NCBI GenBank assembly: GCA_964440095.1 | Contig: CAYTPZ010000002.1 | Span: forward strand, 1,764 to 65,763 | Length of the DNA: 64,000 nt | From: an uncultured bacterium | Lineage (GTDB): Bacteria; Krumholzibacteriota; Krumholzibacteriia; JACNKJ01 | Direction of reading: 5' to 3' | In this document: piece by piece, positions 1 through 64,000 of the stretch | Numbering within the stretch: position 1 is the stretch's first letter | Layout: each line of letters opens with the position of its first letter | The notes under the pieces: generated by a model | What the model was told of the DNA's origin: nothing | What the model saw: only the letters and a program-made list of their open reading frames with translations | The model's database searches: none | Translations under genes and position numbers: made by a program

Positions 1-1725
1 CTCTACTCGGTGAAGTTGCGAGTGGTCAACGATCTGGGCATGGAGGCCGTGGAGCTGAAAGAGAACTACATCATGGTTCTCGAAAATGAGAGCAACTGTC
101 TGGTTTTCCCCTCCAAAATCAGTTCAGGGCTGCCAACACCCGTGTTCTTCGCCTACTCCGGGGTGGAAAGCCTGTTCGAGTATCATGCCGTGGTGAATTT
201 CGACAGCACGATCATTCGCTATGATGGCTTGTCCAATTGGAACCCGGGCAAAACCTTCATCGACAGCATCGCCGACCAAAGCATCTACATTGATTGGGTC
301 TATGAAAGCGGTGTGGATCCCATACTGCCCAGCAACGATCCCAGTTTCCTTTTCGGGCTGGCCTTCACTGCCCTAACCGCCGTGGATACCACTCAGCTAA
401 ATTACGTGGACAGCCTCTGTGTTGTTCTCGGCGCCTCAGGAGACACGCTCCAAAACATCGGTTGGGTGGATGATCCTCCTTTCGGTGAGATCATACTGGA
501 CGTGAACTGTTTACTGACCGGCCAAGTCGATTACTACACGGGTGAATCGGCTCTGCCTGGAGTTGTCTTCTCAATGGGGCCGCCCAACGATGATGCGGTT
601 TCCAATATGGCCGGTGAGTGGGAGTTCGAGCCCTATCCTATGGACGACTACACTCTGCGGATAGGCAAGGATGACGAGCTTTACGCCAGCAACTCACTGG
701 ATGCCATGAAAGTGCTGCGTCACGAGGCGGGTCTTGAGCTTCTTACGGGTGATCTTACGCTGCGTTGCGGCGACGTTAATCTGGATGAGGTCGTGGACAC
801 TCTCGACGCTGTGGCCATCGCCGAGGCGGCCGCGCTGATCGCGCCCCTAGCTTCCGGTGACTGGGCGTTCGAACCGGACAGTGTGGTCTTCGAGCCTCTC
901 AACAGGGATGAAAATATATCCGTGGTTGGCATGCGCATGGGCGACGTGGATGGCAGCTGGCTCCCCGGCATCACGCTGCGCGAGGCCGGCGAGTCGGGTG
1001 GGCGCCAGGCCATCACTCTGTCTGTACCGGACACGACCCTTAGTTCCGGCACCGGAGAGTTCCTGATCCCCCTGCTGGCCGAAGGCTTCGACAGCATTTC
1101 CGCCTTGTCACTTCGCCTGGATTTTTCCGACAGCATTCTCACCTACAATGGAGTGAGCAGTAATCTACCCGGACTCAATCTGATGACAGGTGAGCTGGGC
1201 GGAGACATCCACCTGGAGTGGTTCGACGGGCATGGAGGCGACAGTCTTCTAACGCAGCAGGGTGATACTCTGTTGTTCCTGCACTTCACATCTATTACAT
1301 CCGAGTGGGCCATTTCGCACTTGGATTTCCAGGCCGTCAGCGCTCTGGGCGACTCCATCGGCGATGCCATAGAGGGTGTGACTTTGGTGGATGGCTCCAT
1401 TACCGTTCCCGGCTTTGGAGTGGATGCCGATACGCCTCCGCCGGCAAGCTTCGGGCTGCAGCAGAATTTTCCCAATCCCTTCAATCCATCTACGGAGATT
1501 CGATTTTCCTTAGCCGAAGAAGCTTTGGTGAGTTTGCGTATCTATGACCTGGAGGGTCGCCTGGTGGATCATCTGCTGCCCGGCGTTAAGTTCGAAGCTG
1601 GACGCCACGGCGTTGTATGGAATGGAACGGATCGGCGCGGGCGGCAGGTGTCATCGGGCATGTACTTCTACAGACTCGACACCAAGGACTTCAGCGATCG
1701 CCGGAAGATGATGCTTCTAAAGTAG
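1..1725 (+). CDS. Secreted surface protein, 5'-truncated by the window edge; dockerin-like Ca-loop and cohesin-like region; C-terminal T9SS sorting domain
   Basis: Frame is open from nt 1 with no upstream stop and no signal peptide, so the 5' end is missing. The C-terminus NFPNPFNPSTEIRFSL...GMYFYRLDT...KMMLLK fits the Por_Secre_tail consensus. DVNLDEVVDTLD resembles a dockerin Ca-binding loop. Confidence 0.6.
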   Translation, partial: LYSVKLRVVNDLGMEAVELKENYIMVLENESNCLVFPSKISSGLPTPVFFAYSGVESLFEYHAVVNFDSTIIRYDGLSNWNPGKTFIDSIADQSIYIDWVYESGVDPILPSNDPSFLFGLAFTALTAVDTTQLNYVDSLCVVLGASGDTLQNIGWVDDPPFGEIILDVNCLLTGQVDYYTGESALPGVVFSMGPPNDDAVSNMAGEWEFEPYPMDDYTLRIGKDDELYASNSLDAMKVLRHEAGLELLTGDLTLRCGDVNLDEVVDTLDAVAIAEAAALIAPLASGDWAFEPDSVVFEPLNRDENISVVGMRMGDVDGSWLPGITLREAGESGGRQAITLSVPDTTLSSGTGEFLIPLLAEGFDSISALSLRLDFSDSILTYNGVSSNLPGLNLMTGELGGDIHLEWFDGHGGDSLLTQQGDTLLFLHFTSITSEWAISHLDFQAVSALGDSIGDAIEGVTLVDGSITVPGFGVDADTPPPASFGLQQNFPNPFNPSTEIRFSLAEEALVSLRIYDLEGRLVDHLLPGVKFEAGRHGVVWNGTDRRGRQVSSGMYFYRLDTKDFSDRRKMMLLK

Positions 1726-1777
1726 AAGGCGGCTAGGCATGTGACCCCTCCCCTCTTTCCAGCTTCACATGTCACCT

Positions 1778-1806
1778 GGGAAGGGATCACACCCCTTCCC
1801 TTTTTC
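1778..1806 (+). terminator. Rho-independent terminator-like hairpin (GGGAAGGG...CCCTTCCC followed by TTTTT) after the first CDS
   Basis: 8-bp GC stem followed by a T5 tract, lying between convergent genes. Confidence 0.45.
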
Positions 1807-1971
1807 GTGTTCAACCTACAGGAAAACCGACTGTACCGTAGTCATCGTCAGTCGATCCGAACAACACACGACAAGCTCGTGTGATAGCTAATCCTTGGCA
1901 GAAGATGTTTTTGGGGAACTTGTGTGGGGGGGCGGCCGCGAGTTTCGAGCGCGAGGAAATGCCGCGAGCGC

Positions 1972-3813
1972 CTATTTAACCAGCACCAACTTCTCGCTGC
2001 CCGCGGCTTGACCATCCACATTCAGCGTGGCGAAGTAGATGCCGCTCGCCATGGGCTCGCCGTGCTCGTCGCGTCCATCCCAGGCCATTTCCCAACGCCC
2101 TGCAGGTTGCCGGCTGTCTTCAAGCACCTTCACCGTGCGCCCGCTCGCGTCCACGATGCGAAGCTCCACCTGTGCATCGCGCTCCAACTCGAAGCAGATT
2201 CGCGTGACGGGATTGAAGGGGTTGGGATAGGGGCTCAACATGCGACCGGCTGCGGCGGGAGCCTCAGCCAGACTGGTGGGATCGTAACCCGCATTGATGA
2301 GAACTTCGAGCAGGGTGGGTCCATCCACAATCGGATCGCTGGGAGGAATGGTATCCTCGCCCGCCTGGGCATACTCGCGAATGGCATCCACCGCGATGTG
2401 TCCCCAGTCGCCGGTGGACAAATCGCCAATAGCCACATAGGCCTCCTGGCCAATCAAGGTTTCGGTGTTCCAGAGCCGCTCGCTCATGAAGTGGGAGTGG
2501 TTCCCTGTTTCCGTGAAGAGCACGCGGTCCGTGGCGTAGTCGATGAGCGCGACAAAGCAGACATCGGGAAGATCTCCGCCGCCCACACGAAGGCCGACTC
2601 GATCTTCGGTCACGGTGAAGGGATCACTCTTGAGCAGTCCCCACTTTTCGTTGCCCTGGAATCCGCCGAGGTCCTCGTCGGAGGGCTCGGGGTAATCCTC
2701 ATAGGTGCCCAGGAATGAATTGCCCTGCAGGTTGCTGTGACCGGCTCCCCGCTGATAGGGGTTGTCTCCCCAGGTGGGCTGGTTGTTGAAGGCATTGCCG
2801 ATATAGGTGTGCCACCAAGGCTGCAGGCCGTCCAGGCGATGGATCTCGGGAATGTTGTCTTCGGTCTCCAGCAGCATCTCGTCGAAGCGCAGGAAGTAGA
2901 TGATGTTCTCCACGGTCACCAGGCCGTTGAAGCGGCTGAAGATGGTCTCGTCGTCGAACTTGGTGACCTCCGCGCCGTGGCCTTCGTCGATGATCACGTC
3001 TTCCGCGATTTCCCATCCATTGAAGGGATCCGTACTCACGCGATGGTGAGTGCCGGTGATGTTTTCTTCGGTGAAGAAGAAGTGATACAAGCCGAACTCG
3101 TCTTTGATGAGCTGCACGCTCTCGATCATGTTGGTGTTCTCATGTGAGTAGAACGGACCCTGATCGATCCAGTGCAGCAGGTCCGTGCTCATGGCCAGGC
3201 TTACCGCGCCTGTGGAATCGGCCATGCGTGCCGTATTGAGCATGTAATACTCGCGGTCATCTTCGATGTGGAAGATTTCCGGGTCGCGGCAGTTGGACCA
3301 GGGCCAGTTCTGATTCTCCTCGAACCAGAAAGCCCAGGACCCCGGATTGTAGATGGGGTTGTTCAGGAAACGATCCCAGTTATAGAGATCCGAACTCTTG
3401 GCGCCGCCGGCCTGCTGCGTTACCCACTCGTTCGCGCCCGTGTAGTAAAGGTACCAGCCATCGTCTTCGGGTTTTTCAATAATATCGGGTGCCCAGATGA
3501 ATTCACTTTCCCAGGTTCCGGGGATCACCGGAAGAATGCTGTCTTGGCGAGTCCAATGGCGAAGGTCGGGGCTGGTGATATGACCGAGCCACTTTTCCTC
3601 GCGCATTCCGCCGTTGATGGGTGGGTAGCTCTGAATGAAGAAAACATGGTAGATGCCTTCGTTCTTGACCATGCAGTGATCCTTGACCACCACGCCCACG
3701 TCTTCCACGAAGTAGGGCTGCTCGAAGTCAAAGAGGATACCCGCCGACGCCGCATAAGCAGCGCCAAAGACCAGGAACGTAAAAATGATAAGACGAGATT
3801 GAAGTCGGATCAT
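1972..3813 (-). CDS. Glycoside hydrolase family 32-like (clan GH-J five-bladed propeller) with signal peptide and C-terminal T9SS sorting domain
   Basis: YHVFFIQ and LGHITSPDL..W..Q.SILPV match the GH32 blocks G.YHLFYQ and WGHATS.DL..W. An RDP motif is present (NCRDPEIF). C-terminus YPNPFNPVTRICFEL...GIYFATL...KLVLVK is a T9SS CTD. Start taken at MIRLQSRLIIFTFLVF (signal peptide). Confidence 0.75.
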   Translation of the reverse strand: MIRLQSRLIIFTFLVFGAAYAASAGILFDFEQPYFVEDVGVVVKDHCMVKNEGIYHVFFIQSYPPINGGMREEKWLGHITSPDLRHWTRQDSILPVIPGTWESEFIWAPDIIEKPEDDGWYLYYTGANEWVTQQAGGAKSSDLYNWDRFLNNPIYNPGSWAFWFEENQNWPWSNCRDPEIFHIEDDREYYMLNTARMADSTGAVSLAMSTDLLHWIDQGPFYSHENTNMIESVQLIKDEFGLYHFFFTEENITGTHHRVSTDPFNGWEIAEDVIIDEGHGAEVTKFDDETIFSRFNGLVTVENIIYFLRFDEMLLETEDNIPEIHRLDGLQPWWHTYIGNAFNNQPTWGDNPYQRGAGHSNLQGNSFLGTYEDYPEPSDEDLGGFQGNEKWGLLKSDPFTVTEDRVGLRVGGGDLPDVCFVALIDYATDRVLFTETGNHSHFMSERLWNTETLIGQEAYVAIGDLSTGDWGHIAVDAIREYAQAGEDTIPPSDPIVDGPTLLEVLINAGYDPTSLAEAPAAAGRMLSPYPNPFNPVTRICFELERDAQVELRIVDASGRTVKVLEDSRQPAGRWEMAWDGRDEHGEPMASGIYFATLNVDGQAAGSEKLVLVK

Positions 3814-3997
3814 TGTGTAGAGCCATCGCCTTGCTAGGATCGGTGTTAGTCGGGTCGCAGGCGACAATTATACCAGATGTTAAAAGCTCCGGTCAAAGCG
3901 GCCGCTCCTCTCGCATCTTATTGTGCCGCAAGCTTTCCGGTAATTCCGATCTCTTTCCCCGCTAGCTTGCCGGCCCACCTTCGACTATGTTTGGAAA

Positions 3998-5041
3998 ATG
4001 AAACTGAAAGGCATACAGCTAGGTCGCGTTCTGGGAATCCCCGTTCGCCTGCACTTCACCTTCCCATTCTTCCTCGTGGTGATCGTCGCGGTGGAAACCT
4101 ATGGGGGTGGTTGGCGGGCCGGTCTGCACATTGCGGGCGTGCTCATCTCGCTATTCATCTTCGTGCTGCTTCACGAACTGGGACACAGCGTGGTGGCGCG
4201 TCGGTACGGTATTCCCATCCTGGATATCACGCTCCTGCCTATTGGCGGTGTGGCCCGAACCCTGGGTCTGCCCAAAACATCGGGGCAGGAGATCGCCATC
4301 GCTCTGGCCGGACCGGCTGTGAATTATGTGCTGGCCATCCCCCTGGGTATTGCGGTGGCCACCTTGCCCGATGGCGACCTTCGCGAGTTCGCCATTCCCC
4401 TGCTTTTTGCCAACCTCATGCTTGGCACCTTCAACCTGATTCCCGCCTTTCCCATGGACGGGGGCCGCGTGCTCCGCGCTCTACTCGCCCTGCGCAAGGA
4501 GTATCTGGACGCCACGCGCATCGCGGTCTGGGTCGGCCGAGTTGTGGCAGTGATCTTCGTGGTGGTGGCCGTGGTGGATCGCGAGTGGATCCTTCTCGCC
4601 CTCATCGCGCTGTTCATCTACAACGCCGGCGGCGCCGAACTGCGCCTGGCTCGCAGGCTGCACTCACTGGCCAAGGGTACCGCTCAAAGTGCCGCCGCAC
4701 CTCTTCCGCCTGCCATTCCCGGCGATGCCAGCCTGAGCCGTGCATTTACCTGGCTGGAGAGTTTTCCCTACGTGCCCTACTTCGCCATCGAGATGGATCC
4801 CATCACCATTTCCCTGGTGGGTCGCGAAGAGCTGGGAGACCTTTGCCTCGCCCTGCGCGCCAACATGGAGATATCCCGAGTCACCCTGCATGCGGAAATT
4901 CCCCTGGCCGGGATGAGCTCCTTAGCCGATGCCCGCAGAAGGCTGCAAGAGGCCCATCGCAACATGCTTCCCGTACGCATGCCGAACGGCAGCCTCGGAA
5001 TTCTCACTCTATTGGATTTGGAAGCCTGGCTGGGCGACTAG
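3998..5041 (+). CDS. M50 family (site-2 protease-like) zinc metalloprotease, membrane
   Basis: HELGHS zinc motif inside a TM-rich N-terminal half, followed by a downstream LDG motif. Confidence 0.8.
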   Translation: MKLKGIQLGRVLGIPVRLHFTFPFFLVVIVAVETYGGGWRAGLHIAGVLISLFIFVLLHELGHSVVARRYGIPILDITLLPIGGVARTLGLPKTSGQEIAIALAGPAVNYVLAIPLGIAVATLPDGDLREFAIPLLFANLMLGTFNLIPAFPMDGGRVLRALLALRKEYLDATRIAVWVGRVVAVIFVVVAVVDREWILLALIALFIYNAGGAELRLARRLHSLAKGTAQSAAAPLPPAIPGDASLSRAFTWLESFPYVPYFAIEMDPITISLVGREELGDLCLALRANMEISRVTLHAEIPLAGMSSLADARRRLQEAHRNMLPVRMPNGSLGILTLLDLEAWLGD

Positions 5042-6006
5042 GAGTCGGGCAACTGAGGAATGGCCAGCTGCAGCACTGTGGCGGCCAGGCCCTTCGCGCC
5101 CGCATCCAGCATTTCGGGCATGACCGCGCCCAGGGTGTCCTGAGTGCTGTTGACGTAGGGGAATGCGTCGCCGGGACCTTCCCAAAGGAACATGGCCGGC
5201 AGGCCTTCCAACCAGAACCAGTACTGATCGCTGGCAGGGGCGTTGTATGGATTCGCCCAGTCCAGCGTGTCCAGGGCCACAGGTTCGGCGAGCTCGGCGG
5301 CCAGGGGCAGGGCGTCCGCTCCCATGGCTACGGTTTCGCCGTGGCAGATCAGGCGCAGGTCCTGCTCGCCGTCGCCGTCCCAGCCGATCATGTCCACGTT
5401 GACCATGCAGATCAAACTGTCGGGGCCGGTTTCATTGTCCCAGAATTCCACGTATCGCTTGCTGCCCTTGAAGCCCACTTCCTCGGCGGCGAAGAAGACC
5501 ACACGCACGGTGTAGGCGGTGGGCGTGTCATGAAGAATGCGAGTGAGTTCGAGGAGGGCGGCCACACCCGTGGCGTTGTCCACGGCACCGGGAGAGATAG
5601 TGCTGGAGTCGTTGGCGCTGGCATTGCCCGAAGAGCAGTCCCAATGAGCTCCCACCAACACCTGACGCTCCGGGGCAACCATTCCGGGAAAGTCCACGTA
5701 AACGTTGGCTGTGTGGATCAGGCGACGCCTCATTATTGTGAAAGAGTCCCACTGGGCCACGTTTCCCTGATCTTCGATCCAGCCCACGAGCATGTTCAAA
5801 GCCTGCGTACAACCTTCGTCGTATTCGATATAGCGCGAATGAATCGAGGCGAATTCCGTCACATAGCTCATGAGTTGGGCCTGGGAAATGCTGCCCACGC
5901 GCTCGGAAATGAGCTCGTCCTGGTCCTGATATCCAAGGGGGCAATCGGTGCCTGACTGGCATCCGGCCAGAATGAGGAGTAGCAGAAGAAATAATAAGGG
6001 TTTCAT
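5038..6006 (-). CDS. M28 family aminopeptidase, lipoprotein
   Basis: Lipobox LLLLILAGC; M28 blocks VGAHWDC, GAVDNATGVAALLELTR and FFAAEEVGFKGS. Confidence 0.8.
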   Translation of the reverse strand: MKPLLFLLLLLILAGCQSGTDCPLGYQDQDELISERVGSISQAQLMSYVTEFASIHSRYIEYDEGCTQALNMLVGWIEDQGNVAQWDSFTIMRRRLIHTANVYVDFPGMVAPERQVLVGAHWDCSSGNASANDSSTISPGAVDNATGVAALLELTRILHDTPTAYTVRVVFFAAEEVGFKGSKRYVEFWDNETGPDSLICMVNVDMIGWDGDGEQDLRLICHGETVAMGADALPLAAELAEPVALDTLDWANPYNAPASDQYWFWLEGLPAMFLWEGPGDAFPYVNSTQDTLGAVMPEMLDAGAKGLAATVLQLAIPQLPDS

Positions 6007-6127
6007 TGTGCGAGCATAGGCTACAAGGCTGGGGGTGGCAAGTTGGAATGGATCTTGTCAGGGCTCGCCTGCCTGTCTAGTATTGATGCATCCTCATGAC
6101 CCACGGCTTCACCGTGAAAGGAATAAC

Positions 6128-7078
6128 ATGGATCGCAACCTCGCGCTGGAACTCACGCGCGTTACCGAATCCGCCGCCATCGCTTCGGCCCGCATGCTCG
6201 GGCGCGGAGATCCGAACGAGGCCGACCAGGCCGCCGTCACCGCCATGCGTGATCGCTTCAACGACATCGCCATGGACGGCACAGTGGTCATCGGCGAGGG
6301 CGAGCGCGACGAAGCGCCCATGCTCTACATCGGCGAAAAGGTGGGCACGGGCGATTTGCCCGAGGTGGACATCGCCCTCGATCCTCTGGAGTGCACCAAC
6401 TCTGTGGCCTACGGACGGCCCAACGCTCTGGCCGTGGTGGCCATCGCGCCCAAGGGACACTTCCTGCACGCGCCTGACACCTACATGGAAAAAATCGCTG
6501 TGGGACCCGAGGCTGTGGGCACCATCGATATCAATCGAAGCCCTAGCGAGAACCTGAATACCCTGGCCGAAGTGAAAAAGGTGCAAGTGAGTGACCTCAC
6601 CGTGGCCATTCTCGATCGCGAGCGCCACGAAGATCTTATCGCCGAAGTGCGCCAGCTGGGCTGCCGCATTCACCTGATTCCAGACGGCGACGTGTCGGCG
6701 GCCATCGCCTGCGCGGTGCCCGATTCCACGGTGGACATTCTCATGGGCATCGGCGGTGCGCCTGAAGGCGTGCTGGCGGCTGCGGCCCTTCGCGGATTGG
6801 GCGGCGACATGCAGGGGCGCCTGGCTTTCCGCAACGAGGGCGAAAGGCAGCGCGCCATCAGCATGGGCGTCAAAGACCCGGCCAAGGTTTTTGAGATCAC
6901 TGAATTGGCTCAGGGCGACGACATCATGTTCGTGGCCACGGGCATCACCACCGGCGATTTCCTTCGCGGCGTGGGATTCTATCCCGGCGGTGCCAGGACT
7001 CATAGCATGGTGATCCGCAGCAAGTCGGGCACCTTGCGCTTCATCGAAACCGAACACCGTTGGAACTGGAAACCCTAG
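6128..7078 (+). CDS. glpX: Fructose-1,6-bisphosphatase class II
   Basis: MDRNLALELTRVTE...AAIA N-terminus and GlpX-wide similarity; start chosen at the ATG preceded by an A-rich RBS. Confidence 0.9.
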   Translation: MDRNLALELTRVTESAAIASARMLGRGDPNEADQAAVTAMRDRFNDIAMDGTVVIGEGERDEAPMLYIGEKVGTGDLPEVDIALDPLECTNSVAYGRPNALAVVAIAPKGHFLHAPDTYMEKIAVGPEAVGTIDINRSPSENLNTLAEVKKVQVSDLTVAILDRERHEDLIAEVRQLGCRIHLIPDGDVSAAIACAVPDSTVDILMGIGGAPEGVLAAAALRGLGGDMQGRLAFRNEGERQRAISMGVKDPAKVFEITELAQGDDIMFVATGITTGDFLRGVGFYPGGARTHSMVIRSKSGTLRFIETEHRWNWKP

Positions 7079-7088
7079 GCGGCGGCTT

Positions 7089-8159
7089 ATGGCTTTGAAC
7101 TTCTTGGCGGAACTCGAGAACATGCAAAGTTTCCTGAGCTGGAAGCGAAAGCATCATCCCGATTGGCCGGACCTTCGCCTGGAGTGGGGGCTTTACCACC
7201 ACCTTCGCGGTTCCCTGGCCATGGATCAGGCCGCCGATCCCGATCTTCGCGAGCAGGCCGAGAAGCTGCTCGCCGAGGGCTATCGCACCTTGGCCGAAAG
7301 CCAGGACGCGGCCCGCAGTTTCGGGGAGTTCGCCGAATGGGACGGGTGGGCCGTAACGCATCTGCCCGCCATGGGACAGCCGGTGGAAGCGCCTCGCGGC
7401 GCCGATCTGCGCGAGCACTTCCTCTTGGAGTTGGATGACGACCAGGGCGACATCACAGAGAAGCTTCTGGATCGCGTGGGCGAGCTGGATACCTGCCCCG
7501 AACCGCTGAGGCGGGCGGCCATGGGGCGTCCCTTCCGGCGTCTCTTCGCGTCCATGGCCGAGTATCTGGGATTTCAGGGCGAGTACGATGCCGCCCTGGA
7601 AGCGACGGCTTGGTCGGTTCTTGTGGGTGGACAAAGTGTGGAACACTGGCTTCTCAGCTCGCGTGTGGAGCGCATTTGCGACCGCCGGGTTGAAGCCGGC
7701 GAATTGCTCGATGAGGGCATGAAGCGTTTCCCCGAAAACGTGGCACTCATGCGCGAGCGTTCCGAAGAATACGAGATGCAGAGCAAACACGAGAAGGCCG
7801 CTGAAATTCTCGAAAGAGCTGTGAAGCTCAAACCCAAATGGGCGGACCTGCGTCTTCGCCTGGCACGGGTTTACCGGGAGCTGGAGCAGAGGGATCTATC
7901 GCTGGACCAGTTCGAAAAAGCCTTGGAACTCAACCCTCGCTATGAAAGTGCGGCTCGCGGCCGGGCTGAATTACTCAAAGATCGTGGTCGACATGAAGAA
8001 GCCGAAGCGCTTCTGCAGGCCTGGAGCGAAGACAAGACTCCCCACGCCGAGGTTTATCGAATGCTCAGCGAAATCCTTGCCGAGCGTGAAGACTACCTGG
8101 CCGCCGAACGATTCGCGCGCCTGAGTCAGTCCGGAGCCGAGAAGCATGAAGATGCTTAG
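7089..8159 (+). CDS. TPR-repeat protein, hypothetical
   Basis: C-terminal TPR-like helical repeats (AEILERAVKLKPKWADLRLRLARVY..., FEKALELNPRYESA...). Confidence 0.6.
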   Translation: MALNFLAELENMQSFLSWKRKHHPDWPDLRLEWGLYHHLRGSLAMDQAADPDLREQAEKLLAEGYRTLAESQDAARSFGEFAEWDGWAVTHLPAMGQPVEAPRGADLREHFLLELDDDQGDITEKLLDRVGELDTCPEPLRRAAMGRPFRRLFASMAEYLGFQGEYDAALEATAWSVLVGGQSVEHWLLSSRVERICDRRVEAGELLDEGMKRFPENVALMRERSEEYEMQSKHEKAAEILERAVKLKPKWADLRLRLARVYRELEQRDLSLDQFEKALELNPRYESAARGRAELLKDRGRHEEAEALLQAWSEDKTPHAEVYRMLSEILAEREDYLAAERFARLSQSGAEKHEDA

Positions 8160-9738
8160 GCGAATCGCCTTCCTTCTAGCCCTCTGCCTTATCTCGTCGG
8201 CCACGGCGGACATCAACTGGACCTTCGATCAGCCCTACTTCGTGGAAGAATATGGCGTGAAGACCAAGGATCACGCGCTGGTTTATCACGATGGCCTCTA
8301 CCACCTCTTCTACATTCAGAGTTTTGAAGGCGGAACCCTGCCGGGCTATCGGCTCGAGCAGTGGTTGGGTCATGTGACCAGCGAAGATCTGCGCACCTGG
8401 ACCCATCATGACAGCATTCTGCCCGTGGTTCCGGGAACCTGGGAAGAGGGTTTTATCTGGGCGCCGGACATAATTGAGAATCCCTTCGGTACCGGCTGGG
8501 TCATGCTCTACACGGGAGCGGAGTACAATTTGGAGGCACGTCAACGCATGGGCGTGGCCTACAGCGAAGACCTTTACACCTGGACACGCGAGCCGGCCAA
8601 TCCCGTGTATGAGCCCGACACGTGGACCGATTGGGCGGATCCCGTTTACGAGTCCGCCAATTGCCGCGACCCCGAATTGTTCCAGATACCCGGTTACCCG
8701 GGATGGCACCTTGTGAACTCGGTGAGAACTTCCGAGGGGTTCGGCGCTTTGGCTCTGGCCTACAGCGAAGATTTCATCAACTGGACTCAACAGGACACGC
8801 TCTTCTACCACGGCAGTCCCAACATGCTTGAGAGCGTGAACCTTTACGTGGATACCTCAGATCGAAAGCACATGTTCTACACGGAATTCAATCACGGCGG
8901 AACCTCACACATGTCCAGCGCCAATTACCTGGGCGGATGGGACAAGAACAACGCCATAAGTTTCGACTCCGGCGAAGGCCCGGAGGTGTCGCAGCTCAAT
9001 GGGAAGATCATCTTCAGTCGCTACAGCGCCGATTACCCTATAGATCTGGAACGCTACTACATCGAGTTCGACTGTATTGATGCGGCCATCCTGGATCCAC
9101 CGGACATGGTCAAACTGGAAGGCTTGCAGGACCACTGGCACATTCGCTTCGGCGAGGCCTTCGATTATCAGCCCACCTTTGGAGACAATCCCATCGTGCG
9201 GGGAAATTCCAGCACGAACATGGAGGGCAACAGCTACCTGGCCACCTCCGAGAAATACATGTCGCCCCACGGGCCCGGCGCCATCGGCCAACAGACGGGC
9301 CCAGCTCCCACGGGTTTGCTCGAGTCCGATCCCTTCAATGTGCAGCGGGATCGTTTCAGTATGTTGATCGGCGGCGGCAATATGCCCGAGCATTGCTTCA
9401 TCGCCATGGTGAGGGTGAGTGATGGGCGGATCATGCTGCGTGAAATGGGTCCGGACGCTTGGGAGATGGAGCGCCGAATCTGGGACACCAGCACGCTCGT
9501 GGGCGAGGAAGTGTTCATTGCCATCGTGGATCTGGCCAGCTACTCCAGCGGCAGCATGTGGGGATGGATCGCCGTGGACAGCATTCGCGAGTACCCCTTC
9601 ACCGGCAGCGATGAGGTCACGCCCTCAACTCCTTTGGTGGAGGATCTCTACCTGGCGCAGATCGTGGAGGATGCGGGCTTCGATTATCCCGCGACGCAGA
9701 GTAGCGACTTCTCGAAGCTGCGGAAGCTCTTCCGCTAG
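8146..9738 (+). CDS. Glycoside hydrolase family 32-like, secreted paralog lacking a T9SS CTD
   Basis: Signal peptide; TKDHALVYHDGLYHLFYIQ...WLGHVTSEDLRTW...ILPVVP corresponds to the GH32 N-terminal blocks; NCRDPELF (RDP motif); paralog of the 1972-3813 gene. Confidence 0.75.
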   Translation: MKMLRRIAFLLALCLISSATADINWTFDQPYFVEEYGVKTKDHALVYHDGLYHLFYIQSFEGGTLPGYRLEQWLGHVTSEDLRTWTHHDSILPVVPGTWEEGFIWAPDIIENPFGTGWVMLYTGAEYNLEARQRMGVAYSEDLYTWTREPANPVYEPDTWTDWADPVYESANCRDPELFQIPGYPGWHLVNSVRTSEGFGALALAYSEDFINWTQQDTLFYHGSPNMLESVNLYVDTSDRKHMFYTEFNHGGTSHMSSANYLGGWDKNNAISFDSGEGPEVSQLNGKIIFSRYSADYPIDLERYYIEFDCIDAAILDPPDMVKLEGLQDHWHIRFGEAFDYQPTFGDNPIVRGNSSTNMEGNSYLATSEKYMSPHGPGAIGQQTGPAPTGLLESDPFNVQRDRFSMLIGGGNMPEHCFIAMVRVSDGRIMLREMGPDAWEMERRIWDTSTLVGEEVFIAIVDLASYSSGSMWGWIAVDSIREYPFTGSDEVTPSTPLVEDLYLAQIVEDAGFDYPATQSSDFSKLRKLFR

Positions 9739-10188
9739 TTACTTCCGATAGAGCGATTTGACCATGGTCCAGGTTTCTTCGGCCGTGGGTACAGCGCAGT
9801 AGACGCTCGCGATTTGATCAGCGAGATAGAGCAGATCGCCGCCACCCTCCGCATACACTTCCAGCACGTAGGGATAATCTCCGGCCGTCATGGGCAGGCT
9901 GCCGTTGTCTGTTCCGTCCCATACTACAGAGTGGGAGCCCGTACTTTTGAAACCGCTGACGAGAGTGCGCACCAGGTTTTCGCCGTCTTCCGACAAAACG
10001 AACAACAGCACCAGTCCATCGCTATCGAGTTCATAGCTGATGGTCGTAGGGCTGTAGTCGGGTTCGCCCGGAATGTTGCAGAAGGGATTCGGATCATTGT
10101 CGCCCAGGTTCCAGGCAGCGCCGGCGGGCAGGGCGATGAGGGCTGCGAAGGCGAAGGCCATTAGGCTCAGGATGTGGGCGCGCTTCAT
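9739..10188 (-). CDS. Small secreted protein made of a T9SS-CTD/FlgD-Ig-like beta-sandwich domain
   Basis: Signal peptide MKRAHILSLMAFAFAALIALPAGA, then NDPNPFCNIPGE..TTISYEL...SHSVVWDGTDNGS...AGDYPYVLEV, which follows the CTD/FlgD_ig pattern. Confidence 0.55.
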   Translation of the reverse strand: MKRAHILSLMAFAFAALIALPAGAAWNLGDNDPNPFCNIPGEPDYSPTTISYELDSDGLVLLFVLSEDGENLVRTLVSGFKSTGSHSVVWDGTDNGSLPMTAGDYPYVLEVYAEGGGDLLYLADQIASVYCAVPTAEETWTMVKSLYRK

Positions 10189-10743
10189 GATGTCATCCTT
10201 GGGTGCAAGTGTAGGCCATAATTTTACCATTAACTAGGACAAGATGGAAGGGGCTGGCCGCTGGCCGCTAACCGCCAGAGCGGGAATGGCTCAGGCTGTG
10301 GCAGCTGGAACAGAGTGTGGTCAAATTGCTTAGTTGATTGCCTCCGTTCCTTTTGAGACTCCGACTTTGTAAAACGCACCACCACTCGTGCCTTGGTAAA
10401 TGGCAACTCGCCGACTGCTACAGCCTTCTTAACTTCTGGCAATTCGCGAAACGATTCGGCGAGTCGCTAAAACTGATAGAATTGCGCATCGGAAATCTTC
10501 AGGGCTTCGCGCGAGTATTGGCGCATGGAAGAATAGCCGAAAGCCCATGCGCAAGAGTTAAGGTTAAGTTACAACAACAATTAGCGAATATCGCAAAACT
10601 GTATCCCCGAATGTGTGAAACGCTGATTTCCTGTGCAATTGAAGCTCGGGTCAATCCGCCTTGGTGCGCGGTTTAGTCTCCGGAATCTACTACTGACTAT
10701 CCGTTAATTGTTCCCGGCCATAGTTCCCTGCTATGGTCCACGC

Positions 10744-12063
10744 ATGGAACTCTTTGAACGTCAAAGCGCCTCGCCTCTGGCCGACCGCATGCGCCCCGAA
10801 ACCCTGGACGGCTTCGTGGGGCAGGAGCAAATCCTCGGCCCGGGCAAACCCCTGCGGCGATTCATCGAAAGCGGCAAGCTGTCCAGCTCGCTCCTGTTCT
10901 GGGGGCCGCCGGGGACGGGAAAAACCACATTGGCTCGAATACTGGCGGGAGTTGTGGACGCGGAATTCGTCAGCTTCAGTGCCGTGACCAGCGGCGTGAA
11001 GGAAGTGCGAAGCATCGTGGCCGCCGCCCGCGAACGGCTGATCCTGAACGGACGCCGGACCATGCTCTTCGTGGATGAGATCCATCGATTCAACAAAGCT
11101 CAGCAGGACGCCTTTCTCCCCCACGTGGAAGACGGCACCGTAATTCTCGTGGGAGCCACCACCGAGAACCCCAGCTTCGAAGTGAACAGCGCGCTGCTCA
11201 GTCGCAGCCGAGTCTTCACCCTTCGGTCTCTCAATGAAAATGACATCCTTACTCTGCTGAAGCGCGCGCTGCTCGATCCGGACAAGGGCCTGGGCGATCT
11301 GGAACTGGAATTCGAAGAGGGAGCGCTGGAGGCCATTGCGGGAACTGCCAGCGGCGATGCGCGCACGGCCCTGAATTCGCTGGAGATGCTCGCCGAAAGC
11401 TTGGACGGTGAAAAGCATGTGAGCCTGAGCCAGGTGGCCGACTTCGCCGAGCGTCGTAGTCACATTTACGACAAGGCGGGCGAGGAGCATTACAATCTTA
11501 TCAGCGCCCTGCATAAATGCCTGCGCGACAGCGATCCCGACGCCAGTCTCTACTGGGCCACGCGCATGCTGGAATCGGGGGAAGATCCTCTCTATGTCAT
11601 GAGGCGTCTGGTCAGGTTCGCCAGCGAAGATATCGGCAACGCCGATCCCCGTGCTCTGCAGGTAGCGGTATCGTGTATGCAGGCAGTGCATTTTCTGGGC
11701 ATGCCCGAGGCCGACACGGCGGTGGCCCAGTGCGTCCTTTATCTTGCTACTGCGCCCAAGAGCAACTCGGTCTATTCGGCCATCAAGTCGGCCAAGGGCG
11801 ATGTGGAATCTCTACCCGACGCGCCTGTGCCCCTGCACCTTCGCAACGCGCCCACAAGCCTGATGAAGGAGCTTGGCTACGGCAAAGGCTACGAATACGC
11901 CCACGGAGATGCCGACGCGGTGGTGGATCAATCGCATTTTCCCGATGAAATCGGGGTGAGGCGTTACTATCACCCCACTAATCGAGGCTACGAATCGCGG
12001 GTGCGCGCCTTCCTGGAATGGCTGGAAGAGCAGAAGGTCGAGCGCCGGAAGGAGGGCAAATGA
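10744..12063 (+). CDS. rarA: Replication-associated recombination protein A (AAA+ ATPase)
   Basis: Walker A GPPGTGKTT, Walker B LFVDEIHRFNK, and the MgsA/RarA C-terminal helical domains. Confidence 0.9.
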   Translation: MELFERQSASPLADRMRPETLDGFVGQEQILGPGKPLRRFIESGKLSSSLLFWGPPGTGKTTLARILAGVVDAEFVSFSAVTSGVKEVRSIVAAARERLILNGRRTMLFVDEIHRFNKAQQDAFLPHVEDGTVILVGATTENPSFEVNSALLSRSRVFTLRSLNENDILTLLKRALLDPDKGLGDLELEFEEGALEAIAGTASGDARTALNSLEMLAESLDGEKHVSLSQVADFAERRSHIYDKAGEEHYNLISALHKCLRDSDPDASLYWATRMLESGEDPLYVMRRLVRFASEDIGNADPRALQVAVSCMQAVHFLGMPEADTAVAQCVLYLATAPKSNSVYSAIKSAKGDVESLPDAPVPLHLRNAPTSLMKELGYGKGYEYAHGDADAVVDQSHFPDEIGVRRYYHPTNRGYESRVRAFLEWLEEQKVERRKEGK

Positions 12064-12350
12064 GAATTCGTCCCCTGGTGGCCACGGCCATGGGCACCTG
12101 GGATGGCCGGCGTGGCTACCTCTGGCATCTGGCTGTTGAGCCCGAGCTGCAGAGCCGTGGGCTGGGGCGCAAGATGCTCGAGGCTCTGGGAGAGGCTTAC
12201 CGAAAGTTGGGGATCCCCAAGGTCACCTTTCAGATTGAAACCAGCAATCGCGAAGTGTTGGGCTTCTACCTGCGCATGGGCTATCACACAAGAGACGATC
12301 TCGTTTGTGTGAGCAAAGTTCTTCAACAGTCTGCCAAGGAGGAACGATGA
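12060..12350 (+). CDS. GNAT-family N-acetyltransferase, apparently truncated to the C-terminal half
   Basis: Motif A QSRGLGRKML preceded by the beta4-like LWHLAVEP; only about 97 aa; ATGA overlap with the rarA stop. Confidence 0.4.
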   Translation: MRIRPLVATAMGTWDGRRGYLWHLAVEPELQSRGLGRKMLEALGEAYRKLGIPKVTFQIETSNREVLGFYLRMGYHTRDDLVCVSKVLQQSAKEER

Positions 12351-13102
12351 GCCGCAAAGAGTGGTGGGAGAGTTTTTTCCGGGGCGCGTGGCTCGATGTG
12401 CAAAAGGGCCGCGACACGGCCGAAATCGTGGATCCAGCGGCGGGCTTTATCGAACTGGCCCTGGCCCTTGAGCCCGGCGCGCGAGTGCTGGATGTGCCCT
12501 GCGGCGAAGGGCGCCTTAGCCGCGCCATGGCCCGCAAGGGTTATCGGGCCAGCGGCCTGGACATCACGGGTAGCCTCCTTACCCAAGCCAGGAAGCAGGC
12601 CAGGGCCGAAAAGCTCGACATGGAGTTCAAGCAGGGCGATATGCGGAAGATCCCCTGGCGAAATCGTTTCCACGGCGCTTTCTGCTGGTGGGGGAGCTTC
12701 GGATACTTCGACGACGCGGGTAATTTGGCCTTTCTGAAATCGGTTCATCGCTCGCTGAAGCCCGGCGGCCGCTTCCTCTTGGATGGCCACTGCGCCGAAA
12801 CCCTCTTCCCATCCTTCGATGAACGTCAGTGGATAGAAGAGGGGAGTACCACCGCGCTGCTCGAGAACCACTACGATGCCAGCACCGGTCGTGTGGAAAT
12901 GGACTGGACTCTCATCAAGAATGGCCGGCGAAGCCGTCGCCACAGTTCCATTCGCATTTATACTTTGAAGGAACTCAGTGAACTCGCCTGGGAGGCAGGC
13001 TTCTCGGAAGTTCATGCCTTCGGTGGTCTATCGGGAGAGGCCTTCGAATTGGGGGCGCCACGCCTTCTTCTGCTGGCTGAAAAGGCAGGAAGCGTTCGTT
13101 AA
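12347..13102 (+). CDS. Class I SAM-dependent methyltransferase
   Basis: Motif I VLDVPCGEGRLS, followed by acidic-loop and motif II-like blocks. Confidence 0.7.
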   Translation: MSRKEWWESFFRGAWLDVQKGRDTAEIVDPAAGFIELALALEPGARVLDVPCGEGRLSRAMARKGYRASGLDITGSLLTQARKQARAEKLDMEFKQGDMRKIPWRNRFHGAFCWWGSFGYFDDAGNLAFLKSVHRSLKPGGRFLLDGHCAETLFPSFDERQWIEEGSTTALLENHYDASTGRVEMDWTLIKNGRRSRRHSSIRIYTLKELSELAWEAGFSEVHAFGGLSGEAFELGAPRLLLLAEKAGSVR

Positions 13103-13219
13103 CCTATTTTAATTCCATGTTATTACACCACTTATAGCTTTCCTCTCTTTCGCCCCTCGCCAAAAGGGAAGGCCGAGGCTAAACTACTCTGCCTTTCGGA
13201 CGAGGCTCTAATTCAAAGG

Positions 13220-15868
13220 ATGTGCCCCTTCAGCATGATTCGGCTCCGAGATTTCATCATTCAGGGAAGCCTTTTGGCGGTCCTTCTCGCGCCTATCGCC
13301 GTGGCCGAGAACCGTGACTCCGAGCTTCTTTCCCCTGACAGCAGGATCGAGATGGAAAGTGAGATCACTCGCCTTCAGTCTCGCATCCAGCGTGCGCGCC
13401 TACATTGGCGTGCGGGGATGACCTCGATGATGCGCTTGGATGAAAGTGCCCGACTTGCCCGTCGCATGCCTGGTCCCCTGGCTCTGCCCGCTTCCGGTCG
13501 CAAAGCCCTCTTCCAGGAGCACGACTTCACCGGCATGAGTTTGCCCCCGCGTCTGGACTGGCGGGATCAGGGCGGCAACTTCGTAACTCCCCTGCGAGAT
13601 CAGGGTGATTGCAGCGCGGGCTGGGCTTACGCCAGCACGGCGGCGCTGGAAAGCGCCTTCCTGCTGGGCATGAATGCCGGCAGCTTGGAAGACTTCGACC
13701 TTTCCGAAAACCAACTCATTGAATGCATGGGCGAATACGGCTTTGCAGCATCCTGTGAAAGCGGATGGACCAGCGACGCCCTCTGGTTCGCCGAGAACGT
13801 GGGCATGCTGGAATCCTGTTGCCTGCCGTCCGGAGTTCAGGTGGAAGATGCCTGTGCCGGCGGCCTATGCGGCGAGGACGAAAGCCGCCGCTACCGCTTT
13901 GCCGAGTCGGGCGTGGTCTGTTATCAGGCCGATGTGGCGGCCGTTCGCCGTGCCCTTCTCATTTTCGGCCCCTTGATCAGCGCCATGAAAACCTATCCCA
14001 GCATGGACGCCTATAGCACCGGCATCTACAGCCCCTTGCCCGGCGAAGTCTCCGATGGAATCCAAAGCTTGCTCATTGTGGGATACGACGCCCTCGGCCG
14101 GGCTTGGCTGGTGAAGAACAGCTGGGGAGATGATTGGGGCGAGGATGGTTTCGCCTGGATTTCCTGGGATGCTCATACCGGCCTGGGCAACGATTGCCAC
14201 TGGGTGCGCTTCGATCCACTGGAACGCGGTCCCCACGCATCCTTTGCGGTGAGTACCAGGAATCCGCTCACTGGTGCGGCCTGCCGCTTCGAGGATCGGA
14301 GCGTGAGTTCCACCGGCGAAATCATATCCTGGGAATGGGATTTCAATGGTGACGGAAACACGGACGCCACCGGGCCGGGTCCCCATGAATTCAGCTTCGA
14401 AAACTCGGGGCGATTGAGTCCCCTGCTTCGCGTGATCGACTCCCAGGGCCGCGAAGATATTGAAAACCCTCTCGGCCTGTTAGAGGTTAGTTACGATGGT
14501 CCCCGCTGGGTGGTGGATGCGAAGCTGGGCAGTCCTTACGGCGAGGGTTCGCCTGAGCAGCCCTTCCTGCGAGTGCAAAGCGCGCTCAATGCCGCAGCGG
14601 CGGGAGACACGGTATTGATCATGCCCGGTCTTTATCAGGGCGTGCTCAATAGTGATCTACAATTGAAGGGCATTCCCATTGTCCTGCGTGGAGTGGGCGA
14701 GCCCGGCCAAGTGATCTTGGACGGGGGAGACGAGTCGCGCATTCTCACCATTCTACCTGGCGACGGCTCGGGGCCTACCCTCGAGAACCTGGTCTTCCGC
14801 AGCGGATTCCACACTGGAGGCGGCGGAGCGGTGTTGGCTGCCGGCGCCACAGCCCGCTTCGCCGATTGTCTATTCAAAGGCAATCGCGCCCAGGGTGTGA
14901 ATTCGGGCGGAGGTGCGGTCTGGACCGATCGCGCCTTGCTCTTCGAACGCTGCAAATTCATGAACAATCTGGCTGCCGGTCCCGGCGGTGCGCTGCGCGC
15001 CCAGGGCGTGCTCGGACTTTCAGCCTGCCGATTCGAAGGCAACGCCAGTGCCGACGGCGGTGGTGCTTTAGCGCTGGGACCCGGCGCAATTCTGGACGCG
15101 GTCAATTCGGTCTTCTTCGCCAACGAAGCCCCCCGTGGAGGAGCCATCTTGGGCCATGATTCCCGCGCCCGCCTTGTGCATCTGAGCGCCGCCTCAAACG
15201 GCGCCGAAGAATCTGGCGGATTCCTGCACTGGACCGGTGGTCGAGTGGAATTGGCCAACAGTATTCTTTGGGGCGATGAGGCGCCCATGGATGCCGAGAT
15301 TCACGCTCAAGAAGCCGAGGTGGATTTGGGGCGCTGTCTGATTTCCAGTGCAGACGGAAGTTCGGATCTCCTGGCTGGGGAACCAGCCTTCGTGAATCTG
15401 TCCGCCGGCGATCTCCACTTGATCGATTGCAGCGCCGGTTTGGCAGCCGGCGAAGATCTGGGTGTGCCGGTTGATGTAGATGGGCGCCCGCGCCCCAATC
15501 CCGTAGGGAGTGCGCCGGATCTTGGCGCTTATGAGGTCGAGGGTTTGGCCAGTGCGGTAGGTGAACCCACGCCCATGGCTTTTACCTTCGAGGGTATCTA
15601 TCCCAACCCCTTCAATCCTTCCACGACCATTCTCTTCCGCCTGGAGGAACCGGCCGAAGTTAAGGCCGGCGTCTATCATCCCAACGGTCAGTGGGTCTCC
15701 ACTCTCATGGCTGAAGAAATGGGCGCGGGCTCGCATCGCTTATCCTGGACGGCAAGGAGCGAGGTGGGCGAAGCCCTGGCCAGCGGGCTGTTCCTTGTGC
15801 GCATCGAGTGTCGCTACGCGGATGGCCGCGTGGAGAGCGATTACCGCAAGGCCATTCTGGTTAAATAG
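13220..15868 (+). CDS. Multidomain T9SS cargo: papain-like (C1) domain with a substituted catalytic dyad, PKD-like domain, right-handed beta-helix region, C-terminal T9SS sorting domain
   Basis: Signal peptide; DWRDQG..VTPLRDQGDCSAGWAYAST and LVKNSWGDDWGEDGF are C1A blocks; EWDFNGDGNTD resembles PKD; G-rich beta-helix repeats follow; C-terminus YPNPFNPSTTILFRL...KAILVK is a T9SS CTD. Confidence 0.75.
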   Translation: MCPFSMIRLRDFIIQGSLLAVLLAPIAVAENRDSELLSPDSRIEMESEITRLQSRIQRARLHWRAGMTSMMRLDESARLARRMPGPLALPASGRKALFQEHDFTGMSLPPRLDWRDQGGNFVTPLRDQGDCSAGWAYASTAALESAFLLGMNAGSLEDFDLSENQLIECMGEYGFAASCESGWTSDALWFAENVGMLESCCLPSGVQVEDACAGGLCGEDESRRYRFAESGVVCYQADVAAVRRALLIFGPLISAMKTYPSMDAYSTGIYSPLPGEVSDGIQSLLIVGYDALGRAWLVKNSWGDDWGEDGFAWISWDAHTGLGNDCHWVRFDPLERGPHASFAVSTRNPLTGAACRFEDRSVSSTGEIISWEWDFNGDGNTDATGPGPHEFSFENSGRLSPLLRVIDSQGREDIENPLGLLEVSYDGPRWVVDAKLGSPYGEGSPEQPFLRVQSALNAAAAGDTVLIMPGLYQGVLNSDLQLKGIPIVLRGVGEPGQVILDGGDESRILTILPGDGSGPTLENLVFRSGFHTGGGGAVLAAGATARFADCLFKGNRAQGVNSGGGAVWTDRALLFERCKFMNNLAAGPGGALRAQGVLGLSACRFEGNASADGGGALALGPGAILDAVNSVFFANEAPRGGAILGHDSRARLVHLSAASNGAEESGGFLHWTGGRVELANSILWGDEAPMDAEIHAQEAEVDLGRCLISSADGSSDLLAGEPAFVNLSAGDLHLIDCSAGLAAGEDLGVPVDVDGRPRPNPVGSAPDLGAYEVEGLASAVGEPTPMAFTFEGIYPNPFNPSTTILFRLEEPAEVKAGVYHPNGQWVSTLMAEEMGAGSHRLSWTARSEVGEALASGLFLVRIECRYADGRVESDYRKAILVK

Positions 15869-15939
15869 CCAAGGACTGAGAACTGAGAACCCTCTCCCGG
15901 ATCTGGGGGAGGATGTTTTGTACATGTCCAAGCTCCTGT

Positions 15940-16650
15940 TCACCGTTCTCCAAGCGCCTTTCCCATCATGGGCACAAAGCGAACAGGGATCACACTTCGG
16001 CGCAGCAACTCCCCGTCAACTTTGCGAAGGGTCACCAGTTCTTGGCTCCATCCACCCACCGGTGCGACCAATACGCCACCCTCGGCAAGCTGATCCTTGA
16101 GCGGTTGGGGGATCTTTCTCGGCGCGGCGGTGATCAGAATCGCGTCGAAGGGCGCCGCCTCGGGCCATCCTGCATAGCCGTCGCCCACGCGCAGGTGCAG
16201 GCTGTCGTAGCCGGTCGCCTCGAGATTGGCGCGGGCCAGGCGACCCATCTCGGGAATGATCTCGATGGACCAGACCTCCGCCCCGAGTTCGGCCAGCACC
16301 GCCGCTTGGTATCCGGAGCCGGTGCCGATTTCCAGCACTTTTTCCCCGGGCGAGAGCTCGGCCAGCTCGGTCATGAGGGCCACGATATAGGGCTGGCTGA
16401 TGGTCTGATCCTCGCCGATGGGCAGGGGGGCGTCGCGATGGGCTTCATCGACAAGATCGGGATCCACGAATAGGTGGCGGGGGACGGCGCGCATGGCTTC
16501 CAGAACCTGCTCATTCTTGACCCCGCGAGCCTGAATCTGCTTCTCGACCATACTCTGCCGCATGGCTTTCCAGCCGCCTTTCTCGGTTTCCGCCCCATTC
16601 GCCGCCAGGATGAACAGGGCCAGGGCGCAAAGAATCAGGTATCTCATCAT
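15940..16650 (-). CDS. pcm: Protein-L-isoaspartate O-methyltransferase, with signal peptide
   Basis: [10 protein letters not shown] and [16 protein letters not shown] motifs, plus PCMT family-wide similarity. Confidence 0.85.
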
Positions 16651-16768
16651 GGCGTCATCCGTCTCATTTTAGCTCATTTACGCTGCGGATGTGGGGCCTC
16701 GGGCCCAATTGACCTAGAGGTCCGAATTCATTACCCTGCAGTGTCCCTATTCCCCTGGAGGTTTCCCG

Positions 16769-18697
16769 ATGAACGGTCGTGTGTGGCGGATTCTCACTCT
16801 GGCCATGGTTCTTCCCATGCTTCTGTTATCCGGCTGCGGCGAGAAGGAAGCGGCGCAAGAAAAAGTGGCAGAAAAGGCCCCTGGCGTCATTAAGAGAGTC
16901 GAGCGAGAAACCCCCGGAGTTCCACCTGAATTGGGTGGAGCTGGATTCGACCATTGGCTGGCCGAGACGGGTGACACCTCTTGGCAAACCGCGAAGGCCG
17001 GTATCACCGGAAACCCCGACGCGGTCAAGGGCGGCAAGCTGCGCATGGCCATGCAGGAATTCCCCGCAACACTTCGAACCGAAGGTAAAGACGCCAATAG
17101 CGCCTTCATATCTTCGGTCGCAGGACTCATCTACGAATCGCTTCTTTCCCTCGACAGCAACAGTCTCGAAATGGTCCCGGTGCTCGCCACGCATTGGAAG
17201 ATTTCCGAAGACAAGATGACCTTCAGCTTCCGCATCAATCCGGAAGCCCGTTGGGCCGACGGTGCTCCGGTGACCGCCGACGATGTGGTGGCGACATGGA
17301 TGCTGCTGGTGGACGAGGGCATCCTCTATCCCTATACCAACCTGCTCTATGGAATGTACGAAGAGCCCGTGGCCGAGAGTCCCTACCTCTTTCATGTGAC
17401 TACCACGGAAGAAAACTGGCGCCACTTTCTCTACTTCGCCATCTCCATGAAGATCATGCCCGCACATGTGATCGGTGGACTCGACGGCGGCGAGTATCTC
17501 GAAGAGTTCCAGTTCGACATGGTCATGGGCTCGGGGCCCTATGAACTGTTGCTGGACAATGTGGACAACGGCCGCAGCGTTACCATTACACGACGCGATG
17601 ATTGGTGGGGCGCCGACCTTCCGGAGAACACCGGCCTCTACAATTTCGACGAGATCGAATGGACCGTCATCATGGATGAGCGCCTCTGGCTCGAGAAGTT
17701 CAAGAAAGGCGAGCTGGATATCTACGTGGTCGGCCGCGCCAGCTGGTGGGTCGACGAATTCAACTACGACGAGATCGAGCGAGGCGTCTGCCAGAAGCGC
17801 AAGATCTTCAATGAGGATGTTCAGGGAATCAGCGGCTTGGCCTTCAATATGCGTGAATGGCCCTTCGACGACATTCGCATCCGCAAGGCCTTCGCCCATC
17901 TTTACGATCGCGACAAGCTCATCGATAAGCTTTTTCACAACGAGTACCTGAAACTCTACTCCTACTTTCCCTCGAGTGTTTACGAAAATCCGGACACGGA
18001 GAAATACGAGTACGATCCTGAAAAAGCCAAGCAGCTTCTCGCCGAGGCGGGCTTCAAGGAACGCAACTCCGACGGTTGGTTGGTCAATGAGAATGGCCAG
18101 ATTCTCGAGCTGACCCTCACCTTCGACTCGCCCAGCTGGGAACGCATCCACACGGTTCTTCAGGAAGGCTTGCAGCATGCGGGCATCAAGCTGAACCTGA
18201 AGCAGCTGACCAGCACCACGCAGTTCCAGAACAACATGGATCACAACTTCAAGCTGGCTTTCCAGAGCTGGTCCGGGCTCTACTGGCCCAACCCCAATAG
18301 CTCCTTCCATTCGGACAATGCCGAAGTGACGCCCTCGACCAACATCACCGGCGTGGCCGACGCCTATATCGATTCGCTGGCCTACATCTACGACAATGAG
18401 TACGACCAGACCAAGCGTGAAGAATTGATCAGGCTCATTGATCGCCGCCTCACTGAAATCGTGCCCTACGCTCTGGCCTGGTACGGTCCCTTCAATCGCA
18501 TCGTCTACTGGAACAAGTTCGGCTACCCCGATGGTTTCCTCAGTCGCACGGGCGACTACCTTGCGGTGCAGTCTCTCTGGTACATCGATCCTGAGCGTGA
18601 AAAGGCCATGAACGAGGCTATCGCCGATCCGAGCAAGACGCTCCCCATCGGCGAAACCAACGACACCTATTGGCTGGAAAAACTCGGGAAGATGTAG
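16769..18697 (+). CDS. ABC transporter substrate-binding lipoprotein, family 5 (Opp/Dpp/Yej-type peptide binding)
   Basis: Lipobox LLLSGC; SBP_bac_5-like architecture and length; first gene of a five-gene ABC operon. Confidence 0.75.
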   Translation: MNGRVWRILTLAMVLPMLLLSGCGEKEAAQEKVAEKAPGVIKRVERETPGVPPELGGAGFDHWLAETGDTSWQTAKAGITGNPDAVKGGKLRMAMQEFPATLRTEGKDANSAFISSVAGLIYESLLSLDSNSLEMVPVLATHWKISEDKMTFSFRINPEARWADGAPVTADDVVATWMLLVDEGILYPYTNLLYGMYEEPVAESPYLFHVTTTEENWRHFLYFAISMKIMPAHVIGGLDGGEYLEEFQFDMVMGSGPYELLLDNVDNGRSVTITRRDDWWGADLPENTGLYNFDEIEWTVIMDERLWLEKFKKGELDIYVVGRASWWVDEFNYDEIERGVCQKRKIFNEDVQGISGLAFNMREWPFDDIRIRKAFAHLYDRDKLIDKLFHNEYLKLYSYFPSSVYENPDTEKYEYDPEKAKQLLAEAGFKERNSDGWLVNENGQILELTLTFDSPSWERIHTVLQEGLQHAGIKLNLKQLTSTTQFQNNMDHNFKLAFQSWSGLYWPNPNSSFHSDNAEVTPSTNITGVADAYIDSLAYIYDNEYDQTKREELIRLIDRRLTEIVPYALAWYGPFNRIVYWNKFGYPDGFLSRTGDYLAVQSLWYIDPEREKAMNEAIADPSKTLPIGETNDTYWLEKLGKM

Positions 18698-18707
18698 GTA
18701 AGAGGGA

Positions 18708-20207
18708 ATGACTAGTTACTTCATCCGCAGATTTCTGCTGATCATACCCACCTTCCTGGGCATCACCATTCTGGTCTTCACGATCATGCAGTTGGTGCCC
18801 GGCGGTCCGCTTGAACAGGAATTGCTGAAGCTCCAAGCGGGCATGATGATGTCGGGAGAGGCCGGCGGCGGCACCGCCGGCGGTGACCTGGCCAGCGGAG
18901 GCATTGAAATTCCGCCGGACGCGATGGACGAGATGCGTCGCTTCTACGGCTTCGATAAACCCATTCCCGTTAGATACCTCAGGTGGCTGGGCCTCTGGCC
19001 CCGGGAAATGGAAGGCGTGTCCCTACGCCCCGGGAAATGGAAGAAGCTCATCAAAGGTGTGGATGTCCGCGTCTTGGAAGAGCCCGAGGGCTCGCGAGAC
19101 CTCACCATCGAGTATGACTTCACCAAGCTCAACGAGAAGTGGCAGATTGCCGAGGTCCCCGAAATTACAGCCGACGGCGAGCAGGAAGTGGTCATCGCTT
19201 GGCTGAAGTTCAAGGGCTCTTGGGTTCGAAAAATGGAAGACTCCCTTTCTGTGCGCCCGGGCGAATGGATCGACTTGCCGGGCGATGTTCGCGGTCGAGC
19301 CGTAGAAGCTCCCGGTGAAGAAAGCGGCTACATCGTCGAGCTCGACACCGAGCCGCTAGAGAAGCGCTGGGAGGTGACCAGCTTCGAAGAGCCCGATGAA
19401 GAGGGCGGCGAACCCAAGGTCATCGTTTCCTGGACCAAGTTCAGCGGGCTGCTTACCGGCGACCTGGGCAAGAGCCACGTCTTCGCCATGCCCGTGGGCA
19501 AGGTCATTCGCAAGCGCTTCCCCGTTTCCATCTACTTCGGACTCATCGGCTTCATTCTCAGTTACCTGGTCTGTATCCCCCTGGGCGTTTTCAAAGCGAT
19601 CCGACACGGAAGCCGTTTTGACATGGCTTCCAGCGCTATCGTATTCCTGGGCTACTCCATACCGGGATGGGCCCTGGGCGCGGTGCTACTCGTGATGTTA
19701 GGCGGCGGCAGCTTCTGGGAGGTTTTTCCGCTAGGGGAATTCAGAAGCGCGGGTTGGGATGAATTCACCGTCTGGCATAAGATTACCGATCAGGTGCATC
19801 ACACAATTCTTCCGGTGATCGCCTACATGGTGGGCAGCTTCGCCTCGCTCACCGTGGTCATGAAAAACTCGCTTCTGGAAAACTTGGGCCAGGACTACGT
19901 CCGCACGGCCTTCGCCAAGGGTCTTCACGAGCGGAAGGTTGTCTTTGTGCACGCCTTCCGGAACAGTCTCATTCCCATCGCCACGGGCCTCGGCCATCTG
20001 CTGAGCCTGATTCTGGCGGGCAGCTACCTGATCGAGAAGGTCTTCAACATCCAGGGCTTCGGGTTGCTGGGCTATACGAGCATTTTGAAGCGGGACTATC
20101 CGGTGGTGCTTGGAATTCTCGTCATCGGATCGCTGCTCAGACTCTTCGGTAATATCTTCAGCGACATCCTCTATGCGGTCATCGATCCGCGCATCAGGTT
20201 CAAGTAG
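18708..20207 (+). CDS. Peptide ABC transporter permease (OppB/DppB/YejB-like) with enlarged periplasmic loop
   Basis: N-terminus MTSYFIRRFLLIIPTFLGITILVF and C-terminus ...DPRIRFK are typical OppB ends; about 190-aa insert after TM1. Confidence 0.8.
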   Translation: MTSYFIRRFLLIIPTFLGITILVFTIMQLVPGGPLEQELLKLQAGMMMSGEAGGGTAGGDLASGGIEIPPDAMDEMRRFYGFDKPIPVRYLRWLGLWPREMEGVSLRPGKWKKLIKGVDVRVLEEPEGSRDLTIEYDFTKLNEKWQIAEVPEITADGEQEVVIAWLKFKGSWVRKMEDSLSVRPGEWIDLPGDVRGRAVEAPGEESGYIVELDTEPLEKRWEVTSFEEPDEEGGEPKVIVSWTKFSGLLTGDLGKSHVFAMPVGKVIRKRFPVSIYFGLIGFILSYLVCIPLGVFKAIRHGSRFDMASSAIVFLGYSIPGWALGAVLLVMLGGGSFWEVFPLGEFRSAGWDEFTVWHKITDQVHHTILPVIAYMVGSFASLTVVMKNSLLENLGQDYVRTAFAKGLHERKVVFVHAFRNSLIPIATGLGHLLSLILAGSYLIEKVFNIQGFGLLGYTSILKRDYPVVLGILVIGSLLRLFGNIFSDILYAVIDPRIRFK

Positions 20208-20216
20208 GAGGGCGCG

Positions 20217-21287
20217 ATGACCAAGAACAAAAACAAAAACAACCAGAAGCAAACCGTCAGCGTCAGCATTTTCCGAAAGCGCCTGCGAAAGTTCCGCACC
20301 TTCAAACGCGGATACTATTCCTTCATTGTCTTGCTGACCGCCTACGTGATTTCATTTTTCCTGCCGCTCATGGTGGGCAACAAGCCCCTGCTGGTGACCT
20401 ACGAGGGCAAGGCCTACTTCCCGCTGGTGAATTTCTACCAGAGTAATGAGTTCGGCATGGAGGGGTCGGAAGAGCCCAATTATCGAATGCTGAAAGAGCA
20501 TTTCAAGGCGGCGGACAAGGGCACGGTGATCATGCCGCCCTATCCCTATCATCCCAATGAGTCGCTGCTCGATATGCCGGGGGAGCCGCCTCATGCGCCG
20601 AGCTCGAGTCACTGGTGCGGAACCGATAACCGTGGGCGCGACGTCTTCGCGCGACTGGTCTACGGTTTCCGCATTTCCATCAGCTTCGCCCTGATCACGA
20701 CCTTCTTCGCCTATACGGTGGGCATCACCATCGGAGCCATGCTCGGCTACTTCGGCGGGCGCTTCGACATCATCATGCAGAGGTTCATCGAAATCTGGAG
20801 TTCGATGCCCTTCCTTTACACGGTGATCATCGTCAGCTCCATCCTGCAGCCGAACTTCCTTCTGCTTTCGGTGGTGCTCATGTTCTTCGGCTGGATGGGC
20901 ATGACCTACTATGTGCGCGGCGAATTCTATCGCGAGAAGGCCAAGGACTATGTGGCCGGCGCCATCACCATGGGCGCGGGGCATCGCGAGATCATCTTTC
21001 GTCACATTCTTCCCAACGCCCTCACGCCGGTGATCTCTTTCGCGCCCTTCGCGGTGGTGGGAAACATCTTCGCGCTTGTGGGTCTCGACTTCCTGGGCTT
21101 CGGACTTCCGCCGCCAACCTCGAGCTGGGGGCAGCTGGTCCAGCAGGGCATGGATTCCGTGACTACGGCCTGGTGGCTGGTGCTAACGCCATTGTCCGCG
21201 CTCTTTCTCACGCTTTTGATGGTGGTCTTCATCGGGGAGGCCATTCGCGAGGCGTTCGATCCCAAGGTCTTCTCGAGGTTGCGATAG
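20217..21287 (+). CDS. Peptide ABC transporter permease (OppC/DppC-like)
   Basis: HWCGTD...GRDVFARLVYG, a conserved OppC block; TM topology. Confidence 0.8.
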   Translation: MTKNKNKNNQKQTVSVSIFRKRLRKFRTFKRGYYSFIVLLTAYVISFFLPLMVGNKPLLVTYEGKAYFPLVNFYQSNEFGMEGSEEPNYRMLKEHFKAADKGTVIMPPYPYHPNESLLDMPGEPPHAPSSSHWCGTDNRGRDVFARLVYGFRISISFALITTFFAYTVGITIGAMLGYFGGRFDIIMQRFIEIWSSMPFLYTVIIVSSILQPNFLLLSVVLMFFGWMGMTYYVRGEFYREKAKDYVAGAITMGAGHREIIFRHILPNALTPVISFAPFAVVGNIFALVGLDFLGFGLPPPTSSWGQLVQQGMDSVTTAWWLVLTPLSALFLTLLMVVFIGEAIREAFDPKVFSRLR

Positions 21288-21288
21288 C

Positions 21289-22275
21289 ATGAGCGAAAGA
21301 AAGAAACTCTTCGAGATCCGCGGCCTCGTGACCCAGTTCACCACGGAGGCCGGCGTGGCCCGCGCCGTGGAGAACGTGGACTTCGACATTTTCGAGGGCG
21401 AGGTCCTCGGCATCGTCGGAGAATCGGGTAGCGGAAAAAGTGTAACAGCCCTCAGCCTCACGCGGCTCATTCCCAATCCTCCCGGTGAGATCACCCACGG
21501 TTCTGTAATGTACCAGGGGCGCGATCTTCTGAAGCTCAGGTATGATGAGCTTCACAAGATTCGCGGCAAAGAAGTGGCCATGATCTTCCAGGAACCCATG
21601 ACCAGCCTGAACCCGGTCTTCACGGTGGGCTACCAGATTCGGGAGATTATCGAGCTGCATGAAAATCTGAGCAAGGCCGAGGTGACCAAGCGCGCCATCG
21701 CCATGCTGGATCTGGTGGGTATTCCCGACGCGGAAAAACGCCTCGACGATTATCCTCATCAGTTTTCTGGCGGCATGCGCCAGCGCGCCATGATAGCCAT
21801 GGCCATGGCCTGCAATCCGGCCCTGCTCATCGCCGACGAACCGACCACGGCGTTGGACGTGACCATCCAGGCGCAGATCATCGAGCTGATGCTCACGGTG
21901 AAGGAGAAGCGGCCCGAGGCGGCCGTGATGCTCATCACTCACGATCTGGCCGTGGTGGCCGAAACCTGCGAGCGCGTCATCGTCATGTACGGCGGGCGCA
22001 TTCAGGAGATGGCCGAGGTGACCGAACTGTTCGAGCAGCCCTTGCATCCTTACACGCAGGGTCTACTGAGAAGCTTGCCGCGTCCGGGGCAGAAGGTGAA
22101 ACGGCTGGATACCATTCGCGGAATGGTACCGAGCCTTTTCGATATGCCCGCCGGTTGTAAATACTGCACACGCTGTGATCTTGCTGAAGATCGCTGCTTC
22201 ACCGAGGAGCCCGATCTGGTGGAGATTCATCCCGGTCATCAGGTTCGCTGTCACCTGGTAAAGAAGGAGGTGTAG
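21289..22275 (+). CDS. Peptide ABC transporter ATP-binding protein (OppD/DppD-like)
   Basis: Walker [12 protein letters not shown] signature LSGGMRQR, C-terminal oligopeptide-ABC Cys-rich tail. Confidence 0.85.
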
Positions 22276-22278
22276 GTC

Positions 22279-23298
22279 ATGGATATGAAAAATCCCGTTC
22301 TTGAAGTGAAAGACCTGCGCGTCTACTACCCCATCTTCGGCGGTGTCATGCTGCGCAAGGTGGCCGAGGTGAAGGCGGTGGATGGCATCGATTTCCATCT
22401 GGAACAAGGTGAAACCCTTGGACTGGTGGGGGAGTCGGGTTGCGGTAAGAGCACCGTGGGCCGTGCCATCCTCAATGTGCTTTGGACCACGGCGCCCGAC
22501 GTGGAGATCAGCGGCGATGTGAACTTCTATCGCGATGGTGAGCCCACGAACCTAGTGGGTCTGAATCGCAAGAAGATGAAACCCTTCCGCCGCGATCTGC
22601 AGATGATCTTCCAGGATCCCTATTCTTCGCTGAACCCGCGCATGACCGTGGGGCAGATCGTCAGCGAGCCCCTGCAGCTGCATCGCAAGGACATGGGTAA
22701 AAAGGAGCGCATAGAGCGCGTGGCTTGGTTGCTGGAAAAGGTAGGCCTGAGCGCCGAGCAGAGCAATCGCTATCCCCACGAGTTCAGCGGCGGTCAGCGT
22801 CAGCGCATCGGTTTCGCGCGGGCACTCGCCACGAATCCGAAGGTGATCATTGCCGATGAACCTGTAAGCGCACTGGATGTTTCGATCCAGGCCCAGGTGA
22901 TCAATCTGCTCGGAGAACTGCAGGAGGAGTTCGGTCTCACCTACATGTTCATCGCCCACGACCTCAGCGTCGTCGAGCACATCAGCGATCGTATCGCGGT
23001 GATGTACCTGGGCAATATTGTGGAGATCGGCAGCGCGAAGGACGTCTACTTCAATCCCATGCACCCCTACAGCAAGGCCCTGCTTTCGGCCGTGCCGCAA
23101 CCCGATCCCAAACGCAAGGACAAGGGCCAGCGCATCGTGCTTACCGGCGATGTTCCCACGCCCATCGCCAAGCCTTCGGGATGCGCCTTCCGCACTCGTT
23201 GCCCCATCGCCAAGGCGGAATGCGCAGGGGAAGTGCCAAAGCTTGTAGAAGTGGAATCGGGGCACTACGCGGCCTGTCCATACCACGAGGAGATGTAG
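22279..23298 (+). CDS. Peptide ABC transporter ATP-binding protein (OppF/DppF-like)
   Basis: Walker A GESGCGKST, ABC signature FSGGQRQR, C-terminal Cys-rich tail. Confidence 0.85.
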   Translation: MDMKNPVLEVKDLRVYYPIFGGVMLRKVAEVKAVDGIDFHLEQGETLGLVGESGCGKSTVGRAILNVLWTTAPDVEISGDVNFYRDGEPTNLVGLNRKKMKPFRRDLQMIFQDPYSSLNPRMTVGQIVSEPLQLHRKDMGKKERIERVAWLLEKVGLSAEQSNRYPHEFSGGQRQRIGFARALATNPKVIIADEPVSALDVSIQAQVINLLGELQEEFGLTYMFIAHDLSVVEHISDRIAVMYLGNIVEIGSAKDVYFNPMHPYSKALLSAVPQPDPKRKDKGQRIVLTGDVPTPIAKPSGCAFRTRCPIAKAECAGEVPKLVEVESGHYAACPYHEEM

Positions 23299-23586
23299 GA
23301 GCTCGTGATCTCCTCTCGCGCTCCGGCTCGCAGACTCGCAAGTCGCGCATCGAGGAGTCACATCGCTCCAGCTTCACAATTCATTCGGAGGGCCGTCAGG
23401 TCCTCCCTTTTCTTTGTTCCCACTTGTTGCGCGAACTCATTGCAATTGAGAAAGTTGGACTGGTGACGGCGAGGTCTTGTGGGGGGAAGCTTACGAAATC
23501 TGGGATTCCGATTGTCTGGATCCGACCAGTGCTCCCGGTTCTCCGCAGCTTCCCACCTGCTGGAGTTCGGTGAAGGCTCTCTACCG

Positions 23587-25257
23587 CTAAGAGGCAGGCA
23601 GTTCAGGCGGCACGATCACCGACTTTTCGCGCTCCACCAGCGCCAAACCCGGCGCACCCTTGCGCGGCTTCCGCACATACTTGCGCAGCGTGTAGATAAC
23701 CGGCACGAGCTTGCTGTTTTTGGCCTTGCTGTAAAACGCCGCAATGGATGCCGTGGCTTCGATGATGGCCGGCGGCGGATCGCCCTTGTGATCGGCCATG
23801 CGCAGCACGACGTGACTTCCGGGCACCGCCTGGGCATGGAACCAATAGTCCTTGGGCGAGGACGCGCGGTGGCTGAGCTCGTCGTTTTCGCGATTGTTGC
23901 GGCCCACCCAGACATGCCATCCGCCGGGAAGTTCGAAACGCCGAAATGGAAGCGCAGGCGCAGGCTTGCCCTTGACGGCTTTCGCCACGGCGGGAGGAAA
24001 TGCCTGGGTCCAATCGTCGAATAGGGCGTCGCGTAGGTCGGTGAGCGGCACACCTTCTTGAGGCGTGTCCAGATCGGCCAGAGACGCGTGGCGGTAGTTC
24101 AATTCCACTTCCGTCTTCGCAAGGTGGGCTTGGATGTTTTCGCGCCCACGATCGCCCTTGGCCGCGCGCTTGTAAAGCCGATCCAAATTCTTCTTGGGGC
24201 CGTTACCCGGATTCAGAGGGATCACGATCTGCTCGCCTGGGCGATGCACATCTTCGAATTCCACCGAGTCCATGCCGCGATAGATTTCATTCAGGTGCGC
24301 GGCCAGGGTGTCGGCCTGACGGCGAAGCAGATCGGCGTCTTCCGCACGAGATAGATCTTCGCCCACACCCTCCGCCAGTTTTTCCAGCCGAGCGATCTCG
24401 GCGCCATGGTGGCGGCGAAGCCCCTCGCTCATTTCGGCTATCTGCCGGCGCAGGCGATTCTCGCTGCCGAGCTTTTCGAGCATGGGAAGAAAATCGGGAT
24501 GCTCGTGAATTTCCACGCCATCGGGCGCAGGCCCCTCGGCGGGCAGGAGCCAGCCGGGACGAAATTCCTCGGAAGGGTAGAGGCCCAAGCGCCAGGGCCC
24601 AGGCCAGGCTAGTAGCCGGCTCAGGGCTACCTCCGGACTATCTGATAGTCTATCAACAAGATAGCTCAAAGTCGCGGCGTCGAGCCCGCGCACACGCTTT
24701 CCTTCCGCGGCCGATGCTTCCCAATCCTGGAGAATTGTTGCCTCAAGTGGCAAGTCTCTGTCCGGATTGGCCAATTCTCCAAGACCCGGCTTGTATTCTG
24801 CACCCGGTTTCACATGCGCGCCGCCCTTGCGGCTGGCCCGAATTACCCGATAAGCGCCGTCGGTGAGGATGAGCCTGCCTCCGGCAAAACACTCGACAAA
24901 CACATGCAAGCGGTTGCCCGCCTTAAAGTTATCCGACCGTTCAAGATCCAGGCGCAGGAGAGATTGCCCGGCGAGGGGCCCTCCTCCCTCAAAGCTGCTG
25001 CGTTCCAGATGGTCGGGCAGGAATGAAAAATCGTGTCTCTGATCTTGGAAGCGAAATTGCTGAAGAGCCTCGGGAAGCGGGGGCTCCATATGGGCTCCCT
25101 GCTCGTCCTGCTGGAGCGTCAGGATCAGGTCTTTCGGCCCATCGGGCAGCGCGAAATGCAGCGCCAGGACCGGCCCGCTCCAAGACAGACCTTGGACCTG
25201 GCGGCCGCGTAGCGACTCGAAAAGAGCGCGGGCATGAGATAGCAGGGGATAATCCAA
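23587..25257 (-). CDS. rqcH: NFACT-family protein, RqcH/FbpA-like ribosome quality-control factor
   Basis: NFACT-R (DUF814) block VGRNNRENDELSHR...DYWFHAQAVPGSHVVLR...AAFYSKA...VPVIYTLRKYVRKP; NFACT-N-like N-terminus. Confidence 0.65.
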   Translation of the reverse strand: MDYPLLSHARALFESLRGRQVQGLSWSGPVLALHFALPDGPKDLILTLQQDEQGAHMEPPLPEALQQFRFQDQRHDFSFLPDHLERSSFEGGGPLAGQSLLRLDLERSDNFKAGNRLHVFVECFAGGRLILTDGAYRVIRASRKGGAHVKPGAEYKPGLGELANPDRDLPLEATILQDWEASAAEGKRVRGLDAATLSYLVDRLSDSPEVALSRLLAWPGPWRLGLYPSEEFRPGWLLPAEGPAPDGVEIHEHPDFLPMLEKLGSENRLRRQIAEMSEGLRRHHGAEIARLEKLAEGVGEDLSRAEDADLLRRQADTLAAHLNEIYRGMDSVEFEDVHRPGEQIVIPLNPGNGPKKNLDRLYKRAAKGDRGRENIQAHLAKTEVELNYRHASLADLDTPQEGVPLTDLRDALFDDWTQAFPPAVAKAVKGKPAPALPFRRFELPGGWHVWVGRNNRENDELSHRASSPKDYWFHAQAVPGSHVVLRMADHKGDPPPAIIEATASIAAFYSKAKNSKLVPVIYTLRKYVRKPRKGAPGLALVEREKSVIVPPELPAS

Positions 25258-25299
25258 GGCAACACTCCGGAATTCGAACCCGCGGAGGCTAGCACGACC

Positions 25300-26058
25300 A
25301 TGCGAGCGCCCACAAGGAAAGCCCTGATCCTAGTTGTTCTGGCCGGGGTTTTCACCTCGGCTGCGAGCGCCTTGCCCCTGGATCCCACTTGGACCTTCGC
25401 TCCCGTGGATAGCAGCGATTGGCGCGGCGACACCCTTTCGGTGGCCATGCGCGCCGATCAAGCATCGAGCGGCAGCATGTATCTGGAAAACAGCGGTAGC
25501 ACGGCGGCGGGACCTTTCACCCTTCAGTTCGCAAGGGATCTTCGCTCCGAAAGCGGTGGATCCATACCCACGAGCGCTTTGAGCTTCGACCCGGCGGTGG
25601 TGCCCGAACTCGCTGCCGGCGGCACGGCCAGCGTGGGGGTGGGCATTCATCTTTCACCTCAGACGCCACCCGAAATCTATCGCGGCACGATCCAAGCCCT
25701 ACTTCCCGACATGAGCGTGCACAGCGAGTGTGTTTTGGAGCTGCGCGTGCGCAACGATGAAAACCTGCGGGTGGCGCCCAATCCCGTGTACGTCGACAGG
25801 CACAGTCAGGTGGATTTCCGCATCGCCGCCCGTTCGGGCATGAACGTGGACATCGACCTATTCACCATGGGTATGGACAAGGTTCGAACCCTTCACGGTG
25901 ACGGGCCCTGGAGCAACAACGGTGTCGAAACTTTGAGCTGGGACTTGACCAACGAAGGTGGCCACCCCGTGGCCTCGGGAATGTACATCGCGCTTGCCCG
26001 CTTCGAAGTGGGCGGAGATCGATTCACCGAAACCCATCGCGTCATGGTCATCTACTAG
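25300..26058 (+). CDS. Secreted hypothetical protein with a divergent T9SS-CTD-like C-terminal beta-sandwich
   Basis: Signal peptide; C-terminus APNPVYVD..VDFRI...VASGMYIALARF...HRVMVIY loosely fits the CTD pattern. Confidence 0.5.
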   Translation: MRAPTRKALILVVLAGVFTSAASALPLDPTWTFAPVDSSDWRGDTLSVAMRADQASSGSMYLENSGSTAAGPFTLQFARDLRSESGGSIPTSALSFDPAVVPELAAGGTASVGVGIHLSPQTPPEIYRGTIQALLPDMSVHSECVLELRVRNDENLRVAPNPVYVDRHSQVDFRIAARSGMNVDIDLFTMGMDKVRTLHGDGPWSNNGVETLSWDLTNEGGHPVASGMYIALARFEVGGDRFTETHRVMVIY

Positions 26059-26065
26059 GAGCGAG

Positions 26066-27475
26066 ATGGATAAACCGAAGAATCAAAATATCATCCTCGG
26101 CGGATTCATCCTGGCGCTCCTCGTGCTGCTCTGCGTGGCGACCATCCAGGCCGAAGCCGAACTATACGAATATGTGGGCACCAGCCATTCCGTGTTAAAC
26201 GCCATTGGCATGGACGCGCGGGCCGCATCCCTGGGATGGGCCGTGACCAGCCTCGACATGGGTGTGGCGGGGCTCGAGTTCAACCCGGCCAGCCTGGCCT
26301 ATCGGCAGAACAAGCAGCTTTACTTCGGGCATACCCGTTGGGTGATGGACGTGCCCATGGATCAAGTGCTTTACGCCAGCCCACTGCCGGGACAGAGCAC
26401 CCTCGCCTTCGGTCTACTCCACATGGATATGGGTAGCGTGGCAGAGACCCTAGAGGATGGCAGCTACACGGGAAACAGTGTGGGCGCCCGCGACATGCAG
26501 TTCAGCATGAACTTCACCATGCCGGTGCATCCCATGGTGCGTGCGGGCGCTCGCGCCAGTTTTATCCATAAGAACTTGGGTGATGAACGGGCCGGCACTT
26601 TCACCGGTTCTTTCGGGCTACTCACCCAGGAAATCCAAGGCATCAGGCTCGGGGCCTCTTGGAATGACGTGGGTCCACCTCTGAAACTCATCGAGGGAAG
26701 CTTTCCCTCACCATGGCGATTTCGCTTCGGCGCTTCTCATCGTCTGGAATTGGCCGAGGGTCATCGTCTGCTCAATTCATTGGATCTCATCTACCCCCAG
26801 GATAATTATCCCAGCGTGGGATTCGGAAGCGAGTGGACCTGGAGCGACATGGTTTTCCTGCGCGTGGGCTATCGGCGCAGCGTTCAGGATGACGGCATGC
26901 CCGAAGGCGATCGCTTCCACTACGGCGGCGGTCTGCGTGTGAATCATTTCCGCTTTGACTACTCCTATAATTCCCGTGCGGACCTGCAGGGCGCCCACCG
27001 GCTTTCGGTAACCTACGATCTTGGCGGCGATGTGAGCGCGGACGTGCCCAAGCCTTCGCGTTATGTGCGCGGCGCCATGTCGGACGGGCTTCAGTCGCCG
27101 CTACCGCCCGACGTGCGAGTGATCACCGAAGAACCTCCCGTTGAGCCGGCTTCCTATATCACTATCTTCCGCTACCTGGCCTTCAGCGCTGATCGTTCTC
27201 GGCTCCTGTCGGGGCAGTATGAAGTGCTCGATGAGTTCGTAAAGCGCCTGAATGCAGTGCCGGATCTTGTCGGCATCGAGCTGCAGGGATACGAAGAGGG
27301 TTCGGGCGAGGCCATCTGGGATCGTAAACGCAGTTTGCAGAAACTACAGGCTTTTAAAGCCGAACTCGTGCTGCGTGGTATTCCCGCGGACAAAATCGGC
27401 CTGGTCGCCTACGGCTCGGATCGATTCACCGAAGACGATGCGAAATCACGAATCGAAGTTCATCTGATCAAGTAG
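26066..27475 (+). CDS. Outer-membrane beta-barrel protein with C-terminal OmpA-like peptidoglycan-binding domain
   Basis: Signal peptide; amphipathic beta-strand-rich N-terminal 300 aa ending ...FLRVGYRR; C-terminus F.ADRSRL...GYEEGSG...RKRSLQKLQAFKAELVLRGIPADKIGLVAYGSDRF...RIEVHLIK matches the OmpA_C pattern. Confidence 0.6.
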   Translation: MDKPKNQNIILGGFILALLVLLCVATIQAEAELYEYVGTSHSVLNAIGMDARAASLGWAVTSLDMGVAGLEFNPASLAYRQNKQLYFGHTRWVMDVPMDQVLYASPLPGQSTLAFGLLHMDMGSVAETLEDGSYTGNSVGARDMQFSMNFTMPVHPMVRAGARASFIHKNLGDERAGTFTGSFGLLTQEIQGIRLGASWNDVGPPLKLIEGSFPSPWRFRFGASHRLELAEGHRLLNSLDLIYPQDNYPSVGFGSEWTWSDMVFLRVGYRRSVQDDGMPEGDRFHYGGGLRVNHFRFDYSYNSRADLQGAHRLSVTYDLGGDVSADVPKPSRYVRGAMSDGLQSPLPPDVRVITEEPPVEPASYITIFRYLAFSADRSRLLSGQYEVLDEFVKRLNAVPDLVGIELQGYEEGSGEAIWDRKRSLQKLQAFKAELVLRGIPADKIGLVAYGSDRFTEDDAKSRIEVHLIK

Positions 27476-27500
27476 ACCATTCGACATCAGCCATTGCACC

Positions 27501-27537
27501 AAAAAGCCCTCGGCTCGCCGAGGGCTTTTGCTTTTCG
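27501..27537. terminator. Bidirectional Rho-independent terminator between convergent genes
   Basis: AAAAAGCCCTCGGCTCGCCGAGGGCTTTTGCTTTT: 9-10 bp GC stem flanked by an A-run and a T-run. Confidence 0.6.
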
Positions 27538-27553
27538 TAGTAGTGTGGGATCG

Positions 27554-28309
27554 CTACTCCCACTTCACCCGTTGCTCGTCGCCGTCGAGAATCAGCACTT
27601 CACCCGAGAGACCCACACCCACAATTTCCACGATGCCGTCGCCGTCGATGTCGAAAAGATCGAAGATGCCGCCGAAGGGATCGTCGTGCACCCATTCGAT
27701 CTGGCGGAACTTGGCGTCGATGACCTCGCCCGTGTTGAGAATGATTTCATCAAGCTCATCGCCGTCAATGTCGGCCATGGCGATGTGGGTTGCATTGAAC
27801 TCTTCACTGCTGCGATAGAGTTCGGTTTCCTCGCCACCGGCCATGATCACCAACTTGTCGTCGGCGATGAGAACAATTTCCGGTTGTCCGTCACCATCGG
27901 TATCACCCACGGTGAAGCAGTTGATATTGGTGAAGTAGCCTTCGGGCGTGCGCCATATGTCGGTGAGATTGCCTGATTCCAAAACGAAGAGATCGCCCCG
28001 GCGCGTGGTGACCACCAACTCGTTGCGCGTGTCGCCGGTGGCTTCGGCCAGATGGATTTCCTTCACGGGCGCCCATACTTCCCGTTGTTTGGAAACCTGG
28101 AGCCGCCCTGTCATACGATCACGTTCCATAACGATGAGATTCCCGCGCTCGGTTCCATAAACGAAGGAATCCTTGGTGTCGTCGAGCATCTCGGCGGCCT
28201 TGTGATGCTCTACGAAAGACCAGGGATAGGAGATGTTCACCCAGCGCTGGGCGGCGCCGGGCAGGGCTACAACTACGAGCAGGGTGGTGATCAACAGCAA
28301 TCGTTTCAT
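27554..28309 (-). CDS. Secreted FG-GAP/VCBS-like repeat protein
   Basis: Signal peptide MKRLLLITTLLVVVALPGAA; repeated Ca-binding-like DTDGDGQPEIVL, DIDGDELDEIIL and DIDGDGIVEIVG motifs. Confidence 0.6.
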   Translation of the reverse strand: MKRLLLITTLLVVVALPGAAQRWVNISYPWSFVEHHKAAEMLDDTKDSFVYGTERGNLIVMERDRMTGRLQVSKQREVWAPVKEIHLAEATGDTRNELVVTTRRGDLFVLESGNLTDIWRTPEGYFTNINCFTVGDTDGDGQPEIVLIADDKLVIMAGGEETELYRSSEEFNATHIAMADIDGDELDEIILNTGEVIDAKFRQIEWVHDDPFGGIFDLFDIDGDGIVEIVGVGLSGEVLILDGDEQRVKWE

Positions 28310-28396
28310 GGCTTTCCTCCAGTGGACGAAAGATAGCACGCAGGCAAGGCTTGCGGCCAGTCCCTTGCTCGCCCATACTCGCCCTCAATCAGGGAG

Positions 28397-29275
28397 GTGA
28401 GCGTGCTTCGTTCCATGACCGGTTACGGTGGCGCCAAGTTACAGGCCGAGGGCCTCGAGCTGCAGGTGGACATCAAGTCCGTTAACAATCGTTTCTTCGA
28501 CTTCCAGCCCCGGCTTTCCCGGGATCTGCAATTCCTGGAAGGTGAAATCCTCGAGAAGGTCAAGGCGGGCCTGGGCCGCGGCCGCGTGTCGGTGACGGTT
28601 AACATTGAGCGCCAGGCAGGCAGCGAGCTTCCCGAACTCAACGAGGAAATGCTCGAGCTTTACCTGCAGGCTCATAAACGCATCAAGGGCGCCGAGCGTC
28701 TGAGCGCCGGCAACGCCACCGACCTGCTTTCCCTGCCCGATCTATTCCGCGCGCCTGTCGAGGAGATCGATAGCGATCGCCTGCGCGAACTGGCTTTGGG
28801 CTGCGTGGATGATGCCGTGGCCGATATCATCGCCATGAAGGAACGCGAGGGCGCCGCCCTGGGCGATGAGCTGGCCGGCCGGCTGGACCTGCTGGAATCC
28901 GCCGTTTCCCGTGTGGAGGACGCCCTTCCCCAGGTGCGCGAGGGCCTGCGCAGCCGCCTGCGCGAGCGCCTGGATGAGTTGCTGGAGAACGTGCCGGTGG
29001 ACGAGCAGCGCCTGGCCATGGAGGCCGCCGTTTTGGTGGACAAGGCCGACGTGACCGAGGAAATCGTGCGACTGCAAAGTCATATTCATCAGTTCCGCGA
29101 GGCCCTGGACGACGGCGGTGAAGTCTCAAAAAAACTGGGATTCCTGCTCCAGGAAGTGCTTCGCGAGGCCAATACAATTGGTTCCAAGTCTCAGGATCTA
29201 GCGATCACCCGCGATGTTTTGTTGATTAAGGAGGAGACCGAGAAGCTCCGGGAGCAGATCCTCAATTTAGAGTAG
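28397..29275 (+). CDS. yicC: YicC-family stress-induced protein
   Basis: N-terminus SMTGYGG resembles E. coli YicC; conserved yicC-gmk-rpoZ-coaBC synteny; GTG start. Confidence 0.8.
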   Translation: MSVLRSMTGYGGAKLQAEGLELQVDIKSVNNRFFDFQPRLSRDLQFLEGEILEKVKAGLGRGRVSVTVNIERQAGSELPELNEEMLELYLQAHKRIKGAERLSAGNATDLLSLPDLFRAPVEEIDSDRLRELALGCVDDAVADIIAMKEREGAALGDELAGRLDLLESAVSRVEDALPQVREGLRSRLRERLDELLENVPVDEQRLAMEAAVLVDKADVTEEIVRLQSHIHQFREALDDGGEVSKKLGFLLQEVLREANTIGSKSQDLAITRDVLLIKEETEKLREQILNLE

Positions 29276-29307
29276 ATCCGCAGGGGCGTGGCAGGAGGGA
29301 TCCTTCA

Positions 29308-29952
29308 ATGGTCATGGCCCCAGGCGAAGCGTCGGCGGTGGTGGTTTCGGGCCCATCGGGCAGCGGAAAGACCACCCTAGTCAAGCATCTCATGCTGCGT
29401 TACCCCAACAGCCATTTTTCCATCAGCGCTACCACTCGCGCCCTCAGGGGCGAGGAAGTGGACGGCGTCGATTATCGCTTCATCAGCCGCGAGAAGTTCG
29501 AATCCCTACGTGATGCGAGCGAAATGCTCGAATGGGCCGAGGTCCACGGAGAGTTCTACGGCACCCCGCGCAAGGAAGTGGAGAAGGCCCTGGATCAGAA
29601 CCTCCACGTATTCCTCGACATCGACGTGCAAGGCGGACTTCAAGTTAAGGAGGCTCTGGGCCCCAGAGCATGGCTGCTTTATGTGCTGCCGCCGGATCGG
29701 GAAACCCTGGAAACTCGCCTGCGAGGGCGCGGAACCGAGGACGAGGAGAAGGTGGCCCTGCGCCTGACCAATGCCCTGGGCGAACTGGCCGAGTTGCCCC
29801 GATACGACGCGGTGGTAGTCAATGACGATCTGGCCCGCGCCGTGGACCAGGCCGACGAGCTGATGCGGAATCTCCAACACAATAAAAATGAATGGTTTAG
29901 CTCGGGCGGCCGGGAAATGCTGAAGGAACGCTTCGGCCTGGATCTTCCCTGA
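29308..29952 (+). CDS. gmk: Guanylate kinase
   Basis: P-loop GPSGSGKTT; ISATTRA..GE..G.DY.F motifs. Confidence 0.9.
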   Translation: MVMAPGEASAVVVSGPSGSGKTTLVKHLMLRYPNSHFSISATTRALRGEEVDGVDYRFISREKFESLRDASEMLEWAEVHGEFYGTPRKEVEKALDQNLHVFLDIDVQGGLQVKEALGPRAWLLYVLPPDRETLETRLRGRGTEDEEKVALRLTNALGELAELPRYDAVVVNDDLARAVDQADELMRNLQHNKNEWFSSGGREMLKERFGLDLP

Positions 29953-30027
29953 ATTGCGCGACGGCCTTTCATTTGCTAATATCCAGACTCTTGAATCCCC
30001 CCTTAAACCGTTACCCGAGGTGATCGC

Positions 30028-30276
30028 ATGGGTTTTGTGCCCACTGAAAAGCTGACGAATGTGATCGACAACAAGTATGAGGCCATCCTGGTGGCGGCCA
30101 AGGAAGCGCGGGTGCGCAATAGCATCGCCCAGCTTTCCGATTGGGATCCCGATCACGAGCGCCCCAAGATCACCTCGGTGGCCTTGGATCGATTGACTCA
30201 GGGACACGTGGAATATACTCACGTAGACCCCGATGAAGTGGCCGAGGTCGAAGAGGCCGAAACGGAAGATGAGTAG
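30028..30276 (+). CDS. rpoZ: DNA-directed RNA polymerase subunit omega
   Basis: NKYEAILVAAKEARVRN matches the RpoZ core helix; position between gmk and coaBC. Confidence 0.85.
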   Translation: MGFVPTEKLTNVIDNKYEAILVAAKEARVRNSIAQLSDWDPDHERPKITSVALDRLTQGHVEYTHVDPDEVAEVEEAETEDE

Positions 30277-31534
30277 TGCAAAGAAACCCGGTCGCGAAAA
30301 TCTGAGAGGCGTCAGGGTTCTGCTGGGCGTAACCGGCGGCATCGCGGCTTACAAGGCCGCCTACCTGGTTCGTCTCCTGCGCAAGGCCGAAGCCGAAGTG
30401 GTGGTGACCATGACGGAGTCGGCCTCTCGTTTTATAGGGAAGGCCACGCTGGAAACCCTCAGCGGAAATCCCGTGGTGGACAATCTCTGGCAGCCCGCAC
30501 TTCCCCGCGAACTCAGCGACGTGGAACATATCGGTCTGGTGAAGTGGGCCGACTTCGCCATCATGGCGCCGGCCACCATGAACTCTCTGGGAAAACTCGC
30601 CCGCGGTTTGGCCGACGACGCCTTATCCACCATCTTCGCCGCCTTCGAAGCCGAGCGCGTGCTTTTGGCACCGGCCATGAACACCGGCATGTGGCAAAAC
30701 GCCGCCACCCGCGAGAACATGGGCCTGCTCGCCCGGCGCGGCTACGGCATCCTGGGGCCAGGTCGCGGCGAACTGGCCTGCGGCGATGAAGATGAAGGCC
30801 GCATGCTCGAGCCCGAAGAACTGCTGGCCGCCCTGGAAGAAAAAGCCGAGCGCCCTTCGGGTCTGCTCAGCGGACGACAAGTGCTCGTGAGCGCAGGGCC
30901 CACCCGCGAGGCTTTGGATCCCGTGCGATACATCAGTAATCCATCTACCGGCACCATGGGACGGGCCATTGCCCTGGCCGCCTGGCGCGAGGGCGCCGAG
31001 GTGGCCTTGGTGGCCGGCCCCGGCGTAGCGGCAACGCCGGCCCCCTTGCATCGCGTGAACGTGGAGAGCTCGGCTGAAATGGCCGATGCGCTGCTCGCGG
31101 TCGCGAAAGAGGCCGATTTGGTGGTCATGGCCGCGGCCGTGGCGGACTATCGTCCCAAGTCTCGCTCGGATGAAAAGATCAAGAAGACCGGCGAGGCCAT
31201 GGAGCTTTCGCTGGAACCCACGCTGGATATTCTCTCCGCCATGCGCGACCGCAACCTGGGTGGCTTCCGCGTTGGATTCGCCATGGAAACCGGCCAAGCC
31301 GAGTCGCGCGCTCAGGCCAAGCTTGAGGCCAAAGGACTTGACCTCATCGTGGCCAACGACCTCGAAGAAGAAGGCGCGGGCTTCGGGAAAGACAGCAATC
31401 GTGTGACGGTCTTGGGGCTGCAGGGCTTTCGCATGGAATATCCCCTCATGGCCAAGGAAGACTTGGGTCGGCAATTGGTGTCGCTCATCGCCGAACGCGC
31501 CTTCGGGCAAACCCGTGGGAAGGCCAATGGATAA
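30269..31534 (+). CDS. coaBC: Bifunctional phosphopantothenoylcysteine decarboxylase / phosphopantothenate-cysteine ligase
   Basis: Flavoprotein N-terminal domain (GVTGGIAAYKA) and DFP C-terminal domain; ATGAGTAG overlap with rpoZ. Confidence 0.9.
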   Translation: MSSAKKPGRENLRGVRVLLGVTGGIAAYKAAYLVRLLRKAEAEVVVTMTESASRFIGKATLETLSGNPVVDNLWQPALPRELSDVEHIGLVKWADFAIMAPATMNSLGKLARGLADDALSTIFAAFEAERVLLAPAMNTGMWQNAATRENMGLLARRGYGILGPGRGELACGDEDEGRMLEPEELLAALEEKAERPSGLLSGRQVLVSAGPTREALDPVRYISNPSTGTMGRAIALAAWREGAEVALVAGPGVAATPAPLHRVNVESSAEMADALLAVAKEADLVVMAAAVADYRPKSRSDEKIKKTGEAMELSLEPTLDILSAMRDRNLGGFRVGFAMETGQAESRAQAKLEAKGLDLIVANDLEEEGAGFGKDSNRVTVLGLQGFRMEYPLMAKEDLGRQLVSLIAERAFGQTRGKANG

Positions 31535-32276
31535 ACGTGAAGAGGCCATCAAGCTGCTTCGCACATGGGTGCGCCAGCAACATGCTTCGGGCGTGGAGCG
31601 TGTAGTCTATGATCGCGAGCATAAGGCTGTTGCCATCCTCGATGAAAAGCCCGTGGCCGAAGTGGAAACGGCCATCCCGGCCCTGCGCGATTCGCTGGAA
31701 GAGAAGTTTCCGGCCTGGGTCGGTAGCGAGCTTTTACCTTTGGCCAAAGATATTCTCGCCTGCGAGAATTGCAGCCTCTGCGAAACCCGAACCCAGGCGG
31801 TGCCGGGAGTCGGTCACGCCAAGGCCAAGCTGGTTTTCGTGGGTGAAGCGCCGGGTGCTGAAGAGGATCGTCAGGGCATTCCCTTTGTGGGACGAGCCGG
31901 GCAGTTGCTCGACAAAATTCTCGCGGCCATCGATCTGTCGCGGGACGATGTGCATATCCTTAATATTCTCAAGTGCCGGCCGCCGGAGAATCGGAACCCC
32001 GCGCCGGATGAAATTGTGGCCTGCCGGCCATTTCTGGAGCGGCAACTGGAAATTCTCGAGCCCAAGATCATCGTGGGGCTGGGACTTTTTTCATCTCAGT
32101 GGCTCACAGGAAAAAAAGTTTCCCTGACCAAGTTGCGCGAGACCGGTCCGCACGAGTATGCTGGCATTCAGGTTTACGCCACCTACCACCCGGCCGCCTT
32201 GCTTCGCAATCCCAATTGGAGGCGTCCCGCCTGGGTTGACTTTCAGGCCATTCGCAAGGAGTACGATCGTCTGTGA
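31527..32276 (+). CDS. Uracil-DNA glycosylase family 4, with N-terminal extension
   Basis: C..C...LVFVGEAPG..ED..G.PFVG.AG.LL motif (ENCSLCE...LVFVGEAPGAEEDRQGIPFVGRAGQLL); HIL..LKCRPP motif. Confidence 0.8.
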   Translation: MDKREEAIKLLRTWVRQQHASGVERVVYDREHKAVAILDEKPVAEVETAIPALRDSLEEKFPAWVGSELLPLAKDILACENCSLCETRTQAVPGVGHAKAKLVFVGEAPGAEEDRQGIPFVGRAGQLLDKILAAIDLSRDDVHILNILKCRPPENRNPAPDEIVACRPFLERQLEILEPKIIVGLGLFSSQWLTGKKVSLTKLRETGPHEYAGIQVYATYHPAALLRNPNWRRPAWVDFQAIRKEYDRL

Positions 32277-33673
32277 GCGCCAGCTTCGAATCCACCGGAA
32301 CTCGCACCGCGTCCAGCGGCAATGTGGACTCGCGACGCCTGCCGCCCCAGAGCCTGGAAGCGGAGGAAGCGGTACTGGGAGCCTTGCTCCTGGATCGCGC
32401 CGCCATTCACCAGGCCATGGAGTTGCTCGAGCCCGAGCAATTCTACGCTCCCAAGAACGCCGAGATTTTCAGTTCCATGGTGGGTCTCTACCAGCGTGGT
32501 GAAGCGGTGGACCTGGTCACCCTCAGCGAGGAACTCAAAAAGCGTGGCACCCTCGATTCCGCGGGCGGCTCCAGTTATCTGGGCAGCTTGCAGGCCAGCG
32601 TGGCCACCGGCGCCAACGTTGCGCACTACGCGCGCATCGTCATCGAGAAGGCCACCCTGCGCGGAATGATCAGCGCGGCGGGGAAGATCGTCGAAAACTG
32701 CTACGAAGGACGCGAGGATCCGGCCGACGTGCTCGACCGCGCCGAAGCCGAGATCATGTCCATCAGCCAGGGGCGGCTGAAGCAGGGTTTTCAGCAGGTC
32801 AAAGACATCCTCATGTCTTCCTTCGAGGAAATTCAGAAACAGTACCAGAGCAAGGGCGCGCTCACCGGCGTACCCACGGGTTACACGAAGCTCGACGAAA
32901 TGACCGGCGGCATGCAGGCCGGCGACATGATCATTGTGGCCGCGCGTCCTTCCATGGGTAAGACGGCTCTTTGTTTGAACATCGCGCAGACGGCGGCCAT
33001 CGAGCACAAGAAAAAGGTGGCCATCTTCTCGCTGGAAATGAGCAAGGAAGCGCTGGTGCAGCGCCTGCTCACTTCCGAAGCGCGAGTGAACGCGCACCAG
33101 TTACGTACGGGACATCTGCGCGACGACGATTGGCAGCTTCTCACCGAAGCGGCGGGGCATCTGGCTTCCGCGCCTATTTTTATCGACGATTCGGCGGCCT
33201 CCACGGTTTTGGAAATGCGCGCCAAGGCGCGGCGCTTGCAGTCGCAGCATGGGCTCGACATGGTCATCGTGGACTACCTGCAGCTCATGCGCGCAACCGG
33301 TCGTTCGGACAATCGCCAGCAGGAAATCACCGAAATCAGCCGCGGGCTTAAGGCTCTGGCCAAAGAGCTATCCGTGCCGGTGATGGCGCTCAGCCAGCTA
33401 AGTCGCGCCGTGGTGCAGCGTGGTGGGGACAAGCGTCCCATGTTGTCGGATCTTCGCGAAAGTGGAGCCTTGGAGCAGGACGCCGACGTGGTGATGTTCA
33501 TCAATCGTCCCGAAATGTACGACGACAGCGACATGGACGCCGAAGGCGTGGCCGAAATCATCATCGGCAAACAGCGCAACGGTCCCACGGGATCAATGAA
33601 ACTCACCTTCGTGAAAGACTACACGCGCTTCGAGAATCCCGCTCCCGGCGACTACGACGACTACGACGTTTGA
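32273..33673 (+). CDS. dnaB: Replicative DNA helicase
   Basis: PQSLEAEEAVLGALLLD N-terminal motif; Walker A GARPSMGKTA; RecA-like C-terminal domain; GTG start. Confidence 0.9.
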   Translation: MSASFESTGTRTASSGNVDSRRLPPQSLEAEEAVLGALLLDRAAIHQAMELLEPEQFYAPKNAEIFSSMVGLYQRGEAVDLVTLSEELKKRGTLDSAGGSSYLGSLQASVATGANVAHYARIVIEKATLRGMISAAGKIVENCYEGREDPADVLDRAEAEIMSISQGRLKQGFQQVKDILMSSFEEIQKQYQSKGALTGVPTGYTKLDEMTGGMQAGDMIIVAARPSMGKTALCLNIAQTAAIEHKKKVAIFSLEMSKEALVQRLLTSEARVNAHQLRTGHLRDDDWQLLTEAAGHLASAPIFIDDSAASTVLEMRAKARRLQSQHGLDMVIVDYLQLMRATGRSDNRQQEITEISRGLKALAKELSVPVMALSQLSRAVVQRGGDKRPMLSDLRESGALEQDADVVMFINRPEMYDDSDMDAEGVAEIIIGKQRNGPTGSMKLTFVKDYTRFENPAPGDYDDYDV

Positions 33674-33681
33674 GCGCGATC

Positions 33682-34074
33682 ATGCATCCCCTTCGCATTA
33701 TGGAAACCTGCCTCTACGCCGACGACTTGGCTGCCGCCGAAGATTTCTACAGCCGTGTTCTGGGCCTCGAAATATTCACCCGCGATGCTGGGCGACACGT
33801 GTTCTTCAAACTCGGCGACAGCATGTTGCTGATCTTCAATCCCGCCGACAGCTCCCAGCAAAGCCATCTGCCCGCCCATGGGCAGCAAGGCGCCGGGCAC
33901 CTGGCCCTGGCTGCGGAAGAATCCGAATTGGACGAATGGCAAGATCGCCTGGCAGCGGCGAATGTCGTCATCGAACGCGATTACCTTTGGCCCCAAGGTG
34001 GGCGCTCCCTCTACTTCCGCGACCCAGCGGGAAACAGCGTCGAAATTGTTAGTCCGAAAATTTGGGAATTGTAA
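33682..34074 (+). CDS. VOC-family (glyoxalase/bleomycin-resistance/dioxygenase fold) protein
   Basis: Size and paired beta-alpha-beta-beta-beta-like pattern; LYFRDPAGNSVEIV C-terminal motif. Confidence 0.6.
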   Translation: MHPLRIMETCLYADDLAAAEDFYSRVLGLEIFTRDAGRHVFFKLGDSMLLIFNPADSSQQSHLPAHGQQGAGHLALAAEESELDEWQDRLAAANVVIERDYLWPQGGRSLYFRDPAGNSVEIVSPKIWEL

Positions 34075-34215
34075 GGTCGGTCAGCCGCCTCACCGAAACA
34101 GTATTAACCTGTTTATTTACAGATGGTTAACAATGATCCCCCCTTGCGTGCAGGCCAGGAAGGGTGACATCTTGGGGGCATCAGGATCCACAAGTCTTCA
34201 TCCGGGAGGATAACC

Positions 34216-35616
34216 ATGTTTCGCTTCGCCCTCATTGCCGCATCAATGCTGACCCTTCCCGCATTGGCGCAAAACGAAGATCACATGGAGATCGAAGGAC
34301 CCTTCGAAAATGGTCCGGCCGTCACAGCCGTTTGTCTCGATTGCCACGATGATGCGGCCGAAGATTTCATGAAGACCACGCACTGGACCTGGAGCAGCGA
34401 GCAGCAAATCGAGGGACACGCGGGAACGGTTGACAGGGGCAAGCGAAACGCTTTGAACAATTTCTGCATCGCCGTGGCCGGCAATTGGCCCCGCTGCACA
34501 AGTTGTCACGCTGGATACGGTTGGGTCGACGACAGCTTCGACTTCAGCGATCCGGCGGGCATCGACTGCCTGGTCTGCCACGACACCACGGGTAGCTATC
34601 GTAAATTCCCAACGGCCGCTGGGCATCCGGCCTACGAGACCAAGGAGTTCATGGGCACGGTTTATGAGGTGCCCGACCTCGAGAATATCGCGCGGAATGT
34701 AGGCATGCCCGATCGCGCCAGTTGCGGAACCTGCCACTTTTTTGGTGGTGGTGGCAACGCGGTGAAACATGGCGACCTGGACAAATCGCTTACGAATCCC
34801 GTGCGCGCTCTTGATGTTCACATGGGTGTGGACGGTGAAAACATGAGTTGCCAGGAGTGTCACAAAACGGAAGCGCATCAGATCAGTGGTAACGCACTGG
34901 TGGTTTCACCCGGCGGCAACACGCATATCGACTGTGTGGATTGCCACGAGGGAAATCCTCATGTGAAGAAGAAGAAATTCCTGGGCAAGCACCTCGACAA
35001 GGTCGCCTGCCAGACTTGCCACATTCCCCGCTTCGCCATTGAAGCTCCCACGAAGACCTGGTGGGATTGGTCAGACGCGGGCAAGGATCGCGAATCGAAA
35101 AAGGATGAAAACGGCAAGCCGACCTTCGCCAAAAAGAAGGGAAGCTTCACCTGGGAGAAAAACGTCACGCCGGTCTACGCCTGGTACAACGGGAATGCAG
35201 ATGTCTATCTATTGGGCGACAAAATGGATCCTTCAAAGGTGACTTCCCTAAGCTGGCCCAAGGGTGATCGCCGGGATGAAAAGGCCAAGATTTTTCCCTT
35301 CAAACTCATGCGCGGCAAGCAGCCTTACGACACGAAAAACAAGACCTTCATAACGCCCAAGCTTTTTGGAAAGACCGGCTTTTGGAAAACATTCGATTGG
35401 AATAGTGCATCGGAGCAAGGCATGGCTGCAGCCGGGCTGGACTACAGTGGTAGCTACGACTTCGCGGAAACCGAGATGTACTGGAAGCTCAATCACATGG
35501 TCTCGCCCAAGGATGATGCGCTCAAATGCAAGGCCTGCCACAGTGAAGGCGGTCTGATGGATTGGCAGGCGCTCGGATATCCCGGAGATCCGAAGAAAAA
35601 GGAAAATCGGGACTAG
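34216..35616 (+). CDS. Octaheme c-type cytochrome (OTR/tetrathionate-reductase-like family), secreted
   Basis: Signal peptide; eight CxxCH motifs (CLDCH, CTSCH, CLVCH, CGTCH, CQECH, CVDCH, CQTCH, CKACH); about 466 aa, similar in size to Shewanella OTR. Confidence 0.7.
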   Translation: MFRFALIAASMLTLPALAQNEDHMEIEGPFENGPAVTAVCLDCHDDAAEDFMKTTHWTWSSEQQIEGHAGTVDRGKRNALNNFCIAVAGNWPRCTSCHAGYGWVDDSFDFSDPAGIDCLVCHDTTGSYRKFPTAAGHPAYETKEFMGTVYEVPDLENIARNVGMPDRASCGTCHFFGGGGNAVKHGDLDKSLTNPVRALDVHMGVDGENMSCQECHKTEAHQISGNALVVSPGGNTHIDCVDCHEGNPHVKKKKFLGKHLDKVACQTCHIPRFAIEAPTKTWWDWSDAGKDRESKKDENGKPTFAKKKGSFTWEKNVTPVYAWYNGNADVYLLGDKMDPSKVTSLSWPKGDRRDEKAKIFPFKLMRGKQPYDTKNKTFITPKLFGKTGFWKTFDWNSASEQGMAAAGLDYSGSYDFAETEMYWKLNHMVSPKDDALKCKACHSEGGLMDWQALGYPGDPKKKENRD

Positions 35617-35732
35617 AAAGCAACATCGGAATGCCATAGCCATAGCTCTCGCTTCGGTATTAATGCGAGGGCTGTGGCTATGGCTTTAGCTTCTTCATTG
35701 ACCCCGTAGCATTCGCGGCCTTTAATGACTCC

Positions 35733-36530
35733 ATGTCACCGTTGCGAACTACCGGAATCTACCTGGGCCGTCAGGTTATAGCCCTGCTCGAAGACGTGGG
35801 CGCCCTCGCTCGCCTGCAGGGTCAGGTATTCCGATTCACCCCACAACTCTTCCGAAGCACTCGCCTGTTCATGGAACAGATGCTGGAGATCGGCAATCGC
35901 TCGCTGCCGCTTGTGCTAGTCGTTTCCATCTTCAGCGGCGCGGTCACCGCCGTGCAGGCGAGCTACCAGTTCCAGGCTTGGGTGCCGCTGGTACTTTTGG
36001 GAAGTACGGTCTTTCGCTCGGTGGTCATCGAACTGGGGCCGGTACTCACCGCCCTTGTTGTGGGCGGCCGCGTATCCGCCGCCATCGCCGCCGAAATCGG
36101 CACTATGAAGGTGACCGAGCAGGTGGACGCCCTGGAAACGCTTTCCATCCATCCCGTGCGCTACCTGGTGCTGCCAAGGTTTTGGGCGGGCGTGGTCATG
36201 TTGCCCGTGATCACCGTCATCGCCGACATACTGGCCATCATGGGTGCCTATGTCGTGTCGCTGTTAACGATTCCCAACATGACCACCCATCTGTTCCTCG
36301 AGGGCATTCGTCTGGAGCTTTACCCACGCGATGTCTTCTCGGGTCTGCTCAAGGCGGTTTTCTTCGGCGCGATCATGACCATGACCGGCGCGGTCTTCGG
36401 CCTTCGCGCCAAAGGTGGAGCCGAGGGAGTAGGACAGGCCACCATGAAAGCAGTGGTGGCCAGCTGCCTGCTTATTCTCGTACTCGACTACTTTCTTGCC
36501 ACCGTCCTATTCCAGGTGATCTTCGAATGA
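35733..36530 (+). CDS. mlaE: MlaE-type ABC transporter permease
   Basis: MlaE/Ttg2B family blocks (...VTEQVDALETLSI.P...) and TM topology. Confidence 0.85.
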   Translation: MSPLRTTGIYLGRQVIALLEDVGALARLQGQVFRFTPQLFRSTRLFMEQMLEIGNRSLPLVLVVSIFSGAVTAVQASYQFQAWVPLVLLGSTVFRSVVIELGPVLTALVVGGRVSAAIAAEIGTMKVTEQVDALETLSIHPVRYLVLPRFWAGVVMLPVITVIADILAIMGAYVVSLLTIPNMTTHLFLEGIRLELYPRDVFSGLLKAVFFGAIMTMTGAVFGLRAKGGAEGVGQATMKAVVASCLLILVLDYFLATVLFQVIFE

Positions 36531-37288
36531 GTGACACGCTAATTTGCATACGCGGCCTGGAAAAATCATTTAAAGAGCAGGCGGTTCTTCGGGGTATCGA
36601 CTTGGATATCCACAGCGGCGAAACCCTGGCCATTCTCGGAGGCAGCGGTACGGGAAAAAGTGTGCTGGTGAAGCATCTGGTGGGTCTGCTCGATGCCGAC
36701 GCGGGAAGCATCACCATGGGTGAGGGCGAGGTCATCGGCCTTGCTGGAAAGCAGCTGTACGCACATCGTCGACGATTCGGCTACCTCTTCCAGGGCGCGG
36801 CACTTTTCGACTCCCTGGATGTTGGAGAAAACGTTGGTCTGGGCCTCAAGGAAAACACCGACAAGAGCGACGAGGAAATAAGCGCCATCGTTGCCGAGAA
36901 ACTTGCACTCGTGGGGCTCGAAGGCATCGAGGAGAAGCGCGTTGTCGAGTTGTCCGGCGGCATGAAGAAGCGCGTGGGCCTGGCCCGCGCCATCGCCATG
37001 GAGCCCGAAGTCATCATCTACGACGAGCCGACCACGGGACTTGATCCCGTGACCAGCGCCGTCATCGGCGAGCTGATCCAGAGCATGAAGAAAAGTCTCG
37101 CCATAACATCGCTCGTGGTCACCCACGACATTCCCCTCGTCAAACGCGTCGCCGATCGCGCGGTGCTGCTGCACGAAGGAAAACTCATCTTCCAGGGAAC
37201 GGTTGTCGAACTCTTCGCGTCCGAGCATCCGCGCGTGCGGGCTTTCGTGTCGGGTACGGTTCCTGTTTCCAATGGGGAGGCGCAGTGA
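36527..37288 (+). CDS. mlaF: MlaF-type ABC transporter ATP-binding protein
   Basis: Walker A GGSGTGKS, signature LSGGMKKR, Walker B IIYDEP; ATGA overlap with mlaE. Confidence 0.85.
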   Translation: MSDTLICIRGLEKSFKEQAVLRGIDLDIHSGETLAILGGSGTGKSVLVKHLVGLLDADAGSITMGEGEVIGLAGKQLYAHRRRFGYLFQGAALFDSLDVGENVGLGLKENTDKSDEEISAIVAEKLALVGLEGIEEKRVVELSGGMKKRVGLARAIAMEPEVIIYDEPTTGLDPVTSAVIGELIQSMKKSLAITSLVVTHDIPLVKRVADRAVLLHEGKLIFQGTVVELFASEHPRVRAFVSGTVPVSNGEAQ

Positions 37289-38163
37289 GAAGAAACGTTG
37301 AACTTCAAGTGGGTAGCCTGGTCCTGGTGGCCATCGTCGCCGCATCCTTCGGATTACTCTTCCTCAAGGAATTCAAATTCCGTTCGGCAACCTGGCCCGT
37401 GGAAGTCTCCTTTCCCGAGGCTTCGGGCCTGAGTGTGGGTGCGCCTGTGCTCATCCGCGGCGTGGAGCGCGGCAAGGTGCAGTCCATTCGCCTCGAGCGG
37501 GAAAATGTTGTGGTGACTTTGGGTATCGAAGAGGAAGTGGACATCAGCGAAGACGCGCTTTTTATCATTCAACCCGACATGATGGGGCCGACCTATGTGA
37601 CGGTTGATCAAGGTGTCAGCGAAACCAGCATCGAACCCGGTGCATCCCTCAGCGGCGTGGCTCATGTGGAGTTGGCAGCACTGCTGGAAAACTCGGCGGG
37701 TCTTCTGGTGCGTGTAGACCGCCTAACCCGACGCTTCGATGACTTCATGGCCGGCGGCAAGGTGGACACCCTTATTCTCGACCTGAGCGCCAGCTCGCGT
37801 GAACTCCGATTGCTTTCCGAGGCCAGCCGCGTCGCACTGCCCCGCAGTCTGGCCGGGCTCGATATTCTCACCGACGAACTCAGCACATTCATTAAAGAGA
37901 CCGGACCCAAGGTGGGTACGGGTCTGGATCGACTGAATGCTCTCAGCCTGGAATTGGAAACCCTATCCGCCGATGTTCGCGCGGCCACCGGAGGGCTCAA
38001 GTATGTGAGCGATCAGGTGGAATCGGGCCAGGGAACTTTGGGTCGCCTGGTGGCCGAAGATGACCTTTATATCCGATTAGAGAACACCGTGATTGAGGTG
38101 GACAGCCTTATCGCCGACATCAAAGCCAACCCACGGAGATATTTTAACTTCGAGCTCTTCTAG
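37285..38163 (+). CDS. mlaD: MCE-domain protein (MlaD-like)
   Basis: N-terminal TM helix followed by an MCE domain (VGAPVLIRGVERGKVQSI); GTG start overlapping the mlaF stop. Confidence 0.8.
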   Translation: MRRNVELQVGSLVLVAIVAASFGLLFLKEFKFRSATWPVEVSFPEASGLSVGAPVLIRGVERGKVQSIRLERENVVVTLGIEEEVDISEDALFIIQPDMMGPTYVTVDQGVSETSIEPGASLSGVAHVELAALLENSAGLLVRVDRLTRRFDDFMAGGKVDTLILDLSASSRELRLLSEASRVALPRSLAGLDILTDELSTFIKETGPKVGTGLDRLNALSLELETLSADVRAATGGLKYVSDQVESGQGTLGRLVAEDDLYIRLENTVIEVDSLIADIKANPRRYFNFELF

Positions 38164-38277
38164 CGCCGAGTAAGTTCCAGTTATTTCCGGCAGGTTTGAC
38201 AAGTGCAAGGAATCAACTTACTTAGTTGGCCGAAGCTGCCGATATTTAAGCGGCTTTCCCCCGAATCGTCCTCCAAG

Positions 38278-38287
38278 ATGATATAAT
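38278..38287 (+). promoter_or_regulatory. Extended -10 promoter element (TGaTATAAT) upstream of the KamA-family gene
   Basis: TG-n-TATAAT lies 29 nt before the ATG, with GGAGG RBS 6 nt before the start; no good -35. Confidence 0.4.
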
Positions 38288-38316
38288 CTTGGTTCGCAAC
38301 ACCCTGGAGGCGACAG

Positions 38317-39483
38317 ATGTCCCGAGTGCGATACGTTAAGAGTGTATCCAAAATCGAGCAGATTTCCGAAGAACACCGGGCCGCCTTGGCCAAGGTGTCC
38401 GAGCGCTATGCGTTCCGGGCCAACGACTACTATCTGAATCTGATCAACTGGGGCGACCCGCAAGATCCCATCCGCCAGATCATCATTCCCCAGGAAGGGG
38501 AGATGGAACCCTGGGGTGCGCTGGATGCCAGCAACGAGGCCGACAATTACGTGGCCCCTGGTTGCCAACACAAGTACACCGACACAGCACTGCTGCTTGT
38601 GAACGAAGTCTGTGGCGCCTACTGCCGCTTCTGTTTCCGCAAGCGCCTCTTCATGAACGACAACGAGGAAGTGGAATTCGATCCCCAGCCCGGGCTCGAA
38701 TACATCCGCAAAACGCCATCCATTTCCAATGTGCTGCTCACGGGCGGCGACCCGCTGCTGCTATCCACGCGGCGCTTGGCGACCATTATTGAAGAGCTGC
38801 GCAAGATCGAGCATGTGCGCATCATTCGCATCGGCTCGAAGATGACGGCCTTCAATCCCTTCCGCATTACCGAAGACGAGGAACTGCTGAATCTGCTCGA
38901 CCGGAACAGCACGAAGCACGGCCGCATCTACGTGATGAACCACTTCAATCATCCGCGAGAATTGACGCCGCAGGCGAAGACAGCTCTGGATAAACTGAAC
39001 AAAGCCGGCGTGATGATGGTCAACCAAACGCCCCTGCTGCGCGGCATCAACGCCGACGCCAAGGTGCTGGCCGAACTCATCAGCGAACTGAGCTGGCTGG
39101 GCGTGCCGCCTTACTACTTCTTCCAGTGTCGCCCGACCGAGGGCAACAAGCCCTACGAAATTCCCATCGTGGAAAGCTGGACGGTGCTCAATCAGGCCAT
39201 GACCTTAGTTTCGGGTCTCGCTCGCCGTGCGCGCCTGGCCATGAGTCATGCTTCGGGCAAGGTCGAGGTGCCGGCGGTGACCGACGATATTATCGTCACC
39301 CGTTACCATCGCGCGAAGAAGGCCACCAACGATGGCCGGGTCATGCTATTTCGCCGCGACGACGAAGCCTACTGGCTGGATGATCTCGTGCCCTTCGAAA
39401 ATCAGAAGCCGTCGGACTATCAGTACCGAGTGCCCATCGCCGAAGGCAGCGCCGGACGGATTCGCCCAGAGCACAACAAGTAA
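38317..39483 (+). CDS. KamA-family radical SAM protein (lysine 2,3-aminomutase-like)
   Basis: CGAYCRFCFRKR (CxxxCxxC of the KamA family); LLTGGDPLLL; family-wide similarity. Confidence 0.8.
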   Translation: MSRVRYVKSVSKIEQISEEHRAALAKVSERYAFRANDYYLNLINWGDPQDPIRQIIIPQEGEMEPWGALDASNEADNYVAPGCQHKYTDTALLLVNEVCGAYCRFCFRKRLFMNDNEEVEFDPQPGLEYIRKTPSISNVLLTGGDPLLLSTRRLATIIEELRKIEHVRIIRIGSKMTAFNPFRITEDEELLNLLDRNSTKHGRIYVMNHFNHPRELTPQAKTALDKLNKAGVMMVNQTPLLRGINADAKVLAELISELSWLGVPPYYFFQCRPTEGNKPYEIPIVESWTVLNQAMTLVSGLARRARLAMSHASGKVEVPAVTDDIIVTRYHRAKKATNDGRVMLFRRDDEAYWLDDLVPFENQKPSDYQYRVPIAEGSAGRIRPEHNK

Positions 39484-39505
39484 ACTCGTCTGACGAACAT
39501 GTTGA

Positions 39506-39534
39506 CCCCGGAGTCCTGGACTCCGGGGTTTTTT
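39506..39534 (+). terminator. Rho-independent terminator (CCCCGGAG-loop-CTCCGGGG followed by TTTTTT)
   Basis: Perfect 8-bp GC stem followed by a T6 tract, 23 nt after the stop. Confidence 0.8.
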
Positions 39535-39586
39535 CATGCCCATCCATGCGGTTGAGGTTACACTTTCAGCATAGAATGGAGATCTC

Positions 39587-39886
39587 ATGGCTACCTATAT
39601 TTTGATGACCAAGCTCTCGCCCGAACTGATGCAGGATGTGAAGCATCGCCAGGCCATCGGCCGGCACTGGCTGAAGGTGATCCAGGAGAAGTGTCCCGAA
39701 GTGAAGTTCACGGCCCACTATGCCCTGCTCGGGCCCTACGACTTCCTGGATATCTACGAGGCGCCCGACGAGGAGACGCCGACGAAGGTGTCCATGATCA
39801 GCCAAGCCCAGGGCGCGCTTCGGGCCGAAAGCTGGACCGCCATCGAATACGGTCGCTTTCTGGAGCTGATGGAAGAAATCGCCTGA
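39587..39886 (+). CDS. GYD-domain protein
   Basis: MATYILMTKL...YALLGPYDFLDIYEAPDEETPTKVSMISQAQGALRAES fits the GYD family (GxYDxxxIxEAPD). Confidence 0.7.
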   Translation: MATYILMTKLSPELMQDVKHRQAIGRHWLKVIQEKCPEVKFTAHYALLGPYDFLDIYEAPDEETPTKVSMISQAQGALRAESWTAIEYGRFLELMEEIA

Positions 39887-40116
39887 GCCGACCCTAGAGC
39901 CTGAGGACTCTTGGGTCGGTCTAGAAGTTCAGTATTCCTGCCGATCACCGTATATGAGTTTAATTTCCGAGAAGGTCGTCTCGCCTGTCGCGGTATGGCC
40001 CCAGAGGGTGGCATAGATATCGATGAGGTACTCTCCGAATCCACCATAAGAGTTGTATGCTGGCTCAAGAAGATAGCCATACAAATCCTCAGACACATGG
40101 TAAAACCATGCTGATG

Positions 40117-41443
40117 GGCGCTTCAGGGTTTCGTGTGGGTAGCGGGCCCTCATGACGTTCTCACCGATGCCGGATAGAGATCCAGCCCGCGCAGATGAAA
40201 GAGGATCGCATGGCGGAAGCGCTCTCGATTGCGGAAGCCGCAAGCCATCTTCTTGATCCATTGGATCCGCGAGTTGATGCCCTCGGCCCTGCCGTTGGTC
40301 GCTCCAAGCACGATCGCATTGAGTATGCCCTCCAGGTGCCGCTCCAACATTGCGGCCACTTCGATCACCGGCCTCAGCCCTGTCTCCTTCGCCCAGAAGA
40401 TACATTGCTGCCAAGCCTTCCTGGCCCAGCTGCGCGACGAGTAGTTCCAAAGTGACATCGCCAGCTCCTTGACCGACCAAGCTTCGGCCGTCCGAAGTGT
40501 ACTGTGGCGAAGCGACTTCATCTGCGACCACTGACCGGGGCTCATCTTCTCGGGATTGCGCAGCCAAAGGTACTTCGTTCCTGTCAGGTCACTTCGCCCC
40601 GCTTCGGTCAAGTCGCGGTGCTCTCGGCGACGGACCTTGTCGACCGCATCGCCCAAATGCTTGGCCACATGGAATTTGTCGAAGGCGATCTTCTCCTCCG
40701 CGCCTGGAACATACTTGAGAGTCGTGCCGATGTAGGCGGGCCACATGTCCATGCTCACCGACTCGAGGCCCCCAAGCTCCTCCTCGTTCAGCGTCTCGTA
40801 GAAGCCCTCCAGGCTCTCCCGTCGGCGGTCGTCGGCCACGTAGATCACATCGCCGCTGTCCTGGTCGCTGACGACCGTGACATACTCGTGCCGCTTCTGG
40901 AACGAGGTCTCGTCGATACCAATGCGCGTGAGTGGATCCAACTCCCTTCGCTCCGGACCTCGCTTGACCGCGCGCTTCTGGATGCCAGCGGCCTCGTCCC
41001 AACTCAGGGCCAGCAGGCGGCAGACACCCGACAAGCTCGTTTCCTTCATCCAGTCGATGGCCAAGGCTTCAAACAGGGCCGAAAACCGGCCGCCGGGCTC
41101 GGCCCAAGGTACTGTGATCTGGTGAACGCCATGCTCGGAGCACTCGACGCGTGGAACCTCTGCGGCGATGACCGTGTGGTACTGGCAGGTATCCAGGTGC
41201 CGCCAGCGCCGGGGGCGCGTGTCGTAGCCGGGAGAGACTTCGCCGCAGACAGGGCAGGTCAGGGGGGAGGAAGAATCCAGGTCGAGATGAACGATCACTT
41301 CGCCCGCTGGAAGTGCCAGCTCGACCTCACGTACGATCCAGGGAGGCTTGATGCCAAGGATCTGGGCATAGAGGTCTTTGTCTCGCATGCCAGGGAGAAT
41401 AGCGCTTCAGGACGGACTTACCCACACGAAACCCTGAAGCGCC
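40117..41443 (-). mobile_element. ISL3-family insertion sequence, 1327 bp, perfect 25-bp terminal inverted repeats GGCGCTTCAGGGTTTCGTGTGGGTA
   Basis: Left IR 40117-40141 equals the reverse complement of 41419-41443; a single transposase ORF sits inside. Confidence 0.85.
40150..41388 (-). CDS. ISL3-family transposase
   Basis: N-terminal zinc-finger CPVCG...C..H; DDE domain with IGIDETSF and the conserved C-terminal RFRN; 412 aa. Confidence 0.9.
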   Translation of the reverse strand: MRDKDLYAQILGIKPPWIVREVELALPAGEVIVHLDLDSSSPLTCPVCGEVSPGYDTRPRRWRHLDTCQYHTVIAAEVPRVECSEHGVHQITVPWAEPGGRFSALFEALAIDWMKETSLSGVCRLLALSWDEAAGIQKRAVKRGPERRELDPLTRIGIDETSFQKRHEYVTVVSDQDSGDVIYVADDRRRESLEGFYETLNEEELGGLESVSMDMWPAYIGTTLKYVPGAEEKIAFDKFHVAKHLGDAVDKVRRREHRDLTEAGRSDLTGTKYLWLRNPEKMSPGQWSQMKSLRHSTLRTAEAWSVKELAMSLWNYSSRSWARKAWQQCIFWAKETGLRPVIEVAAMLERHLEGILNAIVLGATNGRAEGINSRIQWIKKMACGFRNRERFRHAILFHLRGLDLYPASVRTS

Positions 41444-41464
41444 TTCTTTTGAATTGCTCCACCT

Positions 41465-42661
41465 TTATTCGTTACCCTTACAATGCAATGGTTCGGGGTG
41501 TGCACTCCGAATCATCATCATCTTTCCGGATCCCTTCCCCGCAGAGGATCCCCTTAGCCGCGAAAGGATGACACCATGAGGATGATTTCGAGAATACTGG
41601 TACTTCTGCTTGCCCTGTCCGCAATCCTGTTGCTTGTCAACTGCGGCGATACGACGGCGGGCACAACGCCCTTCGGCGCCGCCCCCCTCCTCGAGCTGTC
41701 GGCGAGCCTCGCCGACGCGTCCCGCTTCCAGGAGCACGCGGCTGCGGAGAATCGCCTCTCGCGCGATCATGCCGGGATCACCGGCGACTTCAGCGTGGTG
41801 AAGGGAGGAATCCCGCGCGGCCAGGGCGCTGTTGCGGTCGTCACGCGCCTCCGCGAGCAGGGCCCTCATGGCCCAGTAGCGCGAGTGTTTTCGGGGATCC
41901 GGGCTGCCGGCGAGGCGCTCGGCGGACTCGTCGAGCAGAACCTTGGCCCGGTCGTATTCGCCGACATCCGTCCGCAGGCCCGCGGCGACGAGCAGATAGT
42001 CGATGACCATATCCTGCCCCGGGATCTTTCCCGGGAAACCAGTGCACAGGGACTCCAGTTCGTGTAGCGCCGAAAATGCCAGGGTGGCACGCCCCATCTC
42101 GCGACCGTGCTCGATGACGGCCAGGAGCCGGTAGATCTCTTCGCCCCGCAGGCGCATGTCGGGATCGGCCTCGGCCGCCAGACGGCGAAGCGAATCGGCA
42201 GCCGCGAGATTGCCCGACAGGAGCTGGAGGTCCGCATCGGTGGCCAGGACGGCCCAATCGGTCTGGAAGTGGGGGTAGTCCTTCGCCCAGCGCTTCGCCT
42301 GTTTGATCGCCGTATCGCAGGAATCCAGGCGTCCCAGGGCCATGAAGGCGTCGGCGATGTTGAGCCAGATGCGGGGCACGTAGTGAGCCTCACCCATTTC
42401 CATGCAGAGCGCCACGGACTTCCGGTCAATTGCCAGGGTTTGGCGCGTATCTCCCAATTCCGAGAACAGTAAGGCCAGCCGGTTGAGCGCTTTGAGCCTC
42501 GTGCGGGGAAGATTCCGCTCGTGCGCCAGTTCGTCTACGCGCACGAGTATGTCGTGGGCCGCGCCGCGCCTGTTCTCTTCGGTGAGAAGCTGCGCCAGAT
42601 AGAGCAGGGTCGTAAGCTCGTAGCGTTCAAGGCCCGCCGCGCGTGTCCAGCGGACCGACAA
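41465..42661 (-). CDS. TPR-like helical-repeat protein, hypothetical; C-terminal 60 aa doubtful
   Basis: Long ORF with Ala/Leu/Arg/Glu-rich helical repeats; the last 60 aa (K/Q-rich) look like an antisense artefact. Confidence 0.4.
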   Translation of the reverse strand: MSVRWTRAAGLERYELTTLLYLAQLLTEENRRGAAHDILVRVDELAHERNLPRTRLKALNRLALLFSELGDTRQTLAIDRKSVALCMEMGEAHYVPRIWLNIADAFMALGRLDSCDTAIKQAKRWAKDYPHFQTDWAVLATDADLQLLSGNLAAADSLRRLAAEADPDMRLRGEEIYRLLAVIEHGREMGRATLAFSALHELESLCTGFPGKIPGQDMVIDYLLVAAGLRTDVGEYDRAKVLLDESAERLAGSPDPRKHSRYWAMRALLAEARDDRNSALAARDSSLHHAEVAGDPGMIAREAILRSRVLLEAGRVGEARRQLEEGGGAEGRCARRRIAAVDKQQDCGQGKQKYQYSRNHPHGVILSRLRGSSAGKGSGKMMMIRSAHPEPLHCKGNE

Positions 42662-42904
42662 TTCGGCGGCGTGGAGTGCCTGGTCCGTGCGATCCAGTTC
42701 CCAGAGGCGGTGGGTGATCTCCGACCAGATCTGAGCGCGCAGGGGCGCGCCGCCCTGCCGGGCGAGGCTGGGAAGTGCTTCCAGAAGCAGGGCGAGTCCC
42801 TGCTCCGGTTCGCCAATGCCGGACAGGGCGCGAGAGGATTTCAGGTCCAGGACGGCATTTTGCAGGGGCGACAGGTTCTGGGCTTCTTCACGCGCCCGCA
42901 GGTA

Positions 42905-43339
42905 TTAGGCCGGAGCGCCCGGTCGGCGGAAAAAGCGTCGCGCGTAAAGAAAACGTCCCACGGGCCCGGTGCTGTCGGCCAGCGCGGGAAGTGAGTAGAG
43001 ACTGTCGCGTTGGGCGGTTCTCTGGAGCAGGTGGTTGTTGCCCGAAGCAAGGTCGATCCAGAGAAAGTTTTCGGGATCCACGCGCCAGAGCGCATAGAGA
43101 CTGTCCCCCGCCTCCCGGCGTGTCTCGGGACGCTCGATGGCCGCGGCCAGCCTGTGGTAGCGAAGAAAGGCCGGCGCCAGCGGCGCGTGCGCGTCTTCAC
43201 CCCGGGCCATGGCTTCGTAGGACTCGCGGGCGAGCTTGGCGATCCGCCCTTCCAGGGGAGTCTTATCCAGCGGAGGGAGGTCGTCCTCGGGAGTTTTCGC
43301 CCGTCCGCAGCCGAGAGCATCGCCAGGCTGAACAGGCAT
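42905..43339 (-). CDS. Hypothetical protein, possibly an N-terminal fragment of the same TPR-like gene
   Basis: Same frame as 41465-42661 but separated by stop codons; plausible composition; divergent from the ECF sigma gene. Confidence 0.3.
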   Translation of the reverse strand: MPVQPGDALGCGRAKTPEDDLPPLDKTPLEGRIAKLARESYEAMARGEDAHAPLAPAFLRYHRLAAAIERPETRREAGDSLYALWRVDPENFLWIDLASGNNHLLQRTAQRDSLYSLPALADSTGPVGRFLYARRFFRRPGAPA

Positions 43340-43461
43340 GCCAAAATGATCGGTGGAAGGGTACGCATTTGCCGGAGCATAGCAGCCGAGGCTGCTGCTG
43401 TCATTTCTCCTTTATCGAACTGCGTCCATGTTTTATATTTCGAAGATAACCCAAGCAACGT

Positions 43462-44100
43462 ATGCGTATGAGAGACAATCCCGATCAAGGCCAGCAGATT
43501 CACAAGGCCCTCACCCGTTTCTTTAAGGGCGAGGAGGGGGCCGCCAATCAACTTTGTCGGCTTCTCGGGCCCAGTCTCAGCCGGGTGGCCCGAAGCCAAT
43601 TTTGTCAGGACCACGATGCGGGCGAGGACGCAATACAGGACAGCCTCATCGCCCTCCTTGCCTTTCTCAAGCGTCGCGGCATCTTCGAGGGCGACCTTCA
43701 GGCCTTCGCCAATACCGTGCTGCGCAACCGCTGCCGCGACATCCATCGTCGCCGCGGGCGTTTTCCCACCGTGCCCGTGGAGGATCGCGAGAACGAGCTG
43801 GCGACGGGTTTTTTCGATCCCCTGGATGCGATGATTCGTGAAGAACTGAGCACCGGGCTGCGCAGTGCGCTCAGGCATCTGGACGATGCCTGTCGCGATC
43901 TGATCCAGCGCTTGTTTCTGCGGGACGAGTCCGTGGAGACGCTGAGACTGGATCTGGGCCTGGGCAGCGTCCAGGCGGTCTATTTCCGCAAGGATCGTTG
44001 TCTCGAAAAGCTCAGAAAACTCTTGAATCCGGCGACTTTTGATCGTTCCCCTATTGTGAACAGTCGATTCAGCAGCCACCGGAAACCGCGGAGGCCTTAA
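43462..44100 (+). CDS. ECF-type RNA polymerase sigma-70 family factor
   Basis: Region 2 (DAIQDSLIALLAF) and region 4 HTH (RDESVETLRLDLGLGSVQAVYFRKDRCLEKLRKLL). Confidence 0.75.
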   Translation: MRMRDNPDQGQQIHKALTRFFKGEEGAANQLCRLLGPSLSRVARSQFCQDHDAGEDAIQDSLIALLAFLKRRGIFEGDLQAFANTVLRNRCRDIHRRRGRFPTVPVEDRENELATGFFDPLDAMIREELSTGLRSALRHLDDACRDLIQRLFLRDESVETLRLDLGLGSVQAVYFRKDRCLEKLRKLLNPATFDRSPIVNSRFSSHRKPRRP

Positions 44101-44105
44101 AGGGC

Positions 44106-44834
44106 ATGAACCCCACGAAGTCATTCCCTGAAAATAAAATTGAATTCGAATGCGTTGAACCCGAGCTGGGGGCGCGTCTGTCCGAGTATGCGGATCCCGG
44201 ACTGGATCCCGCCCTCCGCCTGCGTTTTGAGCAACACCTGGAGATCTGTCACGCCTGCCGCGAGCGCGTGGTTATCGAGCGGGGTCTCGGTGAAATCCTG
44301 ACCGAGGCGGATTTCGCTTCGCGTCCGCTCCGAGTCGGCCGGGTTTTTCACCTGTGGCCCGCCAGCGGCCTCGCCCTGGCCGCCGCGCTTGTCCTGGCTA
44401 TCCTGCTCCCCCCGCAAAACCTCCTGCCTGATGATCGCTATCGGGGCGACGATGACAGTTTTGTGATCACGCGACCGGTCGAAGGCGAGGTGCTCGGCAT
44501 CGACGGCGGCGCCCTGCGCTGGACGGAACTCGAAGACGCCAGCGCCTATCGCATCAGCCTGATGAGTGTGGAAGGGGAATTTCTCTGGGAGGGCGAGACG
44601 GTGACGGCCTCCCTCGATCTTCCCGCAGAAAGCGAGTTCGAGGGGGATTTCTTCGCCGCCGTGGAGCCCGTGCCGGCCGATCTCCATCCGCCGCGCGAGA
44701 CCAGCGTGGCCTTTAGGCGCGGGTCCGCCTGGCGTGTGCTCGGCTTTCGTATGGGGCATCCACATTCGGCGTCCCTGTTGACGGGAATCGCCGCGCTCGT
44801 CCTGGGTTTCGCCGCCATCCTTCGCCGGCGATGA
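44106..44834 (+). CDS. Anti-sigma factor, zinc-finger (ZAS-like) with one TM helix
   Basis: HLEICHACRERV zinc motif; TM segment LALAAALVLAILL; immediately downstream of the ECF sigma gene. Confidence 0.65.
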   Translation: MNPTKSFPENKIEFECVEPELGARLSEYADPGLDPALRLRFEQHLEICHACRERVVIERGLGEILTEADFASRPLRVGRVFHLWPASGLALAAALVLAILLPPQNLLPDDRYRGDDDSFVITRPVEGEVLGIDGGALRWTELEDASAYRISLMSVEGEFLWEGETVTASLDLPAESEFEGDFFAAVEPVPADLHPPRETSVAFRRGSAWRVLGFRMGHPHSASLLTGIAALVLGFAAILRRR

Positions 44835-44994
44835 GGCTCGCGGCCCCGCCCACGGCGTGAAGGTAGACGGCGCCGTCGATCAGGGGTGCCAGCGTTTCCT
44901 TGGGAATAGTCATTTCAGATGAAATCGCCTAGCGCCCGCGAGCCGGAAAGCACGGCTTTTGCATGAGGCACTCCTGTGCTAACGTGGGGGCCTC

Positions 44995-46374
44995 ATGGCA
45001 AAAACGAAGACAGGATATCTCTGCAAGGAGTGCGGCGCGGAATCTGCGGCATGGATGGGCAAGTGCCCCTCCTGCGGCGCCTGGGATTCCCTCACTGAAC
45101 TCAATCGAGTGATCGGCAAGCAAGCCACGCGCTCGCTCGACGGTGTGGCGCGTCGCGGCATGGATCCCGTGCCTCTCAGCGAAGTGCCGGCGGAATCGAC
45201 CAGCCGCGGAAAGAGCGGTGTGGACGAACTCGACCGCGTCCTCGGCGGCGGCTTTGTGCCCGGCTCGGTGGTGCTGGTGGGGGGTGATCCGGGCATCGGC
45301 AAGTCCACCCTGCTGCTGCAGGTGGCAAGCGCCTTGGCGGCAAAGGGCGAAACCGTCCTCTACGTTTCCGGTGAAGAGAGTCCCGGCCAGGTGCGACTTC
45401 GCGCCGAACGCTTGGGTGCGCTGGAAGAGAAGATCCTTTTCCTGGCCTCCACCGATCTGGATGAACTCCGAAACGCTACCGAAAAACTACAGCCCGGCTT
45501 GGTCATCGTGGACTCGGTGCAGACCATGGCCGACCCGGCCCAAGAGGGTGCGCCCGGTGGCGTGTCGCAACTTCGCCACGTGACCGCTCGGCTTTCGGCC
45601 CTGGCCAAAGACCGCGGTTTTCCCCTGGTGCTCATTGGACACGTGACCAAAGATGGACAGATCGCGGGCCCGCGCATCCTCGAACACATGGTGGACGCGG
45701 TGCTCTATTTCGAGGGTGAAGAACGCGGCGCGGGTCGCATCCTTCGCTCGGTAAAAAATCGATTCGGTTCCACCAACGAAGTGGCCCTCTTTGAAATGAC
45801 GGGCAAGGGTCTGGAAGCGCTGAGCGACCCTTCGGGATTTCTCGGCGGACGGCACCTGCAGGGCGAGGTGGGCAGTGCTGTCACTGTTACCTGGACCGGC
45901 ACGCGACCCCTGGCCGTGGAAGTGCAGGCGCTGGTTTCCTCGCCTCGCTACGGCACACCTGCCCGCGTGGTGCAGGGCGTGGATCACAAACGCGTAAGCC
46001 TGCTCGTGGCCGTGCTCGAAAAAAGCACGGGCATGCAGCTGGGCGGTAGCGACATCTTCGTGTCCGTGGCCGGCGGCCTGAAGCTGGACGATCCCGCCAC
46101 CGACGCGGCTCTGCTCGCCGCCCTGGCCAGCAGCTTCACGGGCAAGCCTGTGCCCGAGGCCACCGTTTTCCTCGGTGAAGTGGGCCTACGCGGCAATCTG
46201 CGTCCGGGCAGTCAGGTGGCCGATCGTTGCCGCGAAGCCGAGCGACTAGGCTTCAAGCGCGCGGTGGTGGCCAGCGAGGCCGGCGATCTGCCGCCACTGG
46301 CTCGTCGCGTTGACGGCGTGGTCGCCCTGGTCGATTTCTGCGCGGCCGAAAGCGGAAAGGGTGCGAGTCCATAA
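44995..46374 (+). CDS. radA: DNA repair protein RadA/Sms
   Basis: N-terminal C4 zinc finger CKECG...CPSCGAW; Walker A GDPGIGKST; KNRFG motif; Lon-like C-terminal domain. Confidence 0.9.
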   Translation: MAKTKTGYLCKECGAESAAWMGKCPSCGAWDSLTELNRVIGKQATRSLDGVARRGMDPVPLSEVPAESTSRGKSGVDELDRVLGGGFVPGSVVLVGGDPGIGKSTLLLQVASALAAKGETVLYVSGEESPGQVRLRAERLGALEEKILFLASTDLDELRNATEKLQPGLVIVDSVQTMADPAQEGAPGGVSQLRHVTARLSALAKDRGFPLVLIGHVTKDGQIAGPRILEHMVDAVLYFEGEERGAGRILRSVKNRFGSTNEVALFEMTGKGLEALSDPSGFLGGRHLQGEVGSAVTVTWTGTRPLAVEVQALVSSPRYGTPARVVQGVDHKRVSLLVAVLEKSTGMQLGGSDIFVSVAGGLKLDDPATDAALLAALASSFTGKPVPEATVFLGEVGLRGNLRPGSQVADRCREAERLGFKRAVVASEAGDLPPLARRVDGVVALVDFCAAESGKGASP

Positions 46375-46441
46375 TGGAAAAGGCGAAGCTTCGCGTGGGC
46401 CTCATGCTCGATTCCCTTGACCTTGAGGCTGGCAAATTCGC

Positions 46442-47173
46442 ATGATCGAGGAAATTCAGCAGTCGAATTACGCCGAGATCAGCTTTCTCATCATGAACGG
46501 CTCTGCACCCGACAAGCCCAGCTTCGCCCGGCGTTTTCGCTCCGGATGGGGCACGCGCATTTTTCGTCTCTATGTAAAAAGCGAACGCGCCTTTCTGCGC
46601 GCCCTGAACCTGGGCGGTCCCGACGCTTTCGAAACGCGCACGGCCCGGCCCCTTTTCGAAGGCGTGGAGCGCATCACCGCGAAACCCGAGCGAAAGCGCT
46701 TCTCCGACCATTTCTCTAGCGAAGATCTCGCCGCCATCAGCGAGCAGGAACTCGACGTCATCGTGCGCCTGGGCTTTCGCATTCTCAATGGCGGCATACT
46801 CGGAGCGGCGCGTCATGGTGTCTGGTCATTCCATCACGGCGACAATCAGCTTGTGTGCGGCGGCGCGCCGGGTTTTTGGGAATTGTTCCAGGGGCGCCAT
46901 CTGACCGGATCGGTGCTGCAGGTTCTCAACGAAGATCTCGACAACGGGCTCGTGCCCTGCCGTTCCTGGTCGAGCACCGACCGACTATTCCTGACCCGCA
47001 GTATGAACAATTACTATTGGAAAACCCTTTCCTTCCTGCCGCGCAAACTGAAGGAACTACATCAACGTGGCGGTGAGGCTTTCTTCCGCGGGGCCGAGGC
47101 GCTGATGAAGCCCACTCTCATTGAAGTGGATGAGGCCAGTCTCATGGCGGAGTGGATCCTGCCCACTGGCTAG
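46442..47173 (+). CDS. Formyltransferase-domain-like protein, hypothetical
   Basis: RILNGG...FHHGDNQ...LQVLNEDLDNGLV resembles the N/H/D catalytic blocks of the formyl_trans_N fold. Confidence 0.4.
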   Translation: MIEEIQQSNYAEISFLIMNGSAPDKPSFARRFRSGWGTRIFRLYVKSERAFLRALNLGGPDAFETRTARPLFEGVERITAKPERKRFSDHFSSEDLAAISEQELDVIVRLGFRILNGGILGAARHGVWSFHHGDNQLVCGGAPGFWELFQGRHLTGSVLQVLNEDLDNGLVPCRSWSSTDRLFLTRSMNNYYWKTLSFLPRKLKELHQRGGEAFFRGAEALMKPTLIEVDEASLMAEWILPTG

Positions 47174-47229
47174 TCCTCTGGCGAATCTCAGGTGAGCGTG
47201 CTAAACATTCGGGAAGGAGGCGACAGAAA

Positions 47230-47931
47230 ATGCCTGCGGAACATCCATTCTGGACCATCATCGTCGCCGCCGGCTGCGGGCAGCGATTCGGCGCGGCGCG
47301 CCCCAAGCAATACCTGGAGCTGGCCGGACGCCCCGTGCTCATGCGCGCGATGGATCCTTTCCTGGACCACGGTGATCCCGACCGGATCATCCTGGTGATT
47401 CCACCCGAGGACAGTGGGTACATCCAGGAGATGCTTGATGAATACCTGCCTGGCGCGCGCGCATTGCTTGTACCGGGAGGCGCAACGCGGCAGAACTCGG
47501 TCTATCGAGGGCTCAGCGCCATTGCCGACGAAGAGGCTTTCGTGGCCGTGCACGACGCGGCGCGCCCGCTATTCGATGGATCCAAGCTCTCGGAGTGGCG
47601 CAACTTGCTCGAAGAGTGTGAGGCTGTGCTTCCTGTGATTCCCATCGCGGACACAGTGGTGGAGGCGCAGGATGGTCGCGTGAGCAAGCTACTGGATCGA
47701 CGAAAGCTCGGTGCGGTGCAAACACCACAGCTTTTCAAACTGTCGACCCTGCGGGCGGCCCACATGGAAGCCATAGAGCGCGGCGAGGAAAATGCCAGCG
47801 ACGACGGCGGGCTGGTACTCGCCTTTGGCGGAGATATTCGTGCGGTCTCCGGCGACCCGAACAATTTCAAGATCACTCGTCCGGAAGATTTCGAATGGGC
47901 GGAACGTGAGCTCAAGGAGAAGGATGACTAG
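47230..47931 (+). CDS. ispD: 2-C-methyl-D-erythritol 4-phosphate cytidylyltransferase
   Basis: IIVAAGCGQRFG...PKQYLELAGRPVL N-terminal motif; IspD family. Confidence 0.85.
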   Translation: MPAEHPFWTIIVAAGCGQRFGAARPKQYLELAGRPVLMRAMDPFLDHGDPDRIILVIPPEDSGYIQEMLDEYLPGARALLVPGGATRQNSVYRGLSAIADEEAFVAVHDAARPLFDGSKLSEWRNLLEECEAVLPVIPIADTVVEAQDGRVSKLLDRRKLGAVQTPQLFKLSTLRAAHMEAIERGEENASDDGGLVLAFGGDIRAVSGDPNNFKITRPEDFEWAERELKEKDD

Positions 47932-48406
47932 AACAGGCATCGGATTCGATTCCCACCGCTTCGCCGAAGGCCGTCCGCTGATTCTAGGTGGTGTCACCAT
48001 TCCAGGATCGCGCGGCCTGGCAGGCCACTCCGACGCCGACGTACTGGCCCACGCCATCGTGGATGCTCTGCTCGGCGCTGCAGCATTGGGAGATATCGGT
48101 GGCCATTTTTCCGACAAGGATGAGGCCTGGAAAAACGCGCCGGGTTCTTTGTTCATCGACCACACCTTGGAATTGCTATCAAAGCGTGGCATGAGACCAG
48201 TGCATATTGATAGCACCATCATTGCTGAAACACCGCACCTGGCGCCGCAGGTGGCTGCCATCCGTGAAAGTCTCGCCGGATTTCTGAAGCTGCCCCTTAA
48301 GTCGGTCTCTGTGAAGGCTACCAGCAACGAGGGCATGGGCGCTTTGGGACGAGGCGAGGGAATGGCCGTCATGGCCGTGGCAACCATCGAGGAGAAAGAT
48401 GCCTGA
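47924..48406 (+). CDS. ispF: 2-C-methyl-D-erythritol 2,4-cyclodiphosphate synthase
   Basis: GIGFDSHRF...GHSDADVLAHAIVDALLGA signature; ATGACTAG overlap with ispD. Confidence 0.9.
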   Translation: MTRTGIGFDSHRFAEGRPLILGGVTIPGSRGLAGHSDADVLAHAIVDALLGAAALGDIGGHFSDKDEAWKNAPGSLFIDHTLELLSKRGMRPVHIDSTIIAETPHLAPQVAAIRESLAGFLKLPLKSVSVKATSNEGMGALGRGEGMAVMAVATIEEKDA

Positions 48407-49808
48407 TTCAAAACCCCGCGTGCGATTCGCACCCAGCCCCACAGGAAGCCTGCACATGGGTGTGGCCCGCACGGCCTTATTCAACTGGCTCTTCGCCCGT
48501 GGGCGGGGCGGCACCTATGTGTTGCGCGTGGAAGATACGGATCGCGAACGCAGCACCCGCGAGAGTGAAGAGGCCATGCTCACAAGTCTCAAATGGTTGG
48601 GTCTCGATTGGGACGAAGGTCCCGACGCCGGTGGAGACTATGGTCCTTATCGTCAGAGTGAGCGACTGGACTTCTACGCGGCCAAGGCAAATCTGCTTGT
48701 GGGGCAAAATCTTGCCTACCCCTGTTTTTGCAGCGACGAAGATCTCGCGGCCAAACGCGAAAGGGCCGAGGCCGAAAAGAGGGCGCCAGTTTACGATGGT
48801 ACCTGTGCGAACATCGATCCGGCCGAAGCGGCTGAACGTGCCGCAAAAGAAAAACACACCATTCGTTTTCGGGTGCCTGATCGCGACGTGACCATCGAAG
48901 ATCTTGTTCGCGGCCAAGTCACCTTTCCCGCGGGAACGGTGGGGGATTTCATTCTGCTTCGCCCCGATGGAATGCCCGTCTACAATTTTGCCTGTGTTGT
49001 TGATGATGGCCTCATGGAAATCTCTCACGTATTGCGCGGCGAGGATCATCTTTCGAATACCCTTCGCCAGGTCATGCTCTACGAGGCACTTGATTTTCAG
49101 GTGCCCGCATTCGGGCACCTTTCTATGATTTTGGGCGAGGACAAGCAGAAGCTGTCCAAGCGCCATGGCGCGGTGAGTGTTGAGGCTTTTCGCGAGCAGG
49201 GCTATCAGCCTGAGGCTCTTCTCAACTACCTCGCCCTACTCGGATGGAATCCCGGCGACGAGCGCGAGAACATGAAGCTGGATGAGCTCGTGAAAGCCTT
49301 CGATATCGGGCGTGTCAATAAATCGCCGGCCGTTTTTGATCGCGCAAAACTCGACTGGCTCGCGGGAGTGAAGATTCGCGAAGGCAAGCCTGAGGATATG
49401 CTCGAAGCTGCCCGGCCATTCCTTCCGGGCGAAAGCGATGAACGCATTCTGAAGATGATCGCGGCGGTGCAGGATCATCTGCACTACGCGGCTCAGTTGC
49501 CTCATGAAGTTGAGTTGCTCAAGGGTTCTCGTCCTGAGCCCGACGTGGAGGCGCGCGATTGGATCGACGGTGGAAGGGACCTCTTCGATGCATTGGTTGC
49601 AGAGATATCTTCCCGGGAAGGAAATTTCGATGCAGGGGTTTTCAAGGCTTCCATGAAGGCGTCGGGCAAGGCTGCGGGAAAGAAGGGCAAGGAGTTGTTC
49701 ATGCCCGTGCGCGCGAAGATCACGGGGCGAATTCACGGGCCCGATCTATCGGCAGTCGCAGAAATTCTAGGATCTGAGGAAGTGCTGGCCCGGCTGCAGG
49801 CGGAGTGA
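48399..49808 (+). CDS. gltX: Glutamyl-tRNA synthetase
   Basis: RFAPSPTGSLHMGVARTALFNW (HIGH region); KLSKRHG (KMSKS region). Confidence 0.9.
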   Translation: MPDSKPRVRFAPSPTGSLHMGVARTALFNWLFARGRGGTYVLRVEDTDRERSTRESEEAMLTSLKWLGLDWDEGPDAGGDYGPYRQSERLDFYAAKANLLVGQNLAYPCFCSDEDLAAKRERAEAEKRAPVYDGTCANIDPAEAAERAAKEKHTIRFRVPDRDVTIEDLVRGQVTFPAGTVGDFILLRPDGMPVYNFACVVDDGLMEISHVLRGEDHLSNTLRQVMLYEALDFQVPAFGHLSMILGEDKQKLSKRHGAVSVEAFREQGYQPEALLNYLALLGWNPGDERENMKLDELVKAFDIGRVNKSPAVFDRAKLDWLAGVKIREGKPEDMLEAARPFLPGESDERILKMIAAVQDHLHYAAQLPHEVELLKGSRPEPDVEARDWIDGGRDLFDALVAEISSREGNFDAGVFKASMKASGKAAGKKGKELFMPVRAKITGRIHGPDLSAVAEILGSEEVLARLQAE

Positions 49809-49832
49809 CGACGCATTTCGCGGAGGTAAAAT

Positions 49833-50558
49833 TTGGCATGGATCACTGACCCCGGCATCTGGATCGCCTTGCTCACACTCACATCCATCGAGATCGTGTT
49901 GGGTGTGGACAACATTGTATTCATTTCCATACTCGCCGGAAAATTGCCGCAGGAAAAGCAGGAGCGCGCGCGCATCCTAGGCCTTGCCGTGGCTATGATT
50001 ACGCGCATCCTGCTATTGCTGTCGCTCACTTGGGTGATGCGGCTCACGCAGCCGATCTTCCACGTTTTTACCCAGGAGATTTCCGGTCGGGATCTCATTC
50101 TGCTCGCCGGCGGCTTGTTTTTGCTGGCCAAAAGCACCCTTGAAATTCACGAGAACCTGGAGCAGCACGAAGAGAAGGAGAAGCGCAGGCAGGCTGCCGG
50201 CTTCATGGGGGTTATTGCGCAGATCGCCGTGCTGGATCTGGTCTTCAGTCTCGACTCGGTAATCACTGCCATCGGGCTTGCCGATCAGATTCCCGTCATG
50301 GTGGCCGCCATCGTGGTGGCTGTCATTGTCATGATGTTCTCCGCGCGAGCCATCAGCGTCTTCATCGAGAAACACCCCACGGTGAAAATACTCGCACTGA
50401 GTTTTCTGCTGCTCATCGGAGTGGCGCTCGTGGCCGAGGCCTTCGAACTACATCTGCCCAAGGGATACATCTACTTCGCCATGGCCTTCTCGGTTTTCGT
50501 GGAGATGTTAAATCTTCGCATCCGAGGAACTGGAAAGTTGAAAGGTGGTTCAGCTTGA
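49833..50558 (+). CDS. TerC-family integral membrane protein
   Basis: EIVLGVDNIVFISIL and repeated TerC TM blocks; probable TTG start after a GGAGG RBS. Confidence 0.75.
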   Translation: MAWITDPGIWIALLTLTSIEIVLGVDNIVFISILAGKLPQEKQERARILGLAVAMITRILLLLSLTWVMRLTQPIFHVFTQEISGRDLILLAGGLFLLAKSTLEIHENLEQHEEKEKRRQAAGFMGVIAQIAVLDLVFSLDSVITAIGLADQIPVMVAAIVVAVIVMMFSARAISVFIEKHPTVKILALSFLLLIGVALVAEAFELHLPKGYIYFAMAFSVFVEMLNLRIRGTGKLKGGSA

Positions 50559-50643
50559 TTCCCCCCTGCCATGGCTGTGGTCGCGCACTCAGTAACTGCC
50601 GCATCATAGACGTCTTCTATCCCGTGCGAGAGGATTACCAAGT

Positions 50644-51207
50644 ATGAAGCGCTGCGCCTGGGCGGGTGAGGGTCTGTATCGCGAGTATCACGATCTTGAG
50701 TGGGGCGTGCCGCTGCACGATGAGCACAAACTCTTCGAGTTTCTGATTCTCGAAGGTGTGCAGGCGGGTCTTAGCTGGTCGACTATTCTGAACAAACGCG
50801 AAAATTACCGTAAGGCCTTCGCAAATTTCGATCCGCTCAAGGTGGCTCGATTCAGCGACGCCAAGTTGGAAAAGTTGCTCCTGGAACCTGGCATCGTGCG
50901 CAACCGTTTGAAAATTTTCTCGGCTCGACGAAACGCCAAGGCTTATCTGAGGCTTCAAAAGGAATTCGGAAGCTTCGATGCCTACATCTGGGCCTGGGTG
51001 GATGGAAAGCCCATTCAGAATCACTGGAAGACTCTCAAGGACTTGCCGGCAGAAACGGAACTGTCCCGCACCATCAGCGAAGACTTGAAAGTACGTGACT
51101 TCAACTTCGTGGGACCGACAATCGTTTACGCCTTCATGCAGGCTGTGGGTATGGTCAACGACCACACAAGCGACTGTTTCCGCCACAAGGAGTGCCAAGT
51201 TAAGTGA
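50644..51207 (+). CDS. tag: DNA-3-methyladenine glycosylase I
   Basis: C.W....LY..YHD.EWG.P..D...LFE.L.LEG.QAGLSW pattern matches Tag. Confidence 0.85.
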   Translation: MKRCAWAGEGLYREYHDLEWGVPLHDEHKLFEFLILEGVQAGLSWSTILNKRENYRKAFANFDPLKVARFSDAKLEKLLLEPGIVRNRLKIFSARRNAKAYLRLQKEFGSFDAYIWAWVDGKPIQNHWKTLKDLPAETELSRTISEDLKVRDFNFVGPTIVYAFMQAVGMVNDHTSDCFRHKECQVK

Positions 51208-51536
51208 AGATTCTCGTTCTAGGTGGTACGCATTTCGTGGACCTCGCGCTGCGCGGCGGCGAAGCCTTGGCGCCGGGGCGTTCCGAACGTTTGGTGCAGT
51301 ACCTTGACGTGGGCGATCTGCTGAGAGCATGTGGCAATGCGACCGGTGGAGACATTCACTTGACCTGGCTCAGCGATGAATTCCTGGAGGATCAGGAAGT
51401 CGCGCCATGGTCGGGCCTTCCTATGTGGATACCGGGCCCCTTGATTTAAAAGATCAGCTGGAGGGTACTCTCCCTCCGGCTTCCTATTGTCAGCCAGTTT
51501 CTATCGGGTTAGCATAGGCGCAGAAAGGTGGATACC

Positions 51537-53909
51537 ATGATGCGATTTCTCGTCCTGCTCATTTTGACTCCTCTCCTTGCTCTCGCAGAATTGCCCGGCT
51601 GGTTGGGTGTCTATTACGACCCGGTTGCGCCGATTCCACAGCTGGAATCGGATTTCGACCACGATGCATTACTGGGCGCGGCCAGTGGACTTCGTCTGAG
51701 TGTGGTGTTCCCCGATTCGCCCGCGGAACTGGGCGGTCTGCTACCGGGCGATCTTATTTTCGCCATCGATGGTGAGCCTTTCAAAGTGCCCGCCGATCAG
51801 ATTCGCCAAGATTTCCGAGCCCGCATGGATGGCAGGGCTGTGGGCGAGAAGGTGCGCTTCCACTTGGTACGCGATGCCTTGGATCGAGAGCTGAGTGGCG
51901 GGGAGAAGACGTTCTGGGATGACCCTGAAACCTATCTCGAGTCAATGCCCAACGGCTCAGAGCTGAGTGCGACCGTGATCAAAGAGCAACGTGTTTTCGA
52001 TGTGGTGCTGGCGCTGGGTCCACGACCTGAAGCGAACTGGCCTGCGCCCAGGCCCAACGATGAGATCTATCCGCCGGCTCGATTTCCACCTGTGATTCTC
52101 GAGGCCATCACCGATTCTCTTGCAGGTCGCGAAGGCGTGGCTGCAGATCGCGCCGACCTCCTTGAGCGATTGGCTGCGACCCAGAATACGGCCGATCCTT
52201 TCAGGCTCGACCCGGTTATCTATGCCATGCGCGAACCGTTTCGCATGGGAAGTCTGACGCACTATTACCAAGTTCGCGCCAGAAACTGCTACTCAGCCAA
52301 GACCACCCTGGATCTCGCTTCAACTTGGATGGACTCCCAGCCTCATCGGCCTATTCCCACACGCCAACTACCTCGAAACTTCGAAGAATTGCTAAAAGAC
52401 ATCCGGTCCACTCTTGAGAGGGCCGGGGACGAAGTGGATAGGGCTTTCCAGAATCTAAGTCAGGAAGATCGCGATTTTCTATTGGAACAACGTTGGGTGC
52501 TTCCCAAGGTTTTTGCCGAAGACATCTACATTCATTTCGACGAAGACCGGGATCGCTTTCGAAGGAATCAGCGCATCCTCAAGTTGGCGGAGCAGGTTGA
52601 CCAGAGCTCTCTGCAGGTTGCGGCGCAGATTGCCTCCTCCTTGCAGGGGGATGGCTGGATCGCCGCGGCGGAGAAAATAGTCCGTGATCATTTCGCCGAT
52701 GAGTTGCATCAGGCGGTTCTCCATGAAGAAGTCGCCGCTCCAGGCCGCATTTTGATAGGGGGCGAAGGCGCGCATTGGTATCGGGAGAAGGATTACGCCT
52801 TCATTCTCGATCTGGCCGGTGACGATTTCTACACCGGCAATGCAGGCGCAAATTCCGCCTGGGATGTACCCGTTTCGCTCTGCATCGACCTGGCCGGCGA
52901 CGACGCCTATGAGAGCAGCACGCCTTGCAATCAAGGAGCCGGCTCATTGGGCGTTGGCGGATTGTTGGACAGGGCCGGTAACGATCGCTACACAGGCATC
53001 CAGTTTTGCCAGGGTACAGGTTACCTGGGTATCGGCTGGCTTGCGGACATGTCGGGCCACGATCGATTCCGCGGTCGCAGTTTCTGCCAGGGAGTCGGAC
53101 TCTTCGGCGCGGGTGTTATCATCGAGGCCGAGGGTGACGATCGATACGAAGGCGACGTCCATGTGCAAGCCTGCGGTCTCGCCGGTGGCGTGGGTCTGAT
53201 CTTCGACCATCTAGGCAACGACGAGTACTATGCCAAGGGTCTCTATCCTACCGGTTATGGTGATGAGGGCATCTTCGACGCCTGGAGCCAGGGCTCGGCC
53301 ACGGGTTTTCGCACCCTGGCCTCGGGCGGCATGGCTCTTCTCTATGACGGCGGCGGTGAAGACCTGATGGAAGCGGGTAATTTTTCCCAGGGCGGCGGCT
53401 ACTACCACGGCTGGGGAATCCTGTTTGCGGGCGGCAATGAAAACGATCGCTATATCGGCTCACGATACAATCAAGGATTCGCGGCCCATCAAGCTCTGGG
53501 CAGTTTCATCGAAGTGGGCGGCGACGATCTGTATCAAACTCGCCAGGGTGTTGCCCAGGGATTGGCCTGGGATGAATGCGCCACGCTCTTCATCGACAGC
53601 AAGGGCGACGATCGATACGAAGGCGGCACCTTCTTTTCACAGGGAGCTTCGGCGCACAACAGCCTTTGCGTTTTCCTGGATGGTGGCGGTCGAGACCATT
53701 ACCTTTATGCTCCGGGCCCCGCTCGCGCCGGCACCAACGACTATCATGGCGGCACGAGCCTTTCCCTGTTCATCGATGAGAAGGGCCGGGATAATGTTTA
53801 TCAGCTATGGGATGCTCCGGCCGGCGGCTACGGCTATCAACCCGAACATGGATTCTGGCTTGATCTGGAAGGCTCTCTCGCGGGAGCCCTGGAGGAGTTG
53901 CAGCCTTGA
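51537..53909 (+). CDS. Secreted PDZ-domain protein with a C-terminal array of about 12 unrecognised 26-residue GDD-Y/QG repeats (predicted beta-solenoid)
   Basis: Signal peptide; PDZ-like segment (LRLSVVFPDSPAELGGLLPGDLIFAIDGEP); repeats of the form D.AGDD.Y.G...F.QG.G.LG.G.L; start taken at the ATG after an AGGTGG RBS (the track starts at an upstream GTG). Confidence 0.6.
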   Translation: MMRFLVLLILTPLLALAELPGWLGVYYDPVAPIPQLESDFDHDALLGAASGLRLSVVFPDSPAELGGLLPGDLIFAIDGEPFKVPADQIRQDFRARMDGRAVGEKVRFHLVRDALDRELSGGEKTFWDDPETYLESMPNGSELSATVIKEQRVFDVVLALGPRPEANWPAPRPNDEIYPPARFPPVILEAITDSLAGREGVAADRADLLERLAATQNTADPFRLDPVIYAMREPFRMGSLTHYYQVRARNCYSAKTTLDLASTWMDSQPHRPIPTRQLPRNFEELLKDIRSTLERAGDEVDRAFQNLSQEDRDFLLEQRWVLPKVFAEDIYIHFDEDRDRFRRNQRILKLAEQVDQSSLQVAAQIASSLQGDGWIAAAEKIVRDHFADELHQAVLHEEVAAPGRILIGGEGAHWYREKDYAFILDLAGDDFYTGNAGANSAWDVPVSLCIDLAGDDAYESSTPCNQGAGSLGVGGLLDRAGNDRYTGIQFCQGTGYLGIGWLADMSGHDRFRGRSFCQGVGLFGAGVIIEAEGDDRYEGDVHVQACGLAGGVGLIFDHLGNDEYYAKGLYPTGYGDEGIFDAWSQGSATGFRTLASGGMALLYDGGGEDLMEAGNFSQGGGYYHGWGILFAGGNENDRYIGSRYNQGFAAHQALGSFIEVGGDDLYQTRQGVAQGLAWDECATLFIDSKGDDRYEGGTFFSQGASAHNSLCVFLDGGGRDHYLYAPGPARAGTNDYHGGTSLSLFIDEKGRDNVYQLWDAPAGGYGYQPEHGFWLDLEGSLAGALEELQP

Positions 53910-53923
53910 AGATACCCGAAGAC

Positions 53924-54475
53924 ATGAGGCGACTACTCGTCATCGGGACAAGCTGTTCCGGCAAGACGACCATGGCGTCCTCTCTTTCGGAAATCTTGAG
54001 CTGCCGACATGTTGAACTCGACCGACTCTACTGGCTCCCGGGTTGGCGCAATCGCGAAGTGGAAGAGTTTCGCGAACTCACACGTCGCGAGGTAAGCGGC
54101 TCCTGCTGGGTGGTGGACGGCAACTACAGCTTCGTGCGGGACATCACCCTTAGCAGAGCCACGGCCGTGATCTGGCTAAACTACTCTTTTCCGCGCGTAT
54201 TCTGGCGAGCCCTCCGCCGAACCACGCAGCGTGTCTATAGTCAGGATGAGCTTTTCGCCGGGAACCGGGAGAGCTTTCGGCAGTCCTTTTTGAGCAAGGA
54301 CTCGATTCTCTGGTGGGTGATCACTACCTGGCGCAGGCGCAAGCGCGAGTACGCGCGATTGGCGAAGCATCCCCATCATCCGCCTTTTGTGAAATTGTGT
54401 CATCCCCGCGATGCCGAGATCTTTCTCGACAAACTTCAGGAGCGCGACTGGAAACCCTGCGAGGAGCAAGAATGA
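53924..54475 (+). CDS. P-loop NTPase (adenylate/shikimate-kinase-like, topology-modulation-protein-like)
   Basis: MRRLLVIGTSCSGKTT Walker A at the N-terminus; about 184 aa; overlaps upstream and downstream genes by 4 bp. Confidence 0.6.
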   Translation: MRRLLVIGTSCSGKTTMASSLSEILSCRHVELDRLYWLPGWRNREVEEFRELTRREVSGSCWVVDGNYSFVRDITLSRATAVIWLNYSFPRVFWRALRRTTQRVYSQDELFAGNRESFRQSFLSKDSILWWVITTWRRRKREYARLAKHPHHPPFVKLCHPRDAEIFLDKLQERDWKPCEEQE

Positions 54476-55407
54476 ACGTGACGGCTCTCATCGGCGGAAG
54501 CTCTGCCGAGCGTGAGGTGAGTTTGGCCACGGGCGCGGCCATCGAGGCGGCCTTGCGTGGGCTCGGCCACGACAGCTCCTCGCTGGATCCCAGCGAGGAA
54601 AACTGGCAGTCACGATTGTCGGCGGCCAAGCCCGATCTTGTATTCATCGCCCTCCACGGAGGAGCGGGAGAAGACGGCCGTATTCAGGCCGAGTTGGAAT
54701 CCATGGGCCTTGCCTACACGGGCAGCGATCCCGCATCCAGCGATTTGGCCATGGACAAACAGGCCTCCAAGGATCGGGCTAGAGCCCTGGGCCTGCTTAC
54801 TCCGGAATCACAACGTTTCAGGCTGGACGACACCGAACGCGCCAGTCCGGCCACGGTTATGGATCTGGCGGAAGTCGTTGAGAGCCGCATCGGATATCCT
54901 ATGGTGGCCAAACCAAATCGCGAGGGATCCAGCGTGGGCTTGGCGGTGATGTTCAATCGGGAAGATGCCTCGCTCAAGTTGCCAAGGACCATTCGTTCTT
55001 CGGCGGACATCCTCTTCGAGCGATACATACCCGGGCGCGAATTGACGGTGGCGATTCTTGGCGACCGTGCCCTGCCGGGGGTGGAGATTCTACCTGAGAG
55101 CGGACTCTACGACTATGAACACAAATACAGCTCGGGCAAATCCCAGTACCAGTGTCCGGCGCAACTGCCGGAAGGACTGCGCGAGGAGATGGAGCGACAG
55201 GGCCTGGCCATCTTCAAAGACCTGGGTTGCCGCGATCTCGGGCGAGTGGATTTTCGTGGCGACGAGGATGGGCGCCTCTGGTTTCTGGAAGCCAATACCA
55301 TTCCCGGCATGACCGAGACCAGCCTGGTGCCCATGGCCGCAGCGGCCGTCGGTCTTGACTTCCCGGGCCTTGTGGCGGAAATTGCTCGTCTCGCTTTGGA
55401 AAGGTAG
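54472..55407 (+). CDS. ddl: D-alanine--D-alanine ligase
   Basis: N-terminal GGSSAEREVSL; ATP-grasp blocks GYPMVAKPNREGSSVG and EANTIPGMT. Confidence 0.85.
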   Translation: MNVTALIGGSSAEREVSLATGAAIEAALRGLGHDSSSLDPSEENWQSRLSAAKPDLVFIALHGGAGEDGRIQAELESMGLAYTGSDPASSDLAMDKQASKDRARALGLLTPESQRFRLDDTERASPATVMDLAEVVESRIGYPMVAKPNREGSSVGLAVMFNREDASLKLPRTIRSSADILFERYIPGRELTVAILGDRALPGVEILPESGLYDYEHKYSSGKSQYQCPAQLPEGLREEMERQGLAIFKDLGCRDLGRVDFRGDEDGRLWFLEANTIPGMTETSLVPMAAAAVGLDFPGLVAEIARLALER

Positions 55408-55409
55408 TC

Positions 55410-56189
55410 ATGAAAACACTCTACGGAATGATCCACTTGGCCCCGCTGCCGGGCAGCCCTTCGGGTCTGCTCAGCCTGGATGCCATTGAAGAACGGGCTC
55501 TGAGGGATGCGTCCCACTTTGCCGCTGCGGGCTTCACGGGGATCATGGTGGAGAATTACGGCGATGTTCCCTTCCACGCCGAAGCTGTGGGCGCCGAGAC
55601 CGTGGCCCAGATGACTCGTATTGCCCGGGCCCTGCACCTGGCCCTCCCCGAACTGGCCCTGGGTGTGAATGTTCTCCGCAACGACGGCGAGGCGGCCCTG
55701 GCCGTGGCCGAGGCGGCTGGCGCGGATCTCATTCGCGTGAATGTGCTTTCGGGTATTTCCAACTCCGACCAAGGTCCACTAGTGGGGCGGGCCGCGGAAA
55801 TACTGCGATTGCGACGCAGGCTCGACAGCTCCATTCGCATTTTTGCCGATGTGGATGTTAAGCACGCGGTTATGGCTTCACACAGCGACGCCGTTCACCA
55901 GGCCGAAGATCTGGCAGAGCGGGCGGGGGCCGATGCCCTGATCGTGTCGGGCCGGTCCACGGCATCGCTTCCGGACCAGGAGTTGCTTAAGCGTCTGCGA
56001 GCGCGATTTGATACCTTTCCTATTATTATTGGTAGCGGCCTCAATCTGGAAAATGCTTCAGACCTGTTGGTCACGGCCGATGGCGCCATCGTCGGTTCTT
56101 CATTGAAGGTCGGTGGCCGTACCGAAAACCCCGTGGATCCCTCGCGCGCGAAGGCGCTTTCCGAGGCGGTTCGAAAGCTCGAGGAGTAA
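55410..56189 (+). CDS. BtpA/SgcQ-family TIM-barrel protein
   Basis: MIHLAPLPGSP N-terminal signature and family-wide similarity. Confidence 0.7.
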   Translation: MKTLYGMIHLAPLPGSPSGLLSLDAIEERALRDASHFAAAGFTGIMVENYGDVPFHAEAVGAETVAQMTRIARALHLALPELALGVNVLRNDGEAALAVAEAAGADLIRVNVLSGISNSDQGPLVGRAAEILRLRRRLDSSIRIFADVDVKHAVMASHSDAVHQAEDLAERAGADALIVSGRSTASLPDQELLKRLRARFDTFPIIIGSGLNLENASDLLVTADGAIVGSSLKVGGRTENPVDPSRAKALSEAVRKLEE

Positions 56190-56192
56190 GTC

Positions 56193-57629
56193 ATGTCTCT
56201 GCATGTGTACGATCCCATCCGCAAAAAGAAGGTCGAGTTCCAGCCCGTCCAAGACGGCAAGGTGGGAATGTACTTCTGCGGCATGACTGTTCAGGGTGAA
56301 CCCCATGTGGGACACATGCTTGCGGCTCTCACAGGCGATATGGTTCGTCGCTATCTGGAGTACAAGGGCTTCGAAGTCACCTTGGCCCAGAACTTCACGG
56401 ATATCGACGATAAGATCCTGGCCAAGGCGGCCGAGGAGGGCGTGAGCTATCAGGAAGTGGCCCAGCGGAACATCGACCTGTTCTTCAAATTCTCCGATGC
56501 CCTGAACATTCAGCACGCGACGGTCTATCCCAAAGCCACCGAGCACATTGCGGAGATGCACGAGATCATCGAGAAGCTCATTGAGAAGGGTCACGCCTAC
56601 GAGTCCAATGGTGACGTCTATTATAATGTGAAGAGCTTCGACGACTACGGCCGTCTTTCCGGACGCCGGGTCAACGAGCTGAGATCCGGCGTGCGTGTGG
56701 ATGTGGAAGACGGCAAGCGCGACGACCTGGATTTCGCTCTCTGGAAGAGCGTTCCCAAGGATGAGCCCGGCTTTGATAGCCCTTGGGGCTGGGGGCGCCC
56801 GGGCTGGCATATCGAGTGCTCGGCCATGAGTATGAAGTACTGCGGCCAAACCCTCGATTTCCATGGCGGCGGTCTGGATCTGAAGTTTCCCCATCACGAG
56901 AACGAGCGCGCCCAGAGCGAGGCGGCCACGGGCCAGACCTTCTCTAACGCGTGGCTGCACAATGGGATGGTGACGGTCCACGGCGAGAAGATGAGCAAAT
57001 CCGATGGGAATTACGTGTCCATGACCCAGCTTCTCGAGTGGTACGAGCCCGAGACGGTGCGCTTCTACCTGCTTTCCACGCACTTCCGCAGTCGGGCCGA
57101 ATTCGACCGCGAACAGCTGGATCGGGCCGGTGTCAGCCTGGATCGTATCAGCGAATTCAGTTTGGGTCTGCACGAGCGCCTGGCCAAGTCGCCCGAGAAC
57201 ATGGAAGTGCAATCCGAAGCAGGACAGGCACTTGTAGCTGCCTCGGCCCAGGCTCTTGAGCGTTGGACCGAGGCCATGGACGACGATTTCAACACGGGCG
57301 GAGCTATCGGCCACATTTTCGAGCTGGTGAAGGAGTTCAATCGCCTGGTGGCCGAAGACGACCAGGGCCTTTCGGCCGACCGCCGAGGTCTTGAGGCTGC
57401 CCGGTCGGCCCTGGAAACCATGGCTGGCGTTCTTGGATTGTTCAAGGACGGTCTTCCGAAAGAGCGGCAACTCGAAGCACCCGAAGAGCTTATGCAGTGG
57501 GTTGCCGATCGCGAGGCCGCCCGGGCCGCAAAGGATTGGGCCGAAGCCGATCGTCTCCGCGATCTTGTGGCCGAAGCCGGATTCGAAATCATGGATGGCG
57601 CGGGTGGAAGTCAGGTTAGGAAGCGTTAA
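56193..57629 (+). CDS. cysS: Cysteinyl-tRNA synthetase
   Basis: CGMTVQGEPHVGH (HIGH region); KMSKS motif present. Confidence 0.9.
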   Translation: MSLHVYDPIRKKKVEFQPVQDGKVGMYFCGMTVQGEPHVGHMLAALTGDMVRRYLEYKGFEVTLAQNFTDIDDKILAKAAEEGVSYQEVAQRNIDLFFKFSDALNIQHATVYPKATEHIAEMHEIIEKLIEKGHAYESNGDVYYNVKSFDDYGRLSGRRVNELRSGVRVDVEDGKRDDLDFALWKSVPKDEPGFDSPWGWGRPGWHIECSAMSMKYCGQTLDFHGGGLDLKFPHHENERAQSEAATGQTFSNAWLHNGMVTVHGEKMSKSDGNYVSMTQLLEWYEPETVRFYLLSTHFRSRAEFDREQLDRAGVSLDRISEFSLGLHERLAKSPENMEVQSEAGQALVAASAQALERWTEAMDDDFNTGGAIGHIFELVKEFNRLVAEDDQGLSADRRGLEAARSALETMAGVLGLFKDGLPKERQLEAPEELMQWVADREAARAAKDWAEADRLRDLVAEAGFEIMDGAGGSQVRKR

Positions 57630-57716
57630 CCGCTGACCGCCAGAAGACTTCTTTTTCGGCTCCGGAGAGGGTGTTTTTCTTGCGGTTAGCGGCTAGCCGT
57701 CAGCGGTTGGCGGCCC
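57627..57716 (+). repeat. Heptad-periodic palindromic element: (TAACCGC, TGACCGC)...40-nt spacer...(GCGGTTA, GCGGCTA, GCCGTCA, GCGGTTG, GCGGCCC)
   Basis: Read directly from the sequence; begins at the cysS stop codon. Confidence 0.6.
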
Positions 57717-57737
57717 TAGCTTTTTTCTGCTATCCCC

Positions 57738-57767
57738 TTGACACTTTTCGACTTTCCACTTTAATAT
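57738..57767 (+). promoter_or_regulatory. Sigma-70-like promoter for the tRNA-tuf operon (TTGACA, 18-nt spacer, TAATAT)
   Basis: Consensus -35 hexamer and a 4/6 -10 hexamer about 130 nt upstream of tRNA-Thr. Confidence 0.5.
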
Positions 57768-57894
57768 GCGCCTCCGGCGTTTTGTGCCGGTAGTCGGACA
57801 GGTGTGGGCGCGGACTCCACAATCCATCTAGCATAGAGGTCCTTCTCAATCCCTCATTGGGAGAGAGGGACATTTGCGCGTAGTGCGCATGAAT

Positions 57895-57967
57895 GCTGGC
57901 GTAGCTCAACTGGTAGAGCTTCTCACTTGTAATGAGAAGGTTGGGGGTTCAAGTCCTCTCGCCAGCT
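57895..57967 (+). tRNA. tRNA-Thr (anticodon TGT)
   Basis: Cloverleaf; acceptor GCTGGCG/CGCCAGC; anticodon loop CTTGTAA. Confidence 0.85.
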
Positions 57968-57988
57968 CCTGATCGGCGGAGTTTTTTT

Positions 57989-58070
57989 GGAGGGGTTCCC
58001 GAGTGGTCAAAGGGATCAGACTGTAAATCTGACGGCGAAGCCTTCGGAGGTTCAAATCCTCCCCCCTCCA
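57989..58070 (+). tRNA. tRNA-Tyr (anticodon GTA), long variable arm
   Basis: Acceptor GGAGGGG/CCCCTCC; anticodon loop CTGTAAA; 82 nt. Confidence 0.85.
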
Positions 58071-58107
58071 CCGACCCGGCAGCGAGGATGAAACCGAGCT
58101 GCTTTTT

Positions 58108-58181
58108 GCGGGAATAGCTCAGCTGGCTAGAGCATCAGCCTTCCAAGCTGAGGGTCGCGGGTTCGAATCCCGTTTCCCGCT
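58108..58181 (+). tRNA. tRNA-Gly (anticodon TCC)
   Basis: Acceptor GCGGGAA/TTCCCGC; anticodon loop CTTCCAA. Confidence 0.85.
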
Positions 58182-58199
58182 CCGTTGTTGAAACAGGGT

Positions 58200-58272
58200 G
58201 CCCAGGTAGCTCAGTCGGTAGAGCACATCCTTGGTAAGGATGAGGTCGTCAGTTCAAATCTGATCCTGGGCT
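58200..58272 (+). tRNA. tRNA-Thr (anticodon GGT)
   Basis: Acceptor GCCCAGG/CCTGGGC; anticodon loop TTGGTAA. Confidence 0.85.
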
Positions 58273-58344
58273 CCGCCTTTCTGCAATCCCGCGCCGCGGA
58301 TAGAGGTGCGGCTCATCCAACGATCCTTAGGAGGTCGACTCGCC

Positions 58345-59535
<1,191 letters not shown>

Positions 59536-59547
59536 GGGAGCCGCGAG

Positions 59548-59697
59548 ATGCGAGAAATCGTTAAGCTACGTTGCACCAAGTGCGAGAAGCACTGGTACAC
59601 GACTATGAAAAACAAGCGGCTTCACCCGGACCGAATCGAGCAGAAGAAGTACTGCCCGCGGGACCGGGAGCACACGGTTTTCAAGGAAGCAAGATAA
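59548..59697 (+). CDS. rpmG: 50S ribosomal protein L33
   Basis: 49 aa; C..C...Y.T.KNK...P.R...KKYCP zinc-ribbon pattern; location between tuf and tRNA-Trp. Confidence 0.8.
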   Translation: MREIVKLRCTKCEKHWYTTMKNKRLHPDRIEQKKYCPRDREHTVFKEAR

Positions 59698-59701
59698 ACG
59701 C

Positions 59702-59770
59702 TAACCGCTATCCGCTTTCCGCAAGCCGCCAGAGAGCGGTCGGCGGTTGGCGGTCGACGGTAAGCGGTTA
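59702..59770 (+). repeat. Heptad-periodic palindromic element: (TAACCGC, TATCCGC, TTTCCGC, AAGCCGC) CAGAGA (GCGGTCG, GCGGTTG, GCGGTCG, ACGGTAA, GCGGTTA), abutting the tRNA-Trp 5' end
   Basis: Read directly from the sequence; same heptad family as 57627-57716. Confidence 0.6.
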
Positions 59771-59843
59771 GGCCAGTAGCTCTAATTGGTAGAGCGCCGG
59801 TCTCCAAAACCGGATGTTGGGGGTTCGAATCCCTCCTGGCCTG
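59770..59843 (+). tRNA. tRNA-Trp (anticodon CCA)
   Basis: Acceptor AGGCCAG/CTGGCCT; anticodon loop CTCCAAA; classic position upstream of secE. Confidence 0.85.
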
Positions 59844-59851
59844 CCTGGTGG

Positions 59852-59917
59852 AGTCGCCAGTCGCAAGTCGCAAGTCGCCAGGGAAACATGGAGACTCGAG
59901 ACTGGAGACTGGAGACA
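59852..59917 (+). repeat. Two blocks of four tandem heptamers (AGTCGCC/AGTCGCA x4, then GGAGACT/CGAGACT x4) forming an imperfect hairpin upstream of secE
   Basis: Read directly from the sequence; the two arms are near-complementary with one mismatch per heptad. Confidence 0.6.
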
Positions 59918-59932
59918 AAGAAAGGACCCGAG

Positions 59933-60130
59933 ATGATCACCAAGATTCGGAATTACATCCGCGAAGTCTGGCTCGAGATGGGCAAGGTTACTTGGCCGAC
60001 CCGGGACGAGCTGAAGGAGTCGACTCGCGTTGTCATCATCGGATCCTTTTTCTTGACTTTGTTCATTTTCGTGATCGACCGCATCATGGGCTTCGGCATT
60101 GACGGCATTACCCGTCTGCTGGGCTCTTAA
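59933..60130 (+). CDS. secE: Preprotein translocase subunit SecE
   Basis: 65 aa with a single C-terminal TM helix (VVIIGSFFLTLFIFVIDRIMGF); AAAGGA RBS; an in-frame ATG at 59888 would add 15 aa. Confidence 0.75.
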   Translation: MITKIRNYIREVWLEMGKVTWPTRDELKESTRVVIIGSFFLTLFIFVIDRIMGFGIDGITRLLGS

Positions 60131-60164
60131 ATCGCCCTAAACGACGTACCCTCATGGAGGAATC

Positions 60165-60971
60165 ATGGAAGAGCGGGAGAAGGACATGACTTCCGAAGCC
60201 GAAGGCCAAGTGCCTGAGGCCGCCGCTCCCGTGGAGAGCCCTTTCGGGGGCGGGGACGTGGTGGAAGAGACCGTGGAGCCGGAGCTCGATGAGAGCGCTT
60301 CTGAGGATGAATCCGAGGAGGCGGTCACGGCCGAAGCAACAGGCGATGGCGAAGAAGACGAACTCGACGAGGACGACGCCGTTGCGCCGGGCCTTCCGCC
60401 CGTGCAGACCGAGACGCCTCGTAATTCGAAGCTGAAGTGGTATGCGGTGCACACCTACTCGGGACACGAGAACAAGGTGCGCACCAATATGCTTCGCCGG
60501 GTGGTCCTCGAAGGCATGGAGGACAAGATCGACCAGATTCTCATCCCCACCGAAGAGGTGACGGAGATGAAGAAGGGGAAGAAGACGACCGCCACGCGGA
60601 AGTACTTCCCCAGTTACATCCTGGTCGAAATGGAGATGTGCGATGAGGCCTACCACCTCGTCAACGGAATCAGCGGCGTGACAAGTTTCGTGGGCCTCGA
60701 CCCGCGCGAGCCGTCTCGTCGTCCCGTGCCCCTGCGACCGGCCGAAGTGGATCGGGTGCTCGGGCGCATTGAACGACCCACGGAGCACAAGGTCACGGAA
60801 ATACCCTATCAGGTGGGCGACCACGTGAAGGTCATGGATGGACCTTTCAGCGATTTCAACGGAATCGTCGACGAGGTCAACAAGGAACGCGGAACCCTCA
60901 AGGTCATGGTGACCATCTTCGGCAGGGAAACGCCGGTGGAACTCGACTTCCTGCAGGTTGAACCTCTCTAG
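60165..60971 (+). CDS. nusG: Transcription termination/antitermination factor NusG with an approximately 85-aa acidic N-terminal extension
   Basis: NGN domain ([14 protein letters not shown]); KOW domain ([21 protein letters not shown]); GGAGG RBS. Confidence 0.85.
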
Positions 60972-61001
60972 GTTCAGGACGAAAGAACGGGAGCATTTAG
61001 A

Positions 61002-61436
61002 ATGGCCAAGCCCAAGAAAAAAGTGATCGCTCAGATCAAGGTGCAGATCCCCGGTGGACAGGCTAATCCCGCCCCGCCCGTGGGCCCCGCTTTGGGACAG
61101 CACCAGGTAAACATCATGGAGTTCTGTAAGGCGTTCAATGCGCAGACCCAGAACGCCCAGGGGATGCTCACGCCCGTGATCATCACCGTATACGCGGACC
61201 GCAGCTTCACCTTCATCACCAAAACTCCTCCCGCCGCCGTCTTGCTTCGCAAGGCCGCCGGTGTCGAGAAGGGGTCCGGTGAGCCCAACCGCGAAAAGGT
61301 GGGTTCGGTGAGCGCTGCGCAGCTTCGCGAAATCGCGGAATTGAAGGCTGCCGACCTCAACGCGGCGACTGTTGAAAACGCCATGCTCATGATCGCGGGC
61401 ACCGCCCGCAGCATGGGCCTTGAGGTCATTGGTTAG
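61002..61436 (+). CDS. rplK: 50S ribosomal protein L11
   Basis: [34 protein letters not shown]. Confidence 0.95.
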
Positions 61437-61561
61437 CTTTCAGTAAAAATCGGATGGTACGGTTTCCCGGCTGGAGGGCGGGAAGCACGCTTCTCAGCCA
61501 CCGGTTTTGTTCCCTCTGTTAACTTGAGAGTATCGGACCAAGCTGATCGTTAGGAATTACG

Positions 61562-62260
61562 ATGAAGCGTGGGAAGAATTATAGCGAAAGCGCCACTCTC
61601 CGGGACAGGACCTCCGCTTACACCCTGGGTGAAGCGGTGGACATGATTCGGAAGATGTCAAAGGCGAAATTCGACGAAACGGTAGAGGTTTCCGCCAAGC
61701 TTGGCGTGGATCCCCGTCACGCGGACCAGATGGTTCGTGGAACGGTGGTTCTTCCTCATGGCACGGGCCGTTCGGTCCGCGTGCTGGCCCTTGTTCGTGG
61801 CGATAACGTCACGGCCGCCCAGGAAGCCGGAGCCGACATGGTCGGCGCGGAAGAATATCTGGAAAAGATAAAGGGTGGCTGGGCCGACACGGACGTCATC
61901 ATTACGACGCCCGACATGATGAAGGATCTCGGACGCCTGGGTAAGGTGCTGGGCCCCAAGGGTCTCATGCCCAATCCCAAGAGCGGAACCGTTACCAAAG
62001 ACGTCGCTAAGGCGGTCAAAGAAGTCAAGGCGGGTAAGGTTGAATACCGCGTTGACAAGGGATCTAATATTCACGTTTCCGTGGGTAAATCCTCCTTTGA
62101 ATCGTCACAGCTTGAAGACAACGTTCGAACATTGATCCAGGAACTGCTGCGCGTCAAACCGGCCTCAGCGAAGGGTAAGTACTTCAAGTCGGCTTTCTTG
62201 AGCTCGACGATGGGTCCTTCCATTCGCATTGCTGAGTCCGAATTGACTGTGTCCAAGTAG
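61562..62260 (+). CDS. rplA: 50S ribosomal protein L1
   Basis: L1 family similarity (FDETVEV...[14 protein letters not shown]). Confidence 0.95.
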
Positions 62261-62291
62261 GGTCCGTTTCACGAGAGAGGGGCGATAGACC

Positions 62292-62813
62292 ATGCCTAAG
62301 CCTGAAAAAATCGCGCTGGTCACAGAAATCGCCGAAAAACTGGAAAGCGCCAACAGCGTTGTACTCTGCGACTTTAAGGGTATCAACGTTGAGGAGATCT
62401 CCGAGCTCCGCAAGCGCTGCCGCGAGTCGGGTGTGACCTTCAGGGTCATCAAAAACACTCTGCTGGTGCGCGCCGCGGAAAAAGCCGGGATGGAAGGACT
62501 GGAAGACTACTTCGCCGGTCCCACCGCCCTGGCTTACAGCGAGGATTACTCGAAGCCTGCCAAGGTTCTGAAAGAGTTCCAGAAGGAATTCCAGAAGTTA
62601 ACCATGAAGGCGGGTTATGTGGATGGTCAGGTTATCGATGAGGAAGGCGTCAAGTCTCTCGCCGATATGCCCGGCCGTGAAGAGCTTCTCGGAATGGTCG
62701 CGGGTGTCATGCAGGCGCCCATCAGCGGCTTTGCCCGTGTGCTCAACGCCAATCTCCAGAGTTTCGCGAATGTCATTGACCAGCTGGCGAAGCAAAAGGG
62801 TGAAGCCGCCTAG
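62292..62813 (+). CDS. rplJ: 50S ribosomal protein L10
   Basis: L10 family similarity and position. Confidence 0.9.
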   Translation: MPKPEKIALVTEIAEKLESANSVVLCDFKGINVEEISELRKRCRESGVTFRVIKNTLLVRAAEKAGMEGLEDYFAGPTALAYSEDYSKPAKVLKEFQKEFQKLTMKAGYVDGQVIDEEGVKSLADMPGREELLGMVAGVMQAPISGFARVLNANLQSFANVIDQLAKQKGEAA

Positions 62814-62880
62814 GCCACCCGTCCAGCTTAACAGGTAACAGAGCGGTTCAAACCGCAGGTGAATAGAGGAGCAAGAAACC

Positions 62881-63252
62881 ATGTCTGACAAGATTGAACA
62901 GTTGGTTTCCCAGGTCGAAGAAATGACCGTCATGGAGCTTTCCGAGCTCGTCAAGGCCATCGAGGATAAGTTCGGCGTCAGCGCTGCTGCTCCCGCCATG
63001 GCCATGGCCGCCGCGCCCGCCGCGGAGGCTGCCGAAGAGAAGACAGAGTTTGATGTCATGCTCACTGGCGCCGGCGACAAGAAGATCCAGGTCATCAAAG
63101 TGGTGCGCGCCATCACAGGTCTGGGCCTGAAGGAAGCCAAAGAGTTGGTCGACAATGCACCCAAGGCCGTCAAGGAAGGCGCTTCCAAGGACGAGGCCGA
63201 AGGCGTCAAGACCCAGCTCGAGGAAGTGGGAGCGCTTGTCGAAATCAAGTAA
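62881..63252 (+). CDS. rplL: 50S ribosomal protein L7/L12
   Basis: Ala-rich hinge [20 protein letters not shown] and C-terminal domain [17 protein letters not shown]. Confidence 0.95.
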
Positions 63253-63287
63253 GAAGCTCTCGAATCCTCTTATTTGTCGATAGGACC

Positions 63288-63318
63288 CCGTCCGGGAGGC
63301 CTTGCCACCCGGACGGGT
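63288..63318 (+). promoter_or_regulatory. 10-bp GC hairpin (CCCGTCCGGG...CCCGGACGGG) in the rplL-rpoB intergenic region; candidate attenuator or RNase III site
   Basis: The position matches the known rplL-rpoB attenuator locus of other bacteria; no strong T tract follows. Confidence 0.35.
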
Positions 63319-63356
63319 TCCGTGCCTTCACCGTATAGCGACCGCCGGAGGTCATT

Positions 63357-64000
63357 GTGAGCTTTGCCGAGAAGCTTCCCAGAAGGAACTACTCGAAGCT
63401 GACTGCCGTCATGGAGATCCCCGATCTCCTGCAGGTACAGCTGGAATCATTCGAGTCCTTCCTCCAGGCCCGTACAAATCCTCGCCAGCGTCACCATCAG
63501 GGACTGGAAGCGGTGTTCCGCTCCGTATTCCCCATTGAGTCTACGCGAGGGGATTTCATTCTTGAATATCTGGACTATTCCGTTCTCGATCCCAAGTACT
63601 CGGTGGACGAGTGCCAGGAGCGCGACCTTTCCTACATGGTTCCGCTCAAGGCTCGTCTGCGTCTTATCGTCAAGGAAACCGACGAGGAGAGCGGCGAAAG
63701 CCGAGTGAAGGACATCATCGAGTCCGAAGTGTTCCTGGGCGAAATGCCTTTCCTTACCGATAAGGGAACCTTCGTCATCAACGGCGCTGAGCGTGTGATC
63801 GTAAGTCAGCTTCACCGCTCGCCCGGCGTGTTCTTCAGCGATTCCATTCATCCGAATGGCAAGCCGCTGTTCAGCGCGCGCATCATCCCGTATCGCGGAT
63901 CATGGGTGGAATTCACCACCGACATCAACGACATGATGCACGTGCACATCGACCGGAAGAAGAAACTCCCGGTTACCGTTCTCCTGCGCGCCATCGGCTA
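63357..64000 (+). CDS. rpoB: DNA-directed RNA polymerase subunit beta, 3'-truncated by the window edge
   Basis: IPDLLQVQLESFESF corresponds to E. coli VPYLLSIQLDSFQKF; GTG start 7 nt after GGAGG; open to the window end. Confidence 0.85.
   Translation, partial: MSFAEKLPRRNYSKLTAVMEIPDLLQVQLESFESFLQARTNPRQRHHQGLEAVFRSVFPIESTRGDFILEYLDYSVLDPKYSVDECQERDLSYMVPLKARLRLIVKETDEESGESRVKDIIESEVFLGEMPFLTDKGTFVINGAERVIVSQLHRSPGVFFSDSIHPNGKPLFSARIIPYRGSWVEFTTDINDMMHVHIDRKKKLPVTVLLRAIG

Follow-up and report, generated by a model that had tools for sequence, protein, structure and literature searches.

Within a 64,000-nt stretch of DNA from an uncultured bacterium (referred to below as the window), one open reading frame encodes a multi-domain protein whose papain-like (C1A) domain lacks both residues of the catalytic dyad, and the comparisons described here strongly support its being a genuine pseudo-protease (a non-peptidase homologue) that has lost its catalytic residues but remains under purifying selection as a domain. 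We consider it probable that this is an exported surface protein that originated from an active protease, and that its C1A head acts as a binding or capture module. The earlier note on this DNA had proposed a pseudo-protease with both dyad residues replaced in a secreted multi-domain protein, a proposal that agrees with the recurrence of the substitutions in seven sequences, with purifying selection and with an intact predicted fold. The window protein was not on record in an exact-sequence look-up.

The features of the gene are collected in Table 1. The true start may lie at 13235 (Met6) and not at 13220, as an ortholog of 90% identity begins at the Met equivalent to Met6. The signal peptide was read from the sequence, with a basic n-region (RLRD), a hydrophobic core and AVA ahead of Glu30. 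The hairpin downstream of the gene is only suggestive, since hairpin-type sites in the region are no more numerous than in shuffled sequences and the promoter and terminator scan overall performed no better than shuffles.

Table 1. Coordinates of the gene, its predicted domains and the key active-site codons (positions in the window)
Feature	Position	Strand	Basis or remark
Whole ORF, pre-pro C1A pseudo-protease + PKD + beta-helix + CTD (C-terminal domain)	13220..15868	+	882 aa; coordinates include the stop codon
Predicted Sec signal peptide, residues 1-29	13220..13306	+	Read from sequence; low-pLDDT N-terminal helix
Propeptide-like region, residues 30-105	13307..13534	+	Models, procathepsin PDB matches, conservation, dN/dS
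C1A papain-fold domain without catalytic dyad, residues 106-335	13535..14224	+	
Gln128 codon CAG, retained oxyanion-hole Gln19	13601..13603	+	Alignments
Gly134 codon GGC, catalytic Cys25 position	13619..13621	+	Alignments, phmmer
Gln282 codon CAA, catalytic His159 position	14063..14065	+	Alignments, phmmer
Asn300 codon AAC, retained Asn175 in KNSWG block	14117..14119	+	Alignments
PKD-like Ig domain, residues 336-420	14225..14479	+	PKD_4 (below cutoff in query), family matches, ColH PKD
Right-handed parallel beta-helix, residues 421-790	14480..15589	+	PMP-type repeats; choice-of-anchor-Q-like end
C-terminal Ig-like sorting domain, residues 791-882	15590..15865	+	T9SS type-A-like / FlgD_ig-like; YPNPFNP motif
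Terminator-like hairpin, 9-bp stem and T-rich tail	15891..15912	+	Starts 23 nt past the stop codon; only suggestive

The Peptidase_C1 profile (PF00112) matches residues 108-319 of the protein (E 1.3e-33; 117 bits against a cutoff of 20.7 bits), and this significant match together with a papain-like two-lobe fold places the domain in the papain family. When aligned by phmmer with cathepsins in the PDB, the query segment qgdcsagw pairs with qgacgscw, with Gly in place of the catalytic Cys25, and dgiqsllivgy pairs with kfthavlivgy, with Gln in place of the catalytic His159; in the pairwise alignment with cathepsin H, His159 falls opposite a gap adjoining Gln282, in a segment that contains no His. 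MAFFT alignment with papain gives the correspondences Q19=Gln128, C22=Cys131, C25=Gly134, W26=Trp135, H159=Gln282, N175=Asn300 and W177=Trp302, and the map is identical in sets of 52 homologs, of 150 representatives from an exhaustive search and of 24 family members. Both replacements had been put forward in the earlier note, as had the retention of the oxyanion Gln, of the Asn and Trp of the NSWG block and of ENQLIEC. All of this stands: Gly134 occupies the nucleophile position in every alignment, including those with PF00112-family homologs, Gln282 (or, in the one pairwise case, the gap next to it) occupies that of the base, no alignment places a Cys or a His at either, and both ENQLIEC and KNSWG can be recognised. 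As the nucleophile Cys25 and the general base His159 of an active peptidase are Gly and Gln here, the capacity for thiol proteolysis would have been lost.

The auxiliary residues Gln128 (Gln19), Asn300 (Asn175) and Trp302 (Trp177) are nevertheless invariant in the family. The rarity of the combination is apparent among the best library representatives, where 145 of 164 C1 domains carry Q/C/H/N at the four positions and only three carry Q/G/Q/N, all three belonging to the family of the query. We also considered an alternative nucleophile or base and rejected it, since none of the 11 positions fixed differently from the active members has gained a Cys, Ser or His, and neither of the two histidines close by, His319 and His327, is conserved.

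Approximately 24 proteins have a common architecture, consisting of a signal peptide, a pro-region, the C1A domain, a PKD domain, a beta-helix of PMP-type repeats and an Ig-like C-terminal domain. They were recovered by exhaustive search of representatives and with the full-length query; a word-index search with the N-terminal 350 aa missed the family and returned only matches of 35% identity or less, all of them Cys/His. The question of whether orthologs keep Cys and His has a mixed answer within this family. Seven sequences (65-100% identity) are Gly/Gln, eight further ones in the 24-member alignment are Gly/His and one is Ser/His, while P0209, P0212, L002, P0058 and P0062 have both Cys25 and His159. 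These active members are identical to the query in architecture, including the FlgD_ig-type CTD, but differ in keeping the CGSCW or CGACW motif and GxHA, and share only 34-43% identity with it. Positions 23 and 24 are variable in the family alignment.

In a neighbour-joining tree of the full-length alignment (200 bootstrap replicates) the Cys-less clade has 100% bootstrap support and the Gln159 subclade 96.5%. However, in a tree built from the C-terminal region only, the active P0209/P0212 pair falls inside a Gly/His subgroup (71%), and because of this nesting a single loss of the Cys is not secure. The window, L051 and L053 have the gene order RarA, GNAT, MTase, [gene], PCMT(-), Opp in common with the contig that carries the active P0209, which puts dead members and this active one in a single chromosomal slot, and the genes of this slot form a stepwise series from Cys/His through Gly/His to Gly/Gln.

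Selection on the dead domain was estimated against the 90% ortholog (dS 0.67), and dN/dS is 0.053 for C1, 0.092 for the beta-helix, 0.13 for the propeptide-like region and 0.043 for the CTD, the lowest of the protein, with 0.078 for the protein as a whole; the comparison with an ortholog of 65% identity is saturated (dS 1.6-2.8) and is used qualitatively only. Within the Gly/Gln clade the fraction of invariant sites is likewise higher in C1 (0.55) than in the PKD domain (0.49) or the beta-helix (0.47). The codons themselves have turned over synonymously across lineages, with GGC, GGA, GGA, GGG and GGC for Gly25 and CAA, CAG and CAG for Gln159, and maintenance extends to the cysteines of the disulfides and to the scaffold of the cleft (Gln19, Gly66, Trp67, Asn175 and Trp177). 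The ratio of divergence in C1 to that in the rest of the protein is 0.93 for dead-dead pairs and 0.80 for active-active pairs, of which there are only nine, not independent of one another, and the constraint on C1 relative to the rest is thus somewhat weaker in dead-dead pairs. On these comparisons the dead C1A domain is neither degenerating nor an error, and selection maintains its fold and, specifically, the Gly and the Gln.

An intact papain-like fold is also seen in the predicted structure. The propeptide-like region consists of a long helix and an extended segment, carries a W-x-A-G-x-T...L....R motif that is conserved in active and dead members alike (Arg78 is invariant), and is modelled as an N-terminal propeptide lying against the mature domain, as in C1A zymogens; procathepsin matches in the PDB cover approximately 300-315 of the 316 residues. 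A dead enzyme is unable to remove its own propeptide and its cleft may consequently stay occluded, so that in this zymogen-like model the conserved propeptide could block the cleft unless it is cut off in trans.

The order that the earlier note had given for the domains following C1A (PKD-like, beta-helix, CTD) is confirmed by profile, PDB and family matches. PKD_4 matches residues 338-413 of the query below its cutoff (21.8 bits against 27; 2e-4), while the profile hits 19 of the 22 family members (E <= 0.01), and PKD domains of ColH in the PDB match the query at E 3.5e-4. For the beta-helix, which is predicted with pLDDT > 90, the Chlam_PMP repeat profile (PF02415) scores 29.4 bits, above its 20.6 cutoff, and five GGA[ILV] and four FxxN motifs recur at a spacing of approximately 25 residues, as in repeats of the PMP type; POMP_repeat is found in 12 of 22 family members.

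The protein is a putative T9SS cargo, as the earlier note had proposed. At the family level the CTD matches the PorU C-terminal domain in 21 of 22 members, TIGR04183 in 11 and PF18962 in three, whereas the query's own CTD lies below the cutoffs for TIGR04183 (13.9 bits against 23; E 0.04) and FlgD_ig (25.6 against 27; 1.2e-5) and does not match PF18962, although it matches the PorU C-terminus at 1.1e-5. None of the T9SS machinery (SprA/Sov, PorV, PorU, PorK-N) was found among the ORFs scanned within the 64-kb window. Two other window ORFs end in CTDs that are 37% identical to that of the query. A true flagellar FlgD was considered and rejected, as the match is confined to the Ig-like part at the very C-terminus, and several unrelated secreted proteins encoded in the window also terminate in this domain. 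A literature search combining Krumholzibacteriota with T9SS gave nothing specific; the NCBI taxonomy places the Krumholzibacteriota phylum directly under Bacteria. We regard the query as most likely a surface protein, exported by Sec and sorted by its CTD, that carries a C1A head without catalytic function.

To account for these observations we propose that the protein is exported by Sec and sorted by its CTD, and would reside at the surface of, or associated with the outer membrane of, a Krumholzibacteriota-related bacterium. Its head would have the fold of a cathepsin-L-like C1A zymogen incapable of thiol proteolysis. The ancestor would have been an active protease with the identical domain arrangement, encoded at this chromosomal position; loss of the Cys presumably came first and led to Gly/His forms that persisted for long, the His being lost later, and an active paralog persists elsewhere in a related genome. 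Following removal of the propeptide in trans, the dead head, carried on a stalk of PKD domain and PMP-repeat beta-helix, would most likely bind or capture peptides or proteins non-catalytically. A lectin-like role, as had been suggested, does not fit, the C1A fold not being a lectin. The invariance of His159 across the nine Gly/Ser25 proteins that keep it counts against this explanation. The long retention of this His after loss of the Cys, together with the maintenance of Gly25 and Gln159 through synonymous codon turnover, hints that the cleft has been re-purposed for a new ligand-binding or capture function and not merely switched off, a tentative and rather doubtful suggestion. One possible form of it is a cleft that would retain peptides or proteins from the cell's surroundings on its surface, beside the conserved neighbouring oligopeptide (Opp) ABC transporter. 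If true, the slot would offer a three-step series in which to study the passage from a bacterial surface protease to a binding protein.

Several other explanations need to be weighed against a binding or capture role. The C1A head, with its propeptide perhaps permanently bound, might serve folding, stability or spacing while the beta-helix is the functional part as an adhesin or carbohydrate-active domain, the cleft having no external ligand. We think this unlikely, as dN/dS in C1 is below, and its fraction of invariant sites above, that of the beta-helix, and as Gly25 and Gln159 have been held specifically through synonymous turnover, which goes beyond what one would expect a purely structural role to demand of an exposed cleft. 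Less probable again is that the protein regulates an active paralog or acts as its decoy, either by sequestering substrates or protease inhibitors or by inhibition of an active Cys/His paralog on the same surface by the propeptide. The active L002 (Candidatus Krumholzibacteriota, JAFGBK010000038) and a Cys-less slot copy (P0207, Gly/His) do occur together in one MAG (assembly JAFGBK01), alike in architecture and CTD; however, this coexistence comes from one Gly/His genome only and not from that of the window, and the two genes are not co-localised, L002 being non-syntenic with the slot copies and located elsewhere in the genome.

It is very improbable that the protein is still an enzyme, working by a non-thiol mechanism, with the help of a residue that is not part of the canonical dyad, or on a different reaction in a remodelled cleft. 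Selection on Gly25, Gln159, Gln19 and Asn175 and the persistence of His159 after the Cys was lost would favour such an activity, but nucleophile and base are both missing from the query, clade-specific positions have gained no candidate residue, and positions 23 and 24 vary. As for an error of sequencing or assembly, or a gene inactivated not long ago and turning into a pseudogene, each substitution in the query is indeed a single base away from a catalytic codon (GGC against TGC; CAA against CAC/T). Even so, the 882-aa ORF is intact with a dN/dS of 0.05, and Gly and Gln recur in seven independent metagenomic sequences, some with GGA or GGG and CAG codons, and we regard this explanation as effectively refuted by the dN/dS, the seven-sequence conservation and the codon turnover.

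Annotation pipelines give such proteins the labels 'C1 family peptidase', 'hypothetical protein' or 'outer membrane repeat protein', and surveys of proteases in uncultured bacteria from sediment and the subsurface would therefore overestimate proteolytic capacity. The family also provides an unusually clean natural series of active, half-dead and fully dead forms with the same architecture and slot, suited to work on pseudoenzyme evolution. C1A pseudo-proteases are already known, and the query family adds a member to them. In soybean P34 the residue replacing the catalytic cysteine is Gly, and in Plasmodium SERA5 the nucleophile is Ser and the His is kept; MEROPS classes SERA5 and other eukaryotic C1A pseudo-proteases as 'non-peptidase homologues'. 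SERA5 thus differs from the query in having Ser and not Gly at the nucleophile and in being a protein of a eukaryotic parasite. P34 (Gly m Bd 30K) is a member of the papain superfamily in which the catalytic cysteine is absent and which is reported to be devoid of enzymatic function, although both its pre- and its pro-region are cleaved off (PMC2292165). P34 is thus a C1A non-peptidase homologue without the catalytic cysteine, as the query is, although it is eukaryotic, vacuolar and single-domain, with no PKD domain, beta-helix or CTD. Unlike the query, procathepsins L, K and B and xylellain (3ois), a bacterial enzyme of the C1A family, possess both Cys25 and His159 and become active after removal of the propeptide. 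A literature search for pseudoproteases together with type IX secretion found no paper. A curated T9SS cargo with a dead protease domain does exist, however, in NCBIfam NF052323 ('T9SS-dependent M6-like inactivated metalloprotease'), whose C-terminal region matches the CTD of the query at E 0.004 and matches 15 of 22 family members; its protease domain has the M6 metalloprotease fold and not that of C1A, and the likeness to the query is in the CTD only. The present family would add a cysteine-protease example to this small set of dead-protease cargoes with T9SS-type C-terminal domains.

The query protein, encoded by a single ORF (Table) with exactly the bounds proposed for it in the earlier note, carries a folded, selected C1A domain of zymogen type that lacks nucleophile, base and any substitute residue. 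Pairwise HMMER alignment with solved cathepsins places the query's QGDCSAGW on cathepsin QGACGSCW and its DGIQSLLIVGY on KFTHAVLIVGY, and the residue correspondence is identical in every MAFFT alignment that included papain. In the latter, catalytic Cys25 (papain numbering) becomes Gly134 and His159 becomes Gln282; Gln19 (as Gln128), Cys22, Trp26, Asn175 and Trp177 are all retained. The codons for Gly134 (GGC) and Gln282 (CAA) are each one base away from Cys and His respectively. Among 164 C1 domains in the best 150 representatives from a 1.84-billion-protein library, 145 have Q/C/H/N and only three have Q/G/Q/N, all of them from the query's own family. The alignments to cathepsins and papain, the C1-domain survey and the codons together therefore bear out in full the earlier claim that both dyad residues are substituted, and the accompanying reading of the protein as a pseudo-protease is supported.

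Pfam places Peptidase_C1 (PF00112) on query residues 108-319 (E = 1.3e-33) and a Chlam_PMP repeat over its cutoff, with PKD_4, Beta_helix and FlgD_ig slightly under theirs. The final ~90 residues match two NCBIfam models, the PorU C-terminal domain and the C-terminal domain (CTD) of the 'T9SS-dependent M6-like inactivated metalloprotease', and match TIGR04183 weakly (E 0.04); a choice-of-anchor-Q motif is also matched. MIRLRD at the N-terminus, the hydrophobic core behind it and AVA|E have the look of a Sec signal peptide, and the true start may be 13235 (877 aa), because the 90% identical ortholog at locus L001 begins at the Met corresponding to query Met6. Residues 30-345, modelled with AlphaFold2 from an alignment of 90 sequences, give a mean pLDDT of 91.1 and a pTM of 0.91, and in the model residues 30-105 are predicted to be a propeptide-like segment, whose core motif (W-x-A-G-x-T...L....R78) is conserved in active and Cys25-less members alike.

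Genome scan, exhaustive profile search and full-length homolog search recover a family of about 24 proteins (837-1046 aa) of one common architecture, with C1 and FlgD_ig in 22/22, PKD_4 in 19/22 and Chlam_PMP in 17/22. A word-index search with the N-terminal 350 aa of the query missed all of the close members (65-89% identity), which were found with the full-length query and exhaustive search, so that a single word-index negative is untrustworthy. As to whether orthologs retain the catalytic pair, the answer is divided: Cys/His is kept in seven members and replaced in the rest, by Gly/Gln in the query and six others (65-90% identity), Gly/His in eight, Ser/His in one and Ser/Gln in one. The last (P0075, 859 aa) is further decayed, being also without Cys22, Trp26 and Cys63, and may represent a later stage of decay or another use of the C1 domain. 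His159 is invariant in the nine Gly25 or Ser25 proteins that retain it (P0207, P0055, P0054, P0056, P0208, P0210, P0211, P0213 and P0214), so that in these the general base persists without its nucleophile. Gly25 is encoded by GGC, GGA, GGA, GGG and GGC across five lineages and Gln159 by CAA, CAG and CAG; as synonymous codons differ, the residues are held while the codons drift, and the substituted dyad is a conserved state and not an accident.

Nei-Gojobori dN/dS between the query and its 90% ortholog (dS 0.67) is 0.053 for the C1 domain, 0.130 for the pro-region, 0.058 for PKD, 0.092 for the beta-helix, 0.043 for the CTD and 0.078 for the whole protein. Within the Gly/Gln clade the fraction of invariant sites is higher in C1 (0.55) than in PKD (0.49) or the beta-helix (0.47). 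However, the ratio of C1 divergence to that of the rest of the protein is 0.93 in pairs lacking Cys25 versus 0.80 in active pairs (nine, non-independent), and some relaxation of constraint after catalytic loss is therefore likely.

In a full-length neighbour-joining tree (200 bootstraps) all 17 Cys-less proteins form one clade (100%) with the active P0209 and P0212 as its sister pair, and this clade contains a Gln159 subclade (96.5%); in a C-terminal-only tree the active pair instead falls within a Gly/His subgroup (71%). Given the difference between the two trees, Cys loss may have been single or repeated, or recombination may have been involved. Gene order (RarA/MgsA, GNAT, SAM-methyltransferase, the query gene, PCMT on the opposite strand, SBP_bac_5 and an Opp ABC transporter) is common to the window, locus L051 (Gly/Gln, 65% identity), locus L053 (Gly/His, Candidatus Krumholzibacteriota MAG GCA_016933175.1) and the contig of P0209 (Cys/His), and its upstream half is also present at locus L052. 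Active, half-inactivated (Gly/His) and fully inactivated forms thus share one chromosomal slot, and this stepwise series of loss among same-slot genes is the family's most attractive feature. Identity to the Krumholzibacteriota MAG and L051 is 70-81% for the housekeeping neighbours and only 43-65% for the query, which assigns the window to that phylum or its vicinity and shows the query to be fast-evolving, as surface proteins usually are. What lies between the C1 gene and PCMT differs from locus to locus, and in the window there is nothing. The position of the oligopeptide-type operon, downstream past the divergent PCMT, is kept in L001, L051, L053 and the P0209 contig, and a functional link between transporter and C1 protein is possible.

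The chromosomal region around the query is ordinary (~59% GC), and a core chromosomal context is confirmed by a tRNA/EF-Tu/NusG cluster of the classic tuf/secE-nusG arrangement. Three further window ORFs end in a FlgD_ig-type CTD, two of these CTDs being 37% identical to that of the query, which fits what seems to be a common sorting tag of the organism's secreted proteins. An intact transposase lies in otherwise housekeeping surroundings, and a multihaem cytochrome suggests a capacity for extracellular or periplasmic electron transfer.

Table. Coordinates of features in the window and at related loci
Feature	Sequence	Position	Strand	Description
Query ORF	window	13220..15868	+	882 aa
Hairpin and T-rich tail	window	15891-15912		3' of query stop codon; hairpin scan overall not above chance
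Oligopeptide-type ABC operon	window	16769..23298	+	SBP_bac_5, two permeases, two ATPases
ORF with FlgD_ig-type CTD	window	10..1725	+	
ORF with FlgD_ig-type CTD	window	1972..3867	-	
ORF with FlgD_ig-type CTD	window	9739..10230	-	
ORF	window	3877..5955	+	692 aa; no Pfam match at E <= 1e-4
ORF	window	25958..27475	+	505 aa; no Pfam match at E <= 1e-4
ORF	window	42841..44124	-	427 aa; no Pfam match at E <= 1e-4
Multihaem cytochrome	window	34216..35616	+	Cytochrome_cB; weaker cytochrome c7 and MtrC/MtrF-like matches
ISL3-family transposase	window	40150..41388	-	DDE_Tnp_ISL3, 1.4e-70
tRNA/EF-Tu/NusG cluster	window	57895..59845		tRNA Thr, Tyr, Gly, Thr, EF-Tu (58306..59535), tRNA-Trp, NusG
Beta-helix paralog	L051	10656..11849	-	397 aa, between C1 gene and PCMT; 34% identical to query beta-helix
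FlgD_ig-CTD protein	L052	10563..13229	-	885-888 aa (with next row), between C1 gene and PCMT
FlgD_ig-CTD protein	P0209 contig	10134..12791	-	between C1 gene and PCMT

We propose that the query protein would be exported by Sec and sorted to the cell surface by its T9SS type-A-like CTD, where a C1A head without catalytic activity would be displayed on a stalk of PKD and beta-helix, and that this head most likely uses its retained cleft to bind peptides or proteins. For such binding the propeptide would have to be removed in trans; soybean P34, though inactive, has its propeptide removed (PMC2292165). The putative T9SS routing is plausible, as is the putative binding or 'lectin-like' role that the earlier note had suggested. 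The head could instead be purely structural and locked by its propeptide, which we regard as unlikely. Assembly JAFGBK01 contains both the Gly/His protein P0207 and, in a different genomic context, the Cys/His family member at L002, so that in this one genome a slot copy lacking Cys25 coexists with an active paralog; a role for the query as decoy or regulator of an active paralog is nevertheless less probable still. Residual or novel catalysis is very improbable, since we find no residue in the query's C1A domain to substitute for the lost nucleophile or base, and an artefact we consider negligible.

Our literature search turned up no paper that treats a C1A pseudo-protease carrying a T9SS-type CTD or one from Krumholzibacteriota, and family members are named 'hypothetical protein', 'predicted outer membrane repeat protein' or 'C1A family cysteine protease' in databases; we therefore count the query protein as new and unannotated, although inactive papain-like proteins as such are already known and well documented (PMC10318531), and MEROPS has a category of 'non-peptidase homologue'. 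Soybean P34, another C1A protein, also lacks the catalytic cysteine and is inactive (PMC2292165); SERA5 is a structural neighbour, and the inactivated metalloprotease curated by NCBIfam, whose CTD matches that of the query, is a T9SS cargo.

Follow-up and report, generated by a model that had tools for sequence, protein, structure and literature searches.

A heptamer-repeat hairpin in the tRNA-Trp/secE spacer of an uncultured bacterium and its relation to intergenic heptamer-repeat inverted pairs

The spacer between the tRNA-Trp gene and secE in the 64-kb stretch of bacterial DNA analysed here (the window) contains a long hairpin, hairpin B, whose arms are both built of tandem 7-nt units. The question that it raises is whether such a structure governs secE, ends or processes the transcript that runs through it, or belongs with the heptameric repeats that are over-represented in prokaryotic intergenic DNA, for whose function there is "no clear clue" (PMC4692102; 10.1101/309039). 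The locus reads on the forward strand as tuf, rpmG, hairpin A, tRNA-Trp, hairpin B, secE, nusG, rplK, and rplA, and is part of a wider co-directional gene string, tRNA(Thr-Tyr-Gly-Thr)-tuf-rpmG-tRNA(Trp)-secE-nusG (Table 1). Hairpin A comes right after the rpmG stop codon and lies flush with the 5' end of tRNA-Trp, and the two hairpins form a pair that brackets the tRNA gene between rpmG and secE, with hairpin B as its downstream member.

Architecture of the hairpin and of its kin in the window

Table 1. Positions of the genes and heptad elements of the window that are discussed in the text.
Feature	Position	Strand	Content	Basis
Degenerate CCGC-type element	10250..10305	+	GGCCGCT GGCCGCT AACCGCC AGAGCGG...; 3' arm decayed	lag-7 scan, sequence
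CCGC-type heptad stem around an inner hairpin, then T-run	57620..57730	+	ACCGCTG ACCGCCA ... GCGGTTA GCGGCTA GCCGTCA GCGGTTG GCGGCC, then CTTTTTTCTG	pattern matches, sequence, fold -55 kcal/mol, z -3.6
tuf	to 59535	+		
rpmG	59548..59697	+		
Hairpin A	59699..59771	+	NNCCGCN x4-5 / GCGGTYN x5	TRF; inverted repeat I1, 30 nt, 73% complementary
tRNA-Trp	59770..59845	+	CCA anticodon; heptad hairpin on each side	ARAGORN; Rfam tRNA 65.3 bits
Hairpin B, 5' arm	59852..59880	+	AGTCGCC AGTCGCA AGTCGCA AGTCGCC (+A)	TRF, inverted-repeat arm I2
Hairpin B, apical loop	59881..59888	+	GGGAAACA; alternative ATG 59888-59890 begins at the last loop base	MFE structure
Hairpin B, 3' arm	59889..59917	+	T GGAGACT CGAGACT GGAGACT GGAGAC(A)	TRF, pairing table
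Spacer 3' of hairpin B	59918..59932	+	unpaired, with the secE ribosome-binding site (AAGAAAGGACCCGAG)	
secE	59933..60130	+	65 aa	gene calls on identical contigs with PF00584 match; N-terminus aligns with L008 and other relatives
nusG	60165..60971	+		

Hairpin B is composed of four AGTCGCM heptads, AGGGAAACAT, and then GGAGACT CGAGACT GGAGACT GGAGAC. Tandem Repeats Finder (TRF) reported an array of period 7 on either side, the 5' array with 3.9 copies of the unit AGTCGCA (95% matches, 59852-59878) and the 3' array with 4.0 copies of TGGAGAC (90% matches, 59889-59916), and an inverted-repeat search found arms of 28 nt at 59853-59880 and 59889-59916 that are 79% complementary with 8 nt between them. 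When the arms are set in register, the resulting interrupted helix of 28 positions has 22 Watson-Crick pairs, no G-U pair, and six mismatches, among which four are G·A at an identical heptad phase and two (A·G and A·C) fall at the M position of the unit. The RNA fold of -31.1 kcal/mol (z = -4.63) was equalled in none of 200 shuffles, and the DNA fold of -17.3 kcal/mol has a z of -4.58. The pattern GAGACTNGAGACT has three matches in the 64-kb window against 0.26 expected, a count reached in none of 100 shuffles, and, across the window and for lags 4 to 12, segments of 21 nt with at least 18 self-matches were found only at lag 7. Hairpin B is a genuine structure, far from chance. The initial annotation had described it from the letters as a hairpin of AGTCGCM x4 and GGAGACW x4 between tRNA-Trp and secE with one mismatch in every heptad, and the TRF arrays, the arm complementarity, the fold, the tRNA call, and the G·A at fixed phase in all four heptads bear this description out.

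In the fold of the whole spacer, hairpins A and B stay separate modules, hairpin A with a fold of its own of -40.3 kcal/mol (z -4.3). Hairpin B lies outside coding sequence, since tRNA-Trp ends at 59845 and secE begins at 59933, and with at least three head-to-tail copies and a period-7 excess, it is an intergenic heptanucleotide tandem repeat; its arrays of complementary units, convergent and close together, also make it an inverted pair. Neither of its units has a run of three or more G, as a G-quadruplex would require.

The AGTCGCM unit occupies one locus in the 64 kb of this genome, and the related CCGC unit occupies three, namely hairpin A and two further elements. One of these (57620-57730) overlaps the cysS stop codon, and its stem and T-run suggest that it is probably the cysS terminator; it belongs to the same family as the other heptad elements. 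The other is the degenerate element at 10250-10305, the fold of which has a z of 0.09. Taken over the window, the pattern CCGC-N3 x3 has 11 matches against 2.1 expected. All four heptad elements share the junction YCGCCAGRR between 5' arm and loop, which makes hairpin B a sequence variant of the CCGC family and not a separate invention, as the kinship proposed in the initial annotation had it. Relative to an AGCCGCC/GGCGGCT pair, every unit of hairpin B would have undergone one compensated change, from C-G to T-A, and each 3' unit an additional, uncompensated change from C to A that would have produced the periodic G·A. A motif downstream of oppF (23325-23350), which had been counted as related, was rejected as a family member: its units are 7, 8, and 7 nt long and hence not 7-periodic, a match to AGTCGCMAGTCGCM requires that two mismatches be allowed, in which case 2.3 hits would be expected by chance, and its fold is unremarkable (z -1.9).

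Turnover of the hairpins among relatives

The rpmG-tRNA-Trp-secE spacers were gathered from lineages of falling NusG identity (Table 2), among which the closest named relatives are Latescibacterota/Krumholzibacteriota MAGs. The NusG protein of the window occurs on 21 metagenome contigs, and the spacer is identical in all six that were read. No variation in copy number was found in seven independent metagenome assemblies (L001-L006 and L215), which share an identical spacer; a phase-variable contingency repeat would differ in copy number among such close genomes.

Table 2. Hairpins flanking tRNA-Trp in lineages related to the window.
Lineage	NusG identity	Hairpin A (5' of tRNA-Trp)	Hairpin B (3' of tRNA-Trp)
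L215	99%	as in window	as in window
L087 = L007	88%	AGTCACC/GGNGACT (B-type unit, not CCGC)	present; 3' arm near-unchanged, 5' arm diverged
L217	84% over 69% of NusG	none	none
L089	80%	GCNGCCA/GCTGGNA	unit as in hairpin A, with 4-5 copies in each arm
L092	80%	degenerate heptads	partial
L093	79%	present	almost entirely lost
L094	76%	GAGCCGC/GAGGCCY around inner hairpin	none
L008	76% over core	none	plain 9-bp hairpin GGAGTCGCTCT-TAATTGC-GAGAGCGACT at this position
L091	75%	degenerate	truncated
P0011 contig	69%	no room in 131-nt spacer (gene coordinates)	no room in 131-nt spacer (gene coordinates)
L216	64%	none	none

A long hairpin 5' of tRNA-Trp is present in seven lineages (the window, L087, L089, L091, L092, L093, and L094), and four or five of these have the downstream hairpin as well. 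The units are swapped between genomes, with AGTCGCM/GGAGACT in the window, GCAGCCA/GCTGGRA in L089, and GAGCCGC/GAGGCCY in L094. Most of these hairpins fold well (z -3.7 to -10.4), and the weaker folds are those of hairpin A in L087 (z -2.6), hairpin B in L092 (z -1.8), hairpin A in L091 (z -1.5), and the truncated hairpin B of L091 (z 0.1). The plain hairpin of L008 begins with GGAGTCGC, as the window's does. Since relatives lack one or both hairpins, these are required neither for tRNA-Trp maturation nor for secE expression. A comparison of the region upstream of secE in relatives had been suggested as a check on the element: hairpin B recurs in some relatives, and it is missing or truncated in three subclade lineages and absent in the sister lineages. 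A structure dedicated to secE as its leader does not fit this distribution, in that L093, L094, L091, L216, and L217 have either no hairpin B or a truncated one while GAAAGGATCC of the ribosome-binding site is conserved. From the comparison of these sequences, hairpin B appears as an accessory element with fast turnover, dispensable, and not a dedicated secE regulator.

The tempo of this turnover can be set against four-fold degenerate sites in rpmG, secE, rplK, and rplA, which differ at 11.3% (28/248) between the window and L087 and at 30% (72/239) between the window and L089. Hairpin B differs from that of L087 at 9 of 87 positions, about the neutral, synonymous rate, and the arm differences (6/28 in the 5' arm and 1/28 in the 3' arm) are in neither case clearly off the 11% background. 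These seven arm differences gain two pairs, lose two, and are neutral in three cases, and the fold of -31.7 kcal/mol in L087 is close to that of the window. Hairpin A is unalignable between the same two genomes at equal divergence, and point mutation therefore cannot be what replaced it; replacement of units accounts for such unalignable orthologues.

The three heptad elements of L089, namely its cysS terminator, hairpin A, and hairpin B, all carry GCTRCCA/GCTGGNN, and in the window CCGC units are found in the cysS terminator, hairpin A, and the element at 10250. Sharing of a unit within a genome, together with a difference between genomes, points to concerted evolution in which units are homogenised among loci. 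Across genomes, complementarity between the arms is kept as whole units. Folding has no strand asymmetry in the hairpins compared: the sense strand is the better one in 12 of 25, and the strands differ on average by 0.06 kcal/mol. G-U pairs are rare, and the equality of sense and antisense leaves the hairpins without a signature of selection on the transcribed strand.

Several of these observations are what would be expected of a neutral by-product of slippage, quasi-palindrome template switching, and ectopic conversion that spacers tolerate and that has no function, which is the main rival of the reading proposed below and, in our judgement, a serious one although rather unlikely. It would explain the near-synonymous divergence of hairpin B, its loss or truncation in L093, L094, and L091 and absence from sister lineages, the lack of strand asymmetry in folding, and the decayed copy at 10250. 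It would not readily explain why the hairpin 5' of tRNA-Trp is kept in all seven subclade lineages across at least 30% synonymous divergence despite full replacement of its unit, why the arms remain complementary, or why copy number is invariant in the seven assemblies.

The secE start, the end of the transcript, and the tRNA

The initial annotation had pointed to an alternative start codon for secE within the hairpin. The ATG at 59888 does exist, in frame and 45 nt 5' of ATG 59933, but its conservation is limited to the window and its nearest relative L087; L089 and L091 lack it, and SecE homologues begin at the residue that matches ATG 59933. The ribosome-binding site of the latter (GAAAGGATCC/GAAAGGACCC) is conserved in the window, L087, L089, and L091-L094 and reads GAAAGGA(T/C)CC across the subclade, with AAAGGA in the 15-nt spacer of the window. 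Homology supports 59933 as the likely start of secE. A reading in which hairpin B is part of the gene, either as a 15-residue N-terminal extension of SecE that starts at 59888 or through a loop ATG and AGGGA/AGGA that modulate translation, has on its side that gene callers placed the start at this ATG on two contigs, so that SecE has 80 aa in L087 and L215, and that the loop has a Shine-Dalgarno-like AGGGA (AGGA in L087) ahead of this codon. The 7-nt period is incompatible with conserved coding, however, the lone difference from L087 in the 3' arm would be non-synonymous, and L089 and L091, apart from having no such ATG, would encode unrelated peptides. With homologues starting at the equivalent of 59933 as well, this reading is very improbable.

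A hairpin of this stability right after a tRNA might also act as a terminator or attenuator, bringing the tuf-rpmG-tRNA-Trp transcript to an end and limiting read-through into secE-nusG, and its sister element at 57620-57730 does have a T-run and resembles the cysS terminator. The stem of hairpin B, in contrast, is followed by AAAGAAAGG with no T-run, unlike an intrinsic terminator, and a promoter and terminator scan found neither a sigma-70-like promoter nor a terminator adjoining it; the sole good promoter-like site of the region lies 5' of the tRNA cluster (57738-57767, 10/12 consensus positions). With only 15 nt up to the secE start and no promoter-like site 3' of the tRNA, an efficient terminator here would shut off secE and nusG, both of them essential. 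Relatives, moreover, do without hairpin B, and a terminator is accordingly a poor candidate. With 6 nt upstream and 15 nt downstream of hairpin B, the interval between tRNA and secE is too short to hold a promoter, and it also lacks a T-run, so that hairpin B is most likely co-transcribed with the tRNA.

The tRNA itself suggests one more possibility, a tRNA-Trp-sensing leader similar to a T-box, in which the UGG-containing heptads of the 3' arm would pair with the anticodon arm. The segment TGGAGACTGG pairs at 10 of 10 positions (Watson-Crick plus G-U) with tRNA positions 28-37, CCGGTCTCCA, and an anticodon-arm match as good as this occurred in only 12 of 2000 random heptad arrays. The match was found post hoc with four arms tested, and when any part of the tRNA may serve as target, 228 of 2000 random arrays attain 10/10. 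The stem, in addition, buries the site, and its unit is replaced in relatives. A search of Rfam 15 at gathering and permissive thresholds passed the tRNA alone, with no ribosomal-protein leader, T-box, or riboswitch, and the best match on the hairpin, to a microRNA-precursor model (22.8 bits against a threshold of 95), reflects a generic hairpin. Of all the readings considered, this one is the hardest to credit. In the annotation of the window, hairpin B is therefore not to be labelled as a secE riboswitch, leader, or terminator.

Heptamer elements in other genomes and a proposed origin

Elements of this kind extend well beyond the clade. A lag-7 scan of 491 kb of loci found 41 period-7 segments against 13 at lag 9, 11 at lag 6, and none at the other lags tested. 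Paired inverted heptad arrays were found in spacers of the tRNA-tuf-rpmG-secE-nusG-rplKAJL-rpoB cluster in Thermoanaerobaculia (L048, L052, and L064), other Acidobacteriota (L053, L056, and L060), and Nitrospiraceae (L076 and L079); among unclassified MAGs, L075 has paired arrays and L066 a single array with no inverted partner. In these genomes, one unit is usually repeated at two or more spacers, and placement flush with tRNA ends is frequent. For instance, a heptad hairpin lies between rpmG and tRNA-Trp in L056 and between tRNA-Tyr and tRNA-Gly in L064, and L075 has one on either side of tRNA-Thr in the same layout as the window. This recurrence of flush placement in other phyla is a further point against a purely neutral origin. 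The genome-wide habit of 7-nt structured repeats claimed at the outset is thus real without being a peculiarity of this genome: relatives, other phyla, and the literature have it as well.

The unit itself is also common. A search for tandem AGTCGCM heptamers had been suggested, and beyond the single locus in the 64-kb window, a metagenome scan for AGTCGCN x3 returned at least 120 unrelated stretches from soil, freshwater, marine, and gut samples. Among the matches listed, a phased inverted partner accompanies 19 of the 97 arrays whose flanks are complete, none of the arrays is within 200 nt of a tRNA, and the window's own locus does not appear. The abundance of AGTCGCN arrays in unrelated metagenomes, with an inverted partner in that minority of the matches listed, is in favour of the neutral explanation, as is a literature that found no function for 7-nt units and proposed polymerase slippage for them (PMC4692102, PMC4679880, 10.1101/309039).

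Over-representation of heptamers was also reported by Mrazek et al. (2007), as cited in PMC4679880, and several known systems resemble the hairpins described here. Xanthomonas genomes have 70-75 GGGAATC arrays each, in convergent pairs that are capable of forming stem-loops and are mostly transcribed, and between species the type of repeat is preserved and its length varies; Nostoc also has heptameric repeats, of GGGGAYT (PMC4692102). Similar to the Xanthomonas pairs, the hairpins here are intergenic tandem 7-nt units in convergent, stem-loop-capable arrays that keep their positions at the same genes in related genomes. Xanthomonas has one unit at many loci of a genome, and here one unit is shared by three loci in L089. 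Unlike the Xanthomonas pairs, hairpin B has neither G-tracts nor quadruplex potential, its arms are inexact complements with a periodic G·A, and the hairpins bracket a tRNA in a different phylum, that of an uncultured, Latescibacterota/Krumholzibacteriota-like lineage. In the tRNA-Leu(UAA) group I intron of Nostoc, the P6b stem-loop consists of degenerate, base-paired heptanucleotide repeats (Class I TDNGATT and Class II NNTGAGT) and has been replaced repeatedly class by class (PMC4476775, PMC3488679). P6b has tandem 7-nt arms and replacement of units at an orthologous position in common with the present hairpins, and it grows or shrinks as 7-nt units are gained or lost on either side; it lies inside a self-splicing intron of a tRNA gene, whereas the hairpins here are in spacers that flank an intron-less tRNA-Trp, and the units are unrelated.

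Geobacter metallireducens has families of elements in which four to five heptanucleotide repeats follow one another. Most of the elements form opposite-strand pairs, and they were annotated without tests as putative binding sites of global regulators or as regulatory RNAs (PMC2700814). The number of heptads per array and the pairing of arrays agree with hairpin B; the Geobacter elements occur in dozens of copies per genome with one consensus, and that consensus differs (GGACCGG, MTYCTGA). The REP/BIME elements of Enterobacteria and Pseudomonas, for which stabilisation of upstream mRNA or a contribution to termination has been proposed (PMC3333891, PMC3733652, PMC3116915), are likewise dispersed, genome-specific, imperfect palindromes in spacers. 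They are 20-40 nt long, not internally periodic, and have a GTAG/CGTC head and a link to RAYT transposases, whereas hairpin B is internally 7-periodic without such a head and is thus no REP or REPIN. Direct TAACTGA heptamer repeats are known 5' of start codons in Beggiatoaceae and cyanobacteria (PMC4679880); they too are tandem heptamers in 5' leaders close to start codons with a genome-specific unit, but 169 of their sets are direct and one is indirect, whereas inverted pairing is the main feature of hairpin B. Hairpin B belongs to a known class, the intergenic heptamer-repeat inverted pairs. To this class the locus adds a new phylum, a position on both sides of a tRNA, a mismatch that recurs with the period of the repeat, and a series of related genomes that documents unit replacement and homogenisation within genomes.

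The Geobacter annotation also bears on an explanation at the level of DNA, by which the heptads would be iterated sites for a genome-specific DNA-binding protein, or a cruciform, with a part in transcription or chromosome organisation. A genome-specific unit at dispersed loci is what a trans-acting reader would lead one to expect, and both strands fold equally well, with a DNA fold z of -4.6. The two arms differ in unit (AGTCGCM and GGAGACT), however, and so do not repeat a single duplex site eight times, the elements lie inside transcription units, beside tRNA ends and in terminators and not at promoters, and no candidate protein was identified. We regard a DNA-level role as improbable.

We favour, tentatively and at a little less than even confidence for the reading as a whole, a heptad hairpin that arose by slippage and conversion and acts, when transcribed, as a processing or stability element. 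Its classification and origin are very probably right, judging from the sequence comparisons. The starting point may have been a short ordinary stem-loop 3' of the tRNA, similar to GGAGTCGCTCT/AGAGCGACT of L008, that grew longer when a 7-nt unit was amplified, by a slippage-type process, in each arm separately. Amplification of an imperfectly complementary pair of units would place an identical mismatch in each heptad, as in the periodic G·A, and as templating of one arm on the other would erase mismatches, independent amplification of the arms is the simplest explanation for a mismatch of fixed phase. The units would then have been homogenised within arrays and exchanged by conversion among the hairpins of one genome, with the result that orthologous hairpins differ between genomes and paralogous hairpins agree within a genome. 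A point against the favoured reading is that conversion of whole hairpins from paralogues, in place of selection at this locus, could be what keeps the arms complementary.

The role in RNA processing or stability is the more doubtful part of this reading, a possibility that we hold with limited confidence. In the transcript, hairpin B would be an interrupted helix of 28 positions that begins 8 nt past the end of the tRNA gene (which as called includes the encoded CC), ends 15 nt before the secE start, and leaves the ribosome-binding site free. It would thereby separate maturation of the tRNA from the secE-nusG message, either as a protective 5'-terminal stem-loop of that message after excision of the tRNA or as a cleavage site for a double-strand-specific RNase, and hairpin A would have the mirror role of capping the 3' end of the tuf-rpmG message. 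A position flush with the tRNA end and a helix of 28 positions are consistent with an RNase III-type or other processing site that flanks the tRNA. More speculatively, and with little expectation that it holds, such hairpins might form a class of their own, one of structured elements that evolve in concert. Their genome-specific unit would be set in trans, by a protein that recognises the repeat helix or by an enzyme that adds or copies units, and they would mark processing points (tRNA ends, cistron boundaries, and terminators) in highly expressed polycistronic transcripts of several phyla. If that were true, the long-noticed excess of intergenic heptamers in prokaryotes would gain a functional explanation.

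Heptamers are the most abundant periodic repeat of prokaryotic intergenic DNA, and this locus does not solve their function. It does provide a compact comparative system of two hairpins, one tRNA, and about ten related lineages, in which three patterns are legible: the architecture outlasts the unit, loci share a unit within a genome, and the periodic mismatch points to amplification arm by arm.

Heptad arrays in other bacterial genomes

Tandem-heptad hairpins that are near-perfect and have approximately 25–65 predicted pairs were found in Acidobacteriota, Nitrospiraceae, and unclassified MAGs, located in the spacers of the same tRNA/ribosomal-protein cluster as in the window. Their repeat units include GGATTGA, AGGAGTC, GGCTCTT, CAGATTT, GTGCTGA, GGTCATT, and TGCGGAR; a given genome reuses its unit at several of these spacers, and the hairpins often abut tRNA ends exactly. 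Among the matches listed from the metagenome scan, some contigs carry two separate AGTCGCN arrays or arrays of 6–10 units. Many neighboring arrays are built of one-letter variants (CAGTTGC, CAATCGC, and CAGCCGC), a pattern suggesting that soil bacteria have families of related units.

Coordinates of heptad elements and the promoter-like site in the window and in loci of other genomes or contigs (L-handles)
Feature	Location	Details
Heptad hairpins	L052 2122-2219, 4059-4148	
Heptad hairpin	L056 136-237	
Heptad hairpin	L064 1988-2075	
Heptad hairpins	L075 2180-2280, 2364-2455	
Heptad hairpin	L048 5991-6082	
Heptad hairpins	L060 2217-2416, 3625-3769	
Heptad hairpin	L076 4009-4088	
Heptad hairpin	L079 1683-1761	
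AGTCGCN arrays	L125 5077, 12050	Metagenome contig
AGTCGCN arrays	L180 4185, 4772	Metagenome contig
AGTCGCN arrays	L112, L121, L131, L163	Metagenome contigs
Hairpin A	Window 59699-59771	Heptads NNCCGCN / GCGGTYN; fold -40.3 kcal/mol, z -4.3
CCGC-type heptad stem around inner hairpin, then T-run	Within window 57620-57770	Overlaps cysS stop codon
Promoter-like TTGACA-18-TAATAT	Window 57738-57767	After cysS heptad stem, before tRNA-Thr/Tyr/Gly/Thr-tuf cluster
Degenerate CCGC-type heptad element	Window 10250-10305	GGCCGCT GGCCGCT AACCGCC AGAGCGG...; fold z 0.09

CCGC-type elements and their counterparts in relatives

Hairpin A is directly abutted by both the rpmG stop codon and the tRNA-Trp 5' end. 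Its orthologue in the closest relative (L087) is made of the hairpin-B type unit, not of the CCGC-type heptads that make up hairpin A in the window. The heptad stem at the end of cysS is probably the terminator of that gene, as it surrounds an inner hairpin, has a T-run after it, and extends over the stop codon; the orthologous region in another relative (L089) has the same layout, with the heptad unit particular to the L089 genome. The third CCGC-type element, at 10250, has a decayed 3' arm and appears to be a family member that is being lost.

In a comparison of positions 1-8000 and 8181-12733 of the JGI contig Ga0117909_1004417 (L215), the contig has the same sequence as the window starting from tuf, with a NusG identity of 99%, whereas its genes upstream of tuf differ from those of the window and its cysS-downstream spacer is without heptads, resembling that of a sister lineage (L216). 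This suggests either that the contig is a chimera joined at tuf, a conserved gene, or that recombination has occurred. The window NusG has an acidic, E- and D-rich N-terminal extension of approximately 85 residues (60165-60420), which is absent or variable in most homologues; many database matches cover only approximately 67–74% of the query.

tRNA-Trp complementarity and tRNA 3' ends

In a post hoc observation, TGGAGACTGG in the 3' arm of hairpin B (59903-59912), which contains the Trp codon TGG, was found to be complementary at 10/10 positions (Watson–Crick plus G-U) to CCGGTCTCCA in the tRNA-Trp anticodon arm (59797-59806). Only 12 of 2,000 random heptad arrays equalled this match against the anticodon arm, but 228 of 2,000 reached it at some place in tRNA-Trp.

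All five tRNA genes of the window (57895-58274 and 59770-59845) encode the discriminator base and CC without the terminal A, the sequence continuing as CCT or CCG, whereas a full CCA is encoded on tRNA-Trp in more distant Latescibacterota-like relatives. This difference is relevant to the mode of tRNA 3'-end maturation.
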